Source: Candidatus Lloydbacteria bacterium RIFCSPHIGHO2_02_FULL_50_18 (lineage in GTDB: Bacteria > Patescibacteriota > Minisyncoccia > Phycocordibacterales > UBA6899). Taken from it: a stretch of 64,000 nt of DNA. The stretch spans positions 9,733 to 73,732 of the forward strand of contig MHLM01000006.1 of assembly GCA_001821395.1 (NCBI GenBank). The letters run 5' to 3'. The notes under the pieces were generated by a model, which had not been told where the DNA came from, did not search any database, and was given only the letters and a program-made list of their open reading frames with translations. Below, one piece after another: positions 1-64,000 of this stretch. The position numbers and the translations under genes are program-made. Position 1 is the stretch's first letter. Every line of letters starts with the position of its first letter.

Positions 1-2264
1 TCCCATATTTTACTTAAAACCGAGTAGTCCGCAGCATAGGCATCTCGTTTCTCGTCGGTATTTAAACAATCCTGAGCTAGCAAAAGGCCTTCATAGCCCA
101 CCACAGATCGGTCGATGCCATGAAAATGACCGAGGCAAGTATTAACTGCTCCCTGAAGCTCATTTTTTAACTCGTTGAGATTTGTGATTACATACCGAAC
201 ACTGGCATCGTCAAACTCGAGAGCTTTTGCAACATCATCGAATACGCCAAAATAATCCACGACTAATCCGTATGCCTTATCTTTATATACACGATTAGTG
301 CGGCAAATGGCCTGTAGAAGGTTGTGATCTTTTAGCGCCTTGTCGAGATACATACACTGGAGAATCGGCGCATCAAACCCTGTAAGTAATTTAGCAGTAA
401 CGATCAAAAACTTAAGAGGATGCTCAGGATCCCGGAAGTTGTCGAGAAGTTTTTCCTGGTCTTCCTTGCTCATCTCATACTTCTGCTTAAGCATGGTGTC
501 TGTTTCGCCCTTGCCGCCCGTTGAGATGACCACCGCACTTGCTTCCGGAGGTAAAATCTTATCAAGTTCTTGCTTATAGAGGTCACAGGCGTATCTGTCA
601 GGAGTTACGATTTGGGCCTTAAAGCCCTGCGAATCAATTTTTTCTTGAAAATGTTTTACAACATCTTTAACGATTGTCTCAATGCGAGCAGGAGATTTAA
701 GAAAAGCAGACATCTTTGCCGCTTCCTTTACCAAGCTCGTTCGATCGTCTTCTGAAAGATGTTCTGTCATCTGGTCGAATTCAGCATCAATCAAGTCTCT
801 GTCAACGTGAACATTCAATAGGCGCGGTTCGAAGTGCAGAGGGAGTGTTGCCTTGTCGCGAATTGAATCCTGAAAAGTATATCGGGTCATGTAACCCTGA
901 TCATCTTCTTCGGCACCAAATGCCCAGAACGTGTTTCTTTCTGTTTTGTTGATAGGGGTACCAGTCAGACCAAATAGGAATGCGTTCGGCAGGGCATCGC
1001 GCATTTTACGACCAAGATCACCCTCTTGTGTGCGATGAGCCTCATCTACCAAGACAATGATGTTTTCTCGTTCATTAAGCACGCCTCCAGCCTCAGCAAA
1101 TTTAAAAATGGTAGTTATAATAATCTTTCTCGTATCCTTGTTTAAGAGATCGTGGAGTTCTGATCGTTTATCTGTTGACACAACATTTGGTATCTCTGTT
1201 GCGTTGAAAGTTCCTGTAATTTGAGTATCCAAATCGACTCGATCAACCACAACGAGAACGGTGGGGCTTTTTAATTCTTGAGATCGACGGAGCTTCTGCG
1301 CTGCAAATACCATCAATAGTGACTTACCAGATCCTTGAAAATGCCAAATGAGTCCCTTCTTCGGCCTACCCGCCTTTACGCGCTCAATGATCAGGTTTGC
1401 GCCCTCCATCTGTTGGTAGCGGGCTATTATTTTTATCCGCTGCTTTCGCTTGTCTGTCGCAAAGAGCGTGAAGTTTTGAAGCAAGTCCAAAACAACTCCT
1501 GGATCAAGTGCTCCGGAAATCGCTTGTTTAATTTCAGAAAGACCCGCAATGGCACCTTTTGAGTCACGCCAAGGCCCCCACAACTCGAGCGGCATACGAA
1601 TTGAGCCGTAACGGAATGTTTTACCCTCGGTTGCAAACGAAAACACATTTGGAACAAATAGTTGCGGGATTGTATTTTCGTAATCGTCGTGAATATCGAT
1701 CGCGCCGTCGAGCCAAGAAATAGAGGGGCGCACGGGTGTCTTAAATTCTCCCACGACGAGCGGAATTCCATTAACCAACATCACCAAATCGGGACGTTTC
1801 TCAGCCTTGCCTTGAACGGTGTACTGATTTGTGACAATGTATGTATTTTTCCCCAAGCTATCGAAATCAATAAAACTGATCGAAACGTGCTCATTATTTT
1901 CGCCAAACGGCATTGTCTTGTCACCACGGAGCCACGCAGAAAATTCTTCGTTCGCTCTAACGAGACCGGATGTTCCGACCGAGAGAAAGATCGCTCGTAT
2001 TTTATATAAAACTTCGTCGGCTTTATTGGGGTCAGCTGCAATATCCGGATTAAGACGAATCAGAGCGTCTTTTAATAGCGACTCAACGATTGCATCTTTG
2101 GCTTCGCGCTTGAGTTGAGAGGAGGGAACGTATTGCCACTTCAAACCAGGGTGAAAAGCACTATCTGGGGCAAGATAGTTTGAATCCTGCATAAGCTCCG
2201 GGCTTATGCCGGTAAGTTCGTTCAAGATAAAGTGTTCGGTTGTATTTATTTCGTTAAATTTCAT
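1..2264 (-). CDS. hsdR: Type I restriction endonuclease R subunit HsdR (partial; C-terminus lies beyond window start)
   Basis: Manual minus-strand translation from ATG at 2264 (ATGA overlap with hsdS stop) stays open to nt 1. N-terminus MKFNEINTTEHFILNELTG. Helicase motifs WHFQGSGKS (Walker A), IVLVDEAHRTQ (DEAH), GLTGTP, QAICRTNR (motif VI). Frame checked at several points. Missing from the supplied ORF track only because no stop codon falls inside the window. Confidence 0.8.
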   Translation of the reverse strand, partial: MKFNEINTTEHFILNELTGISPELMQDSNYLAPDSAFHPGLKWQYVPSSQLKREAKDAIVESLLKDALIRLNPDIAADPNKADEVLYKIRAIFLSVGTSGLVRANEEFSAWLRGDKTMPFGENNEHVSISFIDFDSLGKNTYIVTNQYTVQGKAEKRPDLVMLVNGIPLVVGEFKTPVRPSISWLDGAIDIHDDYENTIPQLFVPNVFSFATEGKTFRYGSIRMPLELWGPWRDSKGAIAGLSEIKQAISGALDPGVVLDLLQNFTLFATDKRKQRIKIIARYQQMEGANLIIERVKAGRPKKGLIWHFQGSGKSLLMVFAAQKLRRSQELKSPTVLVVVDRVDLDTQITGTFNATEIPNVVSTDKRSELHDLLNKDTRKIIITTIFKFAEAGGVLNERENIIVLVDEAHRTQEGDLGRKMRDALPNAFLFGLTGTPINKTERNTFWAFGAEEDDQGYMTRYTFQDSIRDKATLPLHFEPRLLNVHVDRDLIDAEFDQMTEHLSEDDRTSLVKEAAKMSAFLKSPARIETIVKDVVKHFQEKIDSQGFKAQIVTPDRYACDLYKQELDKILPPEASAVVISTGGKGETDTMLKQKYEMSKEDQEKLLDNFRDPEHPLKFLIVTAKLLTGFDAPILQCMYLDKALKDHNLLQAICRTNRVYKDKAYGLVVDYFGVFDDVAKALEFDDASVRYVITNLNELKNELQGAVNTCLGHFHGIDRSVVGYEGLLLAQDCLNTDEKRDAYAADYSVLSKIW

Positions 2265-3406
2265 GTAATTACTTGAGTGAGGATTGCGTTTCGCATCGCC
2301 CTCGTTAGTTCGATAGAATTTTGCAACTGCTTCTTGATCTCCGTAAGTTGAGCAAGGTTCCTGAGAATATCTTTTTGCTTCTCGAGAGTAGGAACATAGA
2401 TTTTATACTCGGAAACAATCTTATGAGATATGCGAGGCATCTTTGTCCCAAACCCCAGGGAAACAGCATAGTGAATGAAACCATCAGAGTGTAGGTGGTG
2501 GAGAACGTATTCAATGTCTATATCAGGCGTTGCATCATACACAAGCAATTCCGTTGTACAGACTCCATCAAATGATGGAATAACAGCCTTATCCAAATTG
2601 GGGCGTAGCTTGCTATAGAGCAATTGCCCGCTTTTGAAGACGTTGCAAGAGGACTGTGATTGTTGAGCGTCGCCATAAGCATCTACATTAAACGACCCTG
2701 GTTCAATATGCTCCAAACCTAAGTATTTCTCAAGTTTGTGTGGCGGAGCACTCTTCATCTTTGAAAGTTTTAAACATTCGCCTAGTTTTTTCCTGTCTAG
2801 TTTATTCTTAGTGAGTTCAGCAAAAATTGTCTTGAGTGTCAAATTTATTTTGTCCGCCGCGATTCTGTATTTCTCTTCCAATTGATCTGACGCTATCAAA
2901 AGACCCAGTATTTTCTTCTGTACCTGACGGGGTGGCAGAAGAAATTTCTGTTGCGCAAGAATTTTCCATTTAATGGTCGGTGAAAGTGAGCCTTCAGAGA
3001 TATCTATCGCCCGATTCATAAATGCGTCAGAATGCATAAAGAATGGAAGAAAATCTGGTTCAATATGGGATGAATCTGCGCGGACGACCATCGCATGTGC
3101 GGAGCAAATTCCATCAAACTCTGCTATGGAGGCTTTTCTCTGGTATGCACGCCGTTTCCCAAAGATTATGTCCCCTTTATATACACGAAGCTTGACGCCT
3201 TTTACATCAGACGGCACGCCGAATCGACGGATGTGAATAGAGTCGGAATCTAGATGTTCAAGACCAACATAAATATCGGCATCGGAACTGTTCGGGTCAA
3301 CCCTTTCAGAGATATTCTTCGCTATATCACCAAACTTAGCCAACTCCCAATCGGAGCGGTTATGTTTAACGAAAATATTTTCAGCTTGTTTATTAAGAGT
3401 TTTCAT
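2261..3406 (-). CDS. hsdS: Type I R-M specificity subunit HsdS (two TRD halves)
   Basis: 381-aa ORF between hsdM and hsdR. 14-nt overlap with hsdM and 4-nt ATGA overlap with hsdR. Two variable halves, each followed by a helical conserved spacer (..SDQLEEKYRIAADKINLTLKTIFAEL.. and ..LEKQKDILRNLAQLTEIKKQLQNSIELTRAM..). Confidence 0.75.
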   Translation of the reverse strand: MKTLNKQAENIFVKHNRSDWELAKFGDIAKNISERVDPNSSDADIYVGLEHLDSDSIHIRRFGVPSDVKGVKLRVYKGDIIFGKRRAYQRKASIAEFDGICSAHAMVVRADSSHIEPDFLPFFMHSDAFMNRAIDISEGSLSPTIKWKILAQQKFLLPPRQVQKKILGLLIASDQLEEKYRIAADKINLTLKTIFAELTKNKLDRKKLGECLKLSKMKSAPPHKLEKYLGLEHIEPGSFNVDAYGDAQQSQSSCNVFKSGQLLYSKLRPNLDKAVIPSFDGVCTTELLVYDATPDIDIEYVLHHLHSDGFIHYAVSLGFGTKMPRISHKIVSEYKIYVPTLEKQKDILRNLAQLTEIKKQLQNSIELTRAMRNAILTQVIT

Positions 3407-4880
3407 ATGTTTTTTTGTCTAACATCTCTAAGAGAGATCGGGATCCCCTTTTTAGGTCAGAACTATTCTGAGACCATTCCTCTACTACCACTCGGAGTCC
3501 TTTTTCTTTAATACCATTCCCTTGAGTAGATATGTAGAGCGGAATATTAAGATTTGCGTTATTGTTGAGGATATTTTGATTGTCGATCACTTTCGTAAAA
3601 TTTGGTATATCAATAAATTCCTTAAATGCTGCATGAATTCTTTCAACATGTGGATCTTCAAGAAAAGAAAAAGCATTCTGCCGCGTTACTTCTTTAACAG
3701 CATTTATAAAAAGTACTCTACCTTTTCGTTCTTTAGGTTTGTCCCAACGGCAAACCAACAAGCAGGCCTCCATGGGTGAGTTGTAAAATAGATTTGGGCC
3801 CAAACCGATGACTGCTTCGATTACGTCATCCTTTAGCATTTTTTCTCTGAACTCCCGCTCAGAATCACGAAAGAGAACCCCGTGAGGCCAAAGGACAATG
3901 CTCCGGCCGTTTTTCTTGTCTAGGCTTTTGAGAATATGCTGCTCAAAAGCATAGTCTGCACATCCTTGTGGAGGGGTGCCGTAAATGTTTCTCCCGTAAG
4001 GATCATTCGTCCACGCATCTCGATTCCACCTCTTAACTGAATACGGCGGGTTCGCAAGGATGACGTCGAAGGTTTTAAGTTTGTCGTCCTCCAAAAACTT
4101 TGGGCTAGACAATGTGTCTCCACGCTCAATATGAAAGTCCTCGATTCCATGAAGAAACATGTTCATTCGCGCGATGGAGGATGTCATCAGATTCAACTCT
4201 TGCCCATAGAGCTTAAGCGTTCGGTATTCTTTACTCTGGTCCTTAAGTTGGTTTACGCAGTTCAGTAATAACCCACCAGAACCACAAGTTGGATCGTATA
4301 CGCTCTCACCTGGCTGGGGGTTCATTATCAAGCTCATTAAACGAACGACCGTACGATTGGTGTAGAACTCAGCAGCTGTATGCCCACTATCATCTGCAAA
4401 CTTCTTGATAAGGAATTCATATGCATTACCAAGTTCGTCATTGGGAACATTGGCAATGCTTAGGTCTTGTTCAGAAAAATGTTCGAGTAGGTCTATTAGA
4501 ATCTCGTCAGATAGACGACTCTTGTTTGTCCAAGAGGCGTCGCCAAAAATACCGAATAAACGATCCTCGTTCGTCTTTTCAATTTTGCGGAGCGCCTTCT
4601 GTAGGGCATCCCCCACATTAACCGTCACCTGTCGAACATCATTCCAGTGTGCCCCTTTGGGAATTTGGAATCTATGATTTTCATCAAATTTTGCATATTC
4701 TTTGTCGCCCCCCGATTCATTGAGTGCCCGCTCGTATTCTTCTTTGTAGACATCACAGATGCGCTTATAAAATAATAAGGGGAAAATATATTGCTTGTAG
4801 TCTCCAGCATCAATGACACCACGAAGAAGTGTCGCCGCTCCCCAAAGATATCTTTCCAGTTCTTGTTTTTTAATAGCCAT
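3393..4880 (-). CDS. hsdM: Type I R-M N6-adenine DNA methyltransferase HsdM (copy 1, NPPY type)
   Basis: 495 aa. HsdM N-domain FPLLFYKRICD. AdoMet motif VYDPTCGSGGLLL. Catalytic motif ANPPYS. Confidence 0.9.
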   Translation of the reverse strand: MAIKKQELERYLWGAATLLRGVIDAGDYKQYIFPLLFYKRICDVYKEEYERALNESGGDKEYAKFDENHRFQIPKGAHWNDVRQVTVNVGDALQKALRKIEKTNEDRLFGIFGDASWTNKSRLSDEILIDLLEHFSEQDLSIANVPNDELGNAYEFLIKKFADDSGHTAAEFYTNRTVVRLMSLIMNPQPGESVYDPTCGSGGLLLNCVNQLKDQSKEYRTLKLYGQELNLMTSSIARMNMFLHGIEDFHIERGDTLSSPKFLEDDKLKTFDVILANPPYSVKRWNRDAWTNDPYGRNIYGTPPQGCADYAFEQHILKSLDKKNGRSIVLWPHGVLFRDSEREFREKMLKDDVIEAVIGLGPNLFYNSPMEACLLVCRWDKPKERKGRVLFINAVKEVTRQNAFSFLEDPHVERIHAAFKEFIDIPNFTKVIDNQNILNNNANLNIPLYISTQGNGIKEKGLRVVVEEWSQNSSDLKRGSRSLLEMLDKKTYENS

Positions 4881-4881
4881 A

Positions 4882-6369
4882 CTATTTTGATATCAGAGAA
4901 AACCCATCTAAGAGTCTTTTGAGTTCTGTCTCAGCCTCCCATACCTCCTCGAGAGAATTCTTCAACTCTTTCGTGGCCTCTTCTACTGACGGGAGTGTCT
5001 TACCTGAAATCTTTTCAATATAAAGAGAAATATTTAGGCTCCAATCATTTGCCGCAATGTCTTTGAGGGTTGCCACCACGGCGTGGTCTTTAACACCCTT
5101 GAACGCAGAGTACCAGTCGAAAATCTGATCAACATGCCTCTGCTCAAGATAATTTTGAGCACGATCCACGCGCACCTGGTCTGATGCGTCTATAAACAAA
5201 ACCTTACCTTCTTTGTTGTCAGGCTTATTAGCACGAAATACTAAAATGCATGCGGCAACTGTTGCTCCATAGAAGATATTAGGCCCAAGTCCTATCACTG
5301 CTTCAAGCGCATCTGTCTCTATTATTTTCTTTCTTATTTGTCCTTCTCGACCCTTGCGAAATAGTGCGCCATGAGGAAGAACCACGGCTATGCGTCCGCG
5401 AGGATAAGACATGGATTTGATCATGTGTTGCACCCACGCGTAATCTCCATAACCAGCTGGTGGTACCCCTGCAAAATTTCTACCGTATGGGTCCTGAATC
5501 CAAAGGTCATCACCCCACTTCTTTAGGGAGAAGGGTGGATTAGCAATAACGCAATCAAAGGTCGAAAGTTGATCGCCTTCATAGTATGCGGGACTTCGTA
5601 ATGTATCTCCACGCTGAATTTGGAAGTCCTGAACATCGTGGAGGAACATGTTCATGCGAGCAATGGATGAAGTGGTGAGGTTTTTTTCCTGTCCAAATAT
5701 TTTTAGAGTGCGGGCGTCCTTACCATGAGAGCGTAGGTGCTCAACACAATTGAGTAGCATGCCTCCCGTACCACAGGCTGGGTCATATACAGTCTCACCT
5801 TCTTTTGGATCAATTATACGGCCCATGAGCTGAACAACTGTTCTCGGTGTATAAAACTCCCCCGCTTTCTTGTTTGTTAAATCAGCAAACTTTTTTATGA
5901 GGTATTCGTATGCCTGACCGAGCATGTCGAGGTCGACCGTTCCGTTTGCCAGCTTGTATTCAGAAAAATGTTCAATAAGTTCCACCAATAAGCTGTCGGG
6001 CAACTTCTCCTTGTTGGTCCATTGTGCATCTCCAAAGATCCCATACAGAAAATCAGGATTGGCTTTTTCAATTTCACGAAATGCATACTGAAGCTTTGCT
6101 CCAACATTCTTTGTGGTGGCGCGCACATCTGCCCAATGACATCCATCAGGAATTATAAATCTATGGAATTCTGGCAAAACTGCGTAACCCTCATCGCCCT
6201 TAGATTCTTCTAATAGCTTTTTATATTCATCATCATAAACATCTGAAAGTCGTTTAAAAAACAGGAGTGGAAAAACATATACCTTAAAATCAGCAGCATC
6301 AACTGGCCCCTTGAGTATCCATGCGGCTTGAGCGAGATGTTGTTCGAGTTGTGGGAGTGTCAATTTCAT
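4882..6369 (-). CDS. hsdM: Second divergent HsdM paralogue (copy 2, NPPF type)
   Basis: 495 aa, colinear with copy 1. Shared blocks GIFGDAxWTNK, EYLIKKFAD, VYDPACGTGGMLL, SSIARMNMFLH, ANPPFS, LPHGALFR, EAVIGLGPNIFY. Roughly half the residues are identical by eye. 1-nt gap to copy 1. Confidence 0.9.
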   Translation of the reverse strand: MKLTLPQLEQHLAQAAWILKGPVDAADFKVYVFPLLFFKRLSDVYDDEYKKLLEESKGDEGYAVLPEFHRFIIPDGCHWADVRATTKNVGAKLQYAFREIEKANPDFLYGIFGDAQWTNKEKLPDSLLVELIEHFSEYKLANGTVDLDMLGQAYEYLIKKFADLTNKKAGEFYTPRTVVQLMGRIIDPKEGETVYDPACGTGGMLLNCVEHLRSHGKDARTLKIFGQEKNLTTSSIARMNMFLHDVQDFQIQRGDTLRSPAYYEGDQLSTFDCVIANPPFSLKKWGDDLWIQDPYGRNFAGVPPAGYGDYAWVQHMIKSMSYPRGRIAVVLPHGALFRKGREGQIRKKIIETDALEAVIGLGPNIFYGATVAACILVFRANKPDNKEGKVLFIDASDQVRVDRAQNYLEQRHVDQIFDWYSAFKGVKDHAVVATLKDIAANDWSLNISLYIEKISGKTLPSVEEATKELKNSLEEVWEAETELKRLLDGFSLISK

Positions 6370-6599
6370 TTTGGTGACGATGTCAGCTTTTCAACGGTAG
6401 TCCCCAGAGCTGTGGCAATTTTTACCATCGTTGCCACTCGGGGATCAGGAGTGAGTCCGCTCTCAATCTTCGCAATGGTGTGATAATCAAGGCCGGTTTT
6501 CGTAACCAGCTTGCTCTTAGACAATCGCTTTTCATTTCTAATTTTTCTCAAGTTTCCTGCGATATTTGAGAATTTTTTTGGGTGAGATTTCTTTTTCAT
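6366..6599 (-). CDS. XRE-family helix-turn-helix transcriptional regulator (first gene of the R-M operon; C-protein-like position)
   Basis: 77 aa. HTH_3 signature ..LSKSKLVTKTGLDYHTIAKIESG... 4-nt overlap with downstream hsdM copy 2. Divergent from the recombinase gene. Confidence 0.7.
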   Translation of the reverse strand: MKKKSHPKKFSNIAGNLRKIRNEKRLSKSKLVTKTGLDYHTIAKIESGLTPDPRVATMVKIATALGTTVEKLTSSPK

Positions 6600-6756
6600 A
6601 CGACAACCTTGCTTAGCATAATTATACCAAATTTATTGAGTTTTTGCTGCAATAAAAAGTGGATAAAAATAGGGCTATTTGAGGGATGGTTACCAACAGC
6701 TTACCAACTGACCCTCCCTGGACTCCCTGGGAGGGTTGCGTCATCAATTGGTGTGT

Positions 6757-8112
6757 ATGAAAAATACAAACCCGCTAGAGGGCTCTGACGAGCCGAAAAT
6801 TAAGTACTGTTTATACGCTAGAAAATCGAGCGAATCGGACGAGCAGCAAGCCCTTTCGATCGACTCCCAAGCCAAGGAGATGCTCCAGCTGGCGCAACGA
6901 GAGGGGCTTGATGTGGTCGACATCAAGCGCGAGTCGCACTCCGCAAAAAGCACCGGGCAACGCCCGGTCTTCAATGAGCTGATCAGCGACCTCAAGGAGG
7001 GCAAGTTTAATGCCATTCTCGCATGGCATCCGGATCGCTTAAGCAGAAATGCAGGCGACCTCGGTGCTATCGTCGACCTGATGGACGAGCACCGACTTAT
7101 CGAAGTGAGAACCTTTGGTCAAAAGTTTACAAATAGTCCAAGCGAGAAGTTTCTACTCATGATTCTATGCTCGCAAGCAAAGCTTGAGAACGACAACAAG
7201 GGCGTGAACGTGAAGCGGGGGCTACGAGCAAAAGTTGAGATGGGACTATGGCCATGCGTTGCACCGACCGGATACATCAACGACCGCATGCCTGGGCGTG
7301 CAGGATATGTGCTCGTCGACCCGGTGCGTGCTCCGATTATCAAGCAAATATTTGAAAAGGTCGGCAATGACCGATGGAGCGCTAGGACGGTTTATAAATG
7401 GATGGTCAAAGAAGGAAAGTTCAATAGCGTGAGAAAAGGAAATAAGGCACTCACCCTGAGCACAATCTATCGACTTCTGCATCAGCCTTTCTATTCGGGA
7501 ACATTCGAGTACCCCACCGGGAGCGGTAACTGGTACAAAGGTCAACATGAGCCACTCGTTTCCAAGGAACTCTTCGAGAAGGTGCAGCAAAAAATAGCGG
7601 AGGAGTTGAAGTCAAAGAAACAATATCAAGAATTCACCTTCACGAACCTTATGCTCTGCGGATACTGTGGGTCAGGTATTACCGCACAATCAAAAGACAA
7701 AAATCTCAAAGATGGGAGCGTCAAAAGTTACACCTACTACAACTGCACGCACAACAAGGATCACTTCTGCAAAAACCCGTTCATTCGCGAAGAAGAACTT
7801 CTCAAACAGATCGATGAGATCTTCGACAAGATCGATATCGACGAACTTGGAACACGGCATATCATTGAAAGAGAGGTTGCGCGATACAACAACATTCGGG
7901 CAAAACTCCTCGGCGCAAAAGAAAATGACAAAGCACTCGACGTCGACGTGCGAAACTATGCCAAGTACATGCTCAAAGAAGGCACGATGCTCGAAAAACG
8001 CGAACTCCTAGGGTGCCTAAAAAATAGAATTATTCTGAAGGATAAAACGATAACGCTTGAAAAAAGTTTGCAAATTAATGACTTAACGCCACAAACACAG
8101 ATAGCACGCTGA
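6757..8112 (+). CDS. Large serine recombinase (resolvase/invertase catalytic domain + recombinase domain + zinc-ribbon)
   Basis: Catalytic region KYCLYARKSSESDEQQALSIDSQ (Ser nucleophile context). Later AWHPDRLSRN. Cys cluster CGYCGS...YNCTHN. The track ORF starts at 6736; ATG 6757 (MKNTNP..) is more likely. Confidence 0.85.
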   Translation: MKNTNPLEGSDEPKIKYCLYARKSSESDEQQALSIDSQAKEMLQLAQREGLDVVDIKRESHSAKSTGQRPVFNELISDLKEGKFNAILAWHPDRLSRNAGDLGAIVDLMDEHRLIEVRTFGQKFTNSPSEKFLLMILCSQAKLENDNKGVNVKRGLRAKVEMGLWPCVAPTGYINDRMPGRAGYVLVDPVRAPIIKQIFEKVGNDRWSARTVYKWMVKEGKFNSVRKGNKALTLSTIYRLLHQPFYSGTFEYPTGSGNWYKGQHEPLVSKELFEKVQQKIAEELKSKKQYQEFTFTNLMLCGYCGSGITAQSKDKNLKDGSVKSYTYYNCTHNKDHFCKNPFIREEELLKQIDEIFDKIDIDELGTRHIIEREVARYNNIRAKLLGAKENDKALDVDVRNYAKYMLKEGTMLEKRELLGCLKNRIILKDKTITLEKSLQINDLTPQTQIAR

Positions 8113-8440
8113 GGATGACGAGTATCTTCACCCCACCTCCATACACAATCCAAGTAAATAATTTTTTTGCAGCAAGCATAACTATTCCGAGCACCAGAAT
8201 GGAAACTCCAACGCCCGTGAGTGGGTCGTGCAATCCTTTCATAGGAGCATGAGTCCAAACAAAAAATATACCTACGACAACCATAAGCCGCGCAATTATG
8301 TTAAACCAGCTTATGGAATCTTCGTGGCCAAAAGGAGCACCTCCTATGCCAACTTTCTTAGCAAAGAAGACACGAGTTACTGCTCCGGCAACACTTGCGA
8401 TAACACGAATTACTAACTGTTGGAAAAAACTCCCATCCAT
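8075..8440 (-). CDS. Small polytopic membrane protein (about 4 TM helices), last gene of the Ubl operon; candidate effector
   Basis: 121 aa. Hydrophobic segments LVIRVIASVAGAVTRVFFA, IIARLMVVVGIFFVW, GVGVSILVLGIVMLAA, VKILVILSVLSVFVALS. Start 1 nt after the JAB-E1 stop codon. Confidence 0.5.
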   Translation of the reverse strand: MDGSFFQQLVIRVIASVAGAVTRVFFAKKVGIGGAPFGHEDSISWFNIIARLMVVVGIFFVWTHAPMKGLHDPLTGVGVSILVLGIVMLAAKKLFTWIVYGGGVKILVILSVLSVFVALSH

Positions 8441-8441
8441 A

Positions 8442-9833
8442 CTATTTTAAGTTCTCATCAAAAACTTGATAACTATCATCATTTGAGTCTCCTTTTCCGG
8501 TAAATTCTGAGAATGGGCAATTTGGCAAGCAGTCTTCACCGAGTTTTCTTTCCAGCTCCCCGGTAACAAAATGGTATAGATTTTCACCGTGATGACTTAT
8601 GCCGTTGGGTTTTACTACAAGTGCCAACATCTGTAGCACCATCATTGAGGCGAGGTGCATGCTAAAAGCAAAAACGTTTTGATTGTTCAAGTGATGGCGC
8701 AAACCGTCAACGGTGTTTATGTACTCCGAATCATCCAGCAGACCTTTGCGTTCAAGAGACACTTCAGCAAAGGTGTACTGCCCAATGCACGAGAGACATT
8801 TATTACCCGGGGTTGCAGTGTGCGCACGCCAATCCGCTGAGCGCAACAAATCCTCCTTGGTGTGCACTCGAATACCACCATCAACGACTGGAATCAGGTG
8901 TGTATAAGCAATGTAATTAAGAACGTGGCGCGCCCACGGCCTATCAACGCAACTGAACAGGAGGTCACAATTTAGTGCACCTCGGTATCCCTCAGCTCCA
9001 GTTACATGAACTGGTAATCGTGTGACGAAAAAGTTGTCGGCAGTTGCGTGTTCAATAAGTCTTTTTGCAATTACATCCGTCTTCAATTCACCAACATCTT
9101 TTATCGTCGCATGCATAAGTCGATCGAGGTTGTGTTTCTTTACTACGTCAAAATCGATAAGCGAAATATGCTGAACTCCAGTTCTAGCAAGTGCCTCAGC
9201 AATAGCACTTCCGACACTTCCCGTGCCGACTATTCCTATGTGTAAACGAGATAATTCGTCTTGCTTATCTTGACCCCATGAAGAAATTGTACGTTTCAGT
9301 TCTTCTCTAAAACCCTGCGGCTTAAGCAGCGCGTCACAATAGGTGATAGAAAGGCCCATTTGACCTATAGTGCGAACACTCTCGCACCATGATGGAGCAT
9401 ATTCCCGAACCCCGGTTCTATTCCAAAAACGAGCACTCCACGCACCATCTGTGCCTATAGTTAGTCCAAGGAGGGGTCGTTCTGTTATTCCAAAGGTTGC
9501 CGCAGCGTGCGATAACTCCGCCCGAACATCGGTCCTGCTCATATTCTGCCATCCAGGAAACGGGTGGCTATGCATAAAAGCAAGGCCCATATCTCGGGCG
9601 GATGCTATTTGTAGTGCTCTCTGAAAATACTCGGGAGAAAAACTCGCGTTGCCATGCACTTCCCGCTCTCCGTCTTCAGGAAGAATCGGTTCAACCAAGA
9701 GTGCTGTCAGTCTTTCTCCTCCGCTGCTCGGCTGCCACAAAGCAAAACATAAGTCTTCCTGCCCATCCTTACGCACAAGATGAGAAAAGAGTTTCTGGTT
9801 TACCTCGGTTGTCATCGCTACGCTGTATCTCAT
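8442..9833 (-). CDS. JAB/MPN metallopeptidase fused to E1-like ThiF/MoeB adenylyltransferase
   Basis: N-terminal JAMM motif AFMHSHPFPGWQNMSRTD (HxH..S..D). C-terminal Rossmann/E1 motif GIVGTGSVGSAIAEALARTGVQHISLIDFDVVKKHNLDRL and Cys-containing CLSCIGQ. 4-nt overlap with the upstream gene. Confidence 0.8.
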   Translation of the reverse strand: MRYSVAMTTEVNQKLFSHLVRKDGQEDLCFALWQPSSGGERLTALLVEPILPEDGEREVHGNASFSPEYFQRALQIASARDMGLAFMHSHPFPGWQNMSRTDVRAELSHAAATFGITERPLLGLTIGTDGAWSARFWNRTGVREYAPSWCESVRTIGQMGLSITYCDALLKPQGFREELKRTISSWGQDKQDELSRLHIGIVGTGSVGSAIAEALARTGVQHISLIDFDVVKKHNLDRLMHATIKDVGELKTDVIAKRLIEHATADNFFVTRLPVHVTGAEGYRGALNCDLLFSCVDRPWARHVLNYIAYTHLIPVVDGGIRVHTKEDLLRSADWRAHTATPGNKCLSCIGQYTFAEVSLERKGLLDDSEYINTVDGLRHHLNNQNVFAFSMHLASMMVLQMLALVVKPNGISHHGENLYHFVTGELERKLGEDCLPNCPFSEFTGKGDSNDDSYQVFDENLK

Positions 9834-10192
9834 AGTGTGTTGAGGAGTTTTATAACGTGAGCAAGGTAAACATCGACGTTACGTTTACTACTTTCCCAGC
9901 TCGGGTGCGGCCTACTAAGATGCATCCACTCAGGGCCAAAATCACTGTCGTGAATTCGATCACGATGCTCCTGTGATGAGGTGTTGGTGGGCAACGTACG
10001 CGGATGAATATGTGGGCCGTGGGGAGCAGTCAGCTCAAAGTCTCCTGGGACATCTACCCCAACGCGAACTGTCTTGCCTGCAAGAGTTCCTTCGTTGACA
10101 GACAGCGCAAATGCCAGCCGATTGCCTTCAAGGTTTTCAACCTCAAAACCAAGATTCTTGAGACCTTGAATAAATTTTTCTTTGCCGCTCAT
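9830..10192 (-). CDS. UBC/UEV-like protein lacking any cysteine (putative non-catalytic E2 variant; identity uncertain)
   Basis: 120 aa. Segment VRVGVDVPGDFELTAPHGPHIHP resembles the UBC beta-meander plus HPN-motif region. No Cys anywhere in the protein. Starts 6 nt after the Ubl stop. Confidence 0.45.
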   Translation of the reverse strand: MSGKEKFIQGLKNLGFEVENLEGNRLAFALSVNEGTLAGKTVRVGVDVPGDFELTAPHGPHIHPRTLPTNTSSQEHRDRIHDSDFGPEWMHLSRPHPSWESSKRNVDVYLAHVIKLLNTL

Positions 10193-10197
10193 GTTGT

Positions 10198-10452
10198 TTA
10201 CCCCACAGGCGTTTGTCCAGTAAACACCGTGACGAACTTCATGTGATTATGCATCTTGATCACCTCGTCCAAATCTTTATGCGGTTCCTGCTGATGACCC
10301 TTAACCTCAACCAAATAGTACTGCTGCGAATCGACATTCGCCATTGATAATATCTCTCGAACAGACAACTCCTTCTTTTCAGTAGTGAGTGTTTCACCGT
10401 CGACCGTAAAATCGATACCGTGACCTTTTTCCTCCTTCTCGTGGTTTTCCAT
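10198..10452 (-). CDS. ThiS/MoaD-like ubiquitin-like beta-grasp protein ending in ...TPVG-COOH
   Basis: 84 aa. Beta-grasp pattern IDFTVDGETLTTEKKELSVREIL ... KFVTVFTGQTPVG followed by stop TAA. No C-terminal extension after the terminal Gly. Confidence 0.6.
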   Translation of the reverse strand: MENHEKEEKGHGIDFTVDGETLTTEKKELSVREILSMANVDSQQYYLVEVKGHQQEPHKDLDEVIKMHNHMKFVTVFTGQTPVG

Positions 10453-10501
10453 ACAGTTTTTTTATATAATTAATGAATTAACACATGAACCAATATTCCT
10501 C

Positions 10502-10530
10502 TTGACTCTGGACGAGAGTCGCGGTAACCT
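10502..10530 (+). promoter_or_regulatory. Putative promoter of the HTH gene (TTGACT-17-TAACCT) with embedded operator palindrome GACTCTGGACGAGAGTC
   Basis: Read directly. -35 at 10502-10507, -10 at 10525-10530. Palindrome 10504-10520. A second near-palindrome TGTTTCACTAGTCAAACA at 10562-10579. Confidence 0.35.
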
Positions 10531-10591
10531 GTTTCATATGTAAGACAGTGTACACCTGAGGTGTTTCACTAGTCAAACACTTTTTTCATTT

Positions 10592-10942
10592 ATGAAACAC
10601 AATAAAAACAGCGTCAATTTTGCTATTGAGCAATTGGGTCAGAAGGTCGCGCTTAAAAGATCGGGAAGCGGGATGAGAGATACCTCCGCAGAGATTGGCA
10701 TCAGCCCTGCTACCCTCTCGCGAATCGAGAGGGGGTACATGCCCGATATCGGCACATTCCAAAAAGTATGCACTTGGCTCAACATTGATCCGGGTGAAAT
10801 TCTTGGTGCAAAAACTCACGTCAGTGAGGTGCAGATGGCAACTGTGCATTTTCGTAAGAAGCAAACGGTTGCTCCGGAAACCGCGCAAGCTTTAGCACAA
10901 CTCATTATTGCAGTACAAAATAATGTTCTCGCATCAGAGTAA
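10592..10942 (+). CDS. XRE-family HTH regulator (CapH-like), divergent from the Ubl operon
   Basis: 116 aa. HTH ..DTSAEIGISPATLSRIERGYMPD.. Confidence 0.8.
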   Translation: MKHNKNSVNFAIEQLGQKVALKRSGSGMRDTSAEIGISPATLSRIERGYMPDIGTFQKVCTWLNIDPGEILGAKTHVSEVQMATVHFRKKQTVAPETAQALAQLIIAVQNNVLASE

Positions 10943-10960
10943 AAAACTGATTATGTTGTC

Positions 10961-11539
10961 ATGTTTAAAAAAGGATTTAAAACCTGGTGTGAAAGAGCTT
11001 CAATTAGTACTCGCAGACAACTGGGTCTGCAATCTTTCGATCCGATAGACTTATACAAGGTCGCGGCAATCGTCGAGGCTGATATTAAGTATCCAAAAGA
11101 TGTTCCTGGGCTTGATAAAAAGTTTTTAAAAATTTTAACGGAGGAGGACCCAGATAGCTGGTCTGCAATAACCATAAAAATAAAACAGAAAATCGTTATT
11201 ATTCTAAACTCTGCCCACACCAAAGCGCGTCAGATGAGTAGTCTTGGTCATGAGTTATCTCATTTGATTATCGGACACCCTGCGTCCAAAACTGGTATTT
11301 CAGCAGATGGGCTTTTGATAACTGGGTTCGATCGACTTCAAGAGGATGAGGCGGGATGGCTTTCGGGGTGTCTTCTTTTGCCCCATGATGCGTGTCAGTA
11401 TATTAAAAAGACAAAGATGGACCAAAGCAGTGCTCAACGACATTACGGAATAAGCGCTGATATGTATACATATCGCATGAACGCCTCTGGGGTAAATCGC
11501 TTGTGGACCCCTAAAGTAAGTAGCATTAAAGCGAAGTAA
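10961..11539 (+). CDS. ImmA/IrrE-family zinc metallopeptidase (CapP-like)
   Basis: 192 aa. VIILNSAHTKARQMSSLGHELSHLIIGH (HExxH in ImmA context). Follows the HTH gene with 18-nt spacing. Confidence 0.8.
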   Translation: MFKKGFKTWCERASISTRRQLGLQSFDPIDLYKVAAIVEADIKYPKDVPGLDKKFLKILTEEDPDSWSAITIKIKQKIVIILNSAHTKARQMSSLGHELSHLIIGHPASKTGISADGLLITGFDRLQEDEAGWLSGCLLLPHDACQYIKKTKMDQSSAQRHYGISADMYTYRMNASGVNRLWTPKVSSIKAK

Positions 11540-11613
11540 CGACCTATCAGGTCTAGAACCTTTAATGCCAAAAAGCGACCCTTCTGGGTCGCCTCTTGGG
11601 TCTCTGCGTCGGG

Positions 11614-11686
11614 GGTGCCTATAGGGAATCGAACCCTAGCTAAAGGCTCCACAAGCCTCTGTGCTAACCGCTACACCATAGGCACC
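11614..11686 (-). tRNA. tRNA-His (anticodon GUG) with encoded G-1 and C73
   Basis: Manual fold of the reverse complement GGTGCCTATGGTGTAGCGGTTAGCACAGAGGCTTGTGGAGCCTTTAGCTAGGGTTCGATTCCCTATAGGCACC. Acceptor GTGCCTA/TAGGCAC. G-1 pairs with C73. Anticodon loop TTGTGGA. T-loop TTCGATT. Confidence 0.85.
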
Positions 11687-11878
11687 ATGCATAAACCAAA
11701 CTCACACAACGACCACACTACTTTTTCACGTCATGATGTGGACCATGAACGAAAACGCACCTTGCGGTGCTGACTAGGATAATAACAGACTTTCAAAAAA
11801 AATCAACGTCACGCCAGTCTTCGGTTCTCCCCGTTAAAAACAGAAGAAAGGCCCCATGGCAGGAGGCCTTCTGATAAC

Positions 11879-12346
11879 TCACACGACGTGTTCGATGATG
11901 ACCCTTCGATGAAGCGTGACGCGGTCTCCCGCCGAGAGCGAAAGTCCGTAGTGATTGAGGGCAAAATAATCACTGCTCTCTTTTGCATCAGCACCATACA
12001 CCCGCACTGCGATCTTTTTTTGAGAGCACGCAACCAACACCACACCATGAAGCACTCGGCAGTCCCCTTCGTGCCCGTGATGATGACGCCAGAACAAGGT
12101 TATGGTCTCTTTTGTCCACGGAGATTTCCCTTGTTGACCGGCAAACGCAAAAAGACCGCGCGTCGCATCTGCAAAACATTCCATGAGCAGGGCCTGTTCG
12201 GGATCGCCATTCTCTTCGATGAGTTTTTGGAGTGTTGCGACATGCTCCTCCTTTATCAGCCCCCGAGAAAAACGGTCGTCCGTACAAACATATGCATAGC
12301 GCAGAAAAAGCTGCTCTCCCGTCAGTAAGGTCATAATGTTCTCCAA
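11879..12346 (-). CDS. Hypothetical protein (weak resemblance to the YfcE-type metallophosphoesterase C-terminal half)
   Basis: 155 aa. WRHHHGHEGDCRVLHGVVLVACS loosely resembles the GHTH..NPGS region. Low confidence. Confidence 0.3.
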   Translation of the reverse strand: MENIMTLLTGEQLFLRYAYVCTDDRFSRGLIKEEHVATLQKLIEENGDPEQALLMECFADATRGLFAFAGQQGKSPWTKETITLFWRHHHGHEGDCRVLHGVVLVACSQKKIAVRVYGADAKESSDYFALNHYGLSLSAGDRVTLHRRVIIEHVV

Positions 12347-12390
12347 AGTGCTACCTGTGCGGAGTATAGCAAAAGAATATTGGAACGCAA

Positions 12391-12909
12391 TTAAAACTTA
12401 CGGCTATCGTAAGCCCAATGCAAAAGTGCTTGACGCTGGCGGGGACGACAGAAAATATCTCCGGCACGACAGTTATTGCGTACCTGCGCGATGTGCCGCG
12501 TCATCGCCTTCCAGCGCTTGATCTGTCGGGTGTCTTCTATTGGAATACGCCGACCAATATAATACCGACAATACCACTGAAACCAACCGCGCGGATCGTC
12601 GTCGTAGATCCAGCCTTTTGCTTTCCATACGGCAAGTGATTGAGAGGCGTGCACACCAAAATAATTCAATGACTTATCCGCCTTTCCTTTTGCGAGTCTT
12701 GCGCCCTTCCACCACGATGCAGGAAATTCATCAGTGCAGTCACGCATATACTTTCCACCAAAGACACCGAGTGCGAGCATCTCGCGAGGTGTGAGGTCGG
12801 GCTTAAAGAGAGGATCAAAATCCTTTCCCACGAGCGCCGTACACGTGTAGTGATAGTTATGCTGCATAGTGTCATGGACAACTATCATTCTTGTTTCTCC
12901 ACTCTTCAT
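12391..12909 (-). CDS. Conserved hypothetical protein (Trp-rich; no family recognised)
   Basis: 172-aa ORF with protein-like composition (..WKAKGWIYDDDPRGWFQWYCRYYIGRR..). Confidence 0.45.
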   Translation of the reverse strand: MKSGETRMIVVHDTMQHNYHYTCTALVGKDFDPLFKPDLTPREMLALGVFGGKYMRDCTDEFPASWWKGARLAKGKADKSLNYFGVHASQSLAVWKAKGWIYDDDPRGWFQWYCRYYIGRRIPIEDTRQIKRWKAMTRHIAQVRNNCRAGDIFCRPRQRQALLHWAYDSRKF

Positions 12910-12919
12910 AATTGTATGA

Positions 12920-13483
12920 TCAATAGCGAGGTTGTTCTTCCTTCACATCCCCGCGATGATTTGCCAATCGCGCGAGTGCGTAGAGCAGAGATGAAAGTCG
13001 ATTCATGTATTGAAACATCGGAGGGTGAAGCGCGGGGTCGGCGATATTAAGTGCGCACACAACACGACGTTCAGCGCGCCGTGCGACCGTCCGTGCGAAA
13101 TCACATAATGCCGCAAGCTTCGTTCCTCCGGAAACAAAGAACGAAGTGATGGGTGACAGCTCGCCCTCGATCAGCCCGATCCATTCCTCCAGTTTTTTGA
13201 CACGTGTAATATCCATCTTTTTGTCTGCTCCGGCAAGTTCTGCTTGAATAACAAAGAGGTCTTGCTGAACGAGCGATAAGAGCTGCTGATAATTAAGACC
13301 GTCTGTCGCAATGGTATTTCCTCCCGCTAATTTTACAATACCCAACAGTGAGTTAATCTCATCAACCGTTCCGAGTGCTTCGGCAATATCCGAACTTTTT
13401 GCGATGCGTTGATCGCAACCAAACAGCTGCGTCGTACCGTTATCACCTTTTCCCGTGAATAGCATGTTCATAGTATAAGACAA
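12920..13483 (-). CDS. PduO-type ATP:cob(I)alamin adenosyltransferase family protein
   Basis: N-terminal signature LFTGKGDNGTTQLFG (compare YTKTGDKGTTSL of PduO/MMAB-type adenosyltransferases). 187 aa. Confidence 0.7.
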   Translation of the reverse strand: MSYTMNMLFTGKGDNGTTQLFGCDQRIAKSSDIAEALGTVDEINSLLGIVKLAGGNTIATDGLNYQQLLSLVQQDLFVIQAELAGADKKMDITRVKKLEEWIGLIEGELSPITSFFVSGGTKLAALCDFARTVARRAERRVVCALNIADPALHPPMFQYMNRLSSLLYALARLANHRGDVKEEQPRY

Positions 13484-13552
13484 CGTTAACCTTTTGACGA
13501 AAGCAGCCCCACGAGATAGAGTGGCGGAAGATCATCAGGAAAGGAGTTCGTC

Positions 13553-14179
13553 ATGGCGCTTCCTTCTCAAGCCAAAGCAGCTTGCTACCAAAAAACGCTT
13601 CCGATCGGTGCCTTTCTTTTTCTTTTTCAAATAGCGATCCTTATCTGGATCGTGTTCAGCCGTACTCTTGGTGCGGACACGTTTCATGCACTGCTTGACG
13701 TCCTTACGCTTGCAGGCACGACATATTTATTCCAACGAAACTGGAAGACGGAAGAAGAGTTCGAACGATACGAACATCGATGGCTCCTAATCGGTGTCAT
13801 CTCGCTCGGATTGGGGGGTATCATGGTTGGACTCGAATCTGCCTCCTGCCTGCTCAGAGGAACGGCCTCAACACCTCCTCCCGCGTGGCCGCTCCTTATT
13901 GCGGCACTCGTGGGTGCACTCGGAAATTGGCGCATGCACCACCTCCTCGAATCGGTCGAGGACGCCGAGCACGACCACCTGCACAAGAACAACCTCGATC
14001 ACGTATTCTGGGATATGATTCTATCATTCGCGGTCTTTTGCTCCGGCTGTTCGATGCTGCTCTTTGCAACGAGTGCGGTCGACGGTTGGATCGCCACGGT
14101 CGTTGGCTTCATCGTTCTCCCCTATCTTGCACTGAAGCGATGGAAAGAGGGGACTCATGAACACGCGCATCATCACTAG
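13553..14179 (+). CDS. Membrane protein, cation-diffusion-facilitator-like TM domain with His-rich C-terminus
   Basis: 208 aa, about 5-6 TM. HALLDVL (HxxxD) in a TM segment. C-terminus EGTHEHAHHH. Overlapping His/Arg-rich ORFs on other frames treated as spurious. Confidence 0.45.
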   Translation: MALPSQAKAACYQKTLPIGAFLFLFQIAILIWIVFSRTLGADTFHALLDVLTLAGTTYLFQRNWKTEEEFERYEHRWLLIGVISLGLGGIMVGLESASCLLRGTASTPPPAWPLLIAALVGALGNWRMHHLLESVEDAEHDHLHKNNLDHVFWDMILSFAVFCSGCSMLLFATSAVDGWIATVVGFIVLPYLALKRWKEGTHEHAHHH

Positions 14180-14267
14180 AACGATACTCCCGCAGTTATG
14201 CTGCGGGAGCTTTTTATACAAAAAACCCGCCCATATCATAGGCGGGTTGTAGAACCCAAACAAGAAA

Positions 14268-15827
14268 TTATTCGTCGTCATCCATTTTCGGTGCCAGACA
14301 CTTTCGTGTCTCAACAACCTTTCCATCTTCTGCGACGCTTTCGATCTGCACACCGAAGCCCCAAAGGCGAGCGACATGTCGCAACACCTCATCCGTATCG
14401 TCATTCAACGGACGATTATTGGAACGTGTGTGACGCAGCGTCAGCGACCGATCCCCTCGCACATCAACATTCCATACTTGAATGTTCGGCTCCCGGTTTC
14501 CCAGGTTGTATTGATTCGAGAGCACCTCACGAACACGTCGATAGCCGGCATCATCATGGATCGCCGTCACCACGTATTCTTCCTCATTCTCATCATCAAG
14601 GAGCGCGAAGAGATGAAAATCGCGGATGAGTTTCGGACTTAAGAACTGACCGATGAAACTCTCATCTTTGTAGTTGTGCATTGCATCGTGCAATACTGGC
14701 AACCAGTCCTTTCCCGCAATGTCCGGGAACCACTGCCGATCTTCATCGGTCGGCTCCTCACAGATACGCTTGATATCGGTATACATTGCGAAACCGAGCG
14801 CATAGGGATTGAACCCGTTGTAATACCTACTTGAGACCGGCGGCTGGTAGACCACATTGGTATGCGACTTCAGGAACTCGATCATGAGTCCGTCGGACAG
14901 ATACCCGTCATCGAACATCGTGTTCAATATCTTGTGATGCCAAAATGTTGCCCACCCCTCGTTCATCACCTGCGTTTGGCGCTGCGGGTAAAAGTATTGC
15001 GCGATCTTTCGCACGATGCGCACGATCTCTCTTTCCCACGTCTGCAGATGCGGAGCCCGCTTTTCAATGAAGTAGAGCAGGTTTTCCTCAGGCTCTTCCG
15101 GAAAACGTTTTTTCAAAGATTCCTTTGACGCGCTACCCGGTTTCGTTGGAACCGTGCTCCAGAGCTCATTGACCTGCTGCTGCGCATATTCCGCATGCTC
15201 CGCTCTGCGTACCAACTCCTGTGCCAAACTCAATTTTTCCGGATGACGATAGCGGTCTACCCCGTAGTTCATGAGTGCATGGCAGGAATCGAGCACTTCT
15301 TCAACGCGTTCATACCCGTGTCTTTCCTCGCATGCTGCGATGTAATTCTTCGCGTACACGAGGTAGTCAAGGATGCTTCCCGCGTCAGTCCACATGCGGA
15401 ACAAATAGTTGCCCTTAAAGAAACTGTTATGCCCATATGCTGCGTGTGCAATCACCAGCGCCTGCATCCCCATGGTATTTTCTTCCATGAGATAACTGAT
15501 GCATGGACTCGAGTTGATCACGATCTCATAGGCGAGCCCCATTTCCCCGCGATGATAGCGTTGCTCATTGGAGATGAACTCCTTCCCAAAGCTCCAATGC
15601 CGGTAATTGATCGGCATCCCGACAGACGCATATGCGTCCATCATCTGCTCGGCAGTGATGATCTCAAGCTGATTCGGATACGTATCAAGACCGAAGCGCT
15701 CTGCCGTGTCTCTGATCACCCGATGATATTGTTCGATCAGCGGAAATGACCATTCACCCGGCGACGGAAGTCGCTCGTGGGGTCGCTCTCCCGCAGGTAG
15801 CGGGATGCGTGGTATGACCTTGCTCAT
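14268..15827 (-). CDS. spoVR: SpoVR-family protein
   Basis: 519 aa. Third gene of the conserved prkA-yeaH-spoVR arrangement. 4-nt overlap with the upstream gene. Confidence 0.8.
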   Translation of the reverse strand: MSKVIPRIPLPAGERPHERLPSPGEWSFPLIEQYHRVIRDTAERFGLDTYPNQLEIITAEQMMDAYASVGMPINYRHWSFGKEFISNEQRYHRGEMGLAYEIVINSSPCISYLMEENTMGMQALVIAHAAYGHNSFFKGNYLFRMWTDAGSILDYLVYAKNYIAACEERHGYERVEEVLDSCHALMNYGVDRYRHPEKLSLAQELVRRAEHAEYAQQQVNELWSTVPTKPGSASKESLKKRFPEEPEENLLYFIEKRAPHLQTWEREIVRIVRKIAQYFYPQRQTQVMNEGWATFWHHKILNTMFDDGYLSDGLMIEFLKSHTNVVYQPPVSSRYYNGFNPYALGFAMYTDIKRICEEPTDEDRQWFPDIAGKDWLPVLHDAMHNYKDESFIGQFLSPKLIRDFHLFALLDDENEEEYVVTAIHDDAGYRRVREVLSNQYNLGNREPNIQVWNVDVRGDRSLTLRHTRSNNRPLNDDTDEVLRHVARLWGFGVQIESVAEDGKVVETRKCLAPKMDDDE

Positions 15828-17206
15828 GCTTTTCGCTCCTTTTGAAATAATCCACGGAATACGGGATAGATCTCACTCACTGCTTTCACCTTGCGGATAG
15901 CAAAGGACTTGTTTCTCTCGGCCAACTTTGCATATTCGCGCCAGAGGTTTTGCTCCTCTTCGACGACTTGAATATAGGCAAAGTAGCGGCACAAAGGCAA
16001 CAATCTTGCCTCAAGCAGGTCGGAACAGGTCCCACTATCGTTCCCCCAATTATCACCGTCGCTTGCCTGCGCGCCGTAGATATTCCATTCACCTGACGGA
16101 TAGCGTTCACGAATGATCTGCTCCATAAGCAAGAGCGCACTCGAAACGATGGTACCGCCGGTCTCCCTGGAGTGGAAGAATTCTTCTTCCGTCACTTCCT
16201 GTGCTTCAGTGTGATGCCGGATGAACACGATGTCGATCTTTTCATAATGCCGCGTCAAAAAGAGATACAGCAGAATAAAGAAGCGTTTAGACAAGTCTTT
16301 ACGCAGCTCATCCATCGAACCCGAAATATCCATGAGGCAGAACATGACCGCCTTTGAATACGGCATCGGCACACGCATACGAGCGCGATACTTCAGATCG
16401 ATCGGATCAAGATAGGGAATGACCCGCATCTTCGATACGATCGCTGCAATGCGATTTGCGATGCTCTCGTGAGATTCAACCTCTGGATCGTGTCCGATCT
16501 TTGTCTCAAGCACACCGATCTCTTCAGTGAGCTTTTGATGCGCTTCGTCGTAACCGGCCGGACACATATGACAGACCGACTCAAGCTGATCAAGCTCCTC
16601 AAGCAACTCCAGCAACTTTTTGCGGTCGTTCTTGTGGAATGCGATCCCGCGCCCGATCGAATTACGCATCGAATGCACAATGGACAGATTATTCGGTGTC
16701 CCATCGTTCGTAAATCCCGATCGCACGCTCTTATATTCGGGCGTATCAGCAAGTGTCGTTTTGATCAGATTCGGCAACGCGAGGTCGTCGAAAAAGATAT
16801 TCATGAACTCTTCCTTGGTCAGATGGAAAACAAAATCGTCTTCCCCCTCACCCGAATCGCTCGCACTGCCTCCACTTCCCTGTCCGCCCCGTGGCCGCTC
16901 GATACGGTCACCGGTAACGTATTCTTCGTTACCCGGATGAACACCTTCGCGCGAACCACCCGGCCCATGACCGAATACCGGCTCACGGAGGTCACGCTTC
17001 GGAATGCGCACGTCCTCGCCGCCATCTCCCACATCTCGGATCCCGCGACCTTCGATCGCGCGCTTTACCGCCTCACGCACCTGCTCGCTCTGGCGACGCA
17101 GAAAACGTTGGCGATTACCAATAGACTTACCTTTGCCCGCCAAACGACGGTCGATCGGCGGGGGTAGTGTCCCGGAATCAACTCGCGTTATTTCATGATC
17201 ACTCAT
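15824..17206 (-). CDS. YeaH/YhbH-family protein (DUF444, vWA-like)
   Basis: 460 aa. Gly/Ser-rich acidic N-region then a conserved C-domain. GGAG RBS 9 nt upstream. Sits between prkA and spoVR. Confidence 0.8.
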   Translation of the reverse strand: MSDHEITRVDSGTLPPPIDRRLAGKGKSIGNRQRFLRRQSEQVREAVKRAIEGRGIRDVGDGGEDVRIPKRDLREPVFGHGPGGSREGVHPGNEEYVTGDRIERPRGGQGSGGSASDSGEGEDDFVFHLTKEEFMNIFFDDLALPNLIKTTLADTPEYKSVRSGFTNDGTPNNLSIVHSMRNSIGRGIAFHKNDRKKLLELLEELDQLESVCHMCPAGYDEAHQKLTEEIGVLETKIGHDPEVESHESIANRIAAIVSKMRVIPYLDPIDLKYRARMRVPMPYSKAVMFCLMDISGSMDELRKDLSKRFFILLYLFLTRHYEKIDIVFIRHHTEAQEVTEEEFFHSRETGGTIVSSALLLMEQIIRERYPSGEWNIYGAQASDGDNWGNDSGTCSDLLEARLLPLCRYFAYIQVVEEEQNLWREYAKLAERNKSFAIRKVKAVSEIYPVFRGLFQKERKA

Positions 17207-17281
17207 TTGCGTCTCCTAAAGAAAACAGGGTGCGTCTGGCGCACCCTGTAAGGTTTAAATCACAATTGTCGCACGGTTCTC

Positions 17282-19219
17282 TTATGAGGATTTCCGCACG
17301 CGCATATACCACTCACAAAGCAAACGCACCTGTTTCGGTGTGTAGCCTTTTCCGACCATCCGCGTCACGAAATTCTCGTGCTTTTCCGCATCATTGGCAC
17401 TTGCCTTGGGATTGAACGAAATGACCGGAAGCAGCTCTTCAGTATTCGAGAACATCTTCTTCTCGATCACCGTCCGCAGCTTCTCGTAGCTCGTCCACAC
17501 GGGATTCTTCCCTCCATTACTGGCTCGCGCACGAAGCACGAAATTCACGATCTCATTCCGGAAATCCTTCGGATTGGAAATCCCCGCAGGTTTCTCGATC
17601 TTCTCGAGGTCGCTGTTGAGCGCGGCACGATTAAAGGTTTCCCCCGTATCGACGTCGCGATATTCCGTATCTTGGATCCAATAGTCGGCATAGTTCACGT
17701 AACGGTCAAAAATATTCTGACCATACTCGCTGTAACTCTCAAGATACGCCGTCTGAATTTCCTTCCCGATGAACTCCGCATACTTGGTCGCCAATTGCTC
17801 TTTGATGAACGCATGGTATTTGTCGGACTGCTCCTTCGGAAGCTGTTCACGATCGATCTGCTGTTCCAATACATACATGAGATGCACCGGATTTGCCGCG
17901 ATTTCAGACGAGTCGAAGTTGAACACTTTCGACAGGATCTTGAACGCAAAACGCGTCGAGATACCCGTCATGCCTTCGTCGACTCCGGCGTAGTCACGAT
18001 ACTCCCCGTAGCTCTTCGCCTTCGGGTCAGTGTCTTTCAGGCTTTCACCGTCATACACCAACATCTTGGAAAAGAGATTCGAGTTTTCCGGATCTTTGAG
18101 CCGCGTGAGCGTAGCGAACTGCGCCATCATCTTGAACGTCCCCGGAGCACATTTGGCTTCCGAGAGCGATGAGTTGCGAATCAATTTCTCGTAGATCTTG
18201 ATCTCTTCGCTGACGCGGAGACAGTAGGGAACCTTCACGATATAGATACGGTCAAGGAACGCTTCATTGTTCTTATTGCCGCGGAATGTCTTCCATTCGC
18301 TTTCGTTCGAGTGAGCGAGCACGATACCGTCGAACGGGATCGCACCGAAACCCTCAGTACCCTTGTAATTGCCTTCCTGCGTTGCCGTAAGAAGCGGATG
18401 GAGCACCTTAATGGGCGCCTTGAACATCTCGACGAATTCGAGCAGGCCCTGATTGGCCAAACACAGACCTCCCGAGAAGCTATATGCATCAGGGTCGTCC
18501 TGCGAAAGATGCTCGATTTTTCGAATATCGGTCTTCCCAACCAAGGACGAAATGTCCTGATTGTTTTCATCACCCGGCTCTGTCTTTGCGATAGCGATCT
18601 GCCGCAAAATGTTCGGGTAACGTTTCACGACCCTGAATTTGCTGATATCACCGTCGAATTCTTCGGAGGCGAGGCGTTTGACCGCCCATGGTGACAACAC
18701 ACGATTCAAATACCGTCGTGGAATGTTATATTCCTTTTCAAGCATCTCCGCGTCTTCGAGTGCATCGAACAATCCGAGCGGTGATTCGTTCACCGGTGAA
18801 CCTTCGATAGCGAAGAAGGGTACGTCCTGCATGAGCAGTTTCAGCCGTTCCGCGATAGACGATTTGCCGCCGCCAACGGGGCCAAGCAAATAGAGGATCT
18901 GTTTCTTTTCTTCCAGCCCCTGGGCAGAATGACGGAAGTAGGCGACCACTTGTTCAATGGCATCTTCCATACCGTAAAATTCTTCAAAGGCCGGATAGAC
19001 CTTGATGGTCTTATTCGCAAACAGCCGAGACAAGCGCGGATTAGTCCGCGTGTCGATCATCTGAGGTTCGCCGATCGCCTTCAGCATCCGCTCGGAAGCG
19101 GTTGCATAGGCCATTGGATTCCGTTTGCATTCTTCAAGGTACTCCTCAAGCGACATCGATTCTGAACGCAAGCGTTCATGACGTTTTGTTGCCTGAAGAG
19201 AAAAATGACTATTTCCCAT
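17282..19219 (-). CDS. prkA: PrkA serine protein kinase (AAA+ domain)
   Basis: P-loop LLGPVGGGKSSIAERLK. Likely start MGNSHFSL at 19219 with AAGGAG RBS. The track ORF extends to 19273. Confidence 0.9.
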   Translation of the reverse strand: MGNSHFSLQATKRHERLRSESMSLEEYLEECKRNPMAYATASERMLKAIGEPQMIDTRTNPRLSRLFANKTIKVYPAFEEFYGMEDAIEQVVAYFRHSAQGLEEKKQILYLLGPVGGGKSSIAERLKLLMQDVPFFAIEGSPVNESPLGLFDALEDAEMLEKEYNIPRRYLNRVLSPWAVKRLASEEFDGDISKFRVVKRYPNILRQIAIAKTEPGDENNQDISSLVGKTDIRKIEHLSQDDPDAYSFSGGLCLANQGLLEFVEMFKAPIKVLHPLLTATQEGNYKGTEGFGAIPFDGIVLAHSNESEWKTFRGNKNNEAFLDRIYIVKVPYCLRVSEEIKIYEKLIRNSSLSEAKCAPGTFKMMAQFATLTRLKDPENSNLFSKMLVYDGESLKDTDPKAKSYGEYRDYAGVDEGMTGISTRFAFKILSKVFNFDSSEIAANPVHLMYVLEQQIDREQLPKEQSDKYHAFIKEQLATKYAEFIGKEIQTAYLESYSEYGQNIFDRYVNYADYWIQDTEYRDVDTGETFNRAALNSDLEKIEKPAGISNPKDFRNEIVNFVLRARASNGGKNPVWTSYEKLRTVIEKKMFSNTEELLPVISFNPKASANDAEKHENFVTRMVGKGYTPKQVRLLCEWYMRVRKSS

Positions 19220-19589
19220 GACTATCTCCTTATTTACCGGTGAATGATAAGCGAAGTGTGGTTGCGCACCCACATGATTCCTCGCCGCAGAATGTCAAAG
19301 AACGATATTGTTCTTACCCTTTTTCAGACTAACATCGTACTCAACGTCGTAAAGATTGATATATTGTCAAATATGTTGCGCAACTGAAGCATGGGTGAAC
19401 AGCGAGGACAACAGCGACTCTTCCGTGGGTAAAGCTTGGATTTCTCTCGACCTGTCTGCTAGACTAGCCAGATCAAGCACTGAGCGGAAGTACCCCTTGA
19501 GATAACTTGGCATTCGTCCTTGTGAATGAGAAAATATCCAAAAGATGTGCGGCTCCATGGGAGTTTCGAGAGAGTTTTGTGCATTGTGT

Positions 19590-19671
19590 GGGCGTGTGGC
19601 GGAATTGGTATACGCGTACGTCTCAGAAGCGTATCCCGTAAGGGTTGGGAGTTCGAGTCTCCCCACGCCCA
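19590..19671 (+). tRNA. tRNA-Leu (anticodon CAG)
   Basis: GGGCGTG...CACGCCC acceptor stem. Anticodon stem TACGT/GCGTA with loop CTCAGAA. Long variable arm. T-loop TTCGAGT. 82 nt. Confidence 0.85.
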
Positions 19672-19934
19672 CAGAGTGCAAAAAGAGTCTCCCCAAGTTC
19701 ACAAATACTCAGTCAGCCAAAGCGGGCGATTTTTGTTTGTAGCGAAACGTCCACTCACGCAAGCCAAGCAATTAAATAGGGAGGATGCTTGGTCACAGAT
19801 AATTTTCTCGTCGTCATTCGAAAATTTCTGCGACCCCGACTCGCTGCGGTTTCTGCTGAAACCGCATTCGCTCCGTCTTTCAAATCCCCTTAAAAAAAGA
19901 AGATTTGAATCTTACAGATTCGGTACACCTTTCA

Positions 19935-20116
19935 CCACGAAGAGTACTTCATTTTTCTAAGGCGGAGTACCGCTAAGAAAAATTGGTCGGTGATTTATTC
20001 AGCATAAGAATGCTTCATAAATATCACAAAGCTTTTCAAATCCTCTCTCGCGACTGAAGCAGCGACCAATTTTTCTTCATGGTATTCCATGTTAGAAAAA
20101 TGAAGTACCCTTGTGG
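19935..20116. repeat. About 182-bp element with nested terminal inverted repeats (MITE-like or long-hairpin RNA)
   Basis: Outer IR CCACGAAGAGTACTTCATTTTTCTAA (19935-19960) versus TTAGAAAAATGAAGTACCCTTGTGG (20092-20116). Inner IR TAAGAAAAATTGGTCG (19973-19989) versus CGACCAATTTTTCTTC (20063-20079). Confidence 0.35.
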
Positions 20117-20130
20117 TGTTCAGTCGCTTC

Positions 20131-20181
20131 GGGCACAAATACAAAAAAGTCGCACTGTGCGACTTTTTTGTATTTGTGCCC
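20131..20181. repeat. 25-bp perfect palindrome (GGGCACAAATACAAAAAAGTCGCAC-TGT-GTGCGACTTTTTTGTATTTGTGCCC) overlapping the 3' end of tRNA-Leu(GAG)
   Basis: Read directly. The 3' arm shares its last 5 nt with the tRNA acceptor end. Possible transcription terminator or recombination site. Confidence 0.5.
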
Positions 20182-20260
20182 GAGAGAGGATTTGAACCTC
20201 CATGCCCTTACGAGCGCTACCACCTCAAGGTAGTGCGTCTACCAATTTCGCCACCCGGGC
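20177..20260 (-). tRNA. tRNA-Leu (anticodon GAG)
   Basis: Reverse complement GCCCGGGTGGCGAAATTGGTAGACGCACTACCTTGAGGTGGTAGCGCTCGTAAGGGCATGGAGGTTCAAATCCTCTCTCGGGCA. Anticodon loop TTGAGGT. Long variable arm. Confidence 0.85.
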
Positions 20261-20358
20261 TTGGGATTTAACTACTATACGCAAAACATCCGATATTTTC
20301 AAGCTCAAAGAAAAAAACGAGGTGCCCTCAGTAAAACTTGGTCACCCCGCTCTCGTTC

Positions 20359-20811
20359 TTATTCAGCAACGGCTTCGTTGGACTCTGCTTCCACGGGAAC
20401 CTGGGTTGCCTCAAAATCCTTCGTTGATCCGCCTCCCATGCGGGTCTGTTTTAATTTGCGGCGGACATCTCGGACAGCCTTGTCACGCACATAGTAGAGT
20501 TTCGAACGACGGACGACGGAACGTTTTACGAGTTCGATCTTATCGATCATCGGTGAGTAGAGCGGGAAGATACGCTCAACACCAACATTACTTGCGACCT
20601 TGCGCACGGTGAATGTCGCCCCAGTCTCCTTTCCATGCTTTCGTGCGAGCACCATTCCCTCGAATGCTTGCAAGCGATACTTTTTCTTTTCCGCATCCTC
20701 AAGCACCTTTACCCAAACGCGAACGGTGTCACCGGTGCGAAACTCAAGCTTGCGGCGTGACTCCACGTCAACAGGAGAGAGCGTAAACTTCGTGTGCAAT
20801 GTGGAATTCAT
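20359..20811 (-). CDS. rplS: 50S ribosomal protein L19
   Basis: 150 aa. ..YRLQAFEGMVLARKHGKETGATFTVRKVASNVGVERIFPLYSP.. typical L19 core. Acidic C-terminal tail. Confidence 0.85.
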   Translation of the reverse strand: MNSTLHTKFTLSPVDVESRRKLEFRTGDTVRVWVKVLEDAEKKKYRLQAFEGMVLARKHGKETGATFTVRKVASNVGVERIFPLYSPMIDKIELVKRSVVRRSKLYYVRDKAVRDVRRKLKQTRMGGGSTKDFEATQVPVEAESNEAVAE

Positions 20812-20969
20812 AAGTTGATATTAATGATAGTATTCGCGTGTCACTTATGCAGAGGGGGGCTTTTATGCCGACCAACCTGCTCCACGTATGCGAATGTAGT
20901 CGCCAATCTAGCACGACCACCCCCATCGTGCAACTGTCCTATATTTTGCTTCATATTTTCTCACTTTTT

Positions 20970-20990
20970 TGTCAAGGTTTAACCTTGACA
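20970..20990. repeat. REP palindrome TGTCAAGGTTTAACCTTGACA (copy 1, 5' flank of RAYT)
   Basis: Perfect 10-bp stem with 1-nt loop, flanked by T-runs. Same 21-mer at 40902-40922. Variant with an extra A at 21731-21751. Confidence 0.7.
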
Positions 20991-21005
20991 TTTTGCTAAG
21001 TTTCG

Positions 21006-21692
21006 ATGAGAATGTGCGCTATGGCAAGATCAATTACGTTCGCCCCCGGTGAGTATTACCATATCTATAATCGTGGCACCGACAAACGCCTCATCTTCCT
21101 TGACCAAGCAGACCATGAGCGCTTCATCTCTCTCCTCTACCTCTGCAACAGCGGCATCCCCATTCATCGGAGTGATCACCGCGTCACTTCTCTCGATGAT
21201 ATTTTTCTTATTCCGAAGGAGACATCACTGGTAAACATCGGTGCATACTGCCTCATGCCAAATCACTTTCATTTATTGTTGAACGAACAATCAGAAGGCG
21301 GCATCAGTCTCTTCATGCAAAAGCTCATGACCGCGTATACGATGTACTTCAACAAAAGGCATCTCCGCAAAGGAACGCTTTTTGAAGGCAGTTTTCAGGC
21401 GACACACGCGCAGAAAGATGAATACCTGAAGTATCTTTTCGCGTATATCCACTTGAATCCGATCGGCATCAACGCCGAAGGATGGAAAGAGCACCACATT
21501 AAGGACACCAAGGCGGCAGAACTCTTCATTCAAACATACCCGTATTCAAGCCACCTTGATTATGCAAAGTTAGGATCCCCGCGCAGACAAGGAGTAATCC
21601 TCAACAAGCTCGCATTTCCCGAATACTTCGAAAAGCAACGGGATTTCAATGAATACATTAAAGACTGGATGAGTGGGGACAAAGAGCCATAG
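21006..21692 (+). mobile_element. REP-associated tyrosine transposase (RAYT / IS200-like Y1 HUH transposase)
   Basis: HUH motif LMPNHFHLLL. YHIYNRG N-motif. Catalytic Tyr context KYLFAYIHLNP. The gene is bracketed by the two REP palindromes. Alternative start MARSITF at 21021. Confidence 0.75.
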
Positions 21693-21730
21693 TTTGAGAC
21701 TACCCCCAGTCGCCCTCCGCCGTCCACGCA

Positions 21731-21751
21731 TGTCAAGGTTAAACCTTGACA
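21731..21751. repeat. REP palindrome TGTCAAGGTTAAACCTTGACA (copy 2, 3' flank of RAYT)
   Basis: Read directly. 10-bp stem. Confidence 0.7.
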
Positions 21752-21819
21752 AAAAAGGTCAAAAAAATGGCTTAAAATATGAGATAGGCTGTCGCTGGAT
21801 TATGAAGATGGTGTGCGCC

Positions 21820-22560
21820 CTACCCTAATGAAACTCCAAAAAGTGGGGCTGCGCTTTCAAAATCGGTGGGGTACGGTGCCGTGACCTCCATCTTTTTTCC
21901 TGCATAAAGAAACGCAATCCTCCGTGCATGTAGCGCCAAGCGCTTGAACCCGCACGCAGACGCTTTTGTTCCTCCATACCGAGTATCCGCAGCGATCGAA
22001 TGTCCGAGTGCACTCAAATGCACGCGCAACTGGTGTGTGCGACCGGTTTTTGGACTTAACTCAAGAAAGGAATACTTATCATATTCTCCAAGCACAGCGT
22101 AGTCGGTAATGGCTGACCGAAGTGTCCCTCGTGCATGCGGCGCAATTGCCCACTGTCGAAAGTCCGCACGGTTACGCCCAATGGGCATATCGATCCTTCC
22201 GTGGTCATTTTCGAGAGATCCGCGCACGACCGCATGGTACGTCTTCTCGATCTTTCTTTCGAGAAATTGTCGCTGCAGGTCGAGGAATGTTTGCGCATCT
22301 TTTGCAATGAGTAGCACTCCCGATGTGTCACGATCAAGGCGATGCACGATACCCCACCGCTCGACATATCGCCCCGAGTCGAGCGTATGTAGCCCACCGA
22401 TATCTTTCAGTTCAGGATATTTTTCTTTCACCCAGTCGCTGAGCGTAGCCTCCGTAGTGCGCCCATCTGAATGCACAACGAGACCAGCCGGCTTGTTTAT
22501 CACGAGCAGGTGCTGATCTTCATAAAGGATCGTTGGGGTGATTTGACTCACAATACTCAA
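21820..22560 (-). CDS. RluA-family 23S rRNA/tRNA pseudouridine synthase
   Basis: Catalytic motif HRLDRDTSGVLLIAKD. 246 aa. Confidence 0.85.
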   Translation of the reverse strand: MSIVSQITPTILYEDQHLLVINKPAGLVVHSDGRTTEATLSDWVKEKYPELKDIGGLHTLDSGRYVERWGIVHRLDRDTSGVLLIAKDAQTFLDLQRQFLERKIEKTYHAVVRGSLENDHGRIDMPIGRNRADFRQWAIAPHARGTLRSAITDYAVLGEYDKYSFLELSPKTGRTHQLRVHLSALGHSIAADTRYGGTKASACGFKRLALHARRIAFLYAGKKMEVTAPYPTDFESAAPLFGVSLG

Positions 22561-22584
22561 TAGGTTAGCGTACTTACAGACAGT

Positions 22585-22959
22585 TTGAAAGGACGCGTCA
22601 TGAAGAAAAGTTCCCCATCTGACTCGGTCAACAAAAAATCAGCGCCGGTTGACGCAAAAACTCGACGGCAAGCAAGGAGGTGGCTCGAAAAGATCTGGCC
22701 ATCACTCATCAAGCCCAAGCGACTGCGCAATGTCGTGCGCCGTGCAGTACGTAAAACAAAATCGAAAGAGTTTGCCGACAAACTCGATGCGGTATTGCTG
22801 TTCATGGCCACTGTCCACGACCTCACACAGCAAGAGAATGCGATGAATCCAAGTCCGGCGTTGCTCAAATTGCAGCGCAGCGGAACGGTCACACGAGAGA
22901 TCAAGGAAGAATTCCAGAAACTCTTGGCAGCCTGGAAGGAATTAATTGCCATAGTTTAA
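22585..22959 (+). CDS. Hypothetical basic protein
   Basis: 124-aa ORF followed immediately by a + strand intrinsic terminator (hairpin ACACAGCATTGGCTGTGT + T-run, 22966-22994). Preferred over the antisense ORF 22557..22952. Confidence 0.4.
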   Translation: MKGRVMKKSSPSDSVNKKSAPVDAKTRRQARRWLEKIWPSLIKPKRLRNVVRRAVRKTKSKEFADKLDAVLLFMATVHDLTQQENAMNPSPALLKLQRSGTVTREIKEEFQKLLAAWKELIAIV

Positions 22960-22965
22960 CATTTA

Positions 22966-22994
22966 ACACAGCATTGGCTGTGTTTTTTATTTAT
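22966..22994 (+). terminator. Rho-independent terminator
   Basis: Hairpin ACACAGC-ATTG-GCTGTGT followed by TTTTTATTT. Confidence 0.55.
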
Positions 22995-23122
22995 ATTTTC
23001 ACCGAAAATTGGTGGCCACTATCAGGGAAAGAAAGTTCTTCGAACAAGAGAGAATATCCTCTCGTACGGCTCTAGGTGAAACGTTACACACGATACAGAA
23101 ACTGCCAAACTCACGTGCGTTC

Positions 23123-23863
23123 CTATTTTCCCAACCTACGTTCCCGCTCACTGTAATTTTTAAGAATCGAAAGAAACTCTTCTTTGGAAAAATCCGGCCA
23201 GAGGGTCTTGGTAAATACTAGCTCGCTATACACGCTCTGCCACGGAAGAAAATTCGACAACCGCTCCTCGCCGCTCGTGCGAATGATCAGGTCGGGGTCA
23301 CACATCTCTTTTGTCCAAAGCAATTGTGCAAATTCATCTTCGGAGATCGTTTCAAGTTTTTCTTTAGGAATACGGTGGATCGCATCAATGATCTCCGTGC
23401 GGCCCCCATACGAAAGCGCGATACCAAATGTGAGTGACACGTACATTCGCGTCTCTTGTTCTGCACGTTCGATCGCCTGCAGAATATCTTCGGCAAATCG
23501 TGTCCGCTCACCCAAAAAGATCAATCGTGTTTGTTTTTCTTTGGCTTCTTTTGTCATCGTCGCGATCATTTCACGAAATAGATTCATCAGATAACCGACT
23601 TCTTCTGTCGTCCTATTCCAATTTTCTGTCGAGAATGCATAAACGATGATCTCATTTATTCCCGCTTCCTTTGTCCAAGAAAGGACGTCACGCAATTTAT
23701 GATAACCCATGCGATGGCCTTCGAGGGTCGGTAGGCCTTTTGCTTTTGCATAGCGGCGATTGCCATCCATGATTATCGCAATAGATTGAGGAACGAGATT
23801 ATTTTTCTGCCGTAATAATTCCATATGATAATATTTTTTTTCTATATAAATACCCTTGAGCAA
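23123..23863 (-). CDS. uppS: Undecaprenyl-diphosphate synthase (isoprenyl transferase)
   Basis: IAIIMDGNRRYAKAKGLP..GH and later UppS blocks. Probable real start MELLRQ at 23824. Confidence 0.85.
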   Translation of the reverse strand: MLKGIYIEKKYYHMELLRQKNNLVPQSIAIIMDGNRRYAKAKGLPTLEGHRMGYHKLRDVLSWTKEAGINEIIVYAFSTENWNRTTEEVGYLMNLFREMIATMTKEAKEKQTRLIFLGERTRFAEDILQAIERAEQETRMYVSLTFGIALSYGGRTEIIDAIHRIPKEKLETISEDEFAQLLWTKEMCDPDLIIRTSGEERLSNFLPWQSVYSELVFTKTLWPDFSKEEFLSILKNYSERERRLGK

Positions 23864-24899
23864 TCATGGCAAGTGAATTTTTCCAAAATATGTCAGATAA
23901 TATATTTATCAGTCGCAAGGGGAAAAAAGCAATTAAATTCGACACTCCAGATAGAACACGCCCAAGTACGCAACCACTAATTGCATCGGAGTAATCATGA
24001 TACACGACATTACGAAATCCCGCCTTCTTAAAATACTGGATCGCTTCAACTTTTGTTGACACAGATGGCGCAAGAAAACCGTCACAAAAATTAGTATATG
24101 CAGATAATTCTGTTGGTGCAGAAGGTTGCTTGAGAAGAAAAAGATCGGCAACAATAATTCGACCATTAGGCTCCAACACGCGGTATGCTTCGTTCACAAA
24201 TCGAGCCTTTTCATGAACATGACAAATACTTTCGAGTGCCCACACAAGAGAAAAATACCCAGAAGTAAAATGCATATTCAACATATTTTCTTCGAAGACA
24301 TTAATGCGCTTTGTATATTTCTTCCGTTTGATAAGTTTTTTGACCACAGAGACCTCACGTGCACCGATTGTCACCGCATCAATGGTGCATAAATAGTGAC
24401 GAGCAAGCCAAAACAAACTCCCACCCTGCCCACAACCAGCATCAAGAATATGATCTGAATCAGCGACATGAGCAAGATGTGCAAGTTCTCTGTTTATATC
24501 AAGAGGCCATCGCATCTGATAATGAATATTGGGCGAATAAAGTCGAGAAAATCTCATAAATGCAGAGGCGGCAAAATTGTAAAAAGCAGGAACGGCATCT
24601 TCTCTTTCTTTTTCTTTATTTTTTTCATAGATGATCCGGAAATCACGATACAATCCGCTCGATTCCACATAATGGACATGCACATCTTCCACGGCAGAGA
24701 GTAGAGATCCTCGCTTTAATAGATCGATAAGCCTACAAAGTTGTGACTCATCACCTTCCGCAATGACGCGGACAGTACCATCCGTTTCGTTCCACACTTC
24801 CCCGACGACCCCGAGTTTTTTCGCATTCCGTGATACAAAATCACGAAACATCACCATCTGGACGCGCCCAAAAATCGTGCATTCAACGCGTTTTTTCAT
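23799..24899 (-). CDS. Fusion protein: N-terminal acylphosphatase-like domain + class I SAM-dependent methyltransferase
   Basis: Acylphosphatase signatures VECTIFGRVQMVMFRDFV and GEVWNETDGTVRVIAEG. MTase motif I ILDAGCGQGG. Confidence 0.65.
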   Translation of the reverse strand: MKKRVECTIFGRVQMVMFRDFVSRNAKKLGVVGEVWNETDGTVRVIAEGDESQLCRLIDLLKRGSLLSAVEDVHVHYVESSGLYRDFRIIYEKNKEKEREDAVPAFYNFAASAFMRFSRLYSPNIHYQMRWPLDINRELAHLAHVADSDHILDAGCGQGGSLFWLARHYLCTIDAVTIGAREVSVVKKLIKRKKYTKRINVFEENMLNMHFTSGYFSLVWALESICHVHEKARFVNEAYRVLEPNGRIIVADLFLLKQPSAPTELSAYTNFCDGFLAPSVSTKVEAIQYFKKAGFRNVVYHDYSDAISGCVLGRVLSGVSNLIAFFPLRLINILSDIFWKNSLAMIAQGYLYRKKILSYGIITAEK

Positions 24900-24935
24900 A
24901 CAGCAATAGTAACTCTCGATAAAATAAAACCATGC

Positions 24936-24964
24936 TTGACATAATCACAAAAAAGATATATACT
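24936..24964 (+). promoter_or_regulatory. Near-consensus sigma70-type promoter TTGACA-17-TATACT
   Basis: -35 at 24936-24941, 17-nt spacer, -10 at 24959-24964. Drives the downstream small RNA. Confidence 0.55.
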
Positions 24965-24970
24965 GTTATT

Positions 24971-25167
24971 AGTTCACTTCCGCAATCTGAAGATGCAATG
25001 ACTTGTTTCTTCTGACTGCGGCGGAGGAGCGATCCTTACAAGGAAGCCGGTCTATCGTTCGGGGAAGCTCGAATGGTGTCCACAGCTGTGAGAAGCTGGA
25101 CCTCGAAGACGGAGGAGCCGTCGCAGCCAACACTAGTCGCCGAGCAATCGGCGACTAATCTTTTTTT
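24971..25167 (+). ncRNA. Small structured RNA gene with its own promoter and terminator; possibly SRP RNA
   Basis: ORF-free. Closing stem CTGCGGCGG/CCGTCGCAG. Apical hairpin CAGCT-GUGA-GAAGCUGG resembles the SRP domain IV GNRA + GAAGCAGC motif. Ends with terminator GTCGCCGAGCAATCGGCGAC + T7 at 25136-25167. Confidence 0.4.
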
Positions 25168-25208
25168 CTTTTGAGATTTAGCGTAAGCTATGGACACGGA
25201 AGAGATAC

Positions 25209-25280
25209 GTCCTCGTAGTTCAATGGATAGAACGAAAGCCTTCTAAGCTTTAGATCTAGGTTCGATTCCTAGCGGGGGCA
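25209..25280 (+). tRNA. tRNA-Arg (anticodon UCU)
   Basis: GTCCTCG/CGGGGGC acceptor. Anticodon stem AAAGC/GCTTT with loop CTTCTAA. T-loop TTCGATT. Confidence 0.85.
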
Positions 25281-25349
25281 CAACCGGATTGCAGAGAGCA
25301 GTAAAATGTTCTATTGTTCAGAAATCTCAAGTGGGCGCGTATGTCATAT

Positions 25350-25422
25350 GCGCGATTAGCTCAGTTGGTAGAGCAGCGCTTTTACACAGCGAAGGTCGCA
25401 GGTTCGAATCCTGCATCGCGCA
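25350..25422 (+). tRNA. tRNA-Val (anticodon UAC)
   Basis: GCGCGAT/ATCGCGC acceptor. D-arm GCTCAGTTGGTAGAGC. Anticodon loop TTTACAC. T-loop TTCGAAT. Confidence 0.85.
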
Positions 25423-25599
25423 CAAGAAAACCACCCTTTGGTGGTTTTTGCGCGATAGGACACAACTGCTTGTGTCCGTAAGGATTCGAAAGGATATTCA
25501 TTATCGAGTCTTCGAGATTGAATATCACCTGCGGCGGTAGCCGAGAATCCTCTGCATCGCGCACAGTCAGCGAGAAACTCCTGCATCGGCCACTGTTCA

Positions 25600-26016
25600 C
25601 TAATTCGGTGTCGCCTCAAAAGGGACCGCATCGTTACCCACATTCAACACTTCAACCTGAGCGGAGTCGACGATCTTTAGATCGATTCCTCTATCCCCAC
25701 CGAGCGCCGGGGCGGTCGGTTGTGTCACAAGAAGTTCATCATATCGTTTTTGTTTTTCCGTATAAAAATCGATGATACGATGGATCTCTTCGCTCGAGAC
25801 AGTGCCCCTATCGACTTTTTGATCGACTACGGGCTCTTCAAGGGTTGACGCCCACTGGTAGGAATAAGAGGCGAATATCGCAAGACTGGTGAGCACGAGT
25901 AAGGTACTTGCAATAATAATCCTCCAGGAAAGATCGGGGTTCATATTACCGCTCGTCAATGAACGAAACGAGGTTAAAAGAGCGGTAAACGTCGGTTTGG
26001 GGTTAAATTTTTCCAT
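25600..26016 (-). CDS. Membrane-anchored hypothetical protein downstream of pilMNO (possible pilus assembly accessory)
   Basis: 138 aa. N-terminal TM LSWRIIIASTLLVLTSLAIFASY. Operon position after pilO. Confidence 0.4.
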   Translation of the reverse strand: MEKFNPKPTFTALLTSFRSLTSGNMNPDLSWRIIIASTLLVLTSLAIFASYSYQWASTLEEPVVDQKVDRGTVSSEEIHRIIDFYTEKQKRYDELLVTQPTAPALGGDRGIDLKIVDSAQVEVLNVGNDAVPFEATPN

Positions 26017-26021
26017 AATGT

Positions 26022-26546
26022 TTACTGCACGCTTTTTAAGCTATCTAAGACTATCGCTGCGGTACCTGACCAGACCCCGCCTGCTCCAGACCCTTTCACT
26101 TCAAATCGTGAGATGGTCAAATGGGAGGGAAATTCTTCCAGAAGTCGCAGAAAATGATACATTTGCCCCCAAGTTCCACTCATTGAAAATGAGCCACGCA
26201 GACTAGGCTGTGCATCAGTGCTCAAATCGAGTGATACTGTTTCTATCCTCGCACCGGTCGTACTCGAACCGAGTTGTTCCATCCGTGAAACAAAATCTAT
26301 TTGGCTTTCATCACTCGGATCATATAAGAATTTTAGCATTTCCTCATGGTCTTTTTCTACGGTAGCCAATGTGCGTTTCAGGGCGATCAGGTTTCTCCCT
26401 TTTTGATCCTGCAGGAGCAACTCCTTACGTAATTCACTACCCTCATCTTTTTTACTCTGTATCACTGTATACCCCCACCACAAACCCGCCGCCATGAATG
26501 CGTCGAGTGCGAGCAGTATCATCAGGATGTGTAAAATACGTTTCAT
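26022..26546 (-). CDS. pilO: Type IV pilus assembly protein PilO-like
   Basis: 174 aa. N-terminal TM + coiled-coil. Position after pilN, separated by 1 nt. Confidence 0.5.
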   Translation of the reverse strand: MKRILHILMILLALDAFMAAGLWWGYTVIQSKKDEGSELRKELLLQDQKGRNLIALKRTLATVEKDHEEMLKFLYDPSDESQIDFVSRMEQLGSSTTGARIETVSLDLSTDAQPSLRGSFSMSGTWGQMYHFLRLLEEFPSHLTISRFEVKGSGAGGVWSGTAAIVLDSLKSVQ

Positions 26547-26547
26547 A

Positions 26548-27093
26548 CTATTTGATCGTTTTTTTGAATGTTACCGTCACGGTAAAATCGATCGGTGACT
26601 TCTTCGTAATGAAACTGCTTCCGAATTTTATCGATTCCACCATTGATGTCTTGAACGCCTTCTGCAGTGCAAGTAATTCTTCACGAGTTATTGCAGTTCC
26701 CGAAAATTGGATGGCGATGATCCCGCCCATTTCAGCATACGCAACAGAAGAGAGCTCTATCCCGCGAGGTTTATTTTGCAGCAACTCCCCAATCAGACGT
26801 GAGGGCGGTATCCCGAGTATGTCATCGGACGATTGAAGCAACGCAAGCTCCTTTTTGATCGTCGTTAATTGCGAAGGAATTTGCTCATTCACTTCAGGAG
26901 AAAGCGTCTTCTTCTGTTCCAATTCATCTGCAAGAGTTTTTGTCATCGAATTCATAATAAAATATGACGGCAAAAAGAGGATGACCGAGGAGAGCTCAAG
27001 GACAAAGAGCGCGCACAGGACCACGATGACCAGACGAAGTCGGTATTCCTTATGGATCGTTTTTTTCGCGATAGGAGGGAGGAGGTTGATCAT
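26548..27093 (-). CDS. pilN: Type IV pilus assembly protein PilN
   Basis: N-terminal MINLLPP signature followed by a TM helix. 4-nt overlap with pilM. Confidence 0.65.
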   Translation of the reverse strand: MINLLPPIAKKTIHKEYRLRLVIVVLCALFVLELSSVILFLPSYFIMNSMTKTLADELEQKKTLSPEVNEQIPSQLTTIKKELALLQSSDDILGIPPSRLIGELLQNKPRGIELSSVAYAEMGGIIAIQFSGTAITREELLALQKAFKTSMVESIKFGSSFITKKSPIDFTVTVTFKKTIK

Positions 27094-28184
27094 AGGTGGG
27101 AAAAGGTATTACGGAGAGCCAGTCCGATCGCCGCTGAATACCCATGGGACTCACGCATCGTAAGCGGCGGCACATATGTCTCGAACGAACAAACGTTGAC
27201 CCAAGAATTTGCGATCGTGACCCTTACGGCTAATTCCATTCCAAGAAACTCGGTGATACCGCGCAAATTCGCCCCTCCTCCGGTGATAAATACGCATTCA
27301 ATGTTCCCTCCGACCTTTTCACCATGATGCGTCTGCCAATATGAATAGTGCCTCATCAATCGCGTGCGAAGGTCGGACACCACGGGTAGCATGGCATGAT
27401 AGACCGCATCCGATTTCTCTCCCCCGACCAGACCATGCAGGACCTTTAATGCTTCAGCCTCATCATGGGTGACATTAAGTGCGCGCTCAATAGCCTGCGT
27501 CAGATAATGACCACCAATATCGAGTGATGCGGAGAACTGCACGACCCCGTTCGCAGCAACAAAAACATTCGTTTCCATTTTTCCGATATCCAACACGAGA
27601 AAGGTCCCATTGTCCCCATGCGGAATAAGTGCGCGCGCCATTGCCTGCGATTCAAATTCAAACGCCTTCGGAGTGATCCCCGTCCCTGAAAAAATATCGA
27701 GATATTCTTCAACGACGACACGGGGCAGCACGGACACCACAACGTCCATATTTTCCTGACGCTTTGTCGCCGACTCCCCGACAACAACATAATCAAATAC
27801 GGCATCAACGCCTGAAATTGGTACGTGTTCTTCAAGTCGTAGCTCGATCGTATCATGAAGGTCTCCAGGTGAAACGCGGGGAATACGCATATTAGCCAGA
27901 TATGCCTGCTCCTCGGGAAGCGAAATATTCGCAAAAGAAAGATCGTGCTCCTTTGCAAGTGAGGCGATCGCATCCTGTAGTTTTTTCTTGTCACGAACAT
28001 GTCCCTCGGAAATGATCCCGAGAGGAAAATTCCTTGTGGCATGTCGCACGACCTCAAGGCAACCGTTCCGATTCTTGTCGAGTTCGATGAACCGAAGCGC
28101 ATCAGCGGAAATATCAAAGCCGACCGCAGGCATGGAGAGGAATTTGGGTGCAGTAAGAAAAGGCATCACCCATATTATACGCAA
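27090..28184 (-). CDS. pilM: Type IV pilus assembly ATPase-like protein PilM (actin/FtsA fold)
   Basis: 364 aa. N-terminal VGFDISADALRFIELD. FtsA/PilM-like glycine motifs. Confidence 0.75.
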   Translation of the reverse strand: MRIIWVMPFLTAPKFLSMPAVGFDISADALRFIELDKNRNGCLEVVRHATRNFPLGIISEGHVRDKKKLQDAIASLAKEHDLSFANISLPEEQAYLANMRIPRVSPGDLHDTIELRLEEHVPISGVDAVFDYVVVGESATKRQENMDVVVSVLPRVVVEEYLDIFSGTGITPKAFEFESQAMARALIPHGDNGTFLVLDIGKMETNVFVAANGVVQFSASLDIGGHYLTQAIERALNVTHDEAEALKVLHGLVGGEKSDAVYHAMLPVVSDLRTRLMRHYSYWQTHHGEKVGGNIECVFITGGGANLRGITEFLGMELAVRVTIANSWVNVCSFETYVPPLTMRESHGYSAAIGLALRNTFSHL

Positions 28185-28241
28185 TTGGCCCTACTCTGCC
28201 AAAGGAAAACTGCATGTGGTGGCGGGATTATTTGAAAGACG

Positions 28242-28589
28242 CTAGCGTAGTGCGCTTCCGGCGGGTACCTCCTTGTCCGGATGCAGCAACACCGCACCTC
28301 CATCGGCGACACCAACAGCAAGGATCATGCCGTAACTCGTAAGTCCGCGCATCGTTCGTGGCTCAAGGTTGGTCACAAAGGGGCACTGCTTTCCGATCAG
28401 CTCTTCAGGCTGATAATATTCACGGATCCCGGAAAGGATCTGCCGCGGTTCCGCCTCACCGAAATCAACAGTGAGTTTCAGTAGTTTATCCGCGCCCTCG
28501 ATGTACTCGGCGGTCATGATCGTTCCGATCTTCATTTCAATCGCGTGGAAATCCTCTACGGTGGCCATATGGCAGGTATAGTAACACAA
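28242..28589 (-). CDS. tRNA-binding domain protein (CsaA/Myf/EMAP-like)
   Basis: ..IEMKIGTIMTAEYIEGADKLLKLTVDFGEAEPRQILSGI..MILAV.. OB-fold tRNA-binding signature. Probable start MATVEDF at 28568. Confidence 0.65.
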   Translation of the reverse strand: MCYYTCHMATVEDFHAIEMKIGTIMTAEYIEGADKLLKLTVDFGEAEPRQILSGIREYYQPEELIGKQCPFVTNLEPRTMRGLTSYGMILAVGVADGGAVLLHPDKEVPAGSALR

Positions 28590-29060
28590 CTACTCGTCAT
28601 CAGAAAATTCTTCCTGCAGTTTTGGGAAATGTTTATCCAAATAACTCTGCAGGATGATGGCCGCAGCCGACGCATCATTTTGGGGATTATCCCCCTGCAA
28701 ATGCATTGCTTCCCGGGAAGAAAGCACTTCGTTCATAAGAAAAATGGGGAGCGACGTCGTCGTCTTCAACTGTCCCATGAACACGCCGATCTTTTTCATG
28801 ATCGGATTCGGTAGATTCTGAAAATTCAACGACTCACCAATAACGATGGCATCAATGTGTTCCTTTTGACAAATAGCAACAATATCCTCGATCAAGGAGT
28901 GAGTATTCAAGATGACGCACAAAGGAAAGGCCATCGTTCCCCCATCTGGGGCAACCGCAAGCCCAACGCGCTTTGTTCCAAAATCAATACCTAAATATTT
29001 CATCTCTACACAGTAGCGCACGTTCTCTGAGGGCACAACGTGATGAGTTTCGGTGAGCAA
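28590..29060 (-). CDS. ruvX: Holliday-junction resolvase-like RuvX/YqgF
   Basis: MKYLGIDFGTKRVGLAVA motif. Probable start at 29003. Confidence 0.8.
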   Translation of the reverse strand: MLTETHHVVPSENVRYCVEMKYLGIDFGTKRVGLAVAPDGGTMAFPLCVILNTHSLIEDIVAICQKEHIDAIVIGESLNFQNLPNPIMKKIGVFMGQLKTTTSLPIFLMNEVLSSREAMHLQGDNPQNDASAAAIILQSYLDKHFPKLQEEFSDDE

Positions 29061-29123
29061 TCAAGCAAAGCGCTCTCCTTTGACTAATCAAAATGGCGCC
29101 ACATGGCGCTCATTTTTAACGGG

Positions 29124-29210
29124 CGGAGGAGGTGAGATTCGAACTCACGGTCCACTTACATGGACGACGGTTTTCAAGACCGTTGCCTTAAACCACTCAG
29201 CCACTCCTCC
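29124..29210 (-). tRNA. tRNA-Ser (anticodon UGA)
   Basis: Reverse complement GGAGGAG...CTCCTCC acceptor. Anticodon stem-loop ACGGT-CTTGAAA-ACCGT. Long variable arm. T-loop TTCGAAT. 87 nt. Confidence 0.85.
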
Positions 29211-29342
29211 CTTATTGCACTCAGCCTCTCTTTCTAAATCGAACGAAACGCACAAATTCATTCGTGCTCATCACTATACTGAAAAATAGATAATTGGCAA
29301 AAGATCAATGTGGTATTGCTAATTCTTTTTTAATCGGAGCGC

Positions 29343-29371
29343 TTGACAAGCTGAACATATTGTGCTAAACT
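29343..29371 (+). promoter_or_regulatory. Promoter TTGACA-17-TAAACT followed by a structured leader (12-bp stem hairpin at 29400-29449)
   Basis: Read directly. Leader is about 130 nt before ATG 29504, with GGAG RBS. Confidence 0.45.
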
Positions 29372-29503
29372 TTCGCTAGTCTTCTTTGAAGAACCGTCTG
29401 TGGTCACCCCCGTGTCAATAAAAGCCTTATGGGCATCGGGGTGACCACAACAATACCGTTACCAGCCCACGGCGGGTGTCAGCCGAAACTTTAGGAGATC
29501 TCC

Positions 29504-30007
29504 ATGGAAACAAACACTATGTCCTTCAATGAGCGTGAGACATTGCGCATCAGCGCATTCCGCGTCTCCGAGGCAAAAAAGACAAAAGGGAGGCTGTTGG
29601 CCTGGGCAGAAGCCGAGAAGCCACCGCTCGTCACATTCGTGAAGGAGCTGTCCGCTGCAGGGTTCGACTACTCGCATGATGACCGCAATGCGGCGGTCTA
29701 TGTCTGCGAAGGCGTGGAGATCCGCGCATTCGGCGGGGCGATCAACCCACCGGAAGCAAACGGAAAGCGGTTTACCGCCAACTTGAATCGTGAGCAACTC
29801 ATGGCAAAATCGCGCCGCGAGGAGCTCGCGCGAAATCGTGCCCATGCACCTGAAACGGCCGCCGATCGGGCAAAGCGCGAGTCGGACCGTGTGGCTCGTC
29901 GACTTGAACGTCAGTCCGCTCAACCCAAGAAAGGCTTCGGCGGATCAACCGATCCTCACGGTAAGGGTAAGGATAAGGGCGACAAGAAAAACGGCAAGAA
30001 AAAATAG
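29504..30007 (+). CDS. Hypothetical protein with Lys/Gly-rich basic C-terminal tail
   Basis: 167-aa ORF with RBS. Strong terminator right after (30027-30053). Confidence 0.5.
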   Translation: METNTMSFNERETLRISAFRVSEAKKTKGRLLAWAEAEKPPLVTFVKELSAAGFDYSHDDRNAAVYVCEGVEIRAFGGAINPPEANGKRFTANLNREQLMAKSRREELARNRAHAPETAADRAKRESDRVARRLERQSAQPKKGFGGSTDPHGKGKDKGDKKNGKKK

Positions 30008-30026
30008 TCCTGCCACAAGCACATTT

Positions 30027-30053
30027 AAGACCCCGCATGCGGGGTCTTTTTTC
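30027..30053 (+). terminator. Rho-independent terminator
   Basis: AAGACCCCGCATGCGGGGTCTT + T-run. Confidence 0.7.
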
Positions 30054-30109
30054 TTTTCCCCTTTTTACATTGAGCAGCGACAAAGTGCATGCTACTATGA
30101 ACTGACATT

Positions 30110-30559
30110 ATGGAGTGGGACACCCTTGAACATTCATATCATGAAAAAACGAACGACTGGTATCTATCAGTTATTTTGATCGCGAGTGCATTGATCATTG
30201 TGGAATTTTTCATGAATAACTTCCTCTTGATCACACTCACCTTCATCGGGACCATCGCCTTTGTCCTACTCGCAGCACGAATACCGGAGATGATACATAT
30301 CGAGATCCGTGAGATGGGTATCCGCGAGGGAGACCTGCTCTATCCGTACCAGAGTCTCGATGCGTACACCGTCACCACATACGAGCACGAAACAAAACTG
30401 CTCCTTGAGTCGAACCGCCGCCTCATGCCACTTATTGTCATTCCCATTCCCGATGATATCGACCCCGATCAGGTGCGCGTGGAATTAGACAAACATCTCC
30501 CCGAAAAAGAACTCCATGAGTCATTTGCACACCTACTCCTCGAACGCCTCGGATTCTAA
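30110..30559 (+). CDS. Hypothetical membrane protein (2-3 TM)
   Basis: 149-aa ORF. Hydrophobic N-terminal half. Terminator 30602-30636 downstream. Confidence 0.45.
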   Translation: MEWDTLEHSYHEKTNDWYLSVILIASALIIVEFFMNNFLLITLTFIGTIAFVLLAARIPEMIHIEIREMGIREGDLLYPYQSLDAYTVTTYEHETKLLLESNRRLMPLIVIPIPDDIDPDQVRVELDKHLPEKELHESFAHLLLERLGF

Positions 30560-30601
30560 GCGTTTTTGACGAAATACCATTTCGTATGGTAATGTATCCC
30601 T

Positions 30602-30636
30602 AGCCACCCTCCTTGTTTGTTTGGTGGCTTTTATTT
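30602..30636 (+). terminator. Rho-independent terminator
   Basis: AGCCACC...GGTGGCT hairpin followed by TTTTATTT. Confidence 0.55.
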
Positions 30637-30708
30637 GTCTCCGTCGTTCAATGGATAGGACAAGAGTTTGCGGAACTCTAAATATAGGTTCGATTCCTAT
30701 CGGGGGCA
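30637..30708 (+). tRNA. tRNA-Arg (anticodon read as GCG)
   Basis: GTCTCCG/CGGGGGC acceptor. Anticodon stem AGAGT/ACTCT with loop TTGCGGA. Same numbering frame as tRNA-Arg(UCU) at 25209. A GCG anticodon is unusual for bacteria. Confidence 0.7.
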
Positions 30709-30947
30709 CAAAACGAGATTCAAAGAGCGCTCTGCAGCGCTCTTTGCGTTTTGTGCGGGCACAGCGATGTTTCGTCAGCAGACGAAACCGCGAGCCGGGG
30801 TCGCGAGCACTTACGTTTTTTAGTTAGGCTTTGCGCTAAAAAACTTAGTGACTTGTGACACAAGATAGATCTCGCCTCCGAAGGAGCCAGCATGACGCGG
30901 ACGTCGTCCTAGTAGCACGAAATTTTTTACGCTATACTGTCTACAAC

Positions 30948-31334
30948 ATGGAATCCAAAAAAGTACTTTCGATCGAAGATGACGCGTTCCTCTCCAGTCT
31001 TGTTTCAGGGAAACTGGTCGAAAGAGGATTTTCCGTCGTGACCGCGAGCACCGGCAAGGATGGGCTCGCAAAGGCGACACTCGAACATCCTGATCTTATC
31101 CTACTCGACATCATGCTTCCCGATATGGGAGGCTTTGAGATCCTTGAACATCTAAAAAACAACCCCGAAACAAAAAATATACCCGTGATCATTCTTTCAA
31201 ATCTTGGAGGAAGAGATGAGATCGAAAAGGGAGTGTCGCTTGGAGCCTCTTCATATCTAATCAAATCAAACATTCTCCCGCATGAAGTAGCGGAAATGGT
31301 CCAAAGCCAGATCGCATCGGCCTCGCATAATTAA
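30948..31334 (+). CDS. Stand-alone response-regulator receiver domain protein (CheY-like)
   Basis: MESKKVLSIEDD (acidic pocket). LLDIMLPDMGGFEIL (phospho-acceptor Asp). IPVIILSNLG, SYLIKS. TATACT -10 upstream. The track ORF starts at 30855. Confidence 0.8.
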   Translation: MESKKVLSIEDDAFLSSLVSGKLVERGFSVVTASTGKDGLAKATLEHPDLILLDIMLPDMGGFEILEHLKNNPETKNIPVIILSNLGGRDEIEKGVSLGASSYLIKSNILPHEVAEMVQSQIASASHN

Positions 31335-31505
31335 CGAGAAAAAATAGCATAGGACTCGTCCACCAATAACTTCATAGTTATTGGTGATGACGGTCCTTTG
31401 TGCATCATCCATTTTTTATAGCAACTTATTCATGGATGAGGCCATGGCTCACCATCGTAGAAAAAAACACACTCATGAATCATGAGTGTGTTTTTTGTTT
31501 CAAAA

Positions 31506-31817
31506 TTACTTTTTTGCTTTCGCGACCTTCGGTACCTTTACGACGGGAATTTTTACGCTTTCCTTTTTCATAAAGAGCACGAGACGTGACTTCTTTCTTG
31601 CGGCAGTGTTCTTTTTGATCACTCCGCGCTTTGCCGCCTTATCAATAGCCTTATATACACCGGGAAGTGCTTTTAACGCACCCTCATGATTCCCCGCCTC
31701 AGACAACTTGCGGAGCGCCTTCATCCCATCCTTCATCGTGTCTGAACGACGAAGATTCAATACGCGCTTACGCGCCGATACTCTGATTGCCCGCTTTGCG
31801 GAAGACGTGATTGCCAT
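31506..31817 (-). CDS. rpsT: 30S ribosomal protein S20
   Basis: MAITSSAKRAIRVSARKRVLNLRRSDTMKDGMKALRK...RGVIKKNTAARKKSRL matches S20. The track ORF (to 32087) is an upstream in-frame extension. Confidence 0.8.
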   Translation of the reverse strand: MAITSSAKRAIRVSARKRVLNLRRSDTMKDGMKALRKLSEAGNHEGALKALPGVYKAIDKAAKRGVIKKNTAARKKSRLVLFMKKESVKIPVVKVPKVAKAKK

Positions 31818-31940
31818 AATCGAGAATCCTACAGGAGTCGCAAACAAAAGGCAAGCGGACGGCCGTGGGGGGCAAACAGTCGCACGAACGATCTCGCCAC
31901 CCATCGCCACAATGCGTCTTCGCATAGTACAATATGATTC

Positions 31941-32516
31941 ATGATCGGATACATAGAAGGAACCGTAAAATGGAAGGATGAGCGCACGCTCATCGTGCTT
32001 GTTTCCGGCATAGGCTACATACTTTCCGGTACTCCGCACCTTCAAAATGCGGCCAAGGTCGGTGGATCGATAGCACTCTTTACCCACCTTGCCGTTCGGG
32101 AAGATGCACTCGATCTGTATGGTTTTCTAGAGCGGGACGAACTCATGCTTTTTCGATTGCTCATCGGTATTTCCGGTATTGGACCGCGGAGCGCAATGAA
32201 CGTCCTTGCGCTTGCCGATCGCAGTACACTCATTCATGCCATACAAAAGGGTGACGCAAGTTATCTCACCAAAGTCTCAGGTATCGGAAAAAAGCTCGCA
32301 GAGAAAATCATTCTTGAACTCAAAGATAAGGTCGCCACATGGAACGCGGGGGAACAAAGTGCGAGTGCTGAAAGCGAAGCGCTTGATGCGCTCGAAGCAC
32401 TCGGATATCTCCCCAGAGATACAAGAGAGATCGTACGACTACTCACGAAAGAGCACGAAAAACCCGAAGACATCATTCGTCGTGCACTACAGATCCTCGG
32501 GGGACGCCTAGAGTAG
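31941..32516 (+). CDS. ruvA: Holliday junction DNA helicase RuvA
   Basis: MIGYIEGTV...VSGIGY N-domain. HhH region ISGIGPRSAMNVL, VSGIGKKLAEKII. Confidence 0.85.
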   Translation: MIGYIEGTVKWKDERTLIVLVSGIGYILSGTPHLQNAAKVGGSIALFTHLAVREDALDLYGFLERDELMLFRLLIGISGIGPRSAMNVLALADRSTLIHAIQKGDASYLTKVSGIGKKLAEKIILELKDKVATWNAGEQSASAESEALDALEALGYLPRDTREIVRLLTKEHEKPEDIIRRALQILGGRLE

Positions 32517-32568
32517 CGGGATGGCCTACCGCTTTTTTTGAAGCATTTCGTCATGCTATGATAGCTTC

Positions 32569-33831
32569 ATGCTTTCGATCGTGAAACGTATCACTCCGCA
32601 ATTCGTTCTGCGCGCACTGCGTCCCGTCTACCACTACCTGCTTGCCCTCATCGGCGCGCTCTATTACCGCTTCCCGGGAAGAGAGCTCATCGTCGTCGGG
32701 GTGACCGGAACAAAAGGCAAATCAAGTACCGCGGAGATACTGGGAAATATTTTTGACCGTGCGGGATATACGACAGCTGTGCTTGGGACGATCAAATTCA
32801 AGATCGGCAACACCACGGAGCGCAATCTCAAAAAAATGACGATGCCTGGTAGATTTTTTGTGCAAAAATTTCTTCGCGATGCCGTCCGAGCCGGCTGTAC
32901 GCACGCGGTCATCGAAATGACTTCTGAGGGTGCCAAGCAATACCGAGAACGATTCATCGACATGGATGCGCTCATCTTCACCAACCTCTCTCCGGAACAT
33001 ATCGAATCGCACGGCTCGTATGAGCACTATCGTGCAGCGAAACTTGCTATTGCACGCACACTCGCACGCTCAAAAAAACAGAAGCGCTTCATGGTCGGGA
33101 ATGCAGACGACAAGGAATCCGCTTTATTCTTTGCCGTGCCTGACGTCATTCCCATACCCTTCTCCCTCGACCAAGCGAAAGGGCTCATTGCGGACGAGAA
33201 ACACATCGCATTTCTCTGGCATGACACCGCGGTAACGAGTGACCTCGGCGGTCGATTCAACGCCTTTAACATCCTCGCTGCGGCAACGGTGGCGCGCGAG
33301 CTTGGAGTGCCTCTCCCCGCGATCGTGGATGGCATAGCAACAACTGCGAAGATCGACGGGCGACTAGAGCGCATCGAAGTCGGACAGACCTATCCGGTCA
33401 TCGTAGACTACGCGCATACGCCCGACTCCCTTGAGGCGGTCTACAAGACCTTTACCGAATACGACACGATATGCGTACTAGGAAATACCGGTGGAGGAAG
33501 AGATAAGTGGAAGCGCCCCGTCATGGGAGCACTCGCAGAGCGCTACTGTGGAGAGGTGATCCTCACGAATGAAGATCCATATGATGAAGACCCAACACAA
33601 ATACTCACAGAGATCGCAAGTGGGATGAAACAAAAACATCCGGAGATCATCCTCGATAGACGTGAGGCGATCATGCGTGCACTATTGCTGGCAAAAGAGA
33701 AAAAACATCCCGCCGTACTCATCACAGGTAAAGGGACTGACCCGTTCATCATGGGCCCGAATGGAACAAAAGAACCGTGGGACGATCGCAGTGTGGCGGA
33801 GGAGGCACTGCACAAGGTCCTCGCCTCGTAA
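32569..33831 (+). CDS. Mur ligase family protein (MurE-like)
   Basis: P-loop IVVGVTGTKGKSSTAE. Mur ligase C-terminal motif VIVDYAHTPDSLEAV. Lacks a canonical MurE N-domain. Confidence 0.7.
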   Translation: MLSIVKRITPQFVLRALRPVYHYLLALIGALYYRFPGRELIVVGVTGTKGKSSTAEILGNIFDRAGYTTAVLGTIKFKIGNTTERNLKKMTMPGRFFVQKFLRDAVRAGCTHAVIEMTSEGAKQYRERFIDMDALIFTNLSPEHIESHGSYEHYRAAKLAIARTLARSKKQKRFMVGNADDKESALFFAVPDVIPIPFSLDQAKGLIADEKHIAFLWHDTAVTSDLGGRFNAFNILAAATVARELGVPLPAIVDGIATTAKIDGRLERIEVGQTYPVIVDYAHTPDSLEAVYKTFTEYDTICVLGNTGGGRDKWKRPVMGALAERYCGEVILTNEDPYDEDPTQILTEIASGMKQKHPEIILDRREAIMRALLLAKEKKHPAVLITGKGTDPFIMGPNGTKEPWDDRSVAEEALHKVLAS

Positions 33832-33843
33832 TACTCCCCGTCT

Positions 33844-34344
33844 TTAACGGATATTCCTATCTGTATCGAACATGCGATACATAGCTACACCGAACGCGAC
33901 CGCAACGTTCAATGATTCCTTCTTTCCACGCATCGGAATCTCAACGATCGTATCTGCATGACGCTTCATCGCGGGGGATAAACCAAGCACTTCATTGCCG
34001 ACGAGCACCAATACTTTTTCAGATGCACACTGATACTCCTTGTAATCGATCGCGGACTCATCTTGTTCTATCGCGACGATTGCAAACCCCTCTTTTTTGA
34101 GTTTGTTGATGAGTCGTACAGCACTCTTCACTCCTTCCCAGGCGATCGTCTGCTCTGCACCAAGCGCTGTCTTCGCGATCTCTTTCACGGGACGGCCAAA
34201 TCGGTCGAGGGGCAACGGAGCATATCCGGAAAGATAGATGTGTGAAACACCGATCGCATCAGCGGTGCGGAATATCGATCCCACGTTGTGGGCACTGCGA
34301 ATGTTGTGCAACAAGATGCGAATATCATGAGACATTGATCCCAT
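33844..34344 (-). CDS. SpoU/TrmH-family RNA 2'-O-methyltransferase
   Basis: LHNIRSAHNVGSIFRTADA and ..GNEVLGLS.. SPOUT motifs. 166 aa. Confidence 0.8.
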   Translation of the reverse strand: MGSMSHDIRILLHNIRSAHNVGSIFRTADAIGVSHIYLSGYAPLPLDRFGRPVKEIAKTALGAEQTIAWEGVKSAVRLINKLKKEGFAIVAIEQDESAIDYKEYQCASEKVLVLVGNEVLGLSPAMKRHADTIVEIPMRGKKESLNVAVAFGVAMYRMFDTDRNIR

Positions 34345-34420
34345 CGTACCTCGGCCTTTAAAAAATCAAAAACATGTGTTAGTATCGCTTTGTTTCACCA
34401 TTGTTATATACTTTCCAATA

Positions 34421-34525
34421 TCCCCCTATAACTGTTTTGGTAGATAACAGGAATTAGGGAAAATAAAGGAAAAAATCTACAGTAATGAACGAAGCACCCA
34501 CTATAGCTGTTTTGGTAGACAACAG
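34421..34525 (+). repeat. Two tandem degenerate copies of the tRNA-Lys 5' portion at about 74-bp period
   Basis: TCCCCCTATAACTGTTTTGGTAGATAACAG (34421-34450) and CACCCACTATAGCTGTTTTGGTAGACAACAG (34495-34525) versus the tRNA 5' end CCCCCTATAGCTCAGCTGGTAGAGCAG at 34570. Confidence 0.6.
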
Positions 34526-34569
34526 CGGATAAGTGTAGCCAGAAATAACTCCACCACACACAATGACAT

Positions 34570-34642
34570 CCCCCTATAGCTCAGCTGGTAGAGCAGTAGC
34601 CTTTTAAGCTAACGGTCGCAGGTTCGAGCCCTGCTGGGGGGA
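34570..34642 (+). tRNA. tRNA-Lys (anticodon UUU)
   Basis: CCCCCTA/TGGGGGG acceptor. D-arm GCTCAGCTGGTAGAGC. Anticodon loop CTTTTAA. T-arm GCAGGTTCGAGCCCTGC. Confidence 0.85.
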
Positions 34643-34650
34643 CAAGACAT

Positions 34651-34672
34651 AAAACCGCGCAAGCGGTTTTTT
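34651..34672 (+). terminator. Rho-independent terminator after tRNA-Lys
   Basis: AAAACCGCGCAAGCGGTTTT + TT. Confidence 0.6.
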
Positions 34673-34796
34673 GCTGGGACCCACAAGAAAGTGCCCTACG
34701 GCACTTTCGGCAGGGCTCGAAAAGGTTCTCCGTTATTTTCTGGAAATTCCTATTTCTAGAAAATCGGAAACCTGCACTGCGCCTGTAAGGCGAGAG

Positions 34797-34815
34797 ACCC
34801 CTGCTGGGGGGACAA
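34797..34815 (+). repeat. Direct repeat of the tRNA-Lys 3' end (CCCTGCTGGGGGGACAA), att-like scar
   Basis: 17-18 nt identical to tRNA positions 34626-34645, found 155 bp downstream. Confidence 0.6.
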
Positions 34816-34999
34816 TGTGCTCTATTCCCCCCAAGAAGGTGCTTTGCGGCGACTAATTTTTCTTATTCGCTAAATGAGTGAGCGACATGAGAAAGCTTGC
34901 GTTCTCATGTTCGAGCGAATGACGCGAAAAAGAGGTCGTCCGATTAGCGGTACTCCGCCTTAGAAATACGTCATAACTATTGTTCTGATCCTCGTAGCT

Positions 35000-35236
35000 G
35001 TGCAATTCCGCGGACTGTTCGTTTCCGACGACGTCGGCGCACAGGCGCTGAAGAATGAGGGATACACGAATGTCCGCGTAACAGACAACGCATTCTTCTT
35101 GGTCGGAATTCGCGGGTGCGACAACACTGATGCCACGCGGATAACCGCGCTTGTAACAAACTCACAGGGCAAAGAAGTCACTATGTACGCCTGCGTCGGT
35201 TGGCCGTTCAAGGGCGCAACAGTGCGAAACCCCTGA
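35000..35236 (+). CDS. Small hypothetical protein (GTG start)
   Basis: 78-aa ORF followed by a strong terminator (AAAAGCCGAGGATCTCTCCTCGGCTTTTTT at 35252-35282). No family recognised. Confidence 0.3.
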   Translation: MQFRGLFVSDDVGAQALKNEGYTNVRVTDNAFFLVGIRGCDNTDATRITALVTNSQGKEVTMYACVGWPFKGATVRNP

Positions 35237-35352
35237 TCAGAGTACTAATTCAAAAGCCGAGGATCTCTCCTCGGCTTTTTTCTGTCCAAATATGCACCTT
35301 GCACCAATGAAAATGCAACAAAAAAAACCCGCAATAAATTGCGGGTTGTGTT

Positions 35353-36513
35353 TCAAAAGAACGAGTCGGGCGAGCGATACTCTTTCGAGAGATCGTGATG
35401 TGCCGCTACGTGCTCGTTGGTAACGTATCCGTTATAGGTCTGGAGTCCTTTTCTGAGATCGGTATTATCTCGTAATGCGGTATATTCTCCGCCTTTGGAA
35501 CGCAGACTTTCGGAAACCAAAACAAGGACATACGGCAACGTTGTGTCGGTGAGCGCGAGGGTTGCCTCAGCGGGAACCGTTGAGCCGGGAATATTCGGAA
35601 CAGCAGAGAACACGAGCTTGCGCGCGCCGCGGGTGAACGTCTCACCGGGCTTGGTGGGATTTCCCTTTGTCCACGCAGTTGAACCGCCTTGATCGATCGA
35701 CACATCCGCGATGTAGCACCCTTGCTTCATGATGCGGAAATGTTTCTGCGTAAGGACGATCGGAGCCTCTTTCCCTCCGGGAAGCATCGGTCCGGAAATA
35801 ACGATATCCGCTTCCTTCAGATATTTCCTCACACTCTTGTCATCCAGCATCGTGAGGGGAAAGATCTTCACTTTTTCTATGCGACCATACTCTTTTTTCA
35901 GCTCAAGAATACGCTTCTCCCAAGCCTCAAAGATCACGATTGAACCAACGCCGCATACGGCACGGCAGAGAGCCGCCTCTCCGACATTTCCTCCGCCGAT
36001 GATGACGACGGAAAGATCTTGATGATGCTCCGGCTGGTGACGCGCGAGTGCACCGTGCATCGCTTGAGTTCCTGCGATCTGCGACATGGGCACAAGAAGT
36101 GGAAACACCGCTCTGTTGTCTTTCCCAGGCAGAGACACCGTTTCATAGGCAATTGCAGTGATCTTATTGTCCAACAACGTGCGCGTGAGGTCAATTGCGC
36201 CTCCTGCCAAGTGCAGATACGTGAAGAGCGTCCTTCCCGCAAATGAACGTAAGTGCGGATACTCAGACTTGATCGGCTCCTTGATCTTCACGACGATATC
36301 CGCGTTCTTCCAGATCTCGTCCGAAGTTTCGACGATGATTGCGCCGAGATCTTTGTATGCTTGATCAGAAAATCCCGACAACACTCCCGCATCATGCTCA
36401 ACGAGCACTCTCCCGCCCAACTGGGTGACCACCCAAACGCCGGCCGGAGTCATGCCGACCCGACCTTCTTGAGTTTTCTGTTCCCGAGGAACACCAACGA
36501 CACATTCAGCCAT
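35353..36513 (-). CDS. ald: Alanine dehydrogenase / PNT-family NAD(H)-binding dehydrogenase
   Basis: AlaDH/PNT N-domain. Rossmann VVIIGGGNVGEAA. Terminator (AACCCGCAATAAATTGCGGGTT) just downstream at 35319-35347. Probable start MAECVVG at 36513. Confidence 0.75.
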   Translation of the reverse strand: MAECVVGVPREQKTQEGRVGMTPAGVWVVTQLGGRVLVEHDAGVLSGFSDQAYKDLGAIIVETSDEIWKNADIVVKIKEPIKSEYPHLRSFAGRTLFTYLHLAGGAIDLTRTLLDNKITAIAYETVSLPGKDNRAVFPLLVPMSQIAGTQAMHGALARHQPEHHQDLSVVIIGGGNVGEAALCRAVCGVGSIVIFEAWEKRILELKKEYGRIEKVKIFPLTMLDDKSVRKYLKEADIVISGPMLPGGKEAPIVLTQKHFRIMKQGCYIADVSIDQGGSTAWTKGNPTKPGETFTRGARKLVFSAVPNIPGSTVPAEATLALTDTTLPYVLVLVSESLRSKGGEYTALRDNTDLRKGLQTYNGYVTNEHVAAHHDLSKEYRSPDSFF

Positions 36514-36568
36514 GACCAGCTCCTTTACAAAGTAATCCTCCATCAATCTAGACCTTCCGAAATAAAAG

Positions 36569-37144
36569 TCAAAGGATCACGCCCCTTTTTAGGAGAATCT
36601 GATATGCACCCTCTACTGTTTCCTCAAATTTACCATCAATGTTCAGAACCTCCTCGTCAAATGCGGTCCGTGAATGCATTTCCTCTTCAGCAACCGTAAG
36701 TCTCTTTTGTATTTCTTCATCACCAGTTCCCCGCAAATGCAGACGAACAGAGAGATCTTGCATATCTCCGGGAGAGAGAAATATCACCAACGCATCGGGC
36801 TCAAGTTTTTTTACAATATGACACCCCTCCACATCAAGTGCTCCAAAAACGATCGGATGCTGCTCAAGGAGGCTATGCACCTGTAACCGTGAACTACCGT
36901 AATACCCCGTCGGCCGCTCAACCGCTTCGTAGAATTCCCCTTTTGCCTTTCTTTCGATGAAGTCTTCCGCTGTCGTGAACTCATAATCGACACCGTGTTT
37001 TTCAGTGGGTCGGATCGCACGCGTCGTCGTCGATATGATAACGCCGGTATTTGGGATGCGTTTTCGCAATGCATCAATGAGTGTCGTCTTGCCGACACAG
37101 GTCGGTCCAACGATAAGAATGATCTGTCCTTTAGTGTTAGTCAT
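36569..37144 (-). CDS. gmk: Guanylate kinase
   Basis: P-loop IVGPTCVGKTTL. ..TTRAIRPTEKHGVDYEFT.. GMP-binding region. Confidence 0.9.
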   Translation of the reverse strand: MTNTKGQIILIVGPTCVGKTTLIDALRKRIPNTGVIISTTTRAIRPTEKHGVDYEFTTAEDFIERKAKGEFYEAVERPTGYYGSSRLQVHSLLEQHPIVFGALDVEGCHIVKKLEPDALVIFLSPGDMQDLSVRLHLRGTGDEEIQKRLTVAEEEMHSRTAFDEEVLNIDGKFEETVEGAYQILLKRGVIL

Positions 37145-37493
37145 GTATGTTTAATATAACACAATGAGTTATCCACAGTTTGTCCTTGACCTTGATAAAG
37201 GACACCGATATACTTGTCCCAGACGCGATTGCAGTAATATCCTCTTTTTTAAAGGACTACTGCACAAGCAGTAGTTCTTTACACAATCCAAAAAGTTTTC
37301 CTCCAACAAAGACCTCCGAGATCTCCAGCTCGGGGGTCAATTTTTATAAAAAAAGCTCATTTCATGGGCTTTTTTTATTCCTCGGTGAAGAAAACACAAG
37401 ATTCTTCACCATTTGAGATGCCTCTCGTTCTTGTCTCGCAAAATGCTTCCTCACCCTTCCGGACCTTGAATAAGCCAATCTAGACCTCAGATG

Positions 37494-38243
37494 CTAGGCA
37501 TTCAGGAAATACTGCTCAAGCAGCGTATCAAGATCACCTTCGCCGTGATGCGCCTTGTGATACATATCCTTAAGTTCGCGGAGGCGATCTTCAAGCTCGT
37601 GACCGAGATATTTCTTCGAGTTGGTCAGATAGCGCTGATAGTTATATGGACTCACCCCGGCCTTTATGGCCTCATCTTTGTCGCAATGCGCGCAGAGATA
37701 GAGCAGTTTCGTCGCCCAAAATATGGTCCCATGAATCTCTTCCGCCGCCGCCCCACGTGACTTTGCACGTACAAACTCCACCCAAGCAGTCTTCTTATCC
37801 CGCGCGGCGATGGCATCAGCGATCACAAAATTATTCTCAATTTTAGCCTTTTTAATCAGTGGAAAATCGTGAACTGTTCCGACCTTCTGAAAAAGTTTTA
37901 ACATATCCTTATTTGGAGCCGTTTCACGGATAAAGAGGTGATTGGGAGTCGCAGCTATCTCTTCAGAATAAAATGACTCAGCCTCTTTTGAGCCCGATAT
38001 CCCATCAAAAACGATCATATTTTTCTCTCCAAAGAGATTTTGCGCAAAAATAGCCTCACGTGCGGCCATTGGATCAAAACTCACATCGGAAAAGCGTGAT
38101 ACTCCGACGGATGGATCATCCGATATTGTAGCATCTACGGCCTTGCGTAAGGCTTTTCTGGCGGATTGAGTATCTTCTCCGATGAATATGTCGATCATAG
38201 GTAGGTACATTTTATCATGCCGGCACGAAGAGACCGAATGCAC
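37494..38243 (-). CDS. DNA polymerase III delta subunit (HolA)-like protein
   Basis: 249 aa. Weak HolA-like features (..IFIGED.., C-terminal helical domain). Gene context next to polA. Confidence 0.35.
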   Translation of the reverse strand: MHSVSSCRHDKMYLPMIDIFIGEDTQSARKALRKAVDATISDDPSVGVSRFSDVSFDPMAAREAIFAQNLFGEKNMIVFDGISGSKEAESFYSEEIAATPNHLFIRETAPNKDMLKLFQKVGTVHDFPLIKKAKIENNFVIADAIAARDKKTAWVEFVRAKSRGAAAEEIHGTIFWATKLLYLCAHCDKDEAIKAGVSPYNYQRYLTNSKKYLGHELEDRLRELKDMYHKAHHGEGDLDTLLEQYFLNA

Positions 38244-38276
38244 AGCTTCCGGTGATTCATATTGGAGTTCTTCCTA

Positions 38277-40790
38277 TTATTTTAGACTTCCCCAGCGTTT
38301 TCCATGCTTGCTGTCCACGACAAGCGGGACATTTGCACCGCGGGTACCTACATTGACCGATGTCATGGCCTTTTTGATCACTTCCGTTACCGTTGTAATG
38401 GTTTCCGGGTCATCGCGCACTTCAAGAATGAGTTCATCATGAACCTGAAGGATCAGTGCCGCATCATTATCCAGATGCTTATCTTTCAGCGCATTATCGG
38501 CCTTCTGCATTGCGATCTTAAAAAAGTCCGCCGCAGTCCCCTGAAGAGGTGCATTCATTGCCATACGTTCCGCCATCGCTTTCATAAACGGAATACGTGA
38601 GCGAAGGTTCGGAAAATACCGACGTCTTCCAAAGAGCGTTTCCGTATAGCCCTTTTTTGTTGCTTCAACTTTTACGTTATCAAAATATGCGGCGATCTTT
38701 GGAAATGCGATAAAATACTGATCATAGAACTGTTGTGCTTCCTCACGCGTTGCGCCGAGATTCTGTTTGAGTGCATTCACTCCCATCCCATAGATGATAC
38801 CGAAGTTGATGACCTTTGCGCGACGGCGCATTTCTTTTGTCACTTCTTCGGGCTTCATACGGAAAACACGTGACGCAACCGATGTATGGATATCCGCGCC
38901 CGATCGAAATATTTCTGCCAACCCCGGATCTTCGGAGAGCATCGCGAGCACGCGCATTTCGATCTGTGAATAATCAAACGACATGAGCACGGATCCCAGA
39001 GGGGCAATAAATGCGTCGCGCACGACCGCACCCAAGCCCTCACGAACGGGGATGTTTTGGACATTCGGATTGGATGAGGAAAATCTTCCGGTTGTCGTAC
39101 CATCTTGATGCAGCGTCGAATGAAGCCGGCTGTGCTCATCAACCATGAGTGGAATATTGTCGATATAGGTCGAAAGGAGTTTTTGGACTTCCCGATATGC
39201 AAGGATGGAAGCAATGATCGGATGTACGTCCCGAAGCTTCTCCAGCTCTGACTCGCGCGTTGAGCGCGCCCCACCCGCGGTCTTCTTCAGACCCTTCACC
39301 GCAAGCCCCATGTGGTCAAAAAGAACGACCCCGAGCTGTTTTGGCGAATTCATATTGAATTCTTCCCCCGCAAGACGATATATCTCTTTTTCCGACTTAT
39401 CGAGCTGTGCATGATAATCAAGCGAGAGCTTTTTCAGATACGCAACATCAATGAGCACGCCCTTTTTTTCTGCACGGAGAATGAGTGGAATGAGTGGAAG
39501 CTCAATATCCTCATACAGATGCAGGAGCCCCTGTGCCGCAAGCTCTCCTATGATCTTCTGATGCGCAAGAGATAGATCATGCTCTCCTGTGTGATCGACG
39601 ATCTCCTCTATGCCGGGCGTGGTTAGATCTGAATTGAGCAACCATAAGCCTATCGCGGTCTTTCTGAGTAACACTTGATCAACGTCTCCCCCATCCTTCT
39701 TCTCCTTACCCCCCGTAATTTTTTTTTGTTTTGTCTCATCGCTCTTCTCTACACTATCATTAAGCGATCTCACGCGAGCGCCGAGGTTTTTAAATTCAAG
39801 CTGATTAAAGAGCGTAATGGCCTTATCAACAGTGAATGTTTCTTTCCATGTTTTCTCCGGCAGTGTGTAGGTAATTGGCGCATCCCTCCGTATCGTCCCA
39901 AGCATTTTTGAAAAAAGCGCATCTTCCTCACCCGCAATGAGCAGCTCGACCATGCGTGGTGAAATTCCCGCTTCGGTGAGTTTCTCTTTCCCCTTTTTCA
40001 ACGCCGCATATATTCCTTCTATCGTGCCAAATTTTTGGATCAATGTGCTTCCGGTCTTTTCTCCGATGCCTGCGATACCAATGATATTGTCGGACGGATC
40101 ACCGCGCAGACCCTTATAGTCAGGCAGCTGTAACGGACCAAAGCCAAATCGCTCGTTCACCTTATCCTCATCGTAAACAATCGTATCATTAATGCCTTTC
40201 CGCAGGGTGTACACTCGTACGCGTTTTTTTGATACGAGCTGAAGCGTGTCCATATCTCCGGTCACGATAAGAATTTCAAGATCCTTCTCTTTCTTTAGCT
40301 GCTCCACGATCGTCCCGAGCATGTCATCAGCCTCAAACCCCGGCGTATCGTAAATCGGAATATGAAATGCGGAAAAGATGTCGCGACTTCGATTGAGCTG
40401 CTGTTTCAGCTCTTCATCCGCCTTTGCGCGTCCCGCCTTATAGTCTTTATATTCTTTATGACGGAACGTCGGACCGGGGAGATCGTAGCAGGCCGCCATA
40501 TAGTCAGGCTGAAATTCCTGGATCGAACGCAGGAGCATCGTCGAAAGACCATACAGGCCTCCTGTTGGCTCTCCTGCCTTTGTCGCGAACTCGGGAAGTG
40601 CATGATACGCACGATGCACGATCGCGTGTGCATCAAAGAGGACGAGTCGTTTTGCATGGGTTTTTGCAACCATGTGGATATCATACCAGTTCGTTGATGT
40701 TTTCCACTCTCGCCCATACCAATATTGTTCATATTTGGCAAAAAACTGAGAAAGAAGATTGTGATCTCCATTAAGCATAACGAAACACAC
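38277..40790 (-). CDS. polA: DNA polymerase I (5'-3' exonuclease + family A polymerase domains)
   Basis: 5' nuclease domain LVLFDAHAIVHRAYHAL. Polymerase motifs RRRAKVINFGIIYG (motif B) and LILQVHDELILE (motif C). Confidence 0.9.
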   Translation of the reverse strand: MCFVMLNGDHNLLSQFFAKYEQYWYGREWKTSTNWYDIHMVAKTHAKRLVLFDAHAIVHRAYHALPEFATKAGEPTGGLYGLSTMLLRSIQEFQPDYMAACYDLPGPTFRHKEYKDYKAGRAKADEELKQQLNRSRDIFSAFHIPIYDTPGFEADDMLGTIVEQLKKEKDLEILIVTGDMDTLQLVSKKRVRVYTLRKGINDTIVYDEDKVNERFGFGPLQLPDYKGLRGDPSDNIIGIAGIGEKTGSTLIQKFGTIEGIYAALKKGKEKLTEAGISPRMVELLIAGEEDALFSKMLGTIRRDAPITYTLPEKTWKETFTVDKAITLFNQLEFKNLGARVRSLNDSVEKSDETKQKKITGGKEKKDGGDVDQVLLRKTAIGLWLLNSDLTTPGIEEIVDHTGEHDLSLAHQKIIGELAAQGLLHLYEDIELPLIPLILRAEKKGVLIDVAYLKKLSLDYHAQLDKSEKEIYRLAGEEFNMNSPKQLGVVLFDHMGLAVKGLKKTAGGARSTRESELEKLRDVHPIIASILAYREVQKLLSTYIDNIPLMVDEHSRLHSTLHQDGTTTGRFSSSNPNVQNIPVREGLGAVVRDAFIAPLGSVLMSFDYSQIEMRVLAMLSEDPGLAEIFRSGADIHTSVASRVFRMKPEEVTKEMRRRAKVINFGIIYGMGVNALKQNLGATREEAQQFYDQYFIAFPKIAAYFDNVKVEATKKGYTETLFGRRRYFPNLRSRIPFMKAMAERMAMNAPLQGTAADFFKIAMQKADNALKDKHLDNDAALILQVHDELILEVRDDPETITTVTEVIKKAMTSVNVGTRGANVPLVVDSKHGKRWGSLK

Positions 40791-40901
40791 GCAAAAAGCG
40801 GGGGTCTTTCACTTCGTCTATTAACGGTTCATTCCAATGACTTCATCCTCGACTCTCCAACGAACTCATCCTATATTTTTCAACATATTTTCACCGTTTT
40901 T

Positions 40902-40922
40902 TGTCAAGGTTTAACCTTGACA
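40902..40922. repeat. REP palindrome copy 3 (TGTCAAGGTTTAACCTTGACA) flanked by T6/A6
   Basis: Identical to copy 1 at 20970-20990. Intergenic upstream of polA. Confidence 0.7.
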
Positions 40923-40951
40923 AAAAACGTCGATGGAGGAGCGGGGGGTGT

Positions 40952-41185
40952 TTAATCTTTATCCTCACCCCATCCTGATCCAAACTCATAATTAAGCAGC
41001 GTGCGCGCCTCATCCACGTCCTCTTCTCGAAGCGCAAAAAGGTCGAAACCAAAGGCCTCTCCACTCGTTTCAGATCTCGCTCCTTCACGATTGCGAATGA
41101 AGCTCTTGATCCCATGCGTGATCAAGAACTGGCGTGTATCTCGCGCCTGATCCGCCTCGCGAAAGAATTTGATCCGCGTACTCAT
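40952..41185 (-). CDS. Small hypothetical protein translationally coupled to tsaE
   Basis: 77-aa ORF. 4-nt overlap with the tsaE stop. Confidence 0.4.
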   Translation of the reverse strand: MSTRIKFFREADQARDTRQFLITHGIKSFIRNREGARSETSGEAFGFDLFALREEDVDEARTLLNYEFGSGWGEDKD

Positions 41186-41646
41186 ATATTTCCTTTTTTA
41201 TCATAAATGCGCCGCACTGTCTCACTGATTACCTGAAAAAAAAGAATTGCTCCATATGAAGGAAAGCTCTTCCCGATCATCTCCGGCCATTCAACAAGAA
41301 GAAGATTCGTCGGCTCTGCAAGCAACGCGCTCCATCCGATCGGACCAAGCTCATCCTCGGATCCGATACGATACGCATCCACATGCACGAGCCGACGAAA
41401 TTGCGCAGTATTTGGAATGTCATAAAATCGCGCAATCACAAATGTGGGTGAGGGAACGGATTCACGAATACCGAGCGCACGTGCAAACGATTGTGTAAAT
41501 GCTGTTTTCCCGGCTCCCAACTCACCGGAAAGACCGAGTACGGTCGCATGAGTAGCATGAGCATCTTTCGTCTCACGAAGCATTTGTTCAAGTATCGCTG
41601 CTGCAACACCGTCCATCTCGATCTTATTGTTGATGATCTTTTCCAT
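41182..41646 (-). CDS. tsaE: tRNA threonylcarbamoyladenosine biosynthesis protein TsaE (YjeE)
   Basis: LGLSGELGAGKTAFTQ P-loop. ..VPSPTFVIARFYD.. motif. Confidence 0.8.
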   Translation of the reverse strand: MEKIINNKIEMDGVAAAILEQMLRETKDAHATHATVLGLSGELGAGKTAFTQSFARALGIRESVPSPTFVIARFYDIPNTAQFRRLVHVDAYRIGSEDELGPIGWSALLAEPTNLLLVEWPEMIGKSFPSYGAILFFQVISETVRRIYDKKGNI

Positions 41647-41707
41647 CGTGATGTCATTCTCTCACAAAAAAGCACCACATGGTGCTTTTTTGTTTTGTTT
41701 TCTTCAT

Positions 41708-43381
41708 TTAACGGGGTGTCCCGCCCACCGAAGGAAGCATTCGCGCAAGCCGCGAACCGTCTTCCTCCTGCTCCATCGCCTCGATCGAGGCTTTCTTCTG
41801 TCGGTAATATGCTATTCCTTTTCGGACCCCAATGATCGCAAGCACAACAAATATGAGGTAGAGGATCCAGCCAACAAACGAACTGGGGAGCATACCGTTT
41901 CCCGCTCCCGCAGTGTTTGCTCTTGCTCCCGTACTTCCTTTTGCGCCGGCTAGGGCGGTGCCGCCCGACGATACGACACGCGTCGCACCCATCTGCTGAA
42001 ATTCCAATCGTGCACGCGCATCAGGAAAACCTTTTGCACTTCCCGTTGTCATACCAAGAATGCTCAACACTCTCGTTCCACCTTTTTCAAGACGCCCAAT
42101 CGGAAGAACGTACGTACGCTCTCCTCCTGATCCATCTTCAAGCAAGAGCTCATTGTTCGTATTATCACCGATATACACAACGTCAAACGGAATGATGATC
42201 TTCAATTTCGCACCGGTTGCAACGGATGATTCCCCGTATTGATAGGTGATACGATACTCCACCGGAGTATGGATCGAGACATTGGTGGGTCCGATCTTTT
42301 CTATCTGCACCGCGGTCTTCTTATCGCTCCCCATAAGTGCATTCCAAAATGCGCCGAGTGGTCCGCCTGCCGTGGCGACACTCGCGACTTGCGCGCTGGG
42401 ATCATTGACCATGCTGGTATTCACGGAGTCTGCGGTGTCAGATTGAGGAGTGGCCGTTGTTGTTTTTTTCCGAAAAAGTGAAGCGAGGAGATCGCCGGCA
42501 AAGTTCTGCGAAGTAATCCCGCCCGCGGCCACTGATGACCCCTGATTCGTTGCAAGATAGACCCCGCTTGACGACGTCGTGCGGGCAACACCGTCGCCAC
42601 CCACTGTCGCAGGCGGAATTGCTTGAGAAACTTGCGCTTCGGGTGGCGGAGGAGGAGTGCCTGCAGTATTCAATATGCGGATTGCACCATAGGTACGCCC
42701 TGCGGAATTTTCCGCAACGATCCGATAAAAATATGTCGTTCCGGGAGTCAGGCTCGAGAGAGCGCTCTCAAAGAAATTTGCGTTCGACGAGACGCCCACT
42801 TTAGACGTTTGGCCTTCAAGGCGCTGGGACGTACCCCAATCAAACCATGCCTTTGTCGTAGTGTCCCCATGCGGGCTCACGTACCCCCGAAGCGTCACCG
42901 TCGTTTCACCGACGGCGCTTGGAGAGTCCGTCTCTGCAATCACCAGCGGCGGGACACCAATGACGAGTACCTTTGTGGTGAAATACAATGTTTGACCGAC
43001 ATCCTTACCGCGTCCGTTCTCTACGATCTGACGGTAAAAATATTGTGTACTCGGCGCGAGCCCAACGATGTCCGCACTTGTGTCAGTAAGCGTGTTTCCA
43101 TACCAACTCGACACCGACTGATGCGTGGTCTCGTAGACGACCCCGGGTCGGCCGGAAATTCCCCACTCAAACCAGGCATAGGCATCGGGCATTTCACTAG
43201 GATTCGCCTGACCATTCAGCTTTGCGCTCTTTTCCGTGATGAATAATGCCTGCTTTGAGATCGCGATCGGTGCGGCCTGATATGCAAAGACCGTCACCGG
43301 GGAGATGATGAGCAGTAGCGGCATCACAAAAAGGGAGACCGATAAATAATTCGATGTCTTTTTCATTCGCCCATTATACAC
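41708..43381 (-). CDS. Secreted cell-surface protein with two internal ~110-aa repeats and a C-terminal TM anchor
   Basis: Signal peptide. Repeats (..AYAWFEWGIS...TQYFYRQIVENGRG.. / ..KAWFDWGTSQ...TTYFYRIVAENSAGRTYG..). Low-complexity linker. C-terminal FVGWILYLIFVVLAIIGV. Confidence 0.55.
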   Translation of the reverse strand: MYNGRMKKTSNYLSVSLFVMPLLLIISPVTVFAYQAAPIAISKQALFITEKSAKLNGQANPSEMPDAYAWFEWGISGRPGVVYETTHQSVSSWYGNTLTDTSADIVGLAPSTQYFYRQIVENGRGKDVGQTLYFTTKVLVIGVPPLVIAETDSPSAVGETTVTLRGYVSPHGDTTTKAWFDWGTSQRLEGQTSKVGVSSNANFFESALSSLTPGTTYFYRIVAENSAGRTYGAIRILNTAGTPPPPPEAQVSQAIPPATVGGDGVARTTSSSGVYLATNQGSSVAAGGITSQNFAGDLLASLFRKKTTTATPQSDTADSVNTSMVNDPSAQVASVATAGGPLGAFWNALMGSDKKTAVQIEKIGPTNVSIHTPVEYRITYQYGESSVATGAKLKIIIPFDVVYIGDNTNNELLLEDGSGGERTYVLPIGRLEKGGTRVLSILGMTTGSAKGFPDARARLEFQQMGATRVVSSGGTALAGAKGSTGARANTAGAGNGMLPSSFVGWILYLIFVVLAIIGVRKGIAYYRQKKASIEAMEQEEDGSRLARMLPSVGGTPR

Positions 43382-43452
43382 TATTTATATTTTTTGTCAA
43401 ACATTAATATAACTTCTTGTTGAGCCATCGCAGAGGGAGTACAATATGATTT

Positions 43453-45132
43453 ATGCCCCATTTTCAAGACGAAAAACAAACAAAGGTGTTCAGCGATATG
43501 CGCGAAAAGGAAGCAGAAGACCTTGCGCAGATCCTTGCAGCACGATATGAGCTTCCCTACGTTGACCTTTCACGGGTCATCATCAACAACAACGCCGCAC
43601 GTCTTATACCGGAAGAAACGGCACGCAAGGCAAAGCTCATCGTGTACTCGGTCGACATGAAAAATGTCAGTATTGCGATACAGACTCCGCACATAGAGGG
43701 CGTCAACCAGGTCGTCACAGAGCTCACTCGACAAGGTTATAATCCTACCATATTGATCGCATCGGAATACGGGATCGCTCGCGCATGGGAGGTCTACAAA
43801 GAGGTCTCGCACGCGATCGCCTCGACCGCAGGAGTGATGTCAGTATCGAACGAAACAATGCAGAAATATGTCTCAATGATCAAGACCATCGCGGACGTGA
43901 AGGCGGTCGTTGATGAAGCGATCGGCTCGGGTGATGTGCACTCACTTTCTACGGTCGTGGAGATCATCTTGGGCGGTGCAGTTGCGACAAGCGTCTCCGA
44001 TGTGCATATCGAACCGGAGAAGGAAACGGTCCGCGTGCGTTATCGTCTCGATGGAGTCCTCCAGGATGTCGTTGAGATCACACACGTCGGCTATAAAAAA
44101 GTACTCGCGCGCATTAAGCTGCTGGCGGGAATGAAGCTCAATGTCACCCACGAAGCCCAAGACGGACGGTTCACGATCAAGATCAACGACATCGATGTTG
44201 AGGTGCGTACCTCGGTACTCCCGGCCGCATATGCGGAATCGGTAGTGATGCGTATTTTGAATCCGAAATCCATTTCCGTTCCGCTTGAGGAACTCGGTAT
44301 GGATGAATACTTTTATAAGATCATGACGGAGCAGATTGGAAAACCGAACGGACTCATTCTTACGACCGGGCCGACCGGATCAGGAAAAACAACGACACTC
44401 TACGCCTGTCTAAAAAAATTACGTAGCCCGCAAATAAAGATCATCACCATTGAGGACCCTATCGAATACCACCTTGACGGCATCTCGCAAACACAGATCG
44501 ATCACGAAAAAGGTTACGACTTCTCTCATGGGCTCCGCGCAGCGGTGCGCCAAGACCCCGATGTCATCATGGTCGGTGAAATTCGAGACGAAGAAACAGC
44601 TTCCGTTGCGATCGACTCTGCGCTCACCGGTCACTTGGTCTTTTCAACACTCCATACCAATAATGCCGCCGGCGCTATTCCTCGACTCATCGATATCGGT
44701 GTGAATCCGAAGATCATCAGTTCCGCGCTCAACATCGCAATCGGTCAACGACTCGTGCGCAGACTCTGCACGCAGTGCAAAGAAGAATATGTTCCCGTAG
44801 GGAAAGAGATAGAGCTGCTCATGCGCGAATTACCGGAGATAAAAAAATATCGTCCGAACATAGAATTTCCCGAACACCTTTGGCGACCCGCCGGATGTGA
44901 AAAATGTTCGTTCACCGGTTATAAAGGCCGCATCTCTATTTACGAGGGTATCCTCATGGATAGAAACATTGAGGAGATCCTTCGAGAGAACCCGAGCGAG
45001 CGCGAGATCAAAGAAGCCTCAAAATCGCAAGGGCTCCTGGATATGCGCCAAGACGGGATCATCAAGTGCATCAAAGGAATAACTTCAATCGCCGAAATCG
45101 AGCGGTCTGTCGGACTCGAAGAATCACGCTAA
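43453..45132 (+). CDS. pilB: Type IV pilus assembly ATPase PilB (GspE family)
   Basis: Walker A GPTGSGKTTTLYA. Asp box. C-terminal tetra-Cys CTQC...CEKC. N-terminal T2SSE_N domain. Confidence 0.9.
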   Translation: MPHFQDEKQTKVFSDMREKEAEDLAQILAARYELPYVDLSRVIINNNAARLIPEETARKAKLIVYSVDMKNVSIAIQTPHIEGVNQVVTELTRQGYNPTILIASEYGIARAWEVYKEVSHAIASTAGVMSVSNETMQKYVSMIKTIADVKAVVDEAIGSGDVHSLSTVVEIILGGAVATSVSDVHIEPEKETVRVRYRLDGVLQDVVEITHVGYKKVLARIKLLAGMKLNVTHEAQDGRFTIKINDIDVEVRTSVLPAAYAESVVMRILNPKSISVPLEELGMDEYFYKIMTEQIGKPNGLILTTGPTGSGKTTTLYACLKKLRSPQIKIITIEDPIEYHLDGISQTQIDHEKGYDFSHGLRAAVRQDPDVIMVGEIRDEETASVAIDSALTGHLVFSTLHTNNAAGAIPRLIDIGVNPKIISSALNIAIGQRLVRRLCTQCKEEYVPVGKEIELLMRELPEIKKYRPNIEFPEHLWRPAGCEKCSFTGYKGRISIYEGILMDRNIEEILRENPSEREIKEASKSQGLLDMRQDGIIKCIKGITSIAEIERSVGLEESR

Positions 45133-45738
45133 GGTAATTTTGACGCACTACTTGTTATTTTTTTGCTCGGTCTTGGGGCAGTATCACTCATACAGCCCCT
45201 GCAACACTGCGCCAAAAATAACTTCGTATTGCATTCAAAATAATCTCAGCGAAACATATCGAAATACAAAACAACCGCGTTAAGCGGTTATTTCATCATC
45301 TCATTATCTTGCCGAAAGCGCAGTGAAGAAGTGCCGGAAACTATTGAGCACATTACCCTTCAAATAACTACTTTAATCAAAGTTGAAAAAAGTTAAAGGT
45401 ATTCCTAAGGAGATCGCCAGCACGTACGCACGGGGCGACAACCAGTGAATCCTCGGATATACATCATGGAAGCCTGTGGGGCCTTAATTATTTGAAGGGT
45501 GACATGTTCAAGAGCAGAACCTCTGCCACCGAAGCGAGTGAGAAGATCAGTACAGATGCATAATATCACAGATAATATCTTTTGTCAAGAGATTACCGTG
45601 TAGACATGAAAACTCAATCTTTTTGGGGAAGAGTCTTACTTATGGCATACTGAGAAGGAAATTGGCCGAAGGTATTCCGAAGCGTTTTTTCGAGCCACCA
45701 ATTTCTGTACTAAAGGCAGCATAGCACAACCATTTTTT

Positions 45739-46752
45739 ATGTCAAGCGATATTTCCCCTCAACACAAAGAAGCATTATTTTTGGACCAAAAACTCCGCCC
45801 CGAACGGTGGGAAGATTACATCGGGCAAAGCCATATCAAGCAGAATCTGGAAATCCTTCTCGCTGCAGCAAAAGAGCGCGCGCACCCTCCCGAGCACCTG
45901 CTCTTTTACGGGCCTCCGGGCTTGGGAAAAACGACGCTTGCGCACTTGATCGCAAAAGAAACTCAGTCACAGATGAAAAGCACTTCCGGCCCGGCGATCG
46001 AGAAGGTCGGTGACCTCGCGTCCATTCTTACAAACCTCAATCCGGGTGATATTTTATTCATCGATGAGATCCATCGTCTAAATAAAATGGTTGAAGAGGT
46101 ACTCTACCCCGCGATGGAATCAGGAATCCTCGACATCATCATCGGCAAGGGTCCTTCGGCACGGACAATCCAGCTTGAGCTTCCTCCTTTTACACTGATC
46201 GCCGCCACCACGCGTATTGCTCTTCTCTCGGCACCCTTGCGTTCACGTTTTTCCGGAGGGGTATTTCGTCTCGAATTCTACACGGAAGCGGAGATCGAGG
46301 AGATCGTCTCCCGCTCCGCTCTCATACTCGGGGTACCGCTCGCAAGCGGTGCGGGTCATGAGATCGCAATGCGCAGTCGATTCACTCCCCGTACGGCGAA
46401 TTATTTCTTAAAACGTGCACGTGATTTCGCCCAAGTGAGCAAAACCTCACTGAATGAACTAGCGGTCAAAGAAGCACTTCGACTTCTTGAGATCGATGAG
46501 ATAGGACTCGGGCAACCCGATCGACACATGCTCACCATTCTTATCGAAAAATTTGGCGGTCGTCCGGTCGGGCTTGGCACTATCGCCGCCGCGACAAGTG
46601 AAGAAGCCGCAACCATCGAAGAAGTCTACGAACCCTATCTCCTCAAGCTCGGACTGCTCGAACGCACTCCCCGCGGACGAATACCGACAAAGAGGGCATA
46701 TGAACATCTCGGGTTTGATTATCCGGAGGCCCTGCAGGAAAAATTATTATAA
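45739..46752 (+). CDS. ruvB: Holliday junction DNA helicase RuvB
   Basis: Walker [19 protein letters not shown]. Walker [11 protein letters not shown]. Winged-helix C-domain. Confidence 0.9.
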
Positions 46753-46776
46753 TTATTTATTTTAATCAACACATAT

Positions 46777-47307
46777 ATGTCCGGTCACAGCAAGTGGGCG
46801 CAAATTAAACGGCAAAAAGGTGCGGAGGACTCGAAGAAATCGAAGGTATTTGGAAAACTCGGTAGTCTCATAGCAACGGAATCCCGTAAGGCCGGAGGTG
46901 ATGTCAACGCGCCGGGCCTGCGTATGCTGATCGAGAAAGCAAAAAAAGAGAACATGCCAAAAGACACAATCGAACGCGCCGTTAAAAAAGGCGCCGGAGG
47001 TGAGGTCGAGACCATGGAGGCACTCACCTACGAGGGGTACGGGCCGGGCGGCTGCGCGCTCATCATCGAGGCATTCACCAGTAATCGGAACAAAGCATCC
47101 CAAGAGATCAAACACATCTTAACAAGAAGCGGGGGATCGCTTGCCGCACAAGGAGCTGCCGCGTGGGCTTTCACAAAAACAGAGGAAGGATGGGAGCCAA
47201 ACTCCACCATTCCACTCTCCGACGAAGATGGTGCGGTACTCTCGACTATCATCGAAGACCTTGAGAACAATGACGAAGTACAGGAGGTCTTCACCAACGC
47301 CGACTAG
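46777..47307 (+). CDS. YebC/PmpR-family protein (short)
   Basis: MSGHSKWAQIKRQKGAEDSKKSKVFGKL signature N-terminus. 176 aa, which is shorter than typical. Confidence 0.7.
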   Translation: MSGHSKWAQIKRQKGAEDSKKSKVFGKLGSLIATESRKAGGDVNAPGLRMLIEKAKKENMPKDTIERAVKKGAGGEVETMEALTYEGYGPGGCALIIEAFTSNRNKASQEIKHILTRSGGSLAAQGAAAWAFTKTEEGWEPNSTIPLSDEDGAVLSTIIEDLENNDEVQEVFTNAD

Positions 47308-47471
47308 TCAATCACGAGAGGTGCTGCGACTGAAGTACTTTTCACGATTTGTTTTTTCATCATACAATACGCATCCCAGTAACTCAGTAGCCCGAGATAA
47401 AAAGCGGGTGACAATGTGTCATATCAACCACCATACTATTCGACATTTAGAGCATTTGCTACTATAAGCAA

Positions 47472-47855
47472 ATGCTCTATCATTCGAAAGCAAAATTGGA
47501 AAAATTGAAAAAGAAACGGATCGCGGCACGATATGATATGTCCGGACGACCGACCCCCGAAGAACGAGCACGAAGACTTTTGCATGCAGAGCCGATCTGG
47601 GGACCAATACTCCGCGAATGTCTCGCCATCGCGGACGAGAAAGAACGCAGTAAAAAGAGCACGAGTGGCTTTGCTGGTGCATGGGTCATGCAAGCACTGC
47701 GAGCGAAAGGTATCACTCCTCCAAACAATCTGCGTACCCCAGCCTGCCTTGGTATTTTGAAGTTAGTCGCGACGACACGCTCCGGGAATCGCGCCTACTA
47801 CCACATCCCCGATCCAAAAGGTCTCGCCAGGGCATTAAAAAGTTCGACCCGCTGA
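47472..47855 (+). CDS. Hypothetical protein
   Basis: 127-aa ORF. No family recognised. Confidence 0.3.
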   Translation: MLYHSKAKLEKLKKKRIAARYDMSGRPTPEERARRLLHAEPIWGPILRECLAIADEKERSKKSTSGFAGAWVMQALRAKGITPPNNLRTPACLGILKLVATTRSGNRAYYHIPDPKGLARALKSSTR

Positions 47856-47906
47856 GTAGCGAGGCTTCCACTGCTCCGCTCACCCCAATATCCACATTTG
47901 TGAATC

Positions 47907-48486
47907 TGCACATGCTTATCGTAGCGACCTGAATTTCACGACCGCAGGGAGATGAAATTGGAAGTACTCTCTATGGTGCAAATGCAAGATGAACCAATTG
48001 GTGGAGAAGACTTCATCTTCCTTTATGAATTAGGCGCTTCAAAATGAAGCTCCACGCAGCAAGCTGTACCCTCGCTCGCTCCGCTCCGCATCGGCGTGGT
48101 ATCTCAGGAGCTCCGCTCTAGATTATCTTGAGAAACCAACGGTTTCTCAGGCTCTTCCTCAGCGGAGTCCCCGCCGCAAGCGGACGGGGTATGGAGAGAA
48201 ATGAAGCCCCCCGAGGCAGAGCATACCCTCACTCCGCTACCGCTCCGTATCGACAGAATATCGAGAGATTCGCCCTAGACCACCCTGAGAAACCAACGGT
48301 TTCTCAGGCTCTTCCTTGGTGGAGACCCTGTAGTAGAACCACGAGGAATTGAGAGACTGAAAACTGGTGTGTCGATATTATCGATACCACAGACGGTGTC
48401 CAAAAAGGGGAGGTGTCGGATGAAACAAATTATCGAATAACTACCGCCATTATGTTTTCTCTTTGCACATGCTTATAGTAGCAAAT
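47907..48486. repeat. About 580-bp noncoding segment bounded by 21-bp direct repeats; contains two ~100-bp direct repeat units, each with the perfect 19-bp palindrome GAGAAACCAACGGTTTCTC
   Basis: Flank repeats TGCACATGCTTATCGTAGCGA (47907-47927) and TGCACATGCTTATAGTAGCAA (48466-48486). Palindromes at 48130-48148 and 48287-48305. Unit 1 about 48066-48160, unit 2 about 48224-48325. Confidence 0.5.
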
Positions 48487-48769
48487 GCGAAGAGTAAAAT
48501 TACTGTTGCAACTAATTTCCGTTAGGTATCACCACAATTCAGGGGAACAAGATTTCAAGAAATTATTTCGCACGAAGTTTCAACGTATCAAAAATACAAA
48601 GGGCCAGTTCGATCACCATGGGCAGGAGCCCGGGGGTTAATCGTCGGCTAGAGTGTGGAAGTGAAATAGGGCATCAGCGAAGCGCTGGTGAGTTTTACGC
48701 ACCGCAGCGCCTATTACTCAAACTGCGCGTCCATTCCCGTGCAGAGCACGGGATTTTAATTCCGCACAA

Positions 48770-48808
48770 TAAAAAGCCCCGCGCCGTATTTGCATACATG
48801 CGTGGGGC
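48770..48808 (-). terminator. Rho-independent terminator for the 625-aa gene
   Basis: GCCCCGCG...CGTGGGGC hairpin with T-run on the minus strand. Confidence 0.5.
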
Positions 48809-48851
48809 GATATTGAAGGTCAAAATATCAGCATGACACAAGAAATCCAAG

Positions 48852-50729
48852 TTACCCAGCATCAGACTTGCGGATACGGAAGACAAACTGGTAGCTCGCA
48901 CTCCACCTACCCGAGGGCTCCGCATGGCTCGTGTTGAGCCACAGACCATCATCGTTCCGATAGAGGTTGAATATGTTCGGGTAGCCATCGCGGACAGAAA
49001 TTTGTTTAATTCCTATGCGCATCCATTCGGGATTGTCAGTGGCGAGGCGCAGTGCGGGACCCACTTCGGGAGGACAGAGTTCCAGTCCCCACTCGTTTGC
49101 TCGCTTGTATATTTCATCAGTCGTTGCACCTTGTGAAAGTCCGAGGTCGAAAACGGTGAGGCGTACGAGTGCGATATGCTCGCCGGATGGAAGTGTGACG
49201 AACTCAGGACTTTCCAAGAGTTGCTGTGCATAGGTACCAATTTTGATGTTTTTCTCTGTAAGTGCATTGAGGTATTCTTCTTTGGCTTTTCCTCCGATCT
49301 CGATGTTGTATGTTTGGAGTTTGCCTTCGGGAAAAGTGGTATAGATATGTTCGATGTTTGATTGAAAGATTTTGGAGGAAAGTGTTCCCACATAGGCGAT
49401 AGTATCCGTGGTAACCTCGCCTTCATTGTGCGCGATCTGTTCTTTTGTGCAACCGAAGATCATTGGCATGTCTTCTCCGGGGTTTCTTTTATCGCGGAGT
49501 TCTTTGATGCGCGGGTCTTTCTTGTAGCCAAAGCCTTCTATCGAAGTGTCAACTTCATAGAGGAAGGTGAGGTCTTCTTTGGAGAATGATTCGCCCTTCT
49601 TTGTCTTCTGTTCAAGCAGCGTGAGATACCTCATGTCTTCCGACTTTTTTTCATAGGAGGCTCCATCGGGAAATTCCTTCATTTTCAGGGCTATGACGGG
49701 AGCGATGAAGGGGTCGATGTTTTGATTGGGAGCGATGCCGCGGACCTCAGCGATGCTTCCCTCTTGCATGCGGATGGCGGCACGGGGAATGACTGCTTCA
49801 CCGTCCTGGTTTATTGAGTAGTATACGAAGAAGTCACCTCCTTCGAGCTGTGTCTGTGCAGTGCTCATGTTTGCGGTGCACCATTCGAGGGGATAGCCGT
49901 CGAGTGAGCGGACGAGCGGGGTGGGGTCTGAGTGTTGCGGATAGGTGACCCACTCGCCGCGCGTTTCTTCAAGCCCTTCTTTGCTATATGCAGGAAGCTC
50001 GATCAAGAATTGGGTATAGAGCTTGGGGAAGCTTTCCCCCGCAAGGAGGGTGGCAAACTCCTCATCGAAAAGCTTAGTACTCGTATTTGGTACGGGCATG
50101 CGCTCGCCTTTTGCTTTTTGTTGCTCGGTGATGCGTTTTTCCATTGCGGCGACGACCATACCCAGTGCGCGAGGGTTGAGCGGAGGAAATGGTGCAACGG
50201 TATTCTTTTCACGCTTCGCAAAGCGTGCGGATTCTTTTCCTTCTTCGTCTTCCGCCTTCTCAAACTTTCCCATATTGACCATCTGGGTGAATGCCCAATA
50301 CTTTGCCCATATGGGGTATTGTGCATCGGGTGAAGTGAGATAGTCGACCCACTTATCGAGGCTTTCTTCTTGGGCATGGATGATTTCCTCCTGCTTTTTT
50401 TCTTTGTATTCGTTGGTGATTTCAACCGTACCATGTCCGAGATTGCGGGCGATGCGTTGCTCGAGGAGGTATGCGGCCTCGGGTACTTCGTCCGGAGTGA
50501 TGACGTATTCCTTTTTATAATAGTCCTTGATGCGCTCGAGGACTTCCGGATTGTCGGGGTGTCCCATGTGGGTCTCTTCAAGAACACGCATCCAATCCGC
50601 GATCTTGTCTGCGGGTTTTTGGTGTACTTCCTCACCTGCACGTGCGCGCTGTGTCTGCTCGTACTCAACGGGGTCGGAAATGTGGAGTGCGGGGTCTTTT
50701 TGGTGGAGGAATTGTTCGGGGGATTCCAT
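48852..50729 (-). CDS. Large hypothetical cytoplasmic protein (625 aa), no recognisable domain
   Basis: Long uninterrupted ORF with protein-like composition. Terminator downstream. Confidence 0.6.
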   Translation of the reverse strand: MESPEQFLHQKDPALHISDPVEYEQTQRARAGEEVHQKPADKIADWMRVLEETHMGHPDNPEVLERIKDYYKKEYVITPDEVPEAAYLLEQRIARNLGHGTVEITNEYKEKKQEEIIHAQEESLDKWVDYLTSPDAQYPIWAKYWAFTQMVNMGKFEKAEDEEGKESARFAKREKNTVAPFPPLNPRALGMVVAAMEKRITEQQKAKGERMPVPNTSTKLFDEEFATLLAGESFPKLYTQFLIELPAYSKEGLEETRGEWVTYPQHSDPTPLVRSLDGYPLEWCTANMSTAQTQLEGGDFFVYYSINQDGEAVIPRAAIRMQEGSIAEVRGIAPNQNIDPFIAPVIALKMKEFPDGASYEKKSEDMRYLTLLEQKTKKGESFSKEDLTFLYEVDTSIEGFGYKKDPRIKELRDKRNPGEDMPMIFGCTKEQIAHNEGEVTTDTIAYVGTLSSKIFQSNIEHIYTTFPEGKLQTYNIEIGGKAKEEYLNALTEKNIKIGTYAQQLLESPEFVTLPSGEHIALVRLTVFDLGLSQGATTDEIYKRANEWGLELCPPEVGPALRLATDNPEWMRIGIKQISVRDGYPNIFNLYRNDDGLWLNTSHAEPSGRWSASYQFVFRIRKSDAG

Positions 50730-50810
50730 ACTCCAAATCTATCAGAGATGGGTTTCTCCGTCTAACAGCGAACACTTGCTTCCTGATGTCCGATACTTAA
50801 TACTGATGTC

Positions 50811-51302
50811 ATGACTGTCTTAGCCATCGATCCGGGATTTGGGCGGTGTGGGGTTGCCGTACTTGAGGGAGACGGAGCGAGGGCAACCCTCCTTTATTCT
50901 GCGTGCGTGGAAACAGGTCCGAAGAATACTTTTCCTGAACGCCTACTTACGGTCGCAACTGAAGTGACGCGTCTCATTGAAGTGTATACACCGGAAACAA
51001 TGTCCATCGAGGAGATCTATTTCACCAACAACGCAAAAACGGCGATCAATGTCGCGGAGATCCGCGGCATGCTTATTTACCTTGCCACTTCACGAAAAAT
51101 TCCCCTTGTTGAATTCAATCCCCTTGCGGTCAAGATCGCCATAACGGGGTACGGCCGCGCGACGAAAGAGCAGGTTACCAAAATGGTGAAAAAACTTGTC
51201 GCTATCCCAAACAAGAAGATGCTCGACGACGAATATGACGCCATCGCCCTTGGCCTCACCGCTCTCGCCCACGCGCGACACACACAATCTCGAAAGCTCT
51301 AA
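50811..51302 (+). CDS. ruvC: Crossover junction endodeoxyribonuclease RuvC
   Basis: VLAIDPGFGRCGVAVLE N-terminal catalytic Asp context. ..DEYDAIALGLTAL.. C-terminal catalytic region. Confidence 0.85.
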   Translation: MTVLAIDPGFGRCGVAVLEGDGARATLLYSACVETGPKNTFPERLLTVATEVTRLIEVYTPETMSIEEIYFTNNAKTAINVAEIRGMLIYLATSRKIPLVEFNPLAVKIAITGYGRATKEQVTKMVKKLVAIPNKKMLDDEYDAIALGLTALAHARHTQSRKL

Positions 51303-51659
51303 CTCTATTAAGCGAGGGTTTTCCTTTTTGAGAAGCCTTGCGGAGGCCCATGAGCCCGGCATGGTCAACGCCGAAGGCGTTGCGGGCTCGCCGAGCAGAA
51401 TCACAATTTTTCGCTGGAAAAATTGATGATGAGCTTTTCAAAAAGGAAAACCCGAGCGCCCCTTTATCCACAGTTTTCTTCCCAACCCTTGCAAAAAAAC
51501 ACTGAAATATGTTACATAATGGATTAGCCCTGTGAGTTGTATTCTCTCTAGTGTTCCGACTGAGCATTCTACTCGGACGCCAGAGGCATCTCACGAACGT
51601 GTTGCATTGTTGTCACATGGGGTGGTCGGATTATGAATTAATTAAGGTAAAATCTAATC

Positions 51660-51818
51660 ATGAGCGATGATTTTCTCGCAGGAGGGGTCCTCCCGGGTGA
51701 TGATGCATTAGTAGGCGCGGATGATCCAAATGCGGTGAGCAGTGATGCTTTCCTCGATGAACTCGATCTACCTCTCGGAATTTTCGAGGAGGATGACGAG
51801 ATGCCTGAAGACGAATAG
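51660..51818 (+). CDS. Very acidic 52-aa small protein (below ORF-track size cutoff)
   Basis: MSDDFLAGGVLPGDDALVGADDPNAVSSDAFLDELDLPLGIFEEDDEMPEDE. AAGGT 11 nt upstream. Bidirectional terminator immediately after. The antisense Ser-rich ORF 51638..51826 is considered spurious. Confidence 0.3.
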   Translation: MSDDFLAGGVLPGDDALVGADDPNAVSSDAFLDELDLPLGIFEEDDEMPEDE

Positions 51819-51828
51819 CCGGTCACAA

Positions 51829-51860
51829 TAAAAAACTCGCCCTAGTGGGCGAGTTTTTTA
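51829..51860. terminator. Bidirectional intrinsic terminator
   Basis: A5-AACTCGCCCTAGTGGGCGAGTT-T6. Serves tyrS (minus) and the small ORF (plus). Confidence 0.65.
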
Positions 51861-51861
51861 T

Positions 51862-53310
51862 TTACTTGATGTCGAATGAAACGAACCGATGTTTTCCTAT
51901 CTTGAGGATGATCGGCTCATTGATCACCACCTGAGGATCGGTCAATTTTTCCTCTCCGTTCTTCTTGATCGCCCCATCGGTCATCAGTCTACGGAAGTCA
52001 GTCTTTGACTCAACGATATGCTGTGTGAGCAGCGCGTCGACAAGCAATGTTCCTCTTGCGACCGAAACGACTGGGATATCATCGGGAATTTCTTTTTTCT
52101 GGAACGTATTCACAAAATTCTCACGTGCACCCCTCCCCGCCTCTGCACCATGGTAGATATTCACGATCTGTTCGGCAAGGTCCATTTTCACCTCCTTTGG
52201 ATGCAGCTTACCGGATGCCAGTTTTTTCTCTATTTCTCTTACCTCTGCGACGGGTGTATAAGTACAGAGTTCGAAATATTTCGGCAAAACACTGTCAGGG
52301 ATACTCATTAATTTGCCAAACATATCATTCGGCTCATCCGTGATTCCCACATAATTATCAAGTGATTTCGACATTTTTTCTTTCCCATCGAGCCCGACGA
52401 GGAGATCGAAGGCAAGTACCGCTTGAGCTTCTTTTTTGGTCATTTCCATTACCTTCCTCCCGATAAGCATATTGAACGTCTGGTCAGTCCCGCCAACCTC
52501 AAGGTCACATGAGCCATATACTTGAGCAAGTACATCGGAGTCGATCCCCTGCATCACCGGATAGAGCATCTCATGCATGAACAGTGGCTCACTGCTTTTT
52601 ATGCGATCCTGAAACATGTCGCGTTCGATCAACTGCGCAAGAGAGATCTTTCTCAATACGGCGAGCATGTTGACCAGCGAGACACTGTGCACTGCGGTGC
52701 GGGAAAGAAAAGATTTTTGCATGCGCGTATTCTCGTACACGACGGCTTTTGAAACAAAAGAATTGGACGCGATAGGAATATTGATTTTCTTTCCGTCGAA
52801 TTCTGCCGTGAGCGCGCTCTGACTCGCACCCTCGGGAGTGATATCGGTGACTCCATAGAACCAGTCAGAATTGCGCATCCAACTGAATGACCGGCCATCC
52901 TTCATCGCACCAGAATCATCTCTTTCAACAAGAAGGATCTTGTCTACCTGATCAAGATACGTACGCATGTTCTCATTGATCGCCGCCTGGTCGACCTCCG
53001 GCCGAACTTTGCTTTTGCCGGTAGGGTCACCGATCAACGCGGTAAAATCCCCGATCAAGAAGATGACCTTCACTCCCATGTCCTGCATTTGGCGGAGCTT
53101 ACGCAGTACTACGGCGTGACCCAAGTGAATGTCCGGTCGGGTCGGGTCGACACCGAACTTCACGATAATCTCGGCATTACTTGTTCCATTCGCCCTTGCG
53201 ATCAATTTTTTGCGAAATACTCCATTGGGATCAACGAATGTGCCGACCCCGCGCGTCAAAATGTCGTCGACGCGTGCTTCTATCTCCTTTGTATTGTCTA
53301 TCTTTTCCAT
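51862..53310 (-). CDS. tyrS: Tyrosyl-tRNA synthetase (class I, with C-terminal S4-like domain)
   Basis: HIGH-type motif PDIHLGHAV. GDFTALIGDPTGKS. KMSKS present (KMSKSLDN). C-terminal S4-like region. Confidence 0.75.
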   Translation of the reverse strand: MEKIDNTKEIEARVDDILTRGVGTFVDPNGVFRKKLIARANGTSNAEIIVKFGVDPTRPDIHLGHAVVLRKLRQMQDMGVKVIFLIGDFTALIGDPTGKSKVRPEVDQAAINENMRTYLDQVDKILLVERDDSGAMKDGRSFSWMRNSDWFYGVTDITPEGASQSALTAEFDGKKINIPIASNSFVSKAVVYENTRMQKSFLSRTAVHSVSLVNMLAVLRKISLAQLIERDMFQDRIKSSEPLFMHEMLYPVMQGIDSDVLAQVYGSCDLEVGGTDQTFNMLIGRKVMEMTKKEAQAVLAFDLLVGLDGKEKMSKSLDNYVGITDEPNDMFGKLMSIPDSVLPKYFELCTYTPVAEVREIEKKLASGKLHPKEVKMDLAEQIVNIYHGAEAGRGARENFVNTFQKKEIPDDIPVVSVARGTLLVDALLTQHIVESKTDFRRLMTDGAIKKNGEEKLTDPQVVINEPIILKIGKHRFVSFDIK

Positions 53311-53504
53311 AGAACAAATCCTAACATGGTGTCTTTAGTTTGTCTTATGAACCCATTTTTTGTGATAAACTGTGTAGGATTTGCATATTTTGCGAATTTC
53401 TTCTTTACTACACTTTCTTGCTTCCGAATTGTAGAGCGCGAGAGCGTAGCAGGAAGCAGTGCTTGCCCTCGGGGCAACATGAACACACGCAGACCTTACT
53501 GAAT

Positions 53505-62991: not shown

Positions 62992-63999
62992 TTAGAAGCC
63001 GGGATTGTTCGTACAATAAAGCGCGTGCGTTGCGTAATTGCGTGTTGAGATATATGATTTTGCTCCTCCATTACACACGGTGTGTGCACTATCTTCGTAT
63101 AAACATTCCCATCGCTGAACTGCAGCTCCGCTGCAGCTTGTGTCACTTGCACAGTCTGCGCTCGCTGCACAGGCTCCAAAACCCCCGTTGTAGCCCGCTG
63201 CGATATTGCGCACGCTTGTTCCGCATACTGATTTTGACACCGCATCAAGGTATGCCGCCCCAAGACAGATCGCTTTCGGCCAGTTTGCCTCTGCAGCGAG
63301 CCACCCACAGGTCATGGTCGTTGTAATGCCGCATTTTGCTCGATATTTATTTGCATTCGTCACTGAGACCTGCATCGGTCCGCACGATGCTCCGCCATCA
63401 CCAACGACATTGATTCCGCAGCTTGATTCGTTCATGATGATCGCTTTTATCAATGCGGCACTAGCCCCGCCACCGATCGTTGCAGCGGCACTGGCCGCCA
63501 TTCCCGCGAGTTTTGCACAGTTTGGATTGGTGCATGGTTGATAAAGAGGTTCGCAAAGGTTCATTCCCGTTTGTGTGCAGGTGATACCTGTCGTTGTTGG
63601 TGGTGCAGTCGAGGCTGGAGGAGGGGGTGGAGGCGAACCCGCTTTTATCTCATAGCAACCGCTCAATATGGTGTAATGCGCCGGATCAGCCTGGAATTGA
63701 GCGTGAAGCTTGTTACACATCTCTCCAGTCAGACTTTTGGAGAAACGCTTATCCCCGGTCAATACGGAGCCGTATTTAAAGTACCAACCGGGTGCCGTTG
63801 GATTCGCCTCTATGACAGGCGCTCCGACTACCGCCGCCGGTGTTGGTAGCGCACCAAGATTCATATCGCTCTTCAGCAGGTCCGCATTGATCGTATTCAA
63901 AATGATCCATGACCCCGCCGCAAGCAAGAGTCCCAGTATGGCATTCGTGATGCACTCTTTCGATGCACTCTTCTGTGACACTGACGGAGATCCTATCAT
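62992..63999 (-). CDS. Secreted Cys-rich protein with lysozyme-like (GH23 lytic transglycosylase-type) motif
   Basis: N-terminal TM/signal. Pro-rich linker SPPPPPPASTAPPTTTG. ..IMNESSCGINVVGDGGASCGPMQVS.. resembles the E-S...G-L/P-M-Q catalytic signature. Start at 63999 is 1 nt from the window end. Confidence 0.45.
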   Translation of the reverse strand: MIGSPSVSQKSASKECITNAILGLLLAAGSWIILNTINADLLKSDMNLGALPTPAAVVGAPVIEANPTAPGWYFKYGSVLTGDKRFSKSLTGEMCNKLHAQFQADPAHYTILSGCYEIKAGSPPPPPPASTAPPTTTGITCTQTGMNLCEPLYQPCTNPNCAKLAGMAASAAATIGGGASAALIKAIIMNESSCGINVVGDGGASCGPMQVSVTNANKYRAKCGITTTMTCGWLAAEANWPKAICLGAAYLDAVSKSVCGTSVRNIAAGYNGGFGACAASADCASDTSCSGAAVQRWECLYEDSAHTVCNGGAKSYISTRNYATHALYCTNNPGF

Positions 64000-64000
64000 T

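Follow-up and report, generated by a model that had tools for sequence, protein, structure and literature searches.

The five co-directional genes at positions 1-6599 (minus strand) of the analyzed stretch of 64,000 nucleotides, called the window in the following, very probably (about 0.88) constitute a PacII-like m4C/m6A Type I restriction-modification (R-M) operon, which is complete as far as the window shows and putatively autorepressed by an XRE-type regulator. The host of the operon, Candidatus Lloydbacteria, is a member of the CPR. The gene order is XRE, HsdM-NPPF (M1), HsdM-NPPY (M2), HsdS, and HsdR, with the following features:

6609-6630, minus strand: conserved promoter/putative operator block TTGGTATAATTATGCTAAGCAA, with an extended -10 and an imperfect dyad
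6366-6599, minus strand: XRE-family HTH gene, first gene of the operon, 77 aa, HTH_3 (Pfam, E=1.3e-8)
4882-6369, minus strand: hsdM1 (HsdM-NPPF), 495 aa, HsdM_N and N6_Mtase, predicted N6-adenine methyltransferase
3393-4880, minus strand: hsdM2 (HsdM-NPPY), 495 aa, HsdM_N and N6_Mtase, predicted N4-cytosine methyltransferase
2261-3406, minus strand: hsdS, specificity subunit, 381 aa with two target recognition domains (TRDs), Methylase_S in two stretches
2912-3352, minus strand: TRD1 of HsdS (aa 19-165), predicted reader of a cytosine (CCC-type) half-site that would position M2
1-2264, minus strand: hsdR, N-terminal 754 codons, with the C-terminal part lying beyond the start of the window

Gene content and assignment to the m4C/m6A class

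The genes are tightly packed. The XRE gene and hsdM1 overlap by 4 nt (6366-6369), hsdM1 and hsdM2 are separated by a 1-nt gap (4881), hsdM2 and hsdS overlap by 14 nt (3393-3406), and the ATG of hsdR overlaps the stop codon of hsdS by 4 nt (2261-2264). A preliminary description had given exactly this order and these overlaps; ORF coordinates and Pfam/NCBIfam identities confirmed that the five-gene arrangement is real and not a chance pattern. The open frame of HsdR contains the PD...ExK nuclease, GSGKS, and DEAH motifs and the domains HSDR_N, SWI2_SNF2, and T1R_D3 (Pfam; NCBIfam TIGR00348 hsdR, E=9.5e-161), and HsdR shares 57-87% identity with its homologues in related loci. Pairwise alignment of the two full-length HsdM proteins bore out the earlier estimate of about 50% identity, with 55% over 424 aligned residues (BLASTP, E=2e-174) and 49% over the full length (MAFFT). 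The motif sets reported as intact are indeed present, i.e., VYDPTCGSGG/ANPPYS and VYDPACGTGG/ANPPFS.

The m4C/m6A Type I class was defined by Morgan et al. 2016 (PMC5100572), when more than 300 members were in REBASE, and crystal structures of the PacII M1M2S complex are available (7VRU/7VS4; Zhu et al. 2022, PMC9613975). Its methylase is a heterotrimer M1-M2-S, with M1, the NPPF subunit, producing m6A and M2, the NPPY subunit, producing m4C (PMC5100572, PMC9613975). The hallmarks of the class are an upstream gene with NPPF and AGEF, a downstream gene with NPPY and AAEF beside S, followed by R, as well as an NSPME loop and an M1/M2 identity of 45-55% (PMC5100572, PMC9613975). The window has the canonical order M1-M2-S-R (6369->4882, 4880->3393, 3406->2261, 2264->1), M1 contains ANPPFS and KKAGEFYTPR, M2 contains ANPPYS, TAAEFYTNR, and FYNSPME, and both identity values of the pair lie inside the published range. 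PacII and nine other characterized systems share the order M1(NPPF)-M2(NPPY)-S-R together with AGEF/AAEF, NPPF/NPPY, and NSPME (PMC5100572, PMC9613975). Two differences from them concern the layout: no ORFs are inserted between M1 and M2 of the window, in contrast to 6 of the 10 characterized systems, and an XRE gene leads the operon.

The best PDB matches of the window proteins were the three PacII subunits, i.e., M1 for M1 (7vru_A, E=8.5e-159, 52% identity), M2 for M2 (7vru_B, E=1.2e-189, 57% identity), and S.PacII for HsdS (7vru_C, E=1.1e-66), and these matches were reciprocal. Nearly all residues that were tested by mutation in PacII are conserved in M1, M2, and S of the window. In PacII numbering, the conserved residues of M1 are D25, E170/F171, R252, N276/F279/S280, R336, and R401, with E170/F171/R252/R401 corresponding to E171/F172/R253/R403 of the window protein. 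For M2 they are R29 (R20 in the window), D33/D36/K38, R130, K167/K168/H175, F180, NPPY, S289/K291/R346, F373, and N375-E379. R410 of PacII M2, a contact to the distal motif, is replaced by N402 in the window, with an Arg two residues earlier.

Systems of the class combine, in their S subunit, a conserved N-terminal TRD1 that recognizes cytosine with a variable TRD2, and HsdS of the window conforms to this pattern. Its TRD1 is 65% identical to that of PacII, the base-contacting residues R75/R76/H94 are retained as R85/R86/H104, and the backbone contacts Y78/Q79/K81 and the M2-interface residues N121/E128/K136 (PacII numbering) are all conserved. Among 117 relatives, the contact residues fell into the classes RRH (43), RRD (40), RRT (17), RNH (8), RND (7), and RNK (2); the window and PacII share the RRH class. 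CCC was weighed against GCC and TCY half-sites on the basis of these contact-residue classes, with PacII as the only characterized S subunit in the comparison. Because TRD1 keeps the three base-contacting residues of PacII, the predicted cytosine half-site is CCC, with PacII as the single characterized reference. In contrast, TRD2 aligns only weakly with TRD2 of PacII and is unrelated to it, and therefore, the adenine half-site is expected to differ.

Proposed mode of action

We infer that the Lloydbacteria system marks its DNA with m4C, has a recognition sequence with a cytosine and an adenine half-site, and restricts DNA; the roles of the subunits and the order of their assembly are taken from the PacII literature. 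By this analogy, HsdS would bind a bipartite target. The N-terminal TRD1 would read the predicted CCC half-site and hand its central C to M2 (3393-4880) for conversion to N4-methylcytosine, while the C-terminal TRD2 would read the other half-site, which is not predicted, and hand an adenine of the opposite strand to M1 (4882-6369) for conversion to N6-methyladenine. M1 would associate with S first and M2 would then be recruited, yielding an asymmetric M1-M2-S methylase. With HsdR added, this complex would become a translocating, ATP-dependent endonuclease that cleaves DNA in which both marks are absent. The 77-aa XRE protein probably binds the dyad over the extended -10 of the operon and would thereby repress the whole tightly packed operon in an HsdC-like manner.

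The preliminary description had proposed a heterodimeric M-M' methylase, and this idea was right, yet it was already established for such pairs in the form of M1M2S (PMC5100572, PMC9613975). The difference between NPPF and NPPY had been spotted, while its meaning, m6A versus m4C, had been missed. Thus, the two-methylase arrangement is not new, but an ordinary further case of a described class.

Age and function of the two methylase genes

Relatives of the operon are present in more than 585 species genomes, and the related loci span Bacteroidota, Proteobacteria, Verrucomicrobiota, CPR, and one archaeon. An alternative explanation for the two hsdM genes, also raised earlier, is that they are the fossil of two Type I systems that merged or lost some of their genes and now share one S and one R, or else a recent, unspecialized tandem duplication. 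The layout itself would fit, since both genes are full length, equally long, and arranged in tandem, with one S and one R beside them. However, wherever a related locus had sufficient flanking sequence, M1 preceded M2, and this held across several phyla. In a neighbor-joining tree of 47 loci, all 47 M1 proteins were separated from all 47 M2 proteins, the two window proteins falling on opposite sides, and the window proteins are 60-84% identical to their own type elsewhere, but only 47-55% to the other type. The type-specific motifs are fixed as well: among 160 related loci, NPPF was present in 143/145 and AGEFYTPR in 144/145 of the M1-type genes, while NPPY and AAEFYTNR were both present in 131/131 and NSPME in 116/131 of the M2-type genes. 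Experiments with PacII, BceNI, Mma5219I, and DbaKI showed, in addition, that both subunits are needed. A fossil or a recent duplication is therefore contradicted and retains next to no probability. The two clean clades (47/47) show that the pair derives from one old duplication, which is common to hundreds of systems.

It is also very improbable that one of the paralogs is an inert scaffold and that the complex methylates only adenine. In HsdM-NPPY, FYTNR replaces the canonical FYTPR, and this P-to-N change falls into the conserved (A/G)EFYTPR motif; furthermore, M2 plus S alone is inactive in PacII-type systems, and PacII M2 also methylates adenine in vitro when it is presented to it. Nevertheless, AAEFYTNR is an invariant hallmark of active m4C subunits, and it is identical in PacII M2, in which F180 of the motif makes the stacking contact with the flipped cytosine. 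M2 of the window has retained motif I, NPPY, and the NSPME pocket loop in intact form, and TRD1 belongs to the cytosine-reading PacII type, all of which favors two active methylase subunits.

The XRE gene and its promoter

The XRE protein has homologues in 62 clusters. It directly precedes M1 in 8/8 loci with an M1 of at least 81% identity, but a tblastn search of the 160 M1M2 loci detected it only in the clade closest to the window, and therefore, it is not a family-wide component. Other M1M2 clades carry different leader genes. The XRE family heads at least five R-M architectures, i.e., in addition to the m4C/m6A Type I systems, single-M Type I systems, R with an M-S fusion, Type III-like Mod/Res, and a Dam-like methyltransferase. 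The XRE gene and the R-M gene are always on the same strand; they overlap by 4 nt in the window, and in the relatives at most about 25 nt separate them. Among the PADLOC profiles, Control_protein matched the XRE protein weakly, yet significantly (E=9.3e-6), HTH_VI matched better (2.8e-7), and capH similarly.

Upstream of the XRE gene, the block at 6609-6630 contains the extended -10 TGgTATAAT (TATAAT at 6626-6621), which is overlapped by the imperfect dyad TTGGTAT-N4-ATGCTAA. The invariant block of 21 nt reads TGGTATAATNATRCTARGCAA, and 20 invariant columns were counted across 10 upstream regions that are otherwise unalignable (mean column identity 47%). Of the 16 loci that encode a homologue from the XRE family of the window, 15 contain a single copy of this 21-nt block, located about 30 nt ahead of the XRE start; locus L168 has a variant of it. 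It was found nowhere else in the 169 loci, it is unique within the window (0.01 expected), and it is absent from L086, which has a more divergent XRE and its own inverted repeat. There, two perfect 14-bp inverted-repeat arms flank the -10, and each contains GTAT-N4-ATAC. The arms of the dyad match at 5/7 positions in the window and at 6/7 in most relatives; covariation between the arms was looked for and none was found, with the left arm being fixed by the -10. The conserved block could simply be a promoter with a short 5' leader inherited together with the gene. As a marker of further XRE sites in the window, the core GTAT-N4-ATRC is uninformative: it has 11 matches versus 2.55 expected, but palindromes are counted twice, and none of the six other sites resembles the extended block or lies in a clear promoter.

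A consensus promoter scan of the window did not list the XRE promoter site. TTGCAG was considered as a -35 element at 17 nt from TATAAT and rejected; the spacer is 20 nt, and therefore, the window has no good -35 element. In the promoters of the relatives, a -35-like element, TnGA, is present at a spacing of 17 nt.

Comparison with known regulators of R-M systems

A controller as first gene had been described as unusual for Type I systems. It is unusual, but regulator-first Type I operons have precedents, HsdC (PMC5282649) and RptR (PMC12255303). HsdC is a C-protein homologue encoded by the first gene of Mollicutes Type I hsd operons, and it binds over the -10/transcription start site (TSS) of the hsdC-hsdMSR operon (Fisunov et al. 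2017, PMC5282649). Like HsdC, the window's XRE is a small HTH protein of the XRE type whose gene opens an hsd operon, with a strong extended -10 and a predicted site over the -10/TSS, a position that implies autorepression. HsdC recognizes a direct repeat, (GTGTTAN5)2, while the putative site in the window is a single imperfect dyad with the family form TTGGTAT-N4-ATRCTAA; a close sequence relationship between the two proteins is not established. RptR represses Type I R-M defense islands in Gammaproteobacteria, including E. coli (Zhang et al. 2025, PMC12255303). It resembles the window's XRE in its size of about 9 kDa, in its position at the start of a Type I operon, in the repression of its own promoter via sites overlapping the -10, which is predicted for the XRE, and in the joint conservation of regulator and site. 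However, RptR has a bZIP-like fold of four helices and recognizes 6-bp TAGCTA palindromes, while the window protein is of the HTH_3/XRE type; a PDB sequence search with the latter yielded no recognizable RptR chain at E<=1, and the window promoter has no repeated TAGCTA.

The classical controllers C.AhdI, C.PvuII, and C.Esp1396I (Sorokin et al. 2009, PMC2632904) also share the small XRE fold, the first position, and co-transcription with restriction genes. Their C-boxes are double operators GACT...AGTC before weak promoters that need activation by the C protein (PMC2632904). No GACT...AGTC pair lies beside the window promoter, which has a consensus extended -10, and the motif catalogue of Sorokin et al. 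(PMC2632904) contains no motif of the GTAT/ATAC type. Unlike the classical Type II arrangement, the window operon includes the methylase genes. The strong extended -10 with a putative site on top of it points to simple autorepression and not to a Type II C-box switch.

It seems unlikely that the XRE protein is not an R-M controller, but part of an adjoining mobile element (e.g., a recombinase regulator), antitoxin-like, or unrelated. Such a role might be suggested by the large serine recombinase gene that adjoins the operon (6736-8112, plus strand), by recombinase homologues flanking many XRE-led cassettes, by the absence of this XRE from most M1M2 systems, and by its best PDB match, the HigA antitoxin (E=3.7e-5; the match to C.AhdI was weak, E=0.035). 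Against this stand the invariable position immediately before an R-M gene and the fact that the conserved block is the promoter of the XRE and R-M genes. In addition, no toxin partner is present there, and the recombinase is missing from L001, L081, L083, L167, L168, and L169, and, where found, occurs in either orientation. The occurrence of the family and its invariant block at the head of at least five architectures indicates that the XRE protein is probably an HsdC-like autorepressor of the operon. The earlier proposal of a controller was thus reasonable, being backed by several R-M types and the conserved block, while a classical C-box activator/repressor switch is not indicated. Whether XRE and the 21-nt block form a portable, self-contained controller cassette that was recombined before at least five unrelated R-M architectures is a tentative proposal, to which we give slightly less than an even chance. 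Many of the XRE-led cassettes adjoin a large serine recombinase.

Implications

The main finding in itself matters little, as the class was defined in 2016, its structure followed in 2022, and relatives are widespread. For annotation, it means that the NPPY gene is to be labeled as an N4-cytosine methyltransferase subunit, and the methylome of the host should hold a C(m4C)C-N5/6-(m6A half-site) motif. The XRE protein with its 21-nt block is seemingly a reusable R-M regulator module in poorly studied bacteria, which is of modest added value. If the proposal of a portable cassette is true, it would represent an undescribed family of R-M controllers in CPR and other uncultured bacteria, which would simply repress their own strong promoter. 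The XRE-led operon enlarges the small set of transcriptionally controlled Type I systems.

The operon and its genes

The R-M operon consists of five co-directional genes, and all five assignments were backed by Pfam as well as by NCBIfam:

6366-6599, minus strand, XRE gene, 77 aa
4882-6369, minus strand, HsdM with NPPF (M1), 495 aa
3393-4880, minus strand, HsdM with NPPY (M2), 495 aa
2261-3406, minus strand, HsdS, 381 aa
2264 to the window start, minus strand, HsdR, open frame of 754 codons

XRE overlaps M1 by 4 nt, M1 and M2 are 1 nt apart, and the overlaps of M2 with HsdS and of HsdS with HsdR measure 14 nt and 4 nt. Genes and junctions are exactly those of the preliminary description, which had also called for a pairwise comparison of the two HsdM proteins. 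They turned out to be 55% identical across 424 residues (E=2e-174), compared with the roughly 50% noted before.

The methylase pair and the PacII system

Ten Type I systems with two methyltransferase (MTase) genes were characterised by Morgan et al. 2016, and REBASE already held more than 300 such systems (PMC5100572). M1 belongs to the NPPF family and makes m6A, M2 belongs to the NPPY family and makes m4C, and the two are 45–55% identical within one system. M1 is located upstream, M2 adjoins S, and R lies downstream. The N-S-P-M-E pocket loop is specific for M2, and the N-terminal target recognition part of S (TRD1) recognises the cytosine half-site, for which CCC, GCC or TCY were the only ones seen (all PMC5100572). 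The DNA-bound M1M2S structure of PacII, a characterised system of this kind, was solved by Zhu et al. 2022, adding the motifs AGEF in M1 and AAEF in M2 as well as R29 of M2. In PacII, M1 and S assemble first and M2 is then recruited by M1, while R75, R76 and H94 are the base contacts of TRD1 (all PMC9613975).

In a PDB sequence search, PacII M1 (7vru_A, E=8.5e-159) ranked above PacII M2 for the NPPF protein, and PacII M2 (7vru_B, E=1.2e-189) ranked above PacII M1 for the NPPY protein. HsdS matched S.PacII (7vru_C, E=1.1e-66), with the likeness mostly in TRD1. The identities to PacII were 52% for M1, 57% for M2 and 65% for TRD1. Residue mapping revealed that essentially all PacII residues with a mutational phenotype are kept in the window proteins. 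The one exception is R410 of PacII M2 (minor-groove insertion, distal half-site), which corresponds to N402 in the window M2, with an arginine two residues before (R400). FYTNR instead of FYTPR was considered as a defect of the NPPY copy and rejected, as AAEFYTNR is an invariant M2 hallmark.

Judged from the sequences, the NPPF/NPPY pair marks the operon as a member of the already described m4C/m6A Type I class. The heterodimeric methylase suggested earlier is thus correct at this level, yet it is established knowledge (PMC5100572, PMC9613975), and the meaning of the two motifs, m6A together with m4C, had been missed.

Distribution and ancestry of the pair

A scan with the M2 alignment, using one genome per species, retrieved at least 588 relatives. 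The hosts among the matches listed include Bacteroidota, Proteobacteria, Verrucomicrobiota, Planctomycetota, Chloroflexota, Saccharibacteria and a Methanoperedens archaeon. At least 585 were found in a metagenome scan with M1. In 160 fetched loci, M1 preceded M2 wherever the flank sufficed, and S and R usually came after the pair, often with inserted genes, which have also been described for two-MTase operons (PMC5100572). The M1-type genes of these loci encoded NPPF in 143/145 and AGEFYTPR in 144/145 cases; the M2-type genes encoded NPPY and AAEFYTNR in 131/131 cases each and NSPME in 116/131.

When 47 M1/M2 pairs, the window pair among them, were placed in a neighbour-joining tree, the 47 M1 and the 47 M2 proteins separated cleanly, and each side included one of the two window genes. 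The identity of either window HsdM was 60–84% to its own type, but only 47–55% to the other. The clean split and the higher own-type identity therefore indicate that the pair stems from one old duplication. On the same evidence a local duplication was rejected, and so was the fossil of two merged systems that had been offered as an alternative to the heterodimer.

Predicted specificity

Sorted by their residues at the three base-contact positions of PacII, the related TRD1 sequences fell into the classes RRH (43), RRD (40), RRT (17), RNH (8), RND (7) and RNK (2). So few classes are in line with the limited set of m4C half-sites. The window TRD1 is RRH (GKRRAYQRKA/CSAHAMV), as is that of PacII (CCC), and the alignment with PacII shows no change of length in TRD1 or in the first coiled-coil spacer. 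From the common class and the equal length, with PacII as the one characterised reference, the predicted target is C(m4C)C-N5/6 followed by an adenine half-site, for which no sequence is predicted.

The surrounding island

The operon is part of a low-GC island: the GC content is about 0.40–0.46 in the R-M operon versus 0.48 or more beyond 11.5 kb, and in the profile of 1-14000 it climbs to 0.48–0.54 past the operon. The neighbouring features are:

6736-8112, plus strand, large serine recombinase (Resolvase, Recombinase and Zn_ribbon_recom), adjoining the XRE promoter
8442-10452, minus strand, ubiquitin-like conjugation operon (ThiF/E1-type gene, 120-aa ORF, multiubiquitin-domain gene)
10592-11539, plus strand, XRE and M78 peptidase pair, CapH/CapP-like, divergent, beside the ubiquitin-like operon
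11611-11686, minus strand, tRNA-His, inner edge of the low-GC island

The GC step and the tRNA-His edge are in agreement with horizontal acquisition of the island and its integration close to a tRNA gene. Recombinase homologues with 44–64% identity occur in both orientations beside related R-M cassettes (L002, L007, L082, L084/85, L087, L161/162 and L165/166; L numbers denote related R-M loci compared with the window), and some of these loci lack the XRE. Therefore, the operon may be a travelling, recombinase-borne cassette. A conserved stretch, GACGCAACCCTCCCAGGGAGTCCAGGGAGGGTCAGTTGGTAA, lies at about 6690-6745, between the XRE promoter and the recombinase start, and is also found upstream in L082 and L084/85. 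It contains a short G/C hairpin and an AGTCC core, is common only to loci with a recombinase divergent from XRE, and could be a recombinase promoter or an att site, distinct from the XRE promoter block described below.

The ThiF/E1 protein (463 aa) matches the PADLOC E1-E2 models, and the Multi_ubiq protein has 84 aa. The 120-aa ORF between their genes had no family match and is possibly E2-like. Together with the CapH/CapP-like pair, this operon looks like a second defence system of the island.

Elsewhere in the window, ARAGORN called a 'tmRNA*' at 28596-29216 (minus strand), overlapping a tRNA-Ser (29122-29210). At the gathering threshold, a tRNA was the sole Rfam report there, and the tmRNA is probably a false call, or else a permuted form.

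The XRE gene and its promoter block

The genes directly ahead of M1 were assessed in 133 evaluable loci. Leaders in other M1M2 clades were:

RadC-like JAB proteins, 9 loci (L088-L096, L100 group)
HTH_17/AlpA proteins, 6 loci (L048, L049, L127, L132, L136, L159)
ParE-like toxins, 4 loci (L106, L107, L145, L146)
a protein of about 390 aa without Pfam match, 3 loci (L059, L063, L095)
an XRE family unrelated to that of the window, 3 loci (L008, L015, L067)

A homologue of the window XRE was found by tblastn ahead of M1 in 8/8 loci whose M1 shares 81% identity or more with that of the window, and none was detected by tblastn in loci with M1 identities of 70% or less. A search of 5.8 billion proteins yielded only 62 homologous clusters, and in at least 24 of these the longest contig was exactly as long as that of a close M2 homologue. 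Look-ups of divergent members revealed the following XRE-headed architectures:

M1M2SR system
single-M Type I system
systems with a ResIII/SWI2_SNF2 protein and an M-S fusion
Type III-like Mod and Res pair
Dam-like MTase

The systems other than M1M2 that are headed by this XRE family are L163/L164, L165/L166, L167, L168 and L169.

In nearly all XRE-headed loci, the block TGGTATAATNATRCTARGCAA is located about 30 nt ahead of the XRE start codon. This 21-nt block has 20 invariant columns versus a mean identity of 47%, and the surrounding upstream regions are unalignable. It combines a consensus extended -10 with an overlapping imperfect dyad, TTGGTAT-N4-ATRCTAA. One copy is present in 15/16 loci with a homologue of the window's XRE family, L168 having a variant, and no occurrence was found elsewhere in the 169 loci; the sole copy in the window is at 6609-6629. 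The block is absent from L086, which has a more divergent XRE (39% identity) and its own inverted repeat. There, the -10 is flanked by two perfect 14-bp arms, each of which contains GTAT-N4-ATAC.

In three of the closest relatives (L001, L082, L087), hsdR is inverted and convergent with hsdS, which it overlaps in the window. The inverted hsdR must be transcribed from a promoter of its own, which is devoid of the 21-nt block. The shorter motif GTAT-N4-ATRC occurs 11 times in the window (both strands counted) versus 2.55 expected, including four perfect palindromes. Other sites are at 43670, 48786, 57603 and 61849 (also 5902 and 43759). Their flanks are unlike the XRE block, one of them forms the loop in a terminator-like hairpin, and they are probably unrelated.

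The XRE protein matched the PADLOC model 'Control_protein' (E=9.3e-6) and, weakly, C.AhdI (E=0.035). The best reading is that it would be an autorepressor like HsdC, acting on the operon as a whole. In Mollicute Type I operons, the first gene codes for HsdC, a C-protein homologue that binds over the -10/TSS (PMC5282649), and RptR is a repressor of Type I islands in Gammaproteobacteria (PMC12255303). Regulator-first control of a Type I operon is thus not new in principle. Classical Type II C-boxes lie ahead of weak promoters that depend on C-protein activation (PMC2632904), whereas the window XRE is preceded by a consensus extended -10. The C-protein analogy drawn in the preliminary description, which had regarded such a regulator as unusual for Type I, is therefore reasonable as regards a candidate controller role, but HsdC and RptR are Type I precedents. 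The candidate portable XRE/promoter cassette is the only mildly novel element of the locus.

What the first reader, a model, noticed from the sequence alone, without database searches (positions are those of the whole stretch)
6366..11686. Defence/mobile island context: XRE + large serine recombinase + Ubl system + CapH/CapP, ending at tRNA-His
Seen directly: a large serine recombinase gene (catalytic Ser context YARKSS, Zn-ribbon) lies divergent to an XRE regulator. The region ends at a tRNA-His gene at 11614-11686, a classic island boundary. Including the Type I R-M operon, this whole ~11.7-kb left part of the window looks like an accessory defence island. Its left boundary lies outside the window.
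Basis: partly seen in the sequence, partly recalled or inferred. Interest (0 to 1): 0.5.

Follow-up and report, generated by a model that had tools for sequence, protein, structure and literature searches.

The report
Serine-recombinase defence island beside tRNA-His
The left end of the window is the right-hand two thirds of an 18-kb mobile island, inserted just downstream of a tRNA-His gene in a tiny candidate-phyla-radiation (CPR) bacterium, that carries two anti-phage systems and belongs to a widespread, apparently undescribed family of phage-derived elements moved by a serine recombinase.

Summary
All the genes named are present, and tRNA-His lies at 11611-11686 on the minus strand with its 3' end facing the island.

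A 100%-identical metagenome contig extends the window 7.7 kb to the left. In the closest genome, homology stops 67 bp past tRNA-His and resumes 15 bp before a dsrE gene. The variable segment is 18.3 kb here and 3.8 kb there. The distal edge carries a copy of the tRNA-His T-arm (12/13 bases, p=0.0005). A strain variant joins the tRNA terminator directly to that edge sequence.

The recombinase is the only recombinase in the segment and is intact. Its relatives (42-67% identity) occur in about 80 loci from CPR genomes, metagenome contigs and predicted viral contigs. Most of these loci share the same-strand backbone MTase-MTase-TerS-TerL-recombinase. In 27 loci the first downstream tRNA is convergent, never co-directional.

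The window copy has lost TerL. It carries cargo at two sites: an XRE-led type I R-M operon, and a CapH/CapP-regulated Bub-like ubiquitin-like system. An orphan RNA motif (LOOT) also belongs to the family backbone.

Verdict: a real, composite, serine-recombinase-type integrative defence island. The island itself is ordinary in kind. Its family context is unusual. Excision was not shown.

The parts
1..2264 (-). hsdR (type I restriction subunit), 5' two thirds. The gene (989 aa) runs off the left end of the window.
   Evidence: Translation. The full gene on the identical contig L004 has HSDR_N, ResIII, SWI2_SNF2 and T1R_D3-like domains.
2261..3406 (-). hsdS specificity subunit
   Evidence: PADLOC Specificity_I, E 8e-119.
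3393..4880 (-). hsdM paralogue 2
   Evidence: PADLOC MTase_I, E 4e-214. It is 51% identical to paralogue 1.
4882..6369 (-). hsdM paralogue 1
   Evidence: Pfam N6_Mtase E 1e-100 and HsdM_N.
6366..6599 (-). XRE/C-protein-like HTH. It is the first gene of the R-M operon and overlaps hsdM by 4 bp.
   Evidence: Pfam HTH_3. PADLOC Control_protein 9e-6 and HTH_VI 3e-7. The same XRE-hsdM-hsdM-hsdS-hsdR block sits directly upstream of the recombinase in family locus L070, at 79-84% identity.
6600..6756 (.). Divergent intergenic region between the R-M operon and the recombinase gene. It contains a CCCTCCC...GGGAGGG hairpin.
   Evidence: Sequence. No function was tested.
6757..8112 (+). Large serine recombinase (451 aa). 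It is the only recombinase in the island.
   Evidence: Pfam Resolvase, Recombinase and Zn_ribbon_recom. All residues invariant across 33 family members are present, including R22, S24, R94, R97 and the four Zn-ribbon Cys. PHROG integrase E 6e-71. The closest solved structure is SPbeta SprA/YokA.
8075..8440 (-). 121-aa predicted membrane protein, last gene of the Ubl operon. It overlaps the recombinase 3' end by 38 bp.
   Evidence: No family hit. It reads as hydrophobic, with several apparent membrane-spanning stretches (no transmembrane predictor was run). A multi-pass membrane protein holds the same position in an alphaproteobacterial homologous operon.
8442..9833 (-). JAB/JAMM peptidase fused to an E1 adenylation domain (BubCD-like)
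   Evidence: Pfam ThiF. The HSHP...S..D JAMM motif is visible in the sequence. The best solved match is Citrobacter BubCD 9ea4, E 2e-23, spanning both domains.
9830..10192 (-). E2-like protein, 120 aa, with no cysteine (BubB-like)
   Evidence: 38% identical to the C-terminal half of the 206-aa Ubl-E2 fusion in locus L123. The absence of Cys is read directly from the sequence.
10198..10452 (-). Ubiquitin-like protein, 84 aa, ending ...TPVG followed by the stop codon
   Evidence: Weak Pfam Multi_ubiq hit, E 1e-4. 41% identical to the N-terminal half of the L123 fusion.
10592..10942 (+). CapH-like HTH repressor, divergent from the Ubl operon
   Evidence: Pfam HTH_3. The arrangement matches the CapH/CapP layout described in PMC10557695 and PMC11601596.
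10961..11539 (+). CapP-like M78 metallopeptidase (HELSH motif)
   Evidence: Pfam Peptidase_M78 3e-9. PADLOC capP 1.4e-8.
11532..11568 (-). tRNA-proximal junction zone ('A'). It holds the 10-mer GGTTCTAGAC (bottom strand; the 11-mer GGTTCTAGACC spans 11550-11560).
   Evidence: Identity with strain variant L016 ends at 11568. Homology with genome L020 ends at 11544. The same 10-mer lies about 50 nt after tRNA-His in L042 and L043, with one mismatch in L020, and is unique in each locus.
11570..11592 (-). Terminator-like hairpin (GCGACCC-AGAA-GGGTCGC followed by T5) downstream of tRNA-His
   Evidence: Sequence. It is shared at 100% with L016.
11611..11686 (-). tRNA-His(GTG). Its 3' end faces the island.
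   Evidence: ARAGORN. Rfam tRNA, 62.7 bits. It is syntenic with Cob_adeno_trans in 13 of 14 related genome loci scanned.

Best explanation
**What it is.** Window 1 to about 11568, plus 6.7 kb lying to the left of the window, is one 18.3-kb integrative element. It was inserted by its own large serine recombinase into the short spacer between tRNA-His (plus terminator) and dsrE, in a Parcubacteria/Lloydbacteria-like CPR genome.

**The family.** The element belongs to a Patescibacteria-wide family. The ancestral backbone runs on one strand: ParB-MTase, MTase, TerS, TerL, recombinase. A LOOT RNA leader usually points away from the recombinase gene. The recombinase end abuts the 3' side of a tRNA gene.

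**This copy.** It is degraded as a phage-like entity because TerL is gone, but the recombinase is intact. Two cargo sites are loaded.
- Site 1, between the LOOT/TerS side and the recombinase, holds three unknown genes and an XRE(C-protein)-led type I R-M operon with two HsdM paralogues.
- Site 2, between the recombinase and the tRNA, holds a Type I Bub-like ubiquitin-like conjugation operon: Ubl, a Cys-less E2, a JAB-E1 fusion and a membrane protein. It sits under a divergent CapH/CapP-like pair, presumably a DNA-damage-responsive switch.

**Shown.** Gene content, island limits against relatives, the tRNA-like repeat at the distal edge, the family backbone and the tRNA orientation bias.

**Inferred.** That the recombinase catalysed the insertion, that it recognises tRNA-end-like half-sites, and that the cargo acts in phage defence.
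For: **Extent of the island.**
- Contig L004 is 100% identical to the window over 13,406 bp and extends it by 7,740 bp.
- The closest genome, L020, aligns up to window 11544 and again from about -6767, 15 bp before dsrE (95% aa identity). The interval is 18.3 kb here and 3.8 kb there.
- The dsrE-side junction falls at the same point in L121 and L122. Both carry a family element at that position.

**Edges.**
- The distal edge holds GGTTCGACTCCCT against the tRNA-His T-arm GGTTCGATTCCCT. It is the only hit with one mismatch or fewer in 21 kb. Smith-Waterman shuffle p = 0.0005.
- Strain variant L016 is identical to the window up to the terminator. It then continues with a homologue of that distal edge (p < 0.0005).
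- Four metagenome contigs from four samples end 21-34 bp beyond the tRNA 3' end.

**Recombinase.**
- It is the only recombinase in the island.
- All family-invariant residues are present.

**Family pattern.**
- In 27 loci the first tRNA downstream of the recombinase is convergent, and in none is it co-directional. At least nine tRNA species are involved.
- A GACC motif lies within 45 nt after those tRNAs in 16 of 23 cases, against 7 of 86 control tRNAs.
- Copies of the tRNA 3' end favour the direct strand in 15 loci against 2.
- L046 and L047 differ by a second element inserted exactly at the 3' end of an intron-containing tRNA.

**Backbone.**
- Homologues of the window's two MTases occur upstream of the recombinase in 61-63 of 76 loci, and of TerS in 57 of 76, almost always on the same strand as the recombinase. 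TerL occurs in about 45.
- The window keeps the same order and strand for the MTases, TerS and recombinase.
- The same XRE plus type I R-M block sits upstream of the recombinase in L070.

**Cargo and composition.**
- Family cargo ORFs hit many R-M and DRT defence models.
- Composition is atypical.
Against: - No excised circle, attP junction or clean attB was recovered. Downstream of the shared 45 bp, L016 continues into unknown sequence rather than dsrE.
- The two island edges are not significantly similar to each other (A against B, p = 0.84). Crossover points are therefore not defined.
- TerL is missing. The recombinase lies 3.5 kb from one edge and 13.5 kb from the other.
- Only about a third of family loci show a tRNA. 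ARAGORN misses intron-containing tRNAs, so this may be an undercount.
- IMG/VR provirus limits may themselves have been set at tRNAs. That could explain contig ends but not the orientation bias.
- The extension sequence comes from another sample's assembly, although it is identical across the overlap.
Confidence: 0.6

Rival explanations
1. Static hotspot with a relic recombinase. The tRNA-His to dsrE interval is a recombination hotspot whose contents are swapped by homologous recombination between conserved anchors: tRNA-His, dsrE and the recombinase gene itself. The recombinase once delivered an element but no longer moves anything.
For: - L039 and L043 share the R-M plus recombinase block at 92.5% identity. 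They differ completely from the recombinase stop codon to 10 nt past the tRNA, which is the pattern expected of anchor-mediated cassette exchange.
- TerL is lost here.
- The edge repeats are degenerate, at 17/24.
- The R-M block has a distinct GC, 43.4% against 48.3% for the left backbone part.
Against: - The recombinase retains every invariant residue.
- Tandem copies and presence/absence polymorphism of family elements occur at tRNA ends.
- Family elements sit at at least nine different tRNA species. That requires active site-specific insertion at some time.
- This rival is partly compatible with the main explanation. It differs only on present-day mobility.
Confidence: 0.22
2. Two or three independent insertions rather than one element: an R-M island, a separate recombinase plus Ubl cassette, and a leftover MTase/TerS fragment that happen to lie side by side.
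For: - The Bub and CapH/CapP proteins have no homologue in any of 76 family loci.
- Their nearest relatives are 52-59% identical proteins that include Alphaproteobacteria.
- Independent assemblies break or carry an N-gap at 6404-6453.
- GC differs between blocks.
Against: - Backbone genes flank the R-M block in the family's order and strand: MTase-MTase-TerS and LOOT on one side, the recombinase on the other.
- No tRNA-like or att-like site occurs at the recombinase stop or inside the island.
- The assembly breaks coincide with a 42-bp imperfect palindrome and error-laden contig tips, not with alternative junctions.
- Cargo acquired separately into an element is what the main explanation already proposes.
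Confidence: 0.12
3. The recombinase is an invertase or resolvase that switches the adjacent type I R-M system (phase variation) or resolves replicon dimers. On this reading it is not an integrase.
For: - It lies head-to-head with an R-M operon in the window, L039, L042, L043 and L070.
- JGI annotations call relatives 'DNA invertase Pin-like'.
- There are two hsdM paralogues.
Against: - It has the three-domain large-serine architecture (451 aa) rather than a small, roughly 190-aa invertase.
- There is a single hsdS, and no inverted repeats bracket any segment. The best pairs are 16-31 nt at 71-94% identity and are scattered, consistent with chance.
- Upstream neighbours in the family are as often TerL as R-M.
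Confidence: 0.03

Closest known systems
Temperate-phage large serine integrases (SPbeta SprA, A118, TP901-1, Bxb1, phiC31)
   Same: The three-domain architecture and catalytic residues match. The gene sits at one end of the ancestral element next to the attachment site. SPbeta SprA is the closest solved structure.
   Different: Sequence similarity is remote (E 1e-11). From my own knowledge, characterised serine integrases insert within protein-coding genes, whereas this family sits at the 3' flank of tRNA genes. No recombination directionality factor was identified.
tRNA-associated genomic/pathogenicity islands and P4-like satellites with tyrosine integrases
   Same: The island abuts a tRNA 3' end. 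It has a degenerate copy of the tRNA 3' end at the far edge, atypical composition and variable presence among relatives.
   Different: The integrase is a serine recombinase, not a tyrosine recombinase. The junction lies 43-67 bp beyond the tRNA rather than inside it. The repeat is short and imperfect.
Defence hotspots in P2 prophages and P4 satellites (bioRxiv 10.1101/2021.01.21.427644) and PICI-type satellites
   Same: A small conserved backbone carries fixed positions at which diverse defence systems are exchanged. Packaging genes (TerS, TerL) are present, but no capsid or tail genes were seen among the commonest families in the 10 kb upstream.
   Different: The host phylum (Patescibacteria), the integrase class and the backbone genes differ. 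Dependence on a helper phage is entirely untested.
SCCmec / ccrAB cassette chromosome elements
   Same: A large serine recombinase mobilises a cargo island into the 3' end region of a conserved housekeeping gene. NCBIfam CcrB is the best hit, although far below its cut-off.
   Different: The target is a tRNA flank rather than rlmH. There is a single recombinase gene. The element has a terminase and MTase backbone.
Type I Bub (6E.1) ubiquitin-like operons with CapH/CapP (PMC11601596)
   Same: A JAB-E1 fusion matches Citrobacter BubCD across both domains. The E2 has no cysteine. A divergent CapH/CapP-like pair is present. [quoted passage not shown]
   Different: Ubl and E2 are separate genes here, whereas they are fused in BubAB and in the alphaproteobacterial homologue L123. 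There is no DUF6527/BubE protease. A small membrane protein closes the operon instead.

Membership tests
Large serine recombinase / serine integrase | N-terminal resolvase catalytic domain with the nucleophilic Ser and conserved Arg residues | tested here: met
   Pfam Resolvase E 1e-21. YARKSS is present. R22, S24, D93, R94 and R97 are invariant in 33 homologues and present here.
Large serine recombinase / serine integrase | Recombinase domain plus zinc-ribbon domain with four Cys | tested here: met
   PF07508 E 8e-14 and PF13408 E 2e-9. C301, C304, C330 and C338 are invariant.
Large serine recombinase / serine integrase | Short (about 40-50 bp) attB/attP sites with a central dinucleotide. attL and attR flank the element. 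| tested here: inconclusive
   The junction zones are located: 11544-11568, and about -6716 to -6767. A tRNA-like half-site is found at the distal edge and a hybrid-like site in L016. The crossover is not defined, and A against B is not significant.
Large serine recombinase / serine integrase | Catalyses integration and excision | not testable with these tools
   This needs read-level metagenome data or biochemistry.
tRNA-linked genomic island | Lies at the 3' side of a tRNA gene and is absent or different in close relatives | tested here: met
   L020 has 3.8 kb of unrelated genes between the same flanks.
tRNA-linked genomic island | Direct repeat of the tRNA 3' end at the distal boundary | tested here: met
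   GGTTCGACTCCCT matches the tRNA T-arm at 12/13 and lies within 60 bp of the independently mapped boundary. The repeat is degenerate beyond the T-arm, at 17/24.
tRNA-linked genomic island | Atypical base composition | tested here: met
   GC 45.7% against 48.3%. Dinucleotide distance 0.053 against at most 0.020.
Type I Bub (6E.1) operon | JAB/JAMM peptidase-E1 fusion (BubCD) | tested here: met
   PDB 9ea4 BubCD, E 2e-23, query residues 6-328. The JAMM motif is present in the sequence.
Type I Bub (6E.1) operon | Ubl-E2 fusion protein (BubAB) cleaved by BubCD | tested here: not met
   There are two ORFs separated by a stop codon and 5 nt. The Ubl already ends in Gly. The homologue in L123 is fused (206 aa).
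Type I Bub (6E.1) operon | DUF6527 serine protease BubE | tested here: not met
   No protein in the operon or the island matches any Pfam family of this kind. The fourth gene is a 121-aa membrane protein.
CapH/CapP regulator pair | XRE-type HTH protein plus M78/ImmA-like metallopeptidase, divergent from the regulated operon | tested here: met
   PF01381 and PF06114. PADLOC capP 1.4e-8. The HELSH motif is present. The pair is divergent from the Ubl gene. Damage-induced cleavage was not tested.
Type I restriction-modification system | hsdR, hsdM and hsdS in one operon | tested here: met
   The system has an extra hsdM paralogue and a leading C-protein-like HTH.
DNA invertase / shufflon switch | Small serine recombinase with inverted repeats bracketing an invertible segment | tested here: not met
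   The protein is 451 aa with three domains. No credible inverted repeats were found.
Phage satellite (PICI/P4-like) | Integrase plus packaging-redirecting genes, no virion structural genes, helper dependence | tested here: inconclusive
   TerS and TerL plus an integrase are present. No portal or capsid PHROG appears among the 25 commonest families in 13 loci. Only 10 kb was sampled, and helper dependence is untestable here.

The most novel reading that the evidence does not exclude
The island represents a previously undescribed, Patescibacteria-wide family of small terminase-encoding elements with three features.
- The serine integrase uses the 3' ends or flanks of many different tRNA genes as attachment sites, perhaps by reading T-arm-like half-sites.
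- The elements stack in tandem at those tRNAs.
- They serve as exchangeable carriers of defence systems at two fixed cargo sites.

On this reading the orphan LOOT RNA is the conserved leader of one cargo site.
Probability: 0.4. Interest if true: 0.7.

Novelty: new variant of a known kind. Interest (0 to 1): 0.52.

Why it matters
CPR/Patescibacteria have tiny genomes, and little is known about their mobile elements or how they acquire phage defence. This locus shows that about 2% of a roughly 1-Mb genome can be one integrative element that carries two defence systems.

The element also points to a large, coherent family (dozens of loci here and thousands of recombinase homologues) that could explain defence turnover in this phylum.

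Serine integrases that target tRNA flanks would broaden the known target range of a recombinase class used for genome engineering.

The link to LOOT gives a genomic context to an RNA motif that has had none.

The Ubl operon is a natural split version of a Bub system, with a membrane protein in place of the BubE protease.

Tried and rejected
- **Exact repeat search.** An exact 11-mer search for repeats of the tRNA-His region across -7740..20000 found nothing. The repeats are degenerate and appeared only with mismatch-tolerant scans.
- **Metagenome scan.** A metagenome-contig scan with the 151-aa neighbour gene returned only two loci. One was the same organism as L020.
- **Extending variant contig L016.** This failed. 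Its ORF fragment was too short for a homologue search. Its tail matches nothing in any fetched locus, including the dsrE-side genes of L121 and L122.
- **Walking left beyond -7740.** This was blocked because only window-encoded or search-returned proteins can be looked up.
- **A separate att site at the recombinase stop codon.** This would have made the Ubl cassette an independent element. None was found.
- **Inverted repeats for an R-M switch.** Only chance-level pairs were found.
- **Contig breaks at 6404-6453 as an island junction.** Rejected. The breaks coincide with a palindrome, an N-gap and error-laden contig tips.
- **The 9-mer GACTCCCTG.** It is shared between the recombinase upstream region and the distal edge. 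By my own estimate it is about what chance gives (p about 0.05), so it was not used.
- **Literature.** No paper was found on serine recombinases in Patescibacteria prophages. The Durrant et al. LSR preprint does not mention tRNA targets. The LOOT supplement is not held.

Full report
**1. The observation.**

- hsdR (partial), hsdS at 2261-3406, and two hsdM genes at 3393-4880 and 4882-6369.
- A 77-aa XRE HTH protein at 6366-6599.
- A three-domain large serine recombinase at 6757-8112, with the YARKSS motif and the Resolvase, Recombinase and Zn-ribbon domains.
- A minus-strand operon: Ubl (10198-10452), a Cys-less E2-like protein (9830-10192), a JAB-E1 fusion (8442-9833) and a 121-aa membrane protein (8075-8440).
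- A divergent HTH plus M78-peptidase pair at 10592-11539.
- tRNA-His(GTG) at 11611-11686 on the minus strand, with its 3' end pointing into the region.

One correction to the reading is needed. XRE overlaps the first hsdM by 4 bp and matches R-M controller-protein models. It therefore leads the R-M operon and is not a regulator of the recombinase.

**2. Source and extension.**

Exact-protein look-ups found the same locus on several aquifer metagenome contigs. One of them, L004, is 100% identical to the window over 13,406 bp and adds 7,740 bp to the left.

Beyond hsdR the extension carries, in order:
- three unknown genes (384, 188 and 249 aa);
- a 132-aa TerS-like protein;
- two N6/N4 DNA methyltransferases;
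- a 190-aa unknown;
- dsrE and a SHOCT gene.

No tyrosine integrase or transposase is present. A scan of species-representative genomes places the organism among Parcubacteria/Lloydbacteria-like CPR bacteria.

**3. Island limits.**

tRNA-His lies next to the Cob_adeno_trans gene in 13 of 14 related loci scanned, so it is core.

The closest genome, L020, aligns with the window genome through tRNA-His and 67 bp beyond it, to window 11544. That point is 4 bp after the M78 peptidase stop codon. The alignment resumes 15 bp upstream of dsrE, at window about -6767. The interval is 18.3 kb here. In L020 it is 3.8 kb and holds Fic, a REP-associated Y1 (IS200-like) transposase and a permease.

Two further relatives found through dsrE, L121 and L122, lose homology with the window at the same point before dsrE. 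Each carries a relative of the recombinase element there.

The island's GC is 45.7% against 48.3% for the rest of the window. Its dinucleotide signature lies 2.6-fold outside the range of same-size core windows.

**4. Edges.**

An exact-word search for repeats of the tRNA found nothing. Mismatch-tolerant scans show that the distal edge carries GGTTCGACTCCCT against the tRNA T-arm GGTTCGATTCCCT.
- It is the only hit with one mismatch or fewer in 21 kb.
- It lies within 60 bp of the independently mapped boundary.
- It is in direct orientation.
- The local-alignment shuffle p is 0.0005.

A 1.2-kb contig from another sample, L016, is identical to the window from the neighbouring core gene through tRNA-His and its terminator, up to window 11568. 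It then continues with a clear homologue of the distal-edge sequence (p < 0.0005) and skips the 18.3 kb. This is the signature of an unoccupied or differently occupied site. After about 45 bp, however, L016 runs into unknown sequence rather than dsrE, so it is not a clean empty site.

Four other contigs from four samples end 21-34 bp beyond the tRNA 3' end. That suggests strain heterogeneity there.

The tRNA-proximal edge holds GGTTCTAGAC about 50 nt after the tRNA. The same 10-mer occupies the same position in two distant loci that carry related recombinases, L042 and L043, and with one mismatch in L020. The two edges are not significantly alike. I can therefore give junction zones but not crossover points.

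**5. The recombinase family.**

The protein has thousands of homologues. The top 120 are all about 430-450 aa and 57-67% identical (apart from a 97%-identical cluster representative and two truncated fragments), and those with a source annotation come from Patescibacteria. It retains all residues that are invariant in a 33-member alignment.

Six genomic contexts and 69 IMG/VR contigs were examined.
- In 27 loci there is a tRNA 0.1-5.6 kb downstream of the recombinase.
- In all 27 the first tRNA is convergent with it.
- The tRNAs are of at least nine species: His, Ser, Gln, Glu, Asp, Gly, Arg, Asn and Trp.
- The 45 nt after those tRNAs are enriched for a GACC motif, in 16 of 23 cases against 7 of 86 control tRNAs.
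- Copies of the tRNA 3' end favour the direct strand in 15 loci against 2.
- Six viral contigs carry two copies of the recombinase.

L046 and L047 are identical up to one point. Beyond it, L047 has a second element comprising a type III R-M system, a recombinase and a CBASS cyclase. In L046 that point is the exact 3' end of a tRNA that ARAGORN missed because it contains a group I intron.

**6. Backbone and cargo.**

tBLASTn with the island's own proteins gave the following.
- Homologues of the two methyltransferases occur in 61-63 of 76 family loci, and of the TerS-like protein in 57 of 76. Nearly all lie 1-3 kb upstream of the recombinase on the same strand.
- The roughly 500-aa gene directly upstream of the recombinase in many loci is a terminase large subunit.
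- All four backbone genes occur together and co-directionally in 39 of 75 loci.

The window element keeps MTase-MTase-TerS and the recombinase in that order and strand. It lacks TerL and has 12.3 kb of opposite-strand genes between them.

The same XRE-hsdM-hsdM-hsdS-hsdR block, at 79-84% identity but with hsdS at only 31%, sits directly upstream of the recombinase in L070.

In other members the TerL-to-recombinase gap varies from 60 bp to 8 kb, and the recombinase-to-tRNA gap from 0.1 to 5.6 kb. These are two cargo sites. Their ORFs hit many R-M and DRT models.

L039 and L043 share the R-M plus recombinase block at 92.5% identity. They differ entirely between the recombinase stop codon and the tRNA.

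**7. The Ubl cargo.**

The JAB-E1 protein's best solved relative is Citrobacter BubCD, matched over both domains. The E2-like protein has no cysteine, and the Ubl ends in Gly.

An alphaproteobacterial homologue, 54% identical in JAB-E1, has the same layout. There the CapP/CapH-like pair is divergent, Ubl and E2 are fused into one 206-aa protein, and a multi-pass membrane protein follows.

Published work reports CapH/CapP with 31% of Bub operons and notes Bub operons in elements at tRNA genes (PMC11601596; PMC10557695).

Two defining features of Type I Bub are not met here: the fused BubAB protein and the BubE/DUF6527 protease. I therefore describe the operon as Bub-like rather than as a member.

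None of these proteins occurs in the other 76 family loci. The cassette is thus a lineage-specific acquisition.

**8. Mechanism, and what is inferred.**

Shown:
- the limits of the variable segment;
- the tRNA-like repeat at the distal edge;
- an intact serine recombinase as the only recombinase;
- the family backbone;
- the strict convergent-tRNA pattern;
- presence/absence of a sister element exactly at a tRNA end.

Inferred:
- the recombinase inserted the element next to tRNA-His;
- its half-sites resemble tRNA 3' ends;
- later cargo insertions pushed the recombinase gene away from both edges and replaced TerL;
- the R-M and Bub-like operons act against phages, the latter switched on through CapH/CapP.

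Present-day mobility is open.

**9. Rivals.**

- A fixed hotspot with a relic recombinase explains the cassette-swap pattern and the decayed repeats, but not the family's spread over many tRNAs. It differs from the main reading mainly on current activity.
- Independent side-by-side insertions are contradicted by backbone genes on both sides of the R-M block.
- An invertase role is contradicted by the protein's architecture and by the lack of inverted repeats.

**10. Novelty.**

A defence island at a tRNA is a known kind of thing, and so are defence hotspots in prophages and satellites. The variant features here are:
- a serine, not tyrosine, integrase tied to tRNA flanks;
- a terminase and methyltransferase backbone;
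- the CPR host;
- the LOOT RNA link, described under the items noticed in passing.

Literature searches found no description of this family. The held library is incomplete, so this is absence of evidence only.

Noticed in passing
L004 15368-15498 (+), which is about 1.96-2.09 kb left of the window start, inside the island. Also seen in 26 other family loci.: The orphan Rfam motif LOOT (RF03000) is part of this element family.
- Rfam gathering-score hits occur in 9 of 15 loci scanned.
- A model built from them finds 29 hits in 27 of about 78 recombinase loci. It finds none in 17 control loci or in the 64-kb window.
- 24 of 28 hits lie on the strand opposite the recombinase.
- 11 hits lie 153-227 bp upstream of the recombinase start codon.
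- Each hit is followed, usually within about 90 nt, by an ORF. These ORFs are mostly unrelated to one another, so LOOT looks like a conserved leader of a variable cargo site.
   Followed up: partly
L046 12173-12560 (-), with the intron at 12213-12486: A tRNA gene interrupted by a group I intron (RF00028, 79.6 bits). ARAGORN missed it. It lies exactly at the point where L046 and L047 diverge. tRNA counts next to these recombinases are therefore underestimates.
   Followed up: partly
window 6404-6453 (inside the XRE gene): A 42-bp imperfect palindrome, CCCCAGAGCTGTGGCAA...TTGCCACTCGGGG. At this position independent assemblies break with error-laden tips (L002, L009), and the original scaffold carries a run of N (L007). 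This looks like an assembly or sequencing artefact of the hairpin rather than a junction.
   Followed up: partly
window 3393-6369: Two tandem hsdM paralogues, 51% identical, sit in one type I R-M operon with a single hsdS. The pair is conserved in family loci L070, L105 and L113, which suggests a heteromeric methylase.
   Followed up: no
L022 11045-12587: A different large serine recombinase, 31% identical and 499 aa, lies in another relative. The 3' end of its ORF overlaps the 3' end of that genome's tRNA-His by 34 nt. It is followed by a type IIG R-M gene and a SNF2/PLD gene. This is a second serine-recombinase lineage using the same tRNA.
   Followed up: no
L024 10776-10866: Directly after tRNA-His there is an inverted, hairpin-interrupted copy of the tRNA-His 3' end: GGGGGGTGCCTA[AGCGACTGATCTGCATCAGTCGCG]CTAGGGAATCGAA. 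The contig ends there.
   Followed up: no
window 8075-10452, and L123 4357-7523: The Ubl operon is a natural split version of a fused Ubl-E2 gene. It ends in a membrane protein instead of the DUF6527 protease of described Bub systems. JAB-E1 homologues at 52-59% identity number in the thousands.
   Followed up: partly
window 23000-25000 and 56000-60000: Further low-GC stretches (41-43% against about 49%) may be other accessory segments. The first lies just upstream of the tRNA-Arg/tRNA-Val pair at 25209-25423.
   Followed up: no
window 28596-29216: ARAGORN reports a 621-nt 'tmRNA*' that overlaps tRNA-Ser (29122-29210). Rfam gives only the tRNA there at gathering threshold, so the tmRNA call is probably spurious.
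   Followed up: no
window 14268-19000: A prkA-DUF444-spoVR gene trio lies in this CPR genome, just right of the island.
   Followed up: no

Follow-up and report, generated by a model that had tools for sequence, protein, structure and literature searches.

The small gene at the end of the Ubl conjugation operon in the window (the whole stretch of 64,000 nucleotides that was analysed) encodes what is, on comparison of three diverged copies, a genuine polytopic membrane protein, and it forms the fourth, translationally coupled cistron of that operon. Our preferred reading, to which we assign a probability of about one in three, is that the product is a membrane docking partner of JAB-E1, the peptidase-E1 fusion protein encoded immediately upstream. 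Sequence analysis alone cannot separate this reading from those in which the protein is an effector, a passenger, a conjugation substrate or a young ORF, and each of these is weighed below. The features referred to are, in window coordinates:

6701..11637, no strand: 4.94-kb block with recombinase, membrane protein, JAB-E1, E2, Ubl, CapH and CapP (blastn; gene content of locus L001)
6736..8112, plus strand: large serine recombinase, convergent with the membrane gene (Pfam Resolvase, Recombinase, Zn_ribbon_recom)
8075..8440, minus strand: orphan polytopic membrane protein of 121 aa, encoded by the final cistron of the operon (ORF, hydropathy, AF2 helices, dN/dS)
8442..9833, minus strand: JAB/JAMM peptidase fused to a ThiF-type E1 (BubCD-like), 463 aa (Pfam ThiF 2.7e-30; PDB BubCD)
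9830..10192, minus strand: E2-like protein without catalytic cysteine (Prok-E2_E / BubB-like), 120 aa (family Pfam and PDB profile match)
10198..10452, minus strand: single beta-grasp Ubl, 84 aa, ending ...TPVG right before the stop (Pfam Multi_ubiq 1.3e-4, under the gathering score; homologues in 62 loci)
10547..10580, minus strand: promoter-like site TTGACT-18-TACACT (10576-10547) and an overlapping 10+10 nt palindrome (10561-10580) (consensus matches only)
10592..10942, plus strand: CapH-like HTH repressor, divergent from the operon (Pfam HTH_3 3e-8; HTH neighbours in 24+11 homologous loci)
10961..11539, plus strand: CapP-like M78 metallopeptidase (Pfam Peptidase_M78 2.8e-9; PADLOC capP 1.4e-8; upstream homologue in 43/62 loci with room)
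11611..11686, minus strand: tRNA-His(GTG) (ARAGORN)

The copies that were compared stem from the window, from MAG GFS_1518 (L001, identical to L002) and from an ENA contig (L007). Despite 23–35 substitutions between them, all three are open over exactly 121 codons with zero indels, and the encoded proteins share 89–95% of their residues; the replacements are conservative, with every Lys and Arg kept. In the coding frame the dN/dS ratio is 0.10–0.27, compared with 0.11 for JAB-E1, while four of the five alternative frames give values of 0.9–5. The remaining one, an antisense frame, has a ratio of 0.14–0.32, which is expected because its third codon positions coincide with those of the coding frame. 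It is the preserved length across three diverged copies, together with the low dN/dS ratio, that marks this ORF as a real gene.

On the minus strand the operon runs in the order Ubl, E2-like protein, JAB-E1 and membrane protein, with a gap of 5 nt between Ubl and E2, a 4-nt overlap of E2 and JAB-E1, and a single nucleotide (8441) that parts the JAB-E1 stop codon (8442–8444) from the ATG of the membrane gene (8438–8440). No terminator-like site was found between these last two genes and no Shine-Dalgarno-like sequence was seen ahead of the ATG, while the lone promoter-like site near it is no better than would be expected by chance. Codon composition points the same way: GC3 is 0.39 in the membrane gene and 0.42, 0.44 and 0.39 in JAB-E1, E2 and CapP, as against 0.57 in the recombinase and 0.50–0.61 in host genes, a match to the operon that speaks for a shared history with it. 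Expression of the membrane gene would thus be expected to depend both on de-repression by the CapH/CapP pair and on ribosomes that terminate at JAB-E1.

Four hydrophobic segments (residues 9–27, 43–61, 73–91 and 101–119) are seen in the Kyte-Doolittle profile (19-residue window, threshold 1.6). Segments 2–4 combine high hydrophobicity with a low moment and are plainly membrane-spanning; segment 1, in which R12 and R23 lie, has an amphipathic character (muH 0.51 at a mean hydrophobicity of 0.48). Positive charge is concentrated at K28/K29 and K92/K93. Hydropathy and charge are compatible with two topologies, either four transmembrane (TM) helices with both termini outside, or three TM helices that follow a cytoplasmic amphipathic helix, and the protein may adopt the latter. 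AlphaFold2, run on the single sequence, predicts helices at 3–30, 42–64 and 73–120 (mean pLDDT 74.7, pTM 0.45). There is no soluble domain, the C-terminus is itself hydrophobic (...FVALSH), and the product is almost wholly membrane-embedded. A preliminary description of this DNA, made from the sequence alone, had placed the start of the gene 1 nt past the JAB-E1 stop and had described a hydrophobic, tightly coupled last cistron of a Ubl operon; the ORF, its hydropathy and its dN/dS ratio bear this out. Its four hydrophobic helices were recovered as segments, although the amphipathic nature of the first leaves perhaps only three that cross the membrane.

The operon lies on a mobile block. Between 6701 and 11637 the DNA is 91.6% identical to that of MAG GFS_1518 (blastn), compared with 65–71% for the flanking chromosomal genes (SpoVR, Cob_adeno_trans), and every copy of the membrane gene has been inherited within this one block. 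Its right edge, at 11637, falls inside the 3' part of the tRNA-His gene. On the other side, past the recombinase, the cargo differs, being an XRE-type regulator and a type I restriction-modification (RM) system in the window and a ResIII/helicase protein in MAG GFS_1518. The recombinase and the membrane gene overlap by 38 nt at their 3' ends. The tRNA-His region is not repeated elsewhere in the window, as att repeats of the block would require, and this is expected for a serine recombinase.

Searches for relatives of the membrane protein indicate that it is an orphan restricted to the lineage of this block. Among 5.8 billion proteins a word-indexed search gave two near-identical ones only, and an exhaustive phmmer search of 1.84 billion representative proteins found only the protein's own cluster. 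Neither Pfam, PADLOC, PHROGs nor NCBIfam holds a family that matches it, and a Foldseek comparison of the AF2 model with the PDB returned only generic helical matches (E ≥ 0.95). Three other origins were considered and rejected. A holin would be expected to carry a charged tail where this protein has its hydrophobic C-terminus; the block holds no lysis genes, PHROGs gave no match and the JAB-E1 family is absent from viral contigs. An origin from a phage can likewise be dismissed, as 2.9 million viral contigs yielded zero relatives of JAB-E1. Nor is the ORF a frameshifted tail of JAB-E1, since read-through in the JAB-E1 frame stops after 27 codons and resembles nothing in the tail consensus of the family.

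The other three proteins of the operon belong to a large branch, with more than 3,300 homologues of JAB-E1 at E ≤ 1e-10. The best PDB match of JAB-E1 is Citrobacter BubCD (2e-23 by sequence and 6e-40 by family profile, over residues 6–382, which comprise the JAB and E1 domains), and the PADLOC E1-E2 models match its adenylation domain. Among 28 homologues the JAMM residues E26, H88, H90, S99 and D102 are invariant, as is Y371; the only invariant cysteines are C295, C346, C349, C435 and C439, corresponding to an SCVD core motif and two CxxC pairs. Y370 of BubCD, a catalytic residue in the E1 crossover loop, aligns a few residues downstream of the invariant Y371, in a loop where the profile alignment is poor. 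In the E2-like family (39 sequences), S93 is invariant within a W-S-R-P motif and there is no conserved cysteine. Pfam Prok-E2_E matches 31 of these 39 members, the window E2 by itself giving no Pfam match, and in the PDB the family profile matches Citrobacter BubB alone, and weakly (E 0.12), with the WSRH of BubB aligned to the WSR motif.

Type I Bub (6E.1) operons encode BubAB (a Ubl-E2 fusion), BubCD (the JAB-E1 protein) and BubE (DUF6527); they are often associated with CapH/CapP and found in mobile elements at tRNA genes, and their biological role and targets are unknown (PMC11601596). The window operon resembles them in a JAB-E1 that is homologous to BubCD across both domains, in an E2 of the Prok-E2_E type that lacks the catalytic cysteine and keeps an invariant serine, in CapH/CapP regulators, and in its position on a mobile block beside a tRNA gene. 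It differs in that Ubl and E2 are separate, parted by a stop codon and 5 nt, with a Gly as the encoded C-terminus of Ubl (...PVG), in that DUF6527/BubE is absent from the block and from 75 related loci, and in that an orphan membrane protein follows JAB-E1; the similarity to BubCD is, moreover, only distant. Because of the unfused Ubl and E2 and the missing BubE, we place the operon outside Type I Bub proper and regard it, on comparative grounds, as a member of a Bub-related, BubE-less and unfused branch. No description of this branch was found in the Bub papers, which chose operons by DUF6527, though the Pfam families Prok-E2_E and Multi_ubiq probably cover it in general terms. E1/E2/JAB chemistry in defence islands is also shared with Type II CBASS (Cap2/Cap3) and Bil, from which the operon is set apart by matches limited to the ThiF core, by the lack of a CD-NTase in the block and by another operon layout.

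A divergent HTH repressor and an M78 peptidase lie immediately upstream of the operon, as in CapH/CapP-regulated defence operons, and most of the related loci share this pair. For homologues of the two regulators, de-repression upon DNA damage or phage infection has been reported, and the palindrome at 10561–10580, which overlaps the promoter-like site, is a candidate CapH operator.

Whether the membrane gene belongs to the family's core can be judged from the homologous operons, which were sampled from 3 genome loci, 80 metagenome loci and 5 further contigs with JAB-E1 homologues 42–59% identical to that of the window. Ubl and E2 are the conserved neighbours of JAB-E1, being present in 66 loci and fused in only 7 of about 60. 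ORF clustering across the related loci revealed neither a conserved fourth gene, downstream or upstream of JAB-E1, nor a hidden BubE. The downstream slot was assessed in the 75 non-redundant loci where 400 nt or more of sequence follow JAB-E1. A same-strand ORF starts between -20 and +40 nt from the JAB-E1 stop in 28 of these; a Pfam scan of 92 downstream ORFs gave mixed content (N6_Mtase, SMODS, DUF3892, HNH, type ISP domain, subtilase, NADAR and others), with DUF6527 found neither there nor in the proteins of the block. Two or more hydrophobic segments are encoded at this position only in the window lineage, in L016 and in L074, with L076 a borderline case whose ORF also bears a topoisomerase-type zinc ribbon. 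The membrane protein is missing from about 70 of the 75 operons, and only 3–4 have small, unrelated membrane ORFs at the slot. The nearest relative (L088, with a JAB-E1 59% identical) also lacks the gene and has a convergent hydrophilic gene directly past the stop.

Since the family core consists of three genes, the membrane protein is best described, from this comparison of operons, as an optional add-on and not as a core effector. The preliminary description had seen in it a candidate effector or sensor of the operon, an idea that finds no support in a protein absent from nearly all relatives, and the conservation survey that it had proposed turned out almost wholly negative, there being no homologue beyond the protein's own cluster and no shared fourth gene. 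Weak points in favour of that idea are the unrelated 3-TM ORF of L016, the possible further cases L074 and L076, and a TM anchor that one homologue has fused to JAB-E1. As about 20–25% of bacterial genes encode membrane proteins, a frequency of 3–4 in 75 reveals no statistical affinity of the JAB-E1 family for membrane partners.

The docking reading, which we favour in spite of this, can be put in mechanistic terms. CapH and CapP, if they act as reported for their homologues, would de-repress the operon, and ribosomes that end JAB-E1 would re-initiate 1 nt downstream, so that the membrane protein would be made in step with JAB-E1. It would then dock JAB-E1 at the cytoplasmic membrane by a face that may comprise the amphipathic helix 1, the Gly-rich loop 27–42 and two pairs of lysines (K28/K29, K92/K93). 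Such docking would steer Ubl conjugation to targets near the membrane, and the docking protein might become a substrate as well. It would also take the place of a basic C-terminal tail that the window JAB-E1 lacks. In most JAB-E1 homologues this tail is a Trp/Arg-rich stretch of 40–55 aa with the common start G-x-x-V-T-G-R/K-H-x-x-A-E, whereas past the GD motif the window protein has just 14 residues, acidic in character, and that of L016 has 12.

L016 provides one of the arguments for docking. In this locus CapH/CapP, Ubl, E2 and JAB-E1 are followed by a 136-aa ORF with three TM segments that starts 1 nt past the stop, the identical +2 position, and here too the basic tail is missing. The second argument comes from P0086, where, within a normal Ubl/E2/JAB-E1 operon, JAB-E1 ends in a strong fused TM anchor (KD 3.0; ...YVWWIIIVGLIILLILFFVTRF), a hint of the Rosetta-stone type. 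Translational coupling is, furthermore, typical for subunits of a single complex, and the purifying selection without indels, the operon membership (by spacing, absence of a terminator-like site, GC3 and co-inheritance) and the membrane association proposed for BubE through hydrophobic extensions (PMC11601596) all fit a docking partner. On the other side stand the absence of the gene from the nearest relative and from most operons, and the frequency of membrane ORFs at the slot, which does not rise above background. Some 16 other loci have short JAB-E1 tails and no TM gene, so that tail replacement is not a rule, and fused anchors are rare (1–2 of 120 homologues). The TM segments of the three cases are, besides, unrelated in sequence: the ORF of L016 is also an orphan, with no detectable relation to the window protein (a hydrophobic stretch of 17 residues aligns, at E 0.054), and for the P0086 anchor kinship was rejected, as no sequence relation was found.

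Somewhat less probable than docking, and in our opinion doubtful, is an abortive-infection membrane effector, which once induced, and perhaps Ubl-modified on cytoplasmic lysines, would oligomerise and depolarise or permeabilise the membrane and so stop phage replication. The protein is polytopic, polar stripes run along helix 1 (Q8, R12, S16, R23) and helix 2 (N47, R51), its expression would occur only under CapH/CapP control, and the island also holds a type I RM system. Small polytopic membrane proteins of defence operons are exemplified by lambda RexB and by the TM effectors of CBASS (Cap14/Cap15-type) and Pycsar, and with its 3–4 hydrophobic helices the window protein comes near to these in size and TM count. 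Such effectors, however, are conserved components of their systems and come with an activating partner or with a ligand-binding domain fused to them. The window protein has neither, nor has it a soluble sensor domain, a homologue in PADLOC, PHROGs, Pfam or NCBIfam, or a fold match. Nearly all homologous operons evidently work without a membrane effector, and what occupies the slot elsewhere are unrelated, mostly self-contained defence genes and not alternative effectors of one logic.

To a passenger gene we give the same low credence as to an effector. The protein would then be co-transcribed with the operon and functionally unrelated to it, for example a protein of the superinfection-exclusion type or a stress-induced membrane toxin that helps to retain the block. 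A small, hydrophobic orphan that sits between the two modules of the 4.9-kb block and overlaps the 3' end of the recombinase suits this well, as do the unrelated genes found after JAB-E1 in other loci and the background frequency of membrane ORFs there. The 1-nt spacing without a Shine-Dalgarno-like sequence or a convincing promoter of its own argues against it, as this ties expression to JAB-E1, and so does a GC3 that fits the operon and not the recombinase. If the gene is a passenger, the branch has a three-gene core, to which CapH/CapP is added, and a variable slot behind JAB-E1.

We consider it improbable that the protein is a dedicated conjugation substrate, with Ubl attached to K28/K29 or K92/K93 and so marking the membrane. 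All three copies keep two Lys-Lys pairs that are predicted to face the cytoplasm, and the targets of Bub systems have yet to be described (PMC11601596); yet such conservation is uninformative at a divergence of only 5–11%, and the rest of the family lacks the gene. Least credible of all is a functionless young ORF, or a spurious annotation of the interval that separates JAB-E1 from the recombinase: no homologues turned up anywhere we searched, and T-rich second codon positions (a T share of 0.48 in this gene) easily yield hydrophobic ORFs, but purifying selection equals that on JAB-E1 in strength and an intact frame with conservative replacements has been kept through all the substitutions.

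A wider proposal, which we regard as unlikely, is that BubE-less systems of the Bub type act at the cytoplasmic membrane, and that in the window lineage Ubl conjugation has been wired to a dedicated membrane protein, be it a Ubl-gated permeabilising effector or a tether for E1. Were this so, the orphan TM gene, its analogue in L016, the anchor of P0086 and the W/R-rich tails would be four versions of one membrane-targeting requirement, and they would indicate the place in the cell at which Bub systems find their targets. Taken for what it is, a single-lineage orphan, the gene is a mildly interesting variant for specialists and no surprise; a membrane protein coupled to E1 nevertheless offers a cheap experimental handle on whether such systems work at the membrane. 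The hydrophobic extensions of BubE likewise suggest a membrane connection for Bub-type conjugation, although BubE itself is a soluble serine protease with a beta-sandwich fold, and no transmembrane segments are predicted in its extensions, whereas the protein described here consists of membrane segments with no soluble domain and is unrelated to BubE in sequence.

The operon for the Ubl, E2-like, JAB-E1 and 121-aa membrane proteins lies within a 4.94-kb block that is conserved in L001, a locus of the MAG GFS_1518. The block has the appearance of a mobile defence cassette of very small size, located at tRNA-His. Between the window and L001 the block is 91.6% identical, as against 65–71% for the genes flanking it. 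The recombinase of L001 is broken into two ORFs (153 and 302 aa) and is probably decaying.

Window 6701–11637 and L001 6804–11740: conserved block with large serine recombinase, membrane protein, JAB-E1, E2, Ubl, CapH and CapP.
L001 4009–4083 and 6780–6830: tRNA-His-related sites.
Window 10561–10580: palindrome GTGTTTCACT/AGTCAAACAC, overlapping the -35 element of the operon's promoter-like site.

In L001, tRNA-His and the block are set apart by a 2.7-kb insert encoding a 341-aa protein, a His_Phos_1 protein and a NUDIX protein, while a degenerate copy of the 3' part of the tRNA and the same terminator-like hairpin are retained on the block side, and this arrangement suggests that the tRNA has been a target of insertion a second time. 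The palindrome, with an additional GTGTTTCA copy at window 10593–10600, is a candidate operator for the repressor CapH.

The genes that follow JAB-E1 in related loci are of several kinds.

L026 6428–7246, L048 5992–6876 and L054 6503–7387: SMODS-type nucleotidyltransferase (Pfam SMODS, best 1.5e-24).
L085 2923–3519: another nucleotidyltransferase-like ORF, beginning 5 nt past the JAB-E1 stop.
L010 5872–6165, L031 2052–2342, L033 6474–6764 and L086 6043–6330: DUF3892 protein of 96–97 aa.
L076 6420–6758: 112-aa ORF, overlapping the JAB-E1 stop by 4 nt.

The SMODS-type gene stands immediately 3' of JAB-E1 in all three of its loci, and such nucleotidyltransferase genes may reflect a CBASS-like link or may simply be defence-island neighbours. 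Apart from the window's own membrane-protein gene, the only small downstream gene that recurs in the related loci is that for DUF3892, placed 16 to 28 nt after JAB-E1 in four of them. The L076 product has hydrophobic helices at its N-terminus together with a C4 zinc ribbon of the topoisomerase type, which matches NCBIfam models for topoisomerase I (3e-4).

Elsewhere the window carries a type I RM module, and no long ORF that could be an HsdR candidate was seen within window 1–2260.

Window 2261–6599: type I RM module.
Window 2261–3406: single HsdS.
Window 3393–4880 and 4882–6369: two HsdM paralogues in tandem, each exactly 495 aa long.
Window 6366–6599: small XRE gene.

Most JAB-E1 homologues end in a conserved basic Trp/Arg-rich tail of 40–55 aa (G-x-x-V-T-G-R/K-H-x-x-A-E...), which is missing from the proteins of the window and of L016, a locus with an unrelated 3-TM ORF after JAB-E1. 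In the homologue P0086 (L093 1092–2669) a true TM anchor replaces it.

The Ubl of the window (10198–10452) was compared with those of loci L008–L087 (e.g. L016 4365–4631), among which ...P-V-S is the usual ending. The C-terminal residue is serine in about 36 loci, 1–5 additional residues follow the serine in about 16, and Ubl is fused to E2 in seven; the ending ...PVG is confined to the window lineage. An E1 substrate with C-terminal Ser in place of Gly is unusual.

Follow-up and report, generated by a model that had tools for sequence, protein, structure and literature searches.

A RAYT-Type Y1 HUH Gene and Its Perfect Hairpin in Candidatus Lloydbacteria and Other Patescibacteria

Results

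The window is the whole 64-kb stretch of Candidatus Lloydbacteria DNA analyzed here. It holds an intact gene for a 223-amino-acid (aa) Y1 HUH protein (positions 21021 to 21692, plus strand), with rplS and the convergent gene of an rluD-like pseudouridine synthase as its neighbors and no tnpB among them. The start was set at the ATG at 21021, as in the gene calls of public assemblies, and not at 21006. The gene, present in one copy, has a perfect 21-nucleotide (nt) palindrome on either side, and the palindrome recurs a third time upstream of polA, as an earlier, sequence-only reading of this DNA had described.

A search of the window for TGTCAAGGTTWAACCTTGACA, allowing up to three mismatches, returned 20970 to 20990, 21731 to 21751, and 40902 to 40922, all exact; it returned no degenerate copies, and 100 dinucleotide-preserving shuffles gave no chance match. 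Copy 1 (TGTCAAGGTTTAACCTTGACA, 20970 to 20990) and copy 2 fold as single-stranded DNA (ssDNA) into a 9-bp stem with a 3-nt loop (−8.2 kcal/mol with z = −5.2 for copy 1; −8.5 kcal/mol for copy 2). Copy 3 folds into a 16-bp stem (−17 kcal/mol), because T6/A6 and CG lengthen its palindrome to 35 nt, all perfect (40895 to 40929).

The repeat extends beyond the palindrome: about 54 to 58 nt are common to the copies, in an asymmetric arrangement of palindrome plus tail. Around the gene, copies 1 and 2 make up a 58-nt inverted repeat, resembling REP or terminal inverted repeat (TIR) units, whose arms (20934 to 20991 and 21730 to 21787) are 79% complementary. The tails of both arms point outward from the Y1 gene: the lineage-specific tail of the left arm (20934 to 20969) toward rplS, and the tail of the right arm (21752 to 21787) into the convergent rluD-like gene at its 3′ end. 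Solo copy 3 (40868 to 40929; tail, 40868 to 40901) lies between a 77-aa open reading frame (ORF; stop at 40952) and polA, which was recognized by its DNA_pol_A and 5′-3′ exonuclease domains. Its tail points toward polA, and it is 89% identical to copy 1 over 54 nt (40869 to 40922, against the left arm). Copies 1 and 3 are upstream of rplS and polA, respectively, with a common 33-nt tail directed at these genes.

A GTAG/GTGG foot was absent from either hairpin end in all three window copies and in 149 aligned copies, where the foot reads N-N-T/GTCAAGG. BIME-like pairing, which had been raised for these repeats, did not materialize, as the window holds no BIME- or REPIN-like doublets. Close hairpin pairs or clusters were seen only at a few other loci (L079 and L136). 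The ends of the 58-nt arms gave no convincing sign of a target-site duplication, and this idea was rejected; the only candidate was a 4-nt coincidence (CTGT) found by eye.

A sigma-70-like promoter of the Y1 gene (20985 to 21013, plus strand; TTGACA −35 box, 17-nt spacer, GAGAAT −10 box; 10 of 12 consensus matches) has as its −35 box the right end of the upstream palindrome. The ATG stands 7 nt past the −10 box, which implies that the Y1 mRNA is probably leaderless. The same layout, with the −35 box borne by the hairpin, recurs at 7 of 12 homologous loci, and several homologues have their stop codon inside the downstream hairpin.

The protein has the motifs NHFH (residues 81 to 84, within NHFHLLL), FQ (125 to 126, within GSFQA), YIHLNP (142 to 147), and SS (176 to 177, within YSSH); HUH, FQ, YIHLNP, and SS are invariant across 42 homologues. 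The Y1 transposase-like gene proposed from NHFHLLL and YIHLNP was borne out by Pfam Y1_Tnp (PF01797; 36.3 bits, cutoff of 23). The RAYT profile NCBIfam NF047646 (REP_Tyr_transpos) gave 37.9 bits, under the 80-bit equivalog cutoff. Searching the PDB by sequence gave no match for the protein, and a structural search was needed. The AF2 model (pLDDT, 89.7) had as its best Foldseek match in the PDB 4er8_A (E = 4.4e-6; TM [target], 0.66; root mean square deviation [rmsd], 3.5 Å), which is the Escherichia coli REP-associated transposase bound to a REP hairpin; IS608 and ISDra2 TnpA followed at an E of about 1e-3. The model shows helices in the C-terminal 70 residues, and no Bac_DnaA_C, HTH_23, or HTH_28-like C-terminal domain was matched in Pfam at E ≤1. 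The protein, with its Y-x-x-x-N-P motif of class 2, is a RAYT-type Y1 HUH protein rather than a classical IS200 transposase. It appears closest to the subclass 2.1/TIRYT/Group-1 RAYT branch, a placement made by motifs and not by the profiles of the authors who defined these groups.

The order rplS-Y1-rluD was also found in 15 metagenome contigs, and three related metagenome-assembled genomes (MAGs) preserve rplS-Y1-rluD-uppS synteny, with rplS 83 to 93% and Y1 62 to 74% identical. Homologous proteins lie mostly on one contig each. The Y1 gene, with its one copy in 64 kb, is single or low copy, vertically inherited, and not like that of an insertion sequence (IS). Phage carriage was dropped as an explanation on finding a single match in a viral collection. 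A degraded copy of the unit of Y1 gene and hairpin occurs in a gammaproteobacterial mussel symbiont.

Homologues (36 to 74% identity) sit between two exact copies of GTCAAGGTTNAACCTTGAC at 10 or more loci, which belong to different Patescibacteria lineages, and the exact 19-nt core is common to many Patescibacteria lineages. The earlier reading had named as its counter-case a palindrome confined to the three sites in the window beside a classical IS200; the hairpin was found elsewhere, in homologous loci, and the protein is of class 2. Other homologues are flanked by different, related hairpins (ACGAGGTCGAACCTCGT, ACCGAGGCAAGGCCTCGGT, GTCGAGGTCSGACCTCGAC, and GCGTCGA..TCGACGC), and the hairpin class changes along with the Y1 subfamily. 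A pattern extended by the A tract matched 10 metagenome contigs, none of them from the source organism, and a literature search for the palindrome sequence or for RAYT/REP in CPR/Patescibacteria turned up no relevant work.

Bases flanking the core covary: position ±2 is Watson-Crick in 68% of copies, against 32% in shuffles, and draws on each of the four pair types; position ±3 is so in 50%, against 37% in shuffles. Stem extensions reach up to 15 bp. Because these nonconserved positions covary, they point to intrastrand pairing, i.e., a hairpin, and not to recognition of a duplex sequence.

Solo hairpins number at least 6 to 10 per related MAG, with about 1 extra copy per 100 kb of fetched loci and 1 in the 64-kb window, which makes the hairpin a low-copy element (about 10 per genome). 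Across 800 kb of loci, exact copies numbered 132 and copies with one to three mismatches 11, a ratio partly biased by the choice of loci. Solo copies inside ORFs made up 64 of the 110 that could be classified; the other 46 were intergenic (28 tandem, 13 convergent, and 5 divergent), a REP-like distribution. With about half of the solo copies intragenic, the hairpin is not “extragenic.”

In-frame copies were found in the genes for LigA, UvrC, RecJ, aminoacyl-tRNA synthetases (LeuRS and ArgRS), and SecA, where the 21-mer reads as one fixed peptide, [MLV]SR[LF]NLD[IMNST]. At several intragenic sites the protein is unchanged in length relative to its orthologues, and in LeuRS and at LigA site 1 the 21-mer replaces a stretch of equal length. 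A simple 21-nt insertion as the source of all intragenic copies is contradicted at these two sites; it is consistent with the 7-residue gap at LigA site 2 and perhaps with RecJ.

Palindromy at intragenic sites is kept by compensatory, partly synonymous changes. A comparison of conservation at orthologous intragenic sites (core, 100%; flank, 65%) was discarded as circular, because the loci had been chosen by exact core match, and was replaced by unbiased picks via protein searches. Palindromy at the LigA site is above the expectation from peptide and codon usage (P = 5e-4, two unbiased cases). The SR[LF]NLD form persists in only 3 of 107 close LigA homologues, so that individual sites decay or change.

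Discussion

The hairpin and Y1 gene of Patescibacteria are a variant of the REP/RAYT-type system. We consider it likely that the locus is a Patescibacteria (Parcubacteria/Paceibacteria-like) form of the REPtron/TIRtron type, with a domesticated, vertically inherited class-2 Y1 HUH enzyme, inverted copies of its cognate hairpin, and a few dispersed solos. What was observed toward this is the anatomy of the locus, the protein fold, the unit of one gene and two hairpins in many genomes, the covariation of protein and hairpin, and the covariation of the outer stem. By analogy with known Y1 enzymes, the protein may bind the hairpin when it is extruded in ssDNA, e.g., at replication forks, and may cleave and rejoin DNA beside it as do E. 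coli TnpAREP and IS608 TnpA. Such cleavage and rejoining, directly or via repair or template switching, would make and keep the hairpin copies. Binding would also autoregulate the Y1 gene, because the upstream hairpin holds the −35 box of that gene.

Almost all work on REP/RAYT systems concerns Proteobacteria and a small number of other phyla. The role of RAYTs and the spread of REPs are standing questions. The present case is useful in that a very simple perfect hairpin persists across a large radiation of small-genome bacteria, in a system of a RAYT branch (subclass 2.1/TIRYT) that was earlier thought to be without REP-like hairpins. The case also bears on annotation, since these CPR genes are labelled “transposase” yet behave as resident genes.

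The closest structural counterpart is the E. coli REPtron (TnpAREP/YafM with REP/BIME; PDB 4ER8; PMC3479197, PMC8266576), which likewise has a single-copy Y1 HUH gene with the Y-x-x-x-N-P motif, inverted flanking hairpins, dispersed copies, and a hairpin and protein that covary between lineages. The two proteins are only 14% identical, the Y1 protein falling below the NCBIfam equivalog cutoff. E. coli REPs have a GT[AG]G foot, are imperfect, and number in the hundreds, whereas the window hairpin has no such foot, is perfect, and occurs about 10 times; BIME/REPIN doublets are missing from the window, and half of the solos are intragenic. The RAYT/REP organization proposed from the sequence held for the RAYT-type protein, for the inverted flanking hairpins and solos, and for their recurrence in other genomes, but not for the foot, the copy number, or an extragenic position. 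The core of E. coli REPs is limited to a species group, whereas the Patescibacteria core extends across the whole superphylum. An exact core conserved in very divergent lineages, unlike species-specific REPs, speaks against the REPtron/TIRtron reading and could mean a host function.

By its motifs, the protein matches the branch described as TnpAY1 subclass 2.1 (Quentin et al. 2018, PMC6006769), Group 1 RAYTs (Bertels et al. 2017, PMC5581495), and TIRYTs of TIRtrons (Di Nocera et al. 2013, PMC3733652), surveys in which Patescibacteria do not figure. Subclass 2.1 proteins have NH[YF]H, FQ (for WQ), Y[IV]HLNP, an SS tail, and a median length of about 238 aa (Table 1 of PMC6006769); motifs and length (about 220 to 240 aa) agree with those seen here. 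The repeat flanking Group 1 genes has about 12 occurrences genome-wide (PMC5581495), a moderate abundance like that found here, and TIRtrons have long terminal inverted repeats around the gene, to which the 58-nt inverted repeats of this locus may correspond. Many TIRYT TIRs contain GGGGWSAS, and others are unrelated and partly self-complementary (PMC3733652); GGGGWSAS is absent from the window TIR. Subclass 2.1 further differs in having a C-terminal DnaA_C/HTH domain, not detected in the Y1 protein, and no REP-like hairpins were reported near its genes (PMC6006769), unlike in the present case, where the conserved core is a perfect hairpin.

A duplex reading of the palindrome, as an operator or bidirectional promoter for a dimeric regulator (possibly Y1 as a mere repressor), with solos that regulate rplS, polA, and other genes, is unlikely. 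It draws on the TTGACA at both palindrome ends (both strands), on the good Y1 promoter and its recurrence at homologous loci, and on copies 1 and 3 upstream of rplS and polA with a common tail directed at both. No acceptable −10 box, however, lies 16 to 18 nt from TTGACA in the tail direction, and the tail of copy 2 enters a convergent gene from its 3′ end; on these grounds, the 33-nt tail was rejected as an rplS/polA promoter. About half of the solos elsewhere are intragenic, divergent intergenic placement is the rarest (5 of 46), and the covarying, nonconserved flanks point to intrastrand pairing. A similar motif, GAAAATAT..GGA, lies in the tRNA-Leu promoter region and fits an operator; a promoter in the tail is thus still conceivable, if unproven.

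That the locus is an autonomous IS of the IS200/IS605 type, of about 0.85 kb, with the hairpins as its ends and the copy upstream of polA as a remnant or MITE-like derivative, is decidedly unlikely. The compactness of the unit (hairpin as −35 box, probably leaderless mRNA, some stops in the downstream hairpin) would suit an IS, the Y1 HUH fold and a size of about 0.7 to 0.85 kb are shared with IS200, IS608, and ISDra2, and IS608 and ISDra2 TnpA are structurally related to the protein. The presence of the unit in different lineages, and in degraded form in the mussel symbiont, suggests horizontal transfer. IS200/IS605 elements, whose subterminal hairpins are recognized as ssDNA, nevertheless have Y-x-x-x-Q where this protein has the class-2 Y-x-x-x-N-P (PMC6006769), about 150 aa in place of 223, multiple copies, asymmetric left and right ends (LE/RE), and frequently tnpB. 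The window has one copy of the gene, without tnpB and with the same symmetric hairpin and 58-nt inverted repeats at both ends; its rplS/rluD context is constant across strains and in the three related MAGs, and homologous proteins keep mostly to one contig each.

It is scarcely probable that the hairpin is a genome-wide DNA signal recruited by the host (with a logic like that of parS or DNA-uptake sequences) and kept by selection or recombination drive, with Y1 merely associated. Such a signal would account for the exact 19-nt core in many Patescibacteria lineages, for the scarcity of degenerate copies (with the bias from locus choice given above), for essential-gene copies that leave protein length unchanged, and for the excess of palindromy in LigA. 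Against it, the hairpin class shifts with the Y1 subfamily, the Y1 gene is always bracketed by the motif, SR[LF]NLD is kept in few close LigA homologues, and about 1 copy per 100 kb is far under the density of known uptake sequences.

Bidirectional intrinsic terminators, a side function suggested for these repeats in the sequence-only reading, are highly implausible: the stems are stable, contain G+C, and stand beside T/A runs, but copies 2 and 3 have the T run 5′ and the A run 3′ of the stem on both strands, copy 1 (T's after the stem, scored terminator-like on the plus strand) has no plus-strand gene ending upstream of it, and many copies lie within coding regions.

By comparing the copies in essential genes, one can ask directly whether hairpins are inserted, converted, or merely protected by the enzyme; these copies are also a natural case of a DNA-structure constraint overriding protein coding. 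Rickettsia palindromic elements (RPE; Ogata et al., 2000) are reportedly in-frame palindromic repeats in housekeeping genes. Intragenic REPs are a further case of palindromes tolerated in frame in housekeeping genes, notably those of replication and repair (Di Nocera 2013, PMC3733652). Both are insertions that add 7 to 50 residues, whereas equal-length replacement is frequent here, and the unchanged protein length at several sites means that insertion of a mobile 21-mer alone is insufficient. Within the REPtron/TIRtron reading, it is possible, though doubtful, that the hairpins are more than selfish extragenic repeats and that the domesticated Patescibacteria Y1 enzyme and its hairpin write or maintain perfect hairpins in place, by replacement and not insertion, at orthologous positions of essential genes. 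If true, in-place writing would represent either a previously undescribed way for hairpins to propagate or a function of RAYT-like enzymes for the host.

At LigA, some genomes have the hairpin GTCAAGGTT...AACCTTGAC, whereas another has ATCGAGGTT...AACCTCGAT; at LeuRS, one genome has GTCAAGGTT-G-AACCTTGAC where a close relative has AGGC-AAG-GCCT. The intragenic hairpin class appears to track the class that flanks Y1 genes, and in GCA_964358635.1 TCGAGGTTNAACCTCGA is predicted next to the Y1 gene.

This Patescibacteria locus is best described as a REPtron/TIRtron-like system that belongs to the subclass 2.1 branch. The 21-nt palindrome TGTCAAGGTT(T/A)AACCTTGACA was recovered exactly by window search at all three sites named in the sequence-only reading (copy 1, 20970-20990; copy 2, 21731-21751; copy 3, 40902-40922), with no other match at ≤3 mismatches in the window and none in 100 shuffles. 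Copies 1 and 2 fold as 9-bp stems with 3-nt loops (−8.2 and −8.5 kcal/mol); in copy 3, flanking T6/A6 and CG extend the 21-mer to a perfect palindrome of 35 nt (40895-40929; −17 kcal/mol). The repeat unit exceeds the palindrome by a one-sided 33- to 36-nt tail (AAAAAA-N5-GAAAATATG-N4-AAAATATAGGA), so the Y1 gene (21021-21692, plus strand) is bracketed by 58-nt inverted repeats (79% complementary, tails outward). Copy 3 shares 54 nt (89%) with copy 1 and holds a tandem-type position, 30 nt past the end of a 77-amino-acid (aa) open reading frame (ORF) and upstream of polA. Beyond the window, the tail was found only in JAYUQG01 and a few metagenome contigs, all from close relatives.

The ORF between copies 1 and 2 carries NHFHLLL and YIHLNP and scores above the Pfam Y1_Tnp cut-off, confirming the proposed Y1-type gene; public annotations place its start at 21021 (223 aa), with no record for a 21006 start. 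Its catalytic motif is the class-2 TnpAY1 signature Y-x-x-x-N-P, not IS200-type Y-x-x-x-Q. The key motifs (NHFH, FQ, YIHLNP, and tail SS), invariant across 42 homologues, are the set that Quentin et al. list for subclass 2.1 (PMC6006769), the equivalent of Group 1 RAYTs (PMC5581495) and of the "TIRYTs" that Di Nocera et al. describe as TIR-associated (PMC3733652). At 37.9 bits against NCBIfam REP_Tyr_transpos (cut-off, 80), the protein is not a canonical RAYT equivalog, and a Pfam search detected no C-terminal HTH domain as described for that subclass. A PDB sequence search gave no match; the AlphaFold model (confident; pLDDT, 89.7) best matched 4er8_A, the E. coli REP-associated transposase in complex with a REP hairpin (E = 4.4e-6; TM, 0.66), with IS608 and ISDra2 transposases at E ~1e-3.

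The Y1 gene behaves as a resident gene rather than an active IS. Fifteen metagenome contigs, from the Rifle aquifer and elsewhere, encode an identical protein, flanked every time by rplS and a pseudouridine synthase, and three related MAGs share the gene order rplS-Y1-rluD-uppS (JAYUQG01, DIZR01/UBA6023, and a Lloydbacteria MAG; identities, 83 to 93% for rplS and 62 to 74% for Y1). A protein search returned 6204 homologues, most of them each present on a single contig, and 2.9 million viral contigs held a single palindrome match. By Pfam labels on public gene calls, a PrkA/DUF444/SpoVR operon (14268-19273) adjoins the locus.

Scanning one genome per species with GTCAAGGTTNAACCTTGAC matched at least 115 stretches (arithmetic chance expectation, ~9 over the whole collection). 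Among the matches listed, nearly all were Patescibacteria, in many named lineages (Taylor-, Lloyd-, Zambryski-, Nomura-, Yanofsky-, Vogel-, Wolfe-, and Gottesmanbacteria, plus MAGs labelled Saccharibacteria); the main exception was the gammaproteobacterial thiotrophic gill symbiont of Bathymodiolus heckerae (NZ_FXLV01). That symbiont has at least 8 exact palindromes (loci L040, L044, L053, L097, L110, and L121) and a degraded Y1 homologue (51 to 74% identity in fragments), which suggests horizontal movement out of Patescibacteria followed by gene decay. At least 10 loci place a homologue (36 to 74% identity) between two exact palindromes. Other homologues are bracketed by different yet related hairpins (ACGAGGT-CGA-ACCTCGT, ACCGAGGC-AAG-GCCTCGGT, GTCGAGGTC-S-GACCTCGAC, and GCGTCGA...TCGACGC), the kind of co-variation between protein and hairpin seen in known RAYT/REP systems. 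Canonical REPs number in the tens or hundreds. With at least 6 to 10 copies per related genome and one solo copy in the 64-kb window, this family has a low copy number, comparable to that of the 16-mers that flank Group 1 RAYTs (~12 occurrences; PMC5581495).

On L136 (metagenome contig OCZT010000018.1, 4167-4434), three palindromes at ~120- to 130-nt spacing lie inside a 1470-codon ORF or at its end, beside the Y1 unit, at least two of them in Thr/Ser-rich repeats; the hairpin is either carried along in, or the seed of, a tandem coding repeat. L138 has a more distant homologue (39.5% identity over residues 1-193) with its own hairpin class GTCGAGGTCSGACCTCGAC (378 and 870), one copy apparently inside the homologue gene itself, and a canonical GTCAAGGTT-type solo copy 2.4 kb off; the contig thus holds two hairpin classes.

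Positions flanking the 19-nt core were complementary far above the level of column-preserving shuffles: Watson-Crick pairs made up 93% at ±1 (T:A; shuffled, 84%; maximum, 88%), 68% at ±2 (all four pair types; shuffled, 32%), 50% at ±3 (shuffled, 37%), and 40% at ±4 (shuffled, 30%). Stems extend to as much as 15 bp in individual copies, with genome-specific flanks (CCAAT..ATTGG in one MAG, AAATT..AATTT in another, and T6..A6 in the window). Because the flanks covary without sequence conservation, this points to intrastrand pairing, i.e., a hairpin and not a duplex site. Y1 HUH enzymes such as IS608 and E. coli TnpAREP (4ER8) recognise hairpins in single-stranded DNA, and by analogy we infer that the Y1 protein would bind and cleave this one, an activity that may also create the hairpin copies.

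Copy 1 ends on its right in a consensus −35 box (TTGACA, 17 nt, GAGAAT, then 7 nt to ATG), a spacing that implies a leaderless Y1 mRNA. All 12 homologous loci examined had a −10-like hexamer ahead of the start codon, at 6 to 7 nt in most and closer in three (L039, L023, and L127), with TTGACA 16 to 18 nt upstream of it in 7. Because the hairpin overlaps this promoter, bound Y1 protein would regulate its own gene as well. The suggestion that hairpins with T/A runs double as bidirectional terminators fails: at copies 2 and 3, whichever strand is read, the stem has the T-run before it and the A-run after it. In the tail, no usable −10 box was found at promoter spacing. Tail-resembling GAAAATAT..GGA-like motifs lie at 20289-20299 and ~19535-19550, in presumed promoter regions of two tRNA-Leu genes (for example, TTGAAA-17-TATAGT upstream of tRNA-Leu(gag)), and the tail may derive from, or mimic, promoter-proximal sequence. 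Several homologous loci have the stop codon inside the downstream hairpin, which encodes a ...VKVEP* C-terminus; the window protein ends in ...GDKEP* (21665-21692), and its gene may thus retain a decayed older palindrome at the stop codon, which lies 39 nt ahead of the current copy 2.

Among 110 classifiable solo copies, 64 lay inside ORFs of ≥100 codons, 28 between tandem genes, 13 between convergent genes, and 5 between divergent genes. Intragenic hosts were real housekeeping genes: LigA (two sites), LeuRS, RecJ, ArgRS (two sites), UvrC, GatB, Dus, RNase R/II, SecA, asparagine synthase, a class-I tRNA synthetase, and an FAD oxidase. The peptide read from the palindrome is almost always [M/L/V]SR[L/F]NLD[I/M/N/S/T], rarely CQG[S/L]TLT, and the residues at its two ends vary together in the way expected from the ±2 base pair (M..I/M, L..S/N, and V..T). 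Intragenic REPs have been described, notably in replication/repair genes, but as insertions (PMC3733652). Here, the hairpin peptide is a 7-residue insertion against solved ligases at LigA site 2, and RecJ has a gap of 5 to 9 residues at it; LeuRS and LigA site 1 show no gap against Thermus, E. coli, or Bacillus enzymes. Segment length is modal among the closest homologues (LigA, 33 residues in 106/107; LeuRS, 28 residues in 78/103), and SR[LF]NLD occurs in 3 of the 107 LigA homologues. DNA was inspected for homologues picked by peptide only: P0234 has the exact 21-mer and P0191 has ATCGAGGTT-A-AACCTCGAT, both with 13-nt arms, the latter through four synonymous changes from the canonical 21-mer forming two compensatory pairs, and TRLNLV and SRLN(L)E/V variants keep 7- to 8-nt arms via paired changes. 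When synonymous codons were resampled by each gene's own usage, the probabilities of arms at least as long as observed were 0.017, 0.026, 0.34, 0.03, 4.6e-4, and 5.7e-4. At the LeuRS site, the closest homologue (77% identical) has a hairpin that belongs to another class, ATTGTTAGGC-AAG-GCCTCACAAT, whose core is that of the ACCGAGGC-AAG-GCCTCGGT hairpins flanking a Y1 gene in L099. Judging from these few cases, an intragenic hairpin may be retained at its site even as its sequence shifts from one class to another, which simple transposition does not explain.

The proposed RAYT/REP organisation stands in kind (a RAYT-type gene, its own hairpins, and a dispersed third copy) and not in its canonical features. 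The system departs from canonical REP/RAYT systems in having a hairpin that is perfect without a GTAG foot, low-copy, kept with one core over a very wide lineage range, frequently in frame within genes, and overlapping the Y1 promoter. We found no description of a Patescibacteria Y1/hairpin system in the searchable literature.

Other repeats were noted in the window. A perfect 27+27-nt palindrome with arms 1 nt apart (20129-20183) adjoins or runs into the 3' end of tRNA-Leu(gag) (20176-20260, minus strand); its sequence is not related to that of the Y1 hairpin. Between the two tRNA-Leu genes, <1 kb from the Y1 locus, is a 61-nt inverted repeat (19940-20000/20052-20112; 80% complementary), 23 nt of which (19954-19976) reappear inverted at 34944-34966. 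Inverted copies of an ~80-nt element (31350-31426 and 61625-61702; 30 kb apart; 93 to 100% identical), both intergenic and immediately ahead of a terminator-like hairpin, had no Rfam match at the gathering threshold and could represent a small RNA or a further repeat family. A permuted tmRNA called by ARAGORN over tRNA-Ser (28596-29216) is probably false, as Rfam gave no tmRNA match there. A 46-nt perfect palindrome (23-nt arms, no spacer) lies at 62169-62214, and three 25- to 29-nt repeats at ~75-nt spacing (34420-34592), running into tRNA-Lys (34570-34643), resemble either tRNA-like remnants or a tandemly duplicated 5' part of the tRNA.

Follow-up and report, generated by a model that had tools for sequence, protein, structure and literature searches.

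A previously undescribed small RNA family of Lloydbacteria-like CPR bacteria with a predicted bistable three-strand core

Introduction

In the 4.5S RNA of Escherichia coli a 5' leader hairpin is exchanged for the final long-range helix, and domain IV is the most conserved and invariant part of every SRP RNA. The 6S RNAs hold conserved alternative hairpins that are used for release, and conserved transient helices are known in other RNAs. The CPR, or Patescibacteria, account for a large share of bacterial diversity, have tiny genomes and include few cultured members; full-text searching of the literature for regulatory RNAs, 6S RNA or SRP RNA of the CPR returned nothing relevant.

The DNA analysed here is a stretch of 64,000 nucleotides from Candidatus Lloydbacteria bacterium RIFCSPHIGHO2_02_FULL_50_18 (called the window below, with positions counted from its first letter), in which the segment 24936-25167 had been singled out as an autonomous small RNA gene and possibly an SRP RNA. 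Very probably, this segment is a gene in its own right for a structured, non-coding RNA of ~197 nt, whose core of three strands is bistable and whose family, previously undescribed, was encountered in a single clade of Lloydbacteria-like CPR bacteria and nowhere else. Like small SRP RNA (4.5S, RF00169), the RNA is a stand-alone, structured RNA of the ~100-200 nt class with a closing helix and, by prediction, strong transcription, and like 4.5S RNA it has a 5' hairpin that must give way to a long-range helix. Unlike SRP RNA, it has no domain IV, is multi-branched, is least conserved in its apical parts and is missing from the syntenic site in some sister species. With 6S RNA it shares a similar size, a stand-alone gene and a consensus promoter, but it lacks the rod and central-bubble architecture and no 6S model matches it. 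What is offered is a covariation-supported RNA family with predicted ends and a calibrated covariance model (R1), a structural hypothesis of two mutually exclusive helices that share one strand, and the correction of a tempting mis-annotation as SRP RNA that could otherwise spread, together with the limits of the family, which is confined to one clade and apparently dispensable in some of its members.

Results

Promoter, terminator and coding potential

The gene is headed by a sigma-70 promoter at 24936-24964 (+), made up of a -35 box TTGACA (24936-24941), a 17-nt spacer and a -10 box TATACT (24959-24964). The original prediction had called this promoter near-perfect and it is so: 11 of 12 positions match the consensus and it is the top-scoring site within 24000-26000, a region in which the promoter scan called 7 sites against 2.7 +/- 2.1 expected. 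The motif TTGAC(A/T)-17+/-1-TAnnn(T/C) is kept at equal distance in all homologs. The predicted primary transcript runs from 24971 to 25167 (+), ~197 nt, its start being placed 7 nt past the -10 box and its end at the U-run of the terminator; R1 matches the window at 24964-25165 with 148 bits, and 24968-25167 folds to -78.7 kcal/mol (z = -3.7), a value that none of 200 shuffles reached. At its 3' end lies an intrinsic terminator (25134-25167, +) with a 10-bp stem at 25134-25157, a GCAA loop, AUC and then U7 (T7 in the DNA, 25161-25167). That it is strong, as had been claimed, is confirmed by the -18.0 kcal/mol to which it folds by itself (z = -7.0). The terminator sequence varies among the copies and its pairs are kept, with changes on both sides in all 9 pairs scored across the family.

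The segment had also been described as free of ORFs. This is not literally the case, since mechanical ORFs of 27-54 aa are present in the region, but it holds in effect: no conserved ORF was found in the homologs, 9 of the 19 have no ATG ORF at all and, as no ORF is kept across them, a small coding gene was ruled out. By computational criteria, the locus has what is expected of a stand-alone sRNA, that is a promoter and an intrinsic terminator of its own, no kept ORF, and a structure with compensatory changes.

Relatives and distribution

Relatives were located through PilM, which lies ~2 kb away and served as the synteny anchor, the adjoining acylphosphatase-methyltransferase gene being too poorly conserved. 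A profile search of genome contigs with a PilM alignment gave 24 species-level loci, and iterated nhmmer recovered the RNA from the syntenic site of 16, in each case on the strand that does not carry PilM; five further variants came from metagenomes (three) and, via PilM, from other assemblies (two). A scan of metagenomes for the pattern of the three core strands described below, in which a copy was taken as real when it combined an nhmmer match with a promoter and a terminator, gave at least 8 real copies among the 119 stretches listed, all of the same clade. In total, 22 copies were collected from related genomes and metagenomes. R1, built on 19 sequences, scores 22 copies at 104-174 bits, including two outside its training set, and within the window the RNA has no paralog. 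On the remaining syntenic loci R1 found no RNA and gave two weak matches only, in L157 and L024 (E = 0.035 and 0.86), both of which are tRNA-Val plus its terminator. A likeness of the RNA to the tRNA-Val acceptor stem was rejected as well, being limited to subgroup B, whose core CGCG is palindromic.

At the syntenic site the RNA is missing from ~10 informative relatives; at 53-74%, their PilM identities overlap the range seen among carriers. Two loci hold remnants: in L157 (~7530-7620, -) there is TTGACA-17-CATAGT, ~75 nt and a T-run just upstream of tRNA-Arg, and in L026 (5956-6043, -) a promoter and an S1-like start, with the remainder decayed. Both point to loss of the RNA in some lineages. 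The family is clade-restricted and patchy, and given its absence from this site in ~10 informative relatives its role would be either dispensable or lineage-specific.

Two helices that share one strand

The core is composed of three strands, all on the plus strand of the window: S1 (24977-24986, CUUCCGCAAU), S2 (25016-25024, CUGCGGCGG) and S3 (25118-25126, CCGUCGCAG), for which the family consensus reads CCGCRAU, AUYGCGGYG and CRYCGCR respectively; in S2, GCGG and the next G are invariant across the family. Pairing of S1 with S2 forms the base of P0, a 48-nt 5' hairpin of ~18 pairs (24977-25024, +) that was overlooked in the original prediction. S2 can instead serve as the 5' strand of the closing stem P1, of which S3 is the 3' strand, and this is the closing stem CTGCGGCGG/CCGTCGCAG already proposed, found at 25016-25024 and 25118-25126 and backed by compensatory changes in relatives. 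S3 is followed by a single-stranded linker, CCAACAC (25127-25133, +), in which C25128 and A25129 (C158 and A159) are invariant and for which the family pattern is N-N-C-A-(A/U)-Y; an all-against-all helix scan of the alignment columns found no pairing partner for the linker (CAAYA). All copies share the promoter, P0, S2, a variable body followed by S3 and the linker, and the terminator.

In the window P0 alone folds to -18.6 kcal/mol (z = -5.2), and P0 and the terminator are what the RNAalifold consensus yields. Taken jointly in the 19-sequence alignment, these two elements are paired in 84.9% of cells, against 29-51% in slid registers, and 22 of their 28 pairs show changes on both sides; the base of P0 by itself is 98% paired, with three pairs changed on both sides. 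P1 has 9 bp in the window and a 7-bp core in the family that is paired in all 19 sequences (column 80:184, UA 10, CG 8 and UG 1; column 75:189, UA 13 and CG 6), as illustrated by CUGCGGCGG/CCGUCGCAG in the window versus UUGCGGUGG/CCACCGCAA in L057. Slid registers of P1 pair 24-62% of cells versus 85%, and its compensatory switches arose independently inside subgroups A, B and C. For P0 with the terminator, for the P0 base alone and for P1, 0 of 500 shuffles equalled the observed score, figures that are inflated by kinship as they draw on ~21 distinct sequences of one clade, with several of the compensatory changes shared by descent.

Given that S2 belongs to both helices, the covariation of one might be a by-product of the other. 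The alignment argues against this in both directions: P1 is not a by-product of P0, because column 80 is unpaired in P0 yet covaries with S3, and the P0 base is not a by-product of P1, because column 82 tracks S1 (CG 12, GU 3, AU 1, UA 1) much better than it tracks S3. Both P0 and P1 are maintained by compensatory substitutions and both states are therefore under selection, so far as the alignment can tell, and the S1:S2 and S2:S3 pairings are mutually exclusive. When each state was forced in turn, the P0 state was favoured by 1-14 kcal/mol in 18 of the 19 homologs, with a margin over P1 of +1.8 kcal/mol in the window and +6 to +14 kcal/mol in subgroup B; these are nearest-neighbour energies that leave tertiary structure out, and the predicted ground state may be wrong. 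With that qualification, P0 is the likely first and ground state of the modelled RNA.

Two copies, L016 (5111-5315, -) and L019 (8661-8863, -), carry an extra S2-like element, ACUGCGGUGCUG, directly 5' of S1 (RNA positions 8-20); this is a fourth strand that could pair with S3.

Junction and arms

The transcript had been described as one long imperfect hairpin with CAGCU-GUGAGA-AGCUG (25083-25098) at its tip. That it folds better than its shuffles stands, as given above, but the fold is a 5' hairpin plus, when P1 is closed, a five-way junction, of which the supposed apex is merely one of four arms. This topology is seen in subgroup A, to which the window belongs (4 sequences), and again in the largest subgroup (11 sequences), where the arms differ in sequence and 10 of the 25 pairs are compensatory. 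The P2 arm (25027-25048, +) holds a predicted UCCU-UACA-AGGA hairpin that shows no covariation within subgroup A. P3 (25049-25081, +) is a long irregular hairpin with a GAAG loop, in which the 4 sequences of subgroup A show a single compensatory pair, AU to GC, besides several GU/GC changes. P4 (25083-25098, +), CAGC(U)-GUGAGA-(A)GCUG, is a plain stem of 4-5 bp with a loop of 6-8 nt and one compensatory CG to GC change; it is limited to subgroup A and missing from subgroups B-E. P5 (25100-25116, +), (A)CCUC-GAAGACG-GAGG(A), lies directly 5' of S3 and has a counterpart (GRYC...GRYC) in all subgroups, with AU/GC/GU variation in subgroup B; two residues in its 3' strand, G142 and G144, never vary.

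Genomic neighbourhood

To the left of the RNA gene, on the minus strand, lie an acylphosphatase-methyltransferase fusion and UppS. The product of the fusion ORF (23799-24899) shows 100% identity to a protein of Candidatus Lloydbacteria bacterium RIFCSPHIGHO2_01_FULL, which places the window in a CPR/Parcubacteria genome. To the right are tRNA-Arg(TCT) (25209-25281) and tRNA-Val(TAC) (25350-25423), downstream on the same strand as the RNA, in keeping with the tRNA neighbourhood noted at the outset; a PilM/N/O-like operon (-) comes next. tRNA-Arg starts 40-60 nt past the terminator, on the RNA's strand, in the window and roughly half of the relatives, while in L011, L016, L018, L027, L030, L057 and L143 it is on the opposite strand and in L006 and L009 ~300 nt separate it from the RNA. 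Inversion or displacement of tRNA-Arg in relatives means that the RNA is a transcription unit of its own; with promoter, structure and terminator kept in 22 copies, the gene is autonomous as originally proposed.

Between the RNA terminator and tRNA-Arg the window has GTAAGCT (25183-25189), and wherever tRNA-Arg comes next on the RNA's strand (window, L023, L013, L012, L020, L007, L028 and L025) TAG(A/C)GTAAGCT recurs ~12-15 nt past the U-run. By its sequence TAAGCT looks like a -10 box of the tRNA genes' own, with a T-run at the place of the -35 box; the consensus promoter scan did not call this site. None of the eight tRNA genes of the window (11611-34643) encodes CCA, and the bases past the discriminator are C-A-A in five of them and C-A-G in one; discriminator-CAA may be a lineage-specific signature of 3' processing. 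A permuted tmRNA called by ARAGORN at 28596-29216 (-) overlaps tRNA-Ser(TGA) (29122-29210) and the RuvX ORF (28590-29060) and is almost certainly a false positive, Rfam finding no tmRNA in the window.

Several features of the neighbouring genes are recorded here. The acylphosphatase and class I methyltransferase form a single 366-aa ORF in the window (23799-24899, -), two overlapping genes in close relatives (93 + 276 aa and 78 + 274 aa; L006 9667-10768 and L007 9352-10405) and, in the distant relatives L153-L158, acylphosphatase alone; the difference reflects either a recent gene fusion or a frameshift difference. From the start codon of the divergent acylphosphatase/UppS operon (24899) to the -35 box of the RNA there are only 37 nt, so that the promoter of that operon (24900-24990, -) has to overlap either that of the RNA or the beginning of the RNA gene. 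A weak TTGCGG-17-TATATA on the minus strand, not called by the promoter scan, would put its -35 box on the complement of S1. In L021, which does not have the RNA, at least 3.5 tandem copies of an ~84-nt unit (AAAGTTCCCTTTACTTTGCCTGTGGTCGCAACCATCTC...) lie between tRNA-Arg and tRNA-Val (7840-8257). An IS200-type Y1 transposase homolog at 21006-21692 (+; Pfam PF01797, E = 7e-9) occupies the same syntenic place in L001, L006 and L007, which suggests a copy that is fixed, and possibly domesticated, rather than mobile.

Searches against known RNA families

At gathering thresholds, Rfam 15 found only eight tRNAs in the 64-kb window, and no SRP RNA, 6S RNA or tmRNA; at E <= 10, the region 24850-25250 gave the start of tRNA-Arg and one noise match only. 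The models that had been named as the check on the original prediction, small and large SRP RNA and 6S RNA, thus match at neither level. The loci of 12 relatives gave tRNAs only at the gathering score, and copies from three other subgroups (L013, L016 and L007) searched at E <= 10 gave noise, with a best E of 0.5 and unrelated families. ARAGORN called no tRNA- or tmRNA-like gene at the RNA site, reporting the neighbouring tRNAs only. Taken family by family, the RNA stays below the SRP model thresholds (RF00169 and RF01854) and does not have domain IV as its most conserved element; it has neither a 6S model match (RF00013 and related) nor a rod with a central bubble, and neither a cloverleaf nor a T-loop domain as in tRNA or tmRNA. 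Of a riboswitch or attenuator it has neither a kept same-strand position upstream of a gene nor an alternative pairing linked to the terminator.

Mimicry of 16S rRNA helix 29 was considered, as the S2 of subgroup B, GCGGUGGAGCA, is identical to positions 938-948 of the annotated 16S gene of E. coli. It was ruled out, given that every member of the family shares some 9-13-mer with E. coli 16S or 23S rRNA and that the family-wide null gives P = 0.34.

Discussion

The explanation that best accommodates these results is an RNA of a new family in which P0 forms first and a switch to P1, driven by a partner or by processing, gates single strands in trans, an explanation for which belief and doubt are about evenly balanced. 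S1 and S2 are transcribed first, and the full-length RNA would fold into the P0 state because these strands are made earlier and P0 is predicted to be the more stable; S3 and the CCAACA linker would then be left single-stranded. The P1 state would be reached only when something pays the energy cost, possibly a protein or RNA partner bound to S1 or to the junction, or else loss of the 5' leader, with tertiary structure as another possible aid. Upon closure of P1, the four lineage-variable arms (P2-P5) would be organised into the five-way junction and the 5' tail freed, and the switch would in this manner gate exposure of the 5' S1 tail versus the 3' S3 and NCAAYA tail for interaction in trans. 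That the RNA does act in trans, the strand exchange gating which single strand is exposed, is put forward more tentatively, with doubt somewhat outweighing belief; sites complementary to the RNA were sought across the 64-kb window, and none rose above background.

A more specific form of this proposal is that of a stand-alone, trans-acting RNA switch in which the P1-closed junction senses a protein, a metabolite or an RNA and the strand exchange exposes or hides an effector segment, or, as a variant, in which tRNA-type processing enzymes recognise a P1/P5 minihelix with an NCCA-like tail. This is unlikely, but if true it would be a riboswitch-like sensor attached to no mRNA, in the CPR, where literature searching found no described regulatory RNA.

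It is possible that there is no regulated switch, and that the P0 base is a conserved transient helix that guides co-transcriptional folding of an RNA that works solely in P1, as a protein-binding scaffold. The order of synthesis, with S1 and S2 made before S3, the perfect conservation of P1 and the precedent of transient helices conserved in other RNAs would all fit. However, at equilibrium the predicted energies lie on the side of P0, the margin in subgroup B being as much as 14 kcal/mol. On these figures a helix that served only in passing would trap the RNA unless it were actively resolved, and this reading is rather unlikely.

Less probable again is a tRNA-like maturation, in which P1 (7-9 bp), stacked on P5 (4-5 bp), would together with the N-(C/U)CA behind it imitate a minihelix of acceptor and T arm. 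With the 5' leader (S1 and upper P0) cut off by RNase P and the terminator trimmed, the five-way junction closed by P1 would be left as the mature RNA, the P0 base serving to delay or control these steps. Removal of S1 would explain how P1 forms despite its predicted deficit of 1-14 kcal/mol, and the geometry is suggestive: the invariant CA lies two nt past the P1 core, N-CCA occurs in 10 of the 19 sequences, P5 is at most 1 nt from S3 in all subgroups, and the tRNA genes of this genome show discriminator-C-A-A in 5 of 8. Nevertheless, there is no T-loop or D-loop signature, ARAGORN and the tRNA model give no match, the spacing is one nt off real tRNA flanks in most members, and the first C of the 'CCA' is variable; a resemblance of 3 nt is weak evidence. 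On balance such a maturation is improbable.

The proximity of tRNA-Arg, which in the window and roughly half of the relatives starts 40-60 nt past the terminator on the RNA's own strand, raises the further possibility of a cis-acting leader or attenuator that controls read-through into tRNA-Arg and tRNA-Val, P0 and P1 setting the efficiency of the terminator. Alternative pairings are typical of attenuators, and the consensus scan finds no strong promoter between the RNA and tRNA-Arg. This scenario is very improbable, given that tRNA-Arg is inverted in at least 7 loci and 300 nt off in L006 and L009, that the terminator has a long U-run and a strong stem, and that the conserved GTAAGCT past it resembles a -10 box of the tRNAs' own. 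Furthermore, a coupling of terminator and antiterminator was looked for and rejected: the 5' half of the terminator is S3-like by eye in many lineages, but the halves of the terminator do not co-evolve with S3 or S2 (permutation p = 0.10 for S3 with the 3' half and 0.42 for S2 with the 5' half). The helix scan did show high pairing between S2 and columns of the terminator, but it is spread over several registers and reflects GC-rich low complexity.

A divergent RNA of the 6S type, sequestering the RNA polymerase holoenzyme, would agree with the size of ~190-200 nt, the strong promoter, the stand-alone gene and the alternative hairpins used for release in 6S RNAs, and full-text searching found no paper on 6S RNA in CPR bacteria; such an RNA is hardly credible here, however, as no 6S model matches at E <= 10, the junction has many arms that vary with lineage in place of a rod and central bubble, and the gene is patchily present. 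Weakest of all is the identity first suspected, SRP (4.5S/ffs) RNA in a form whose domain IV has diverged, an identity that can be dismissed almost entirely: a stand-alone structured RNA with predicted strong expression and a closing stem, the superficial likeness of CAGCU-GUGA-GAAGCUGG (25083-25099) to GGAA-GGAAGCAGC and the absence of any other detected SRP RNA within the 64-kb window speak for it, but at E <= 10 no SRP model matches the copy in the window or those of three other subgroups. P4, the putative domain IV, is confined to subgroup A, the other subgroups having unrelated arms in its place; a 5' hairpin and a five-way junction take the place of a rod; and at the syntenic site L157 shows a deletion of the gene and L026 its decay.

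Returning to the proposed exchange of P0 for P1, two groups of known systems invite comparison. The tRNA-like substrates of RNase P (minihelices, p4.5S and the tmRNA precursor) are similar in that a terminal helix of 7-9 bp is followed by N-NCA, with an invariant CA, and in that a hairpin abuts the 3' strand of the terminal helix; they differ in that the RNA described here has no T-loop, no D-loop and no encoded CCA consensus, and both ARAGORN and the tRNA covariance model are blind to it. With attenuators, riboswitch platforms and hok mRNA it has in common a strand, S2, that has two exclusive partners, S1 and S3, and coupled compensatory changes. Unlike them, it has no regulated gene downstream in a kept orientation, no coupling to the terminator, no ORF and no highly conserved ligand-binding core, its arms varying by lineage. 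In summary, the nearest analogies, that is attenuators, riboswitch platforms, hok mRNAs and the helix exchange of 4.5S RNA, are mechanistic and not homologous.
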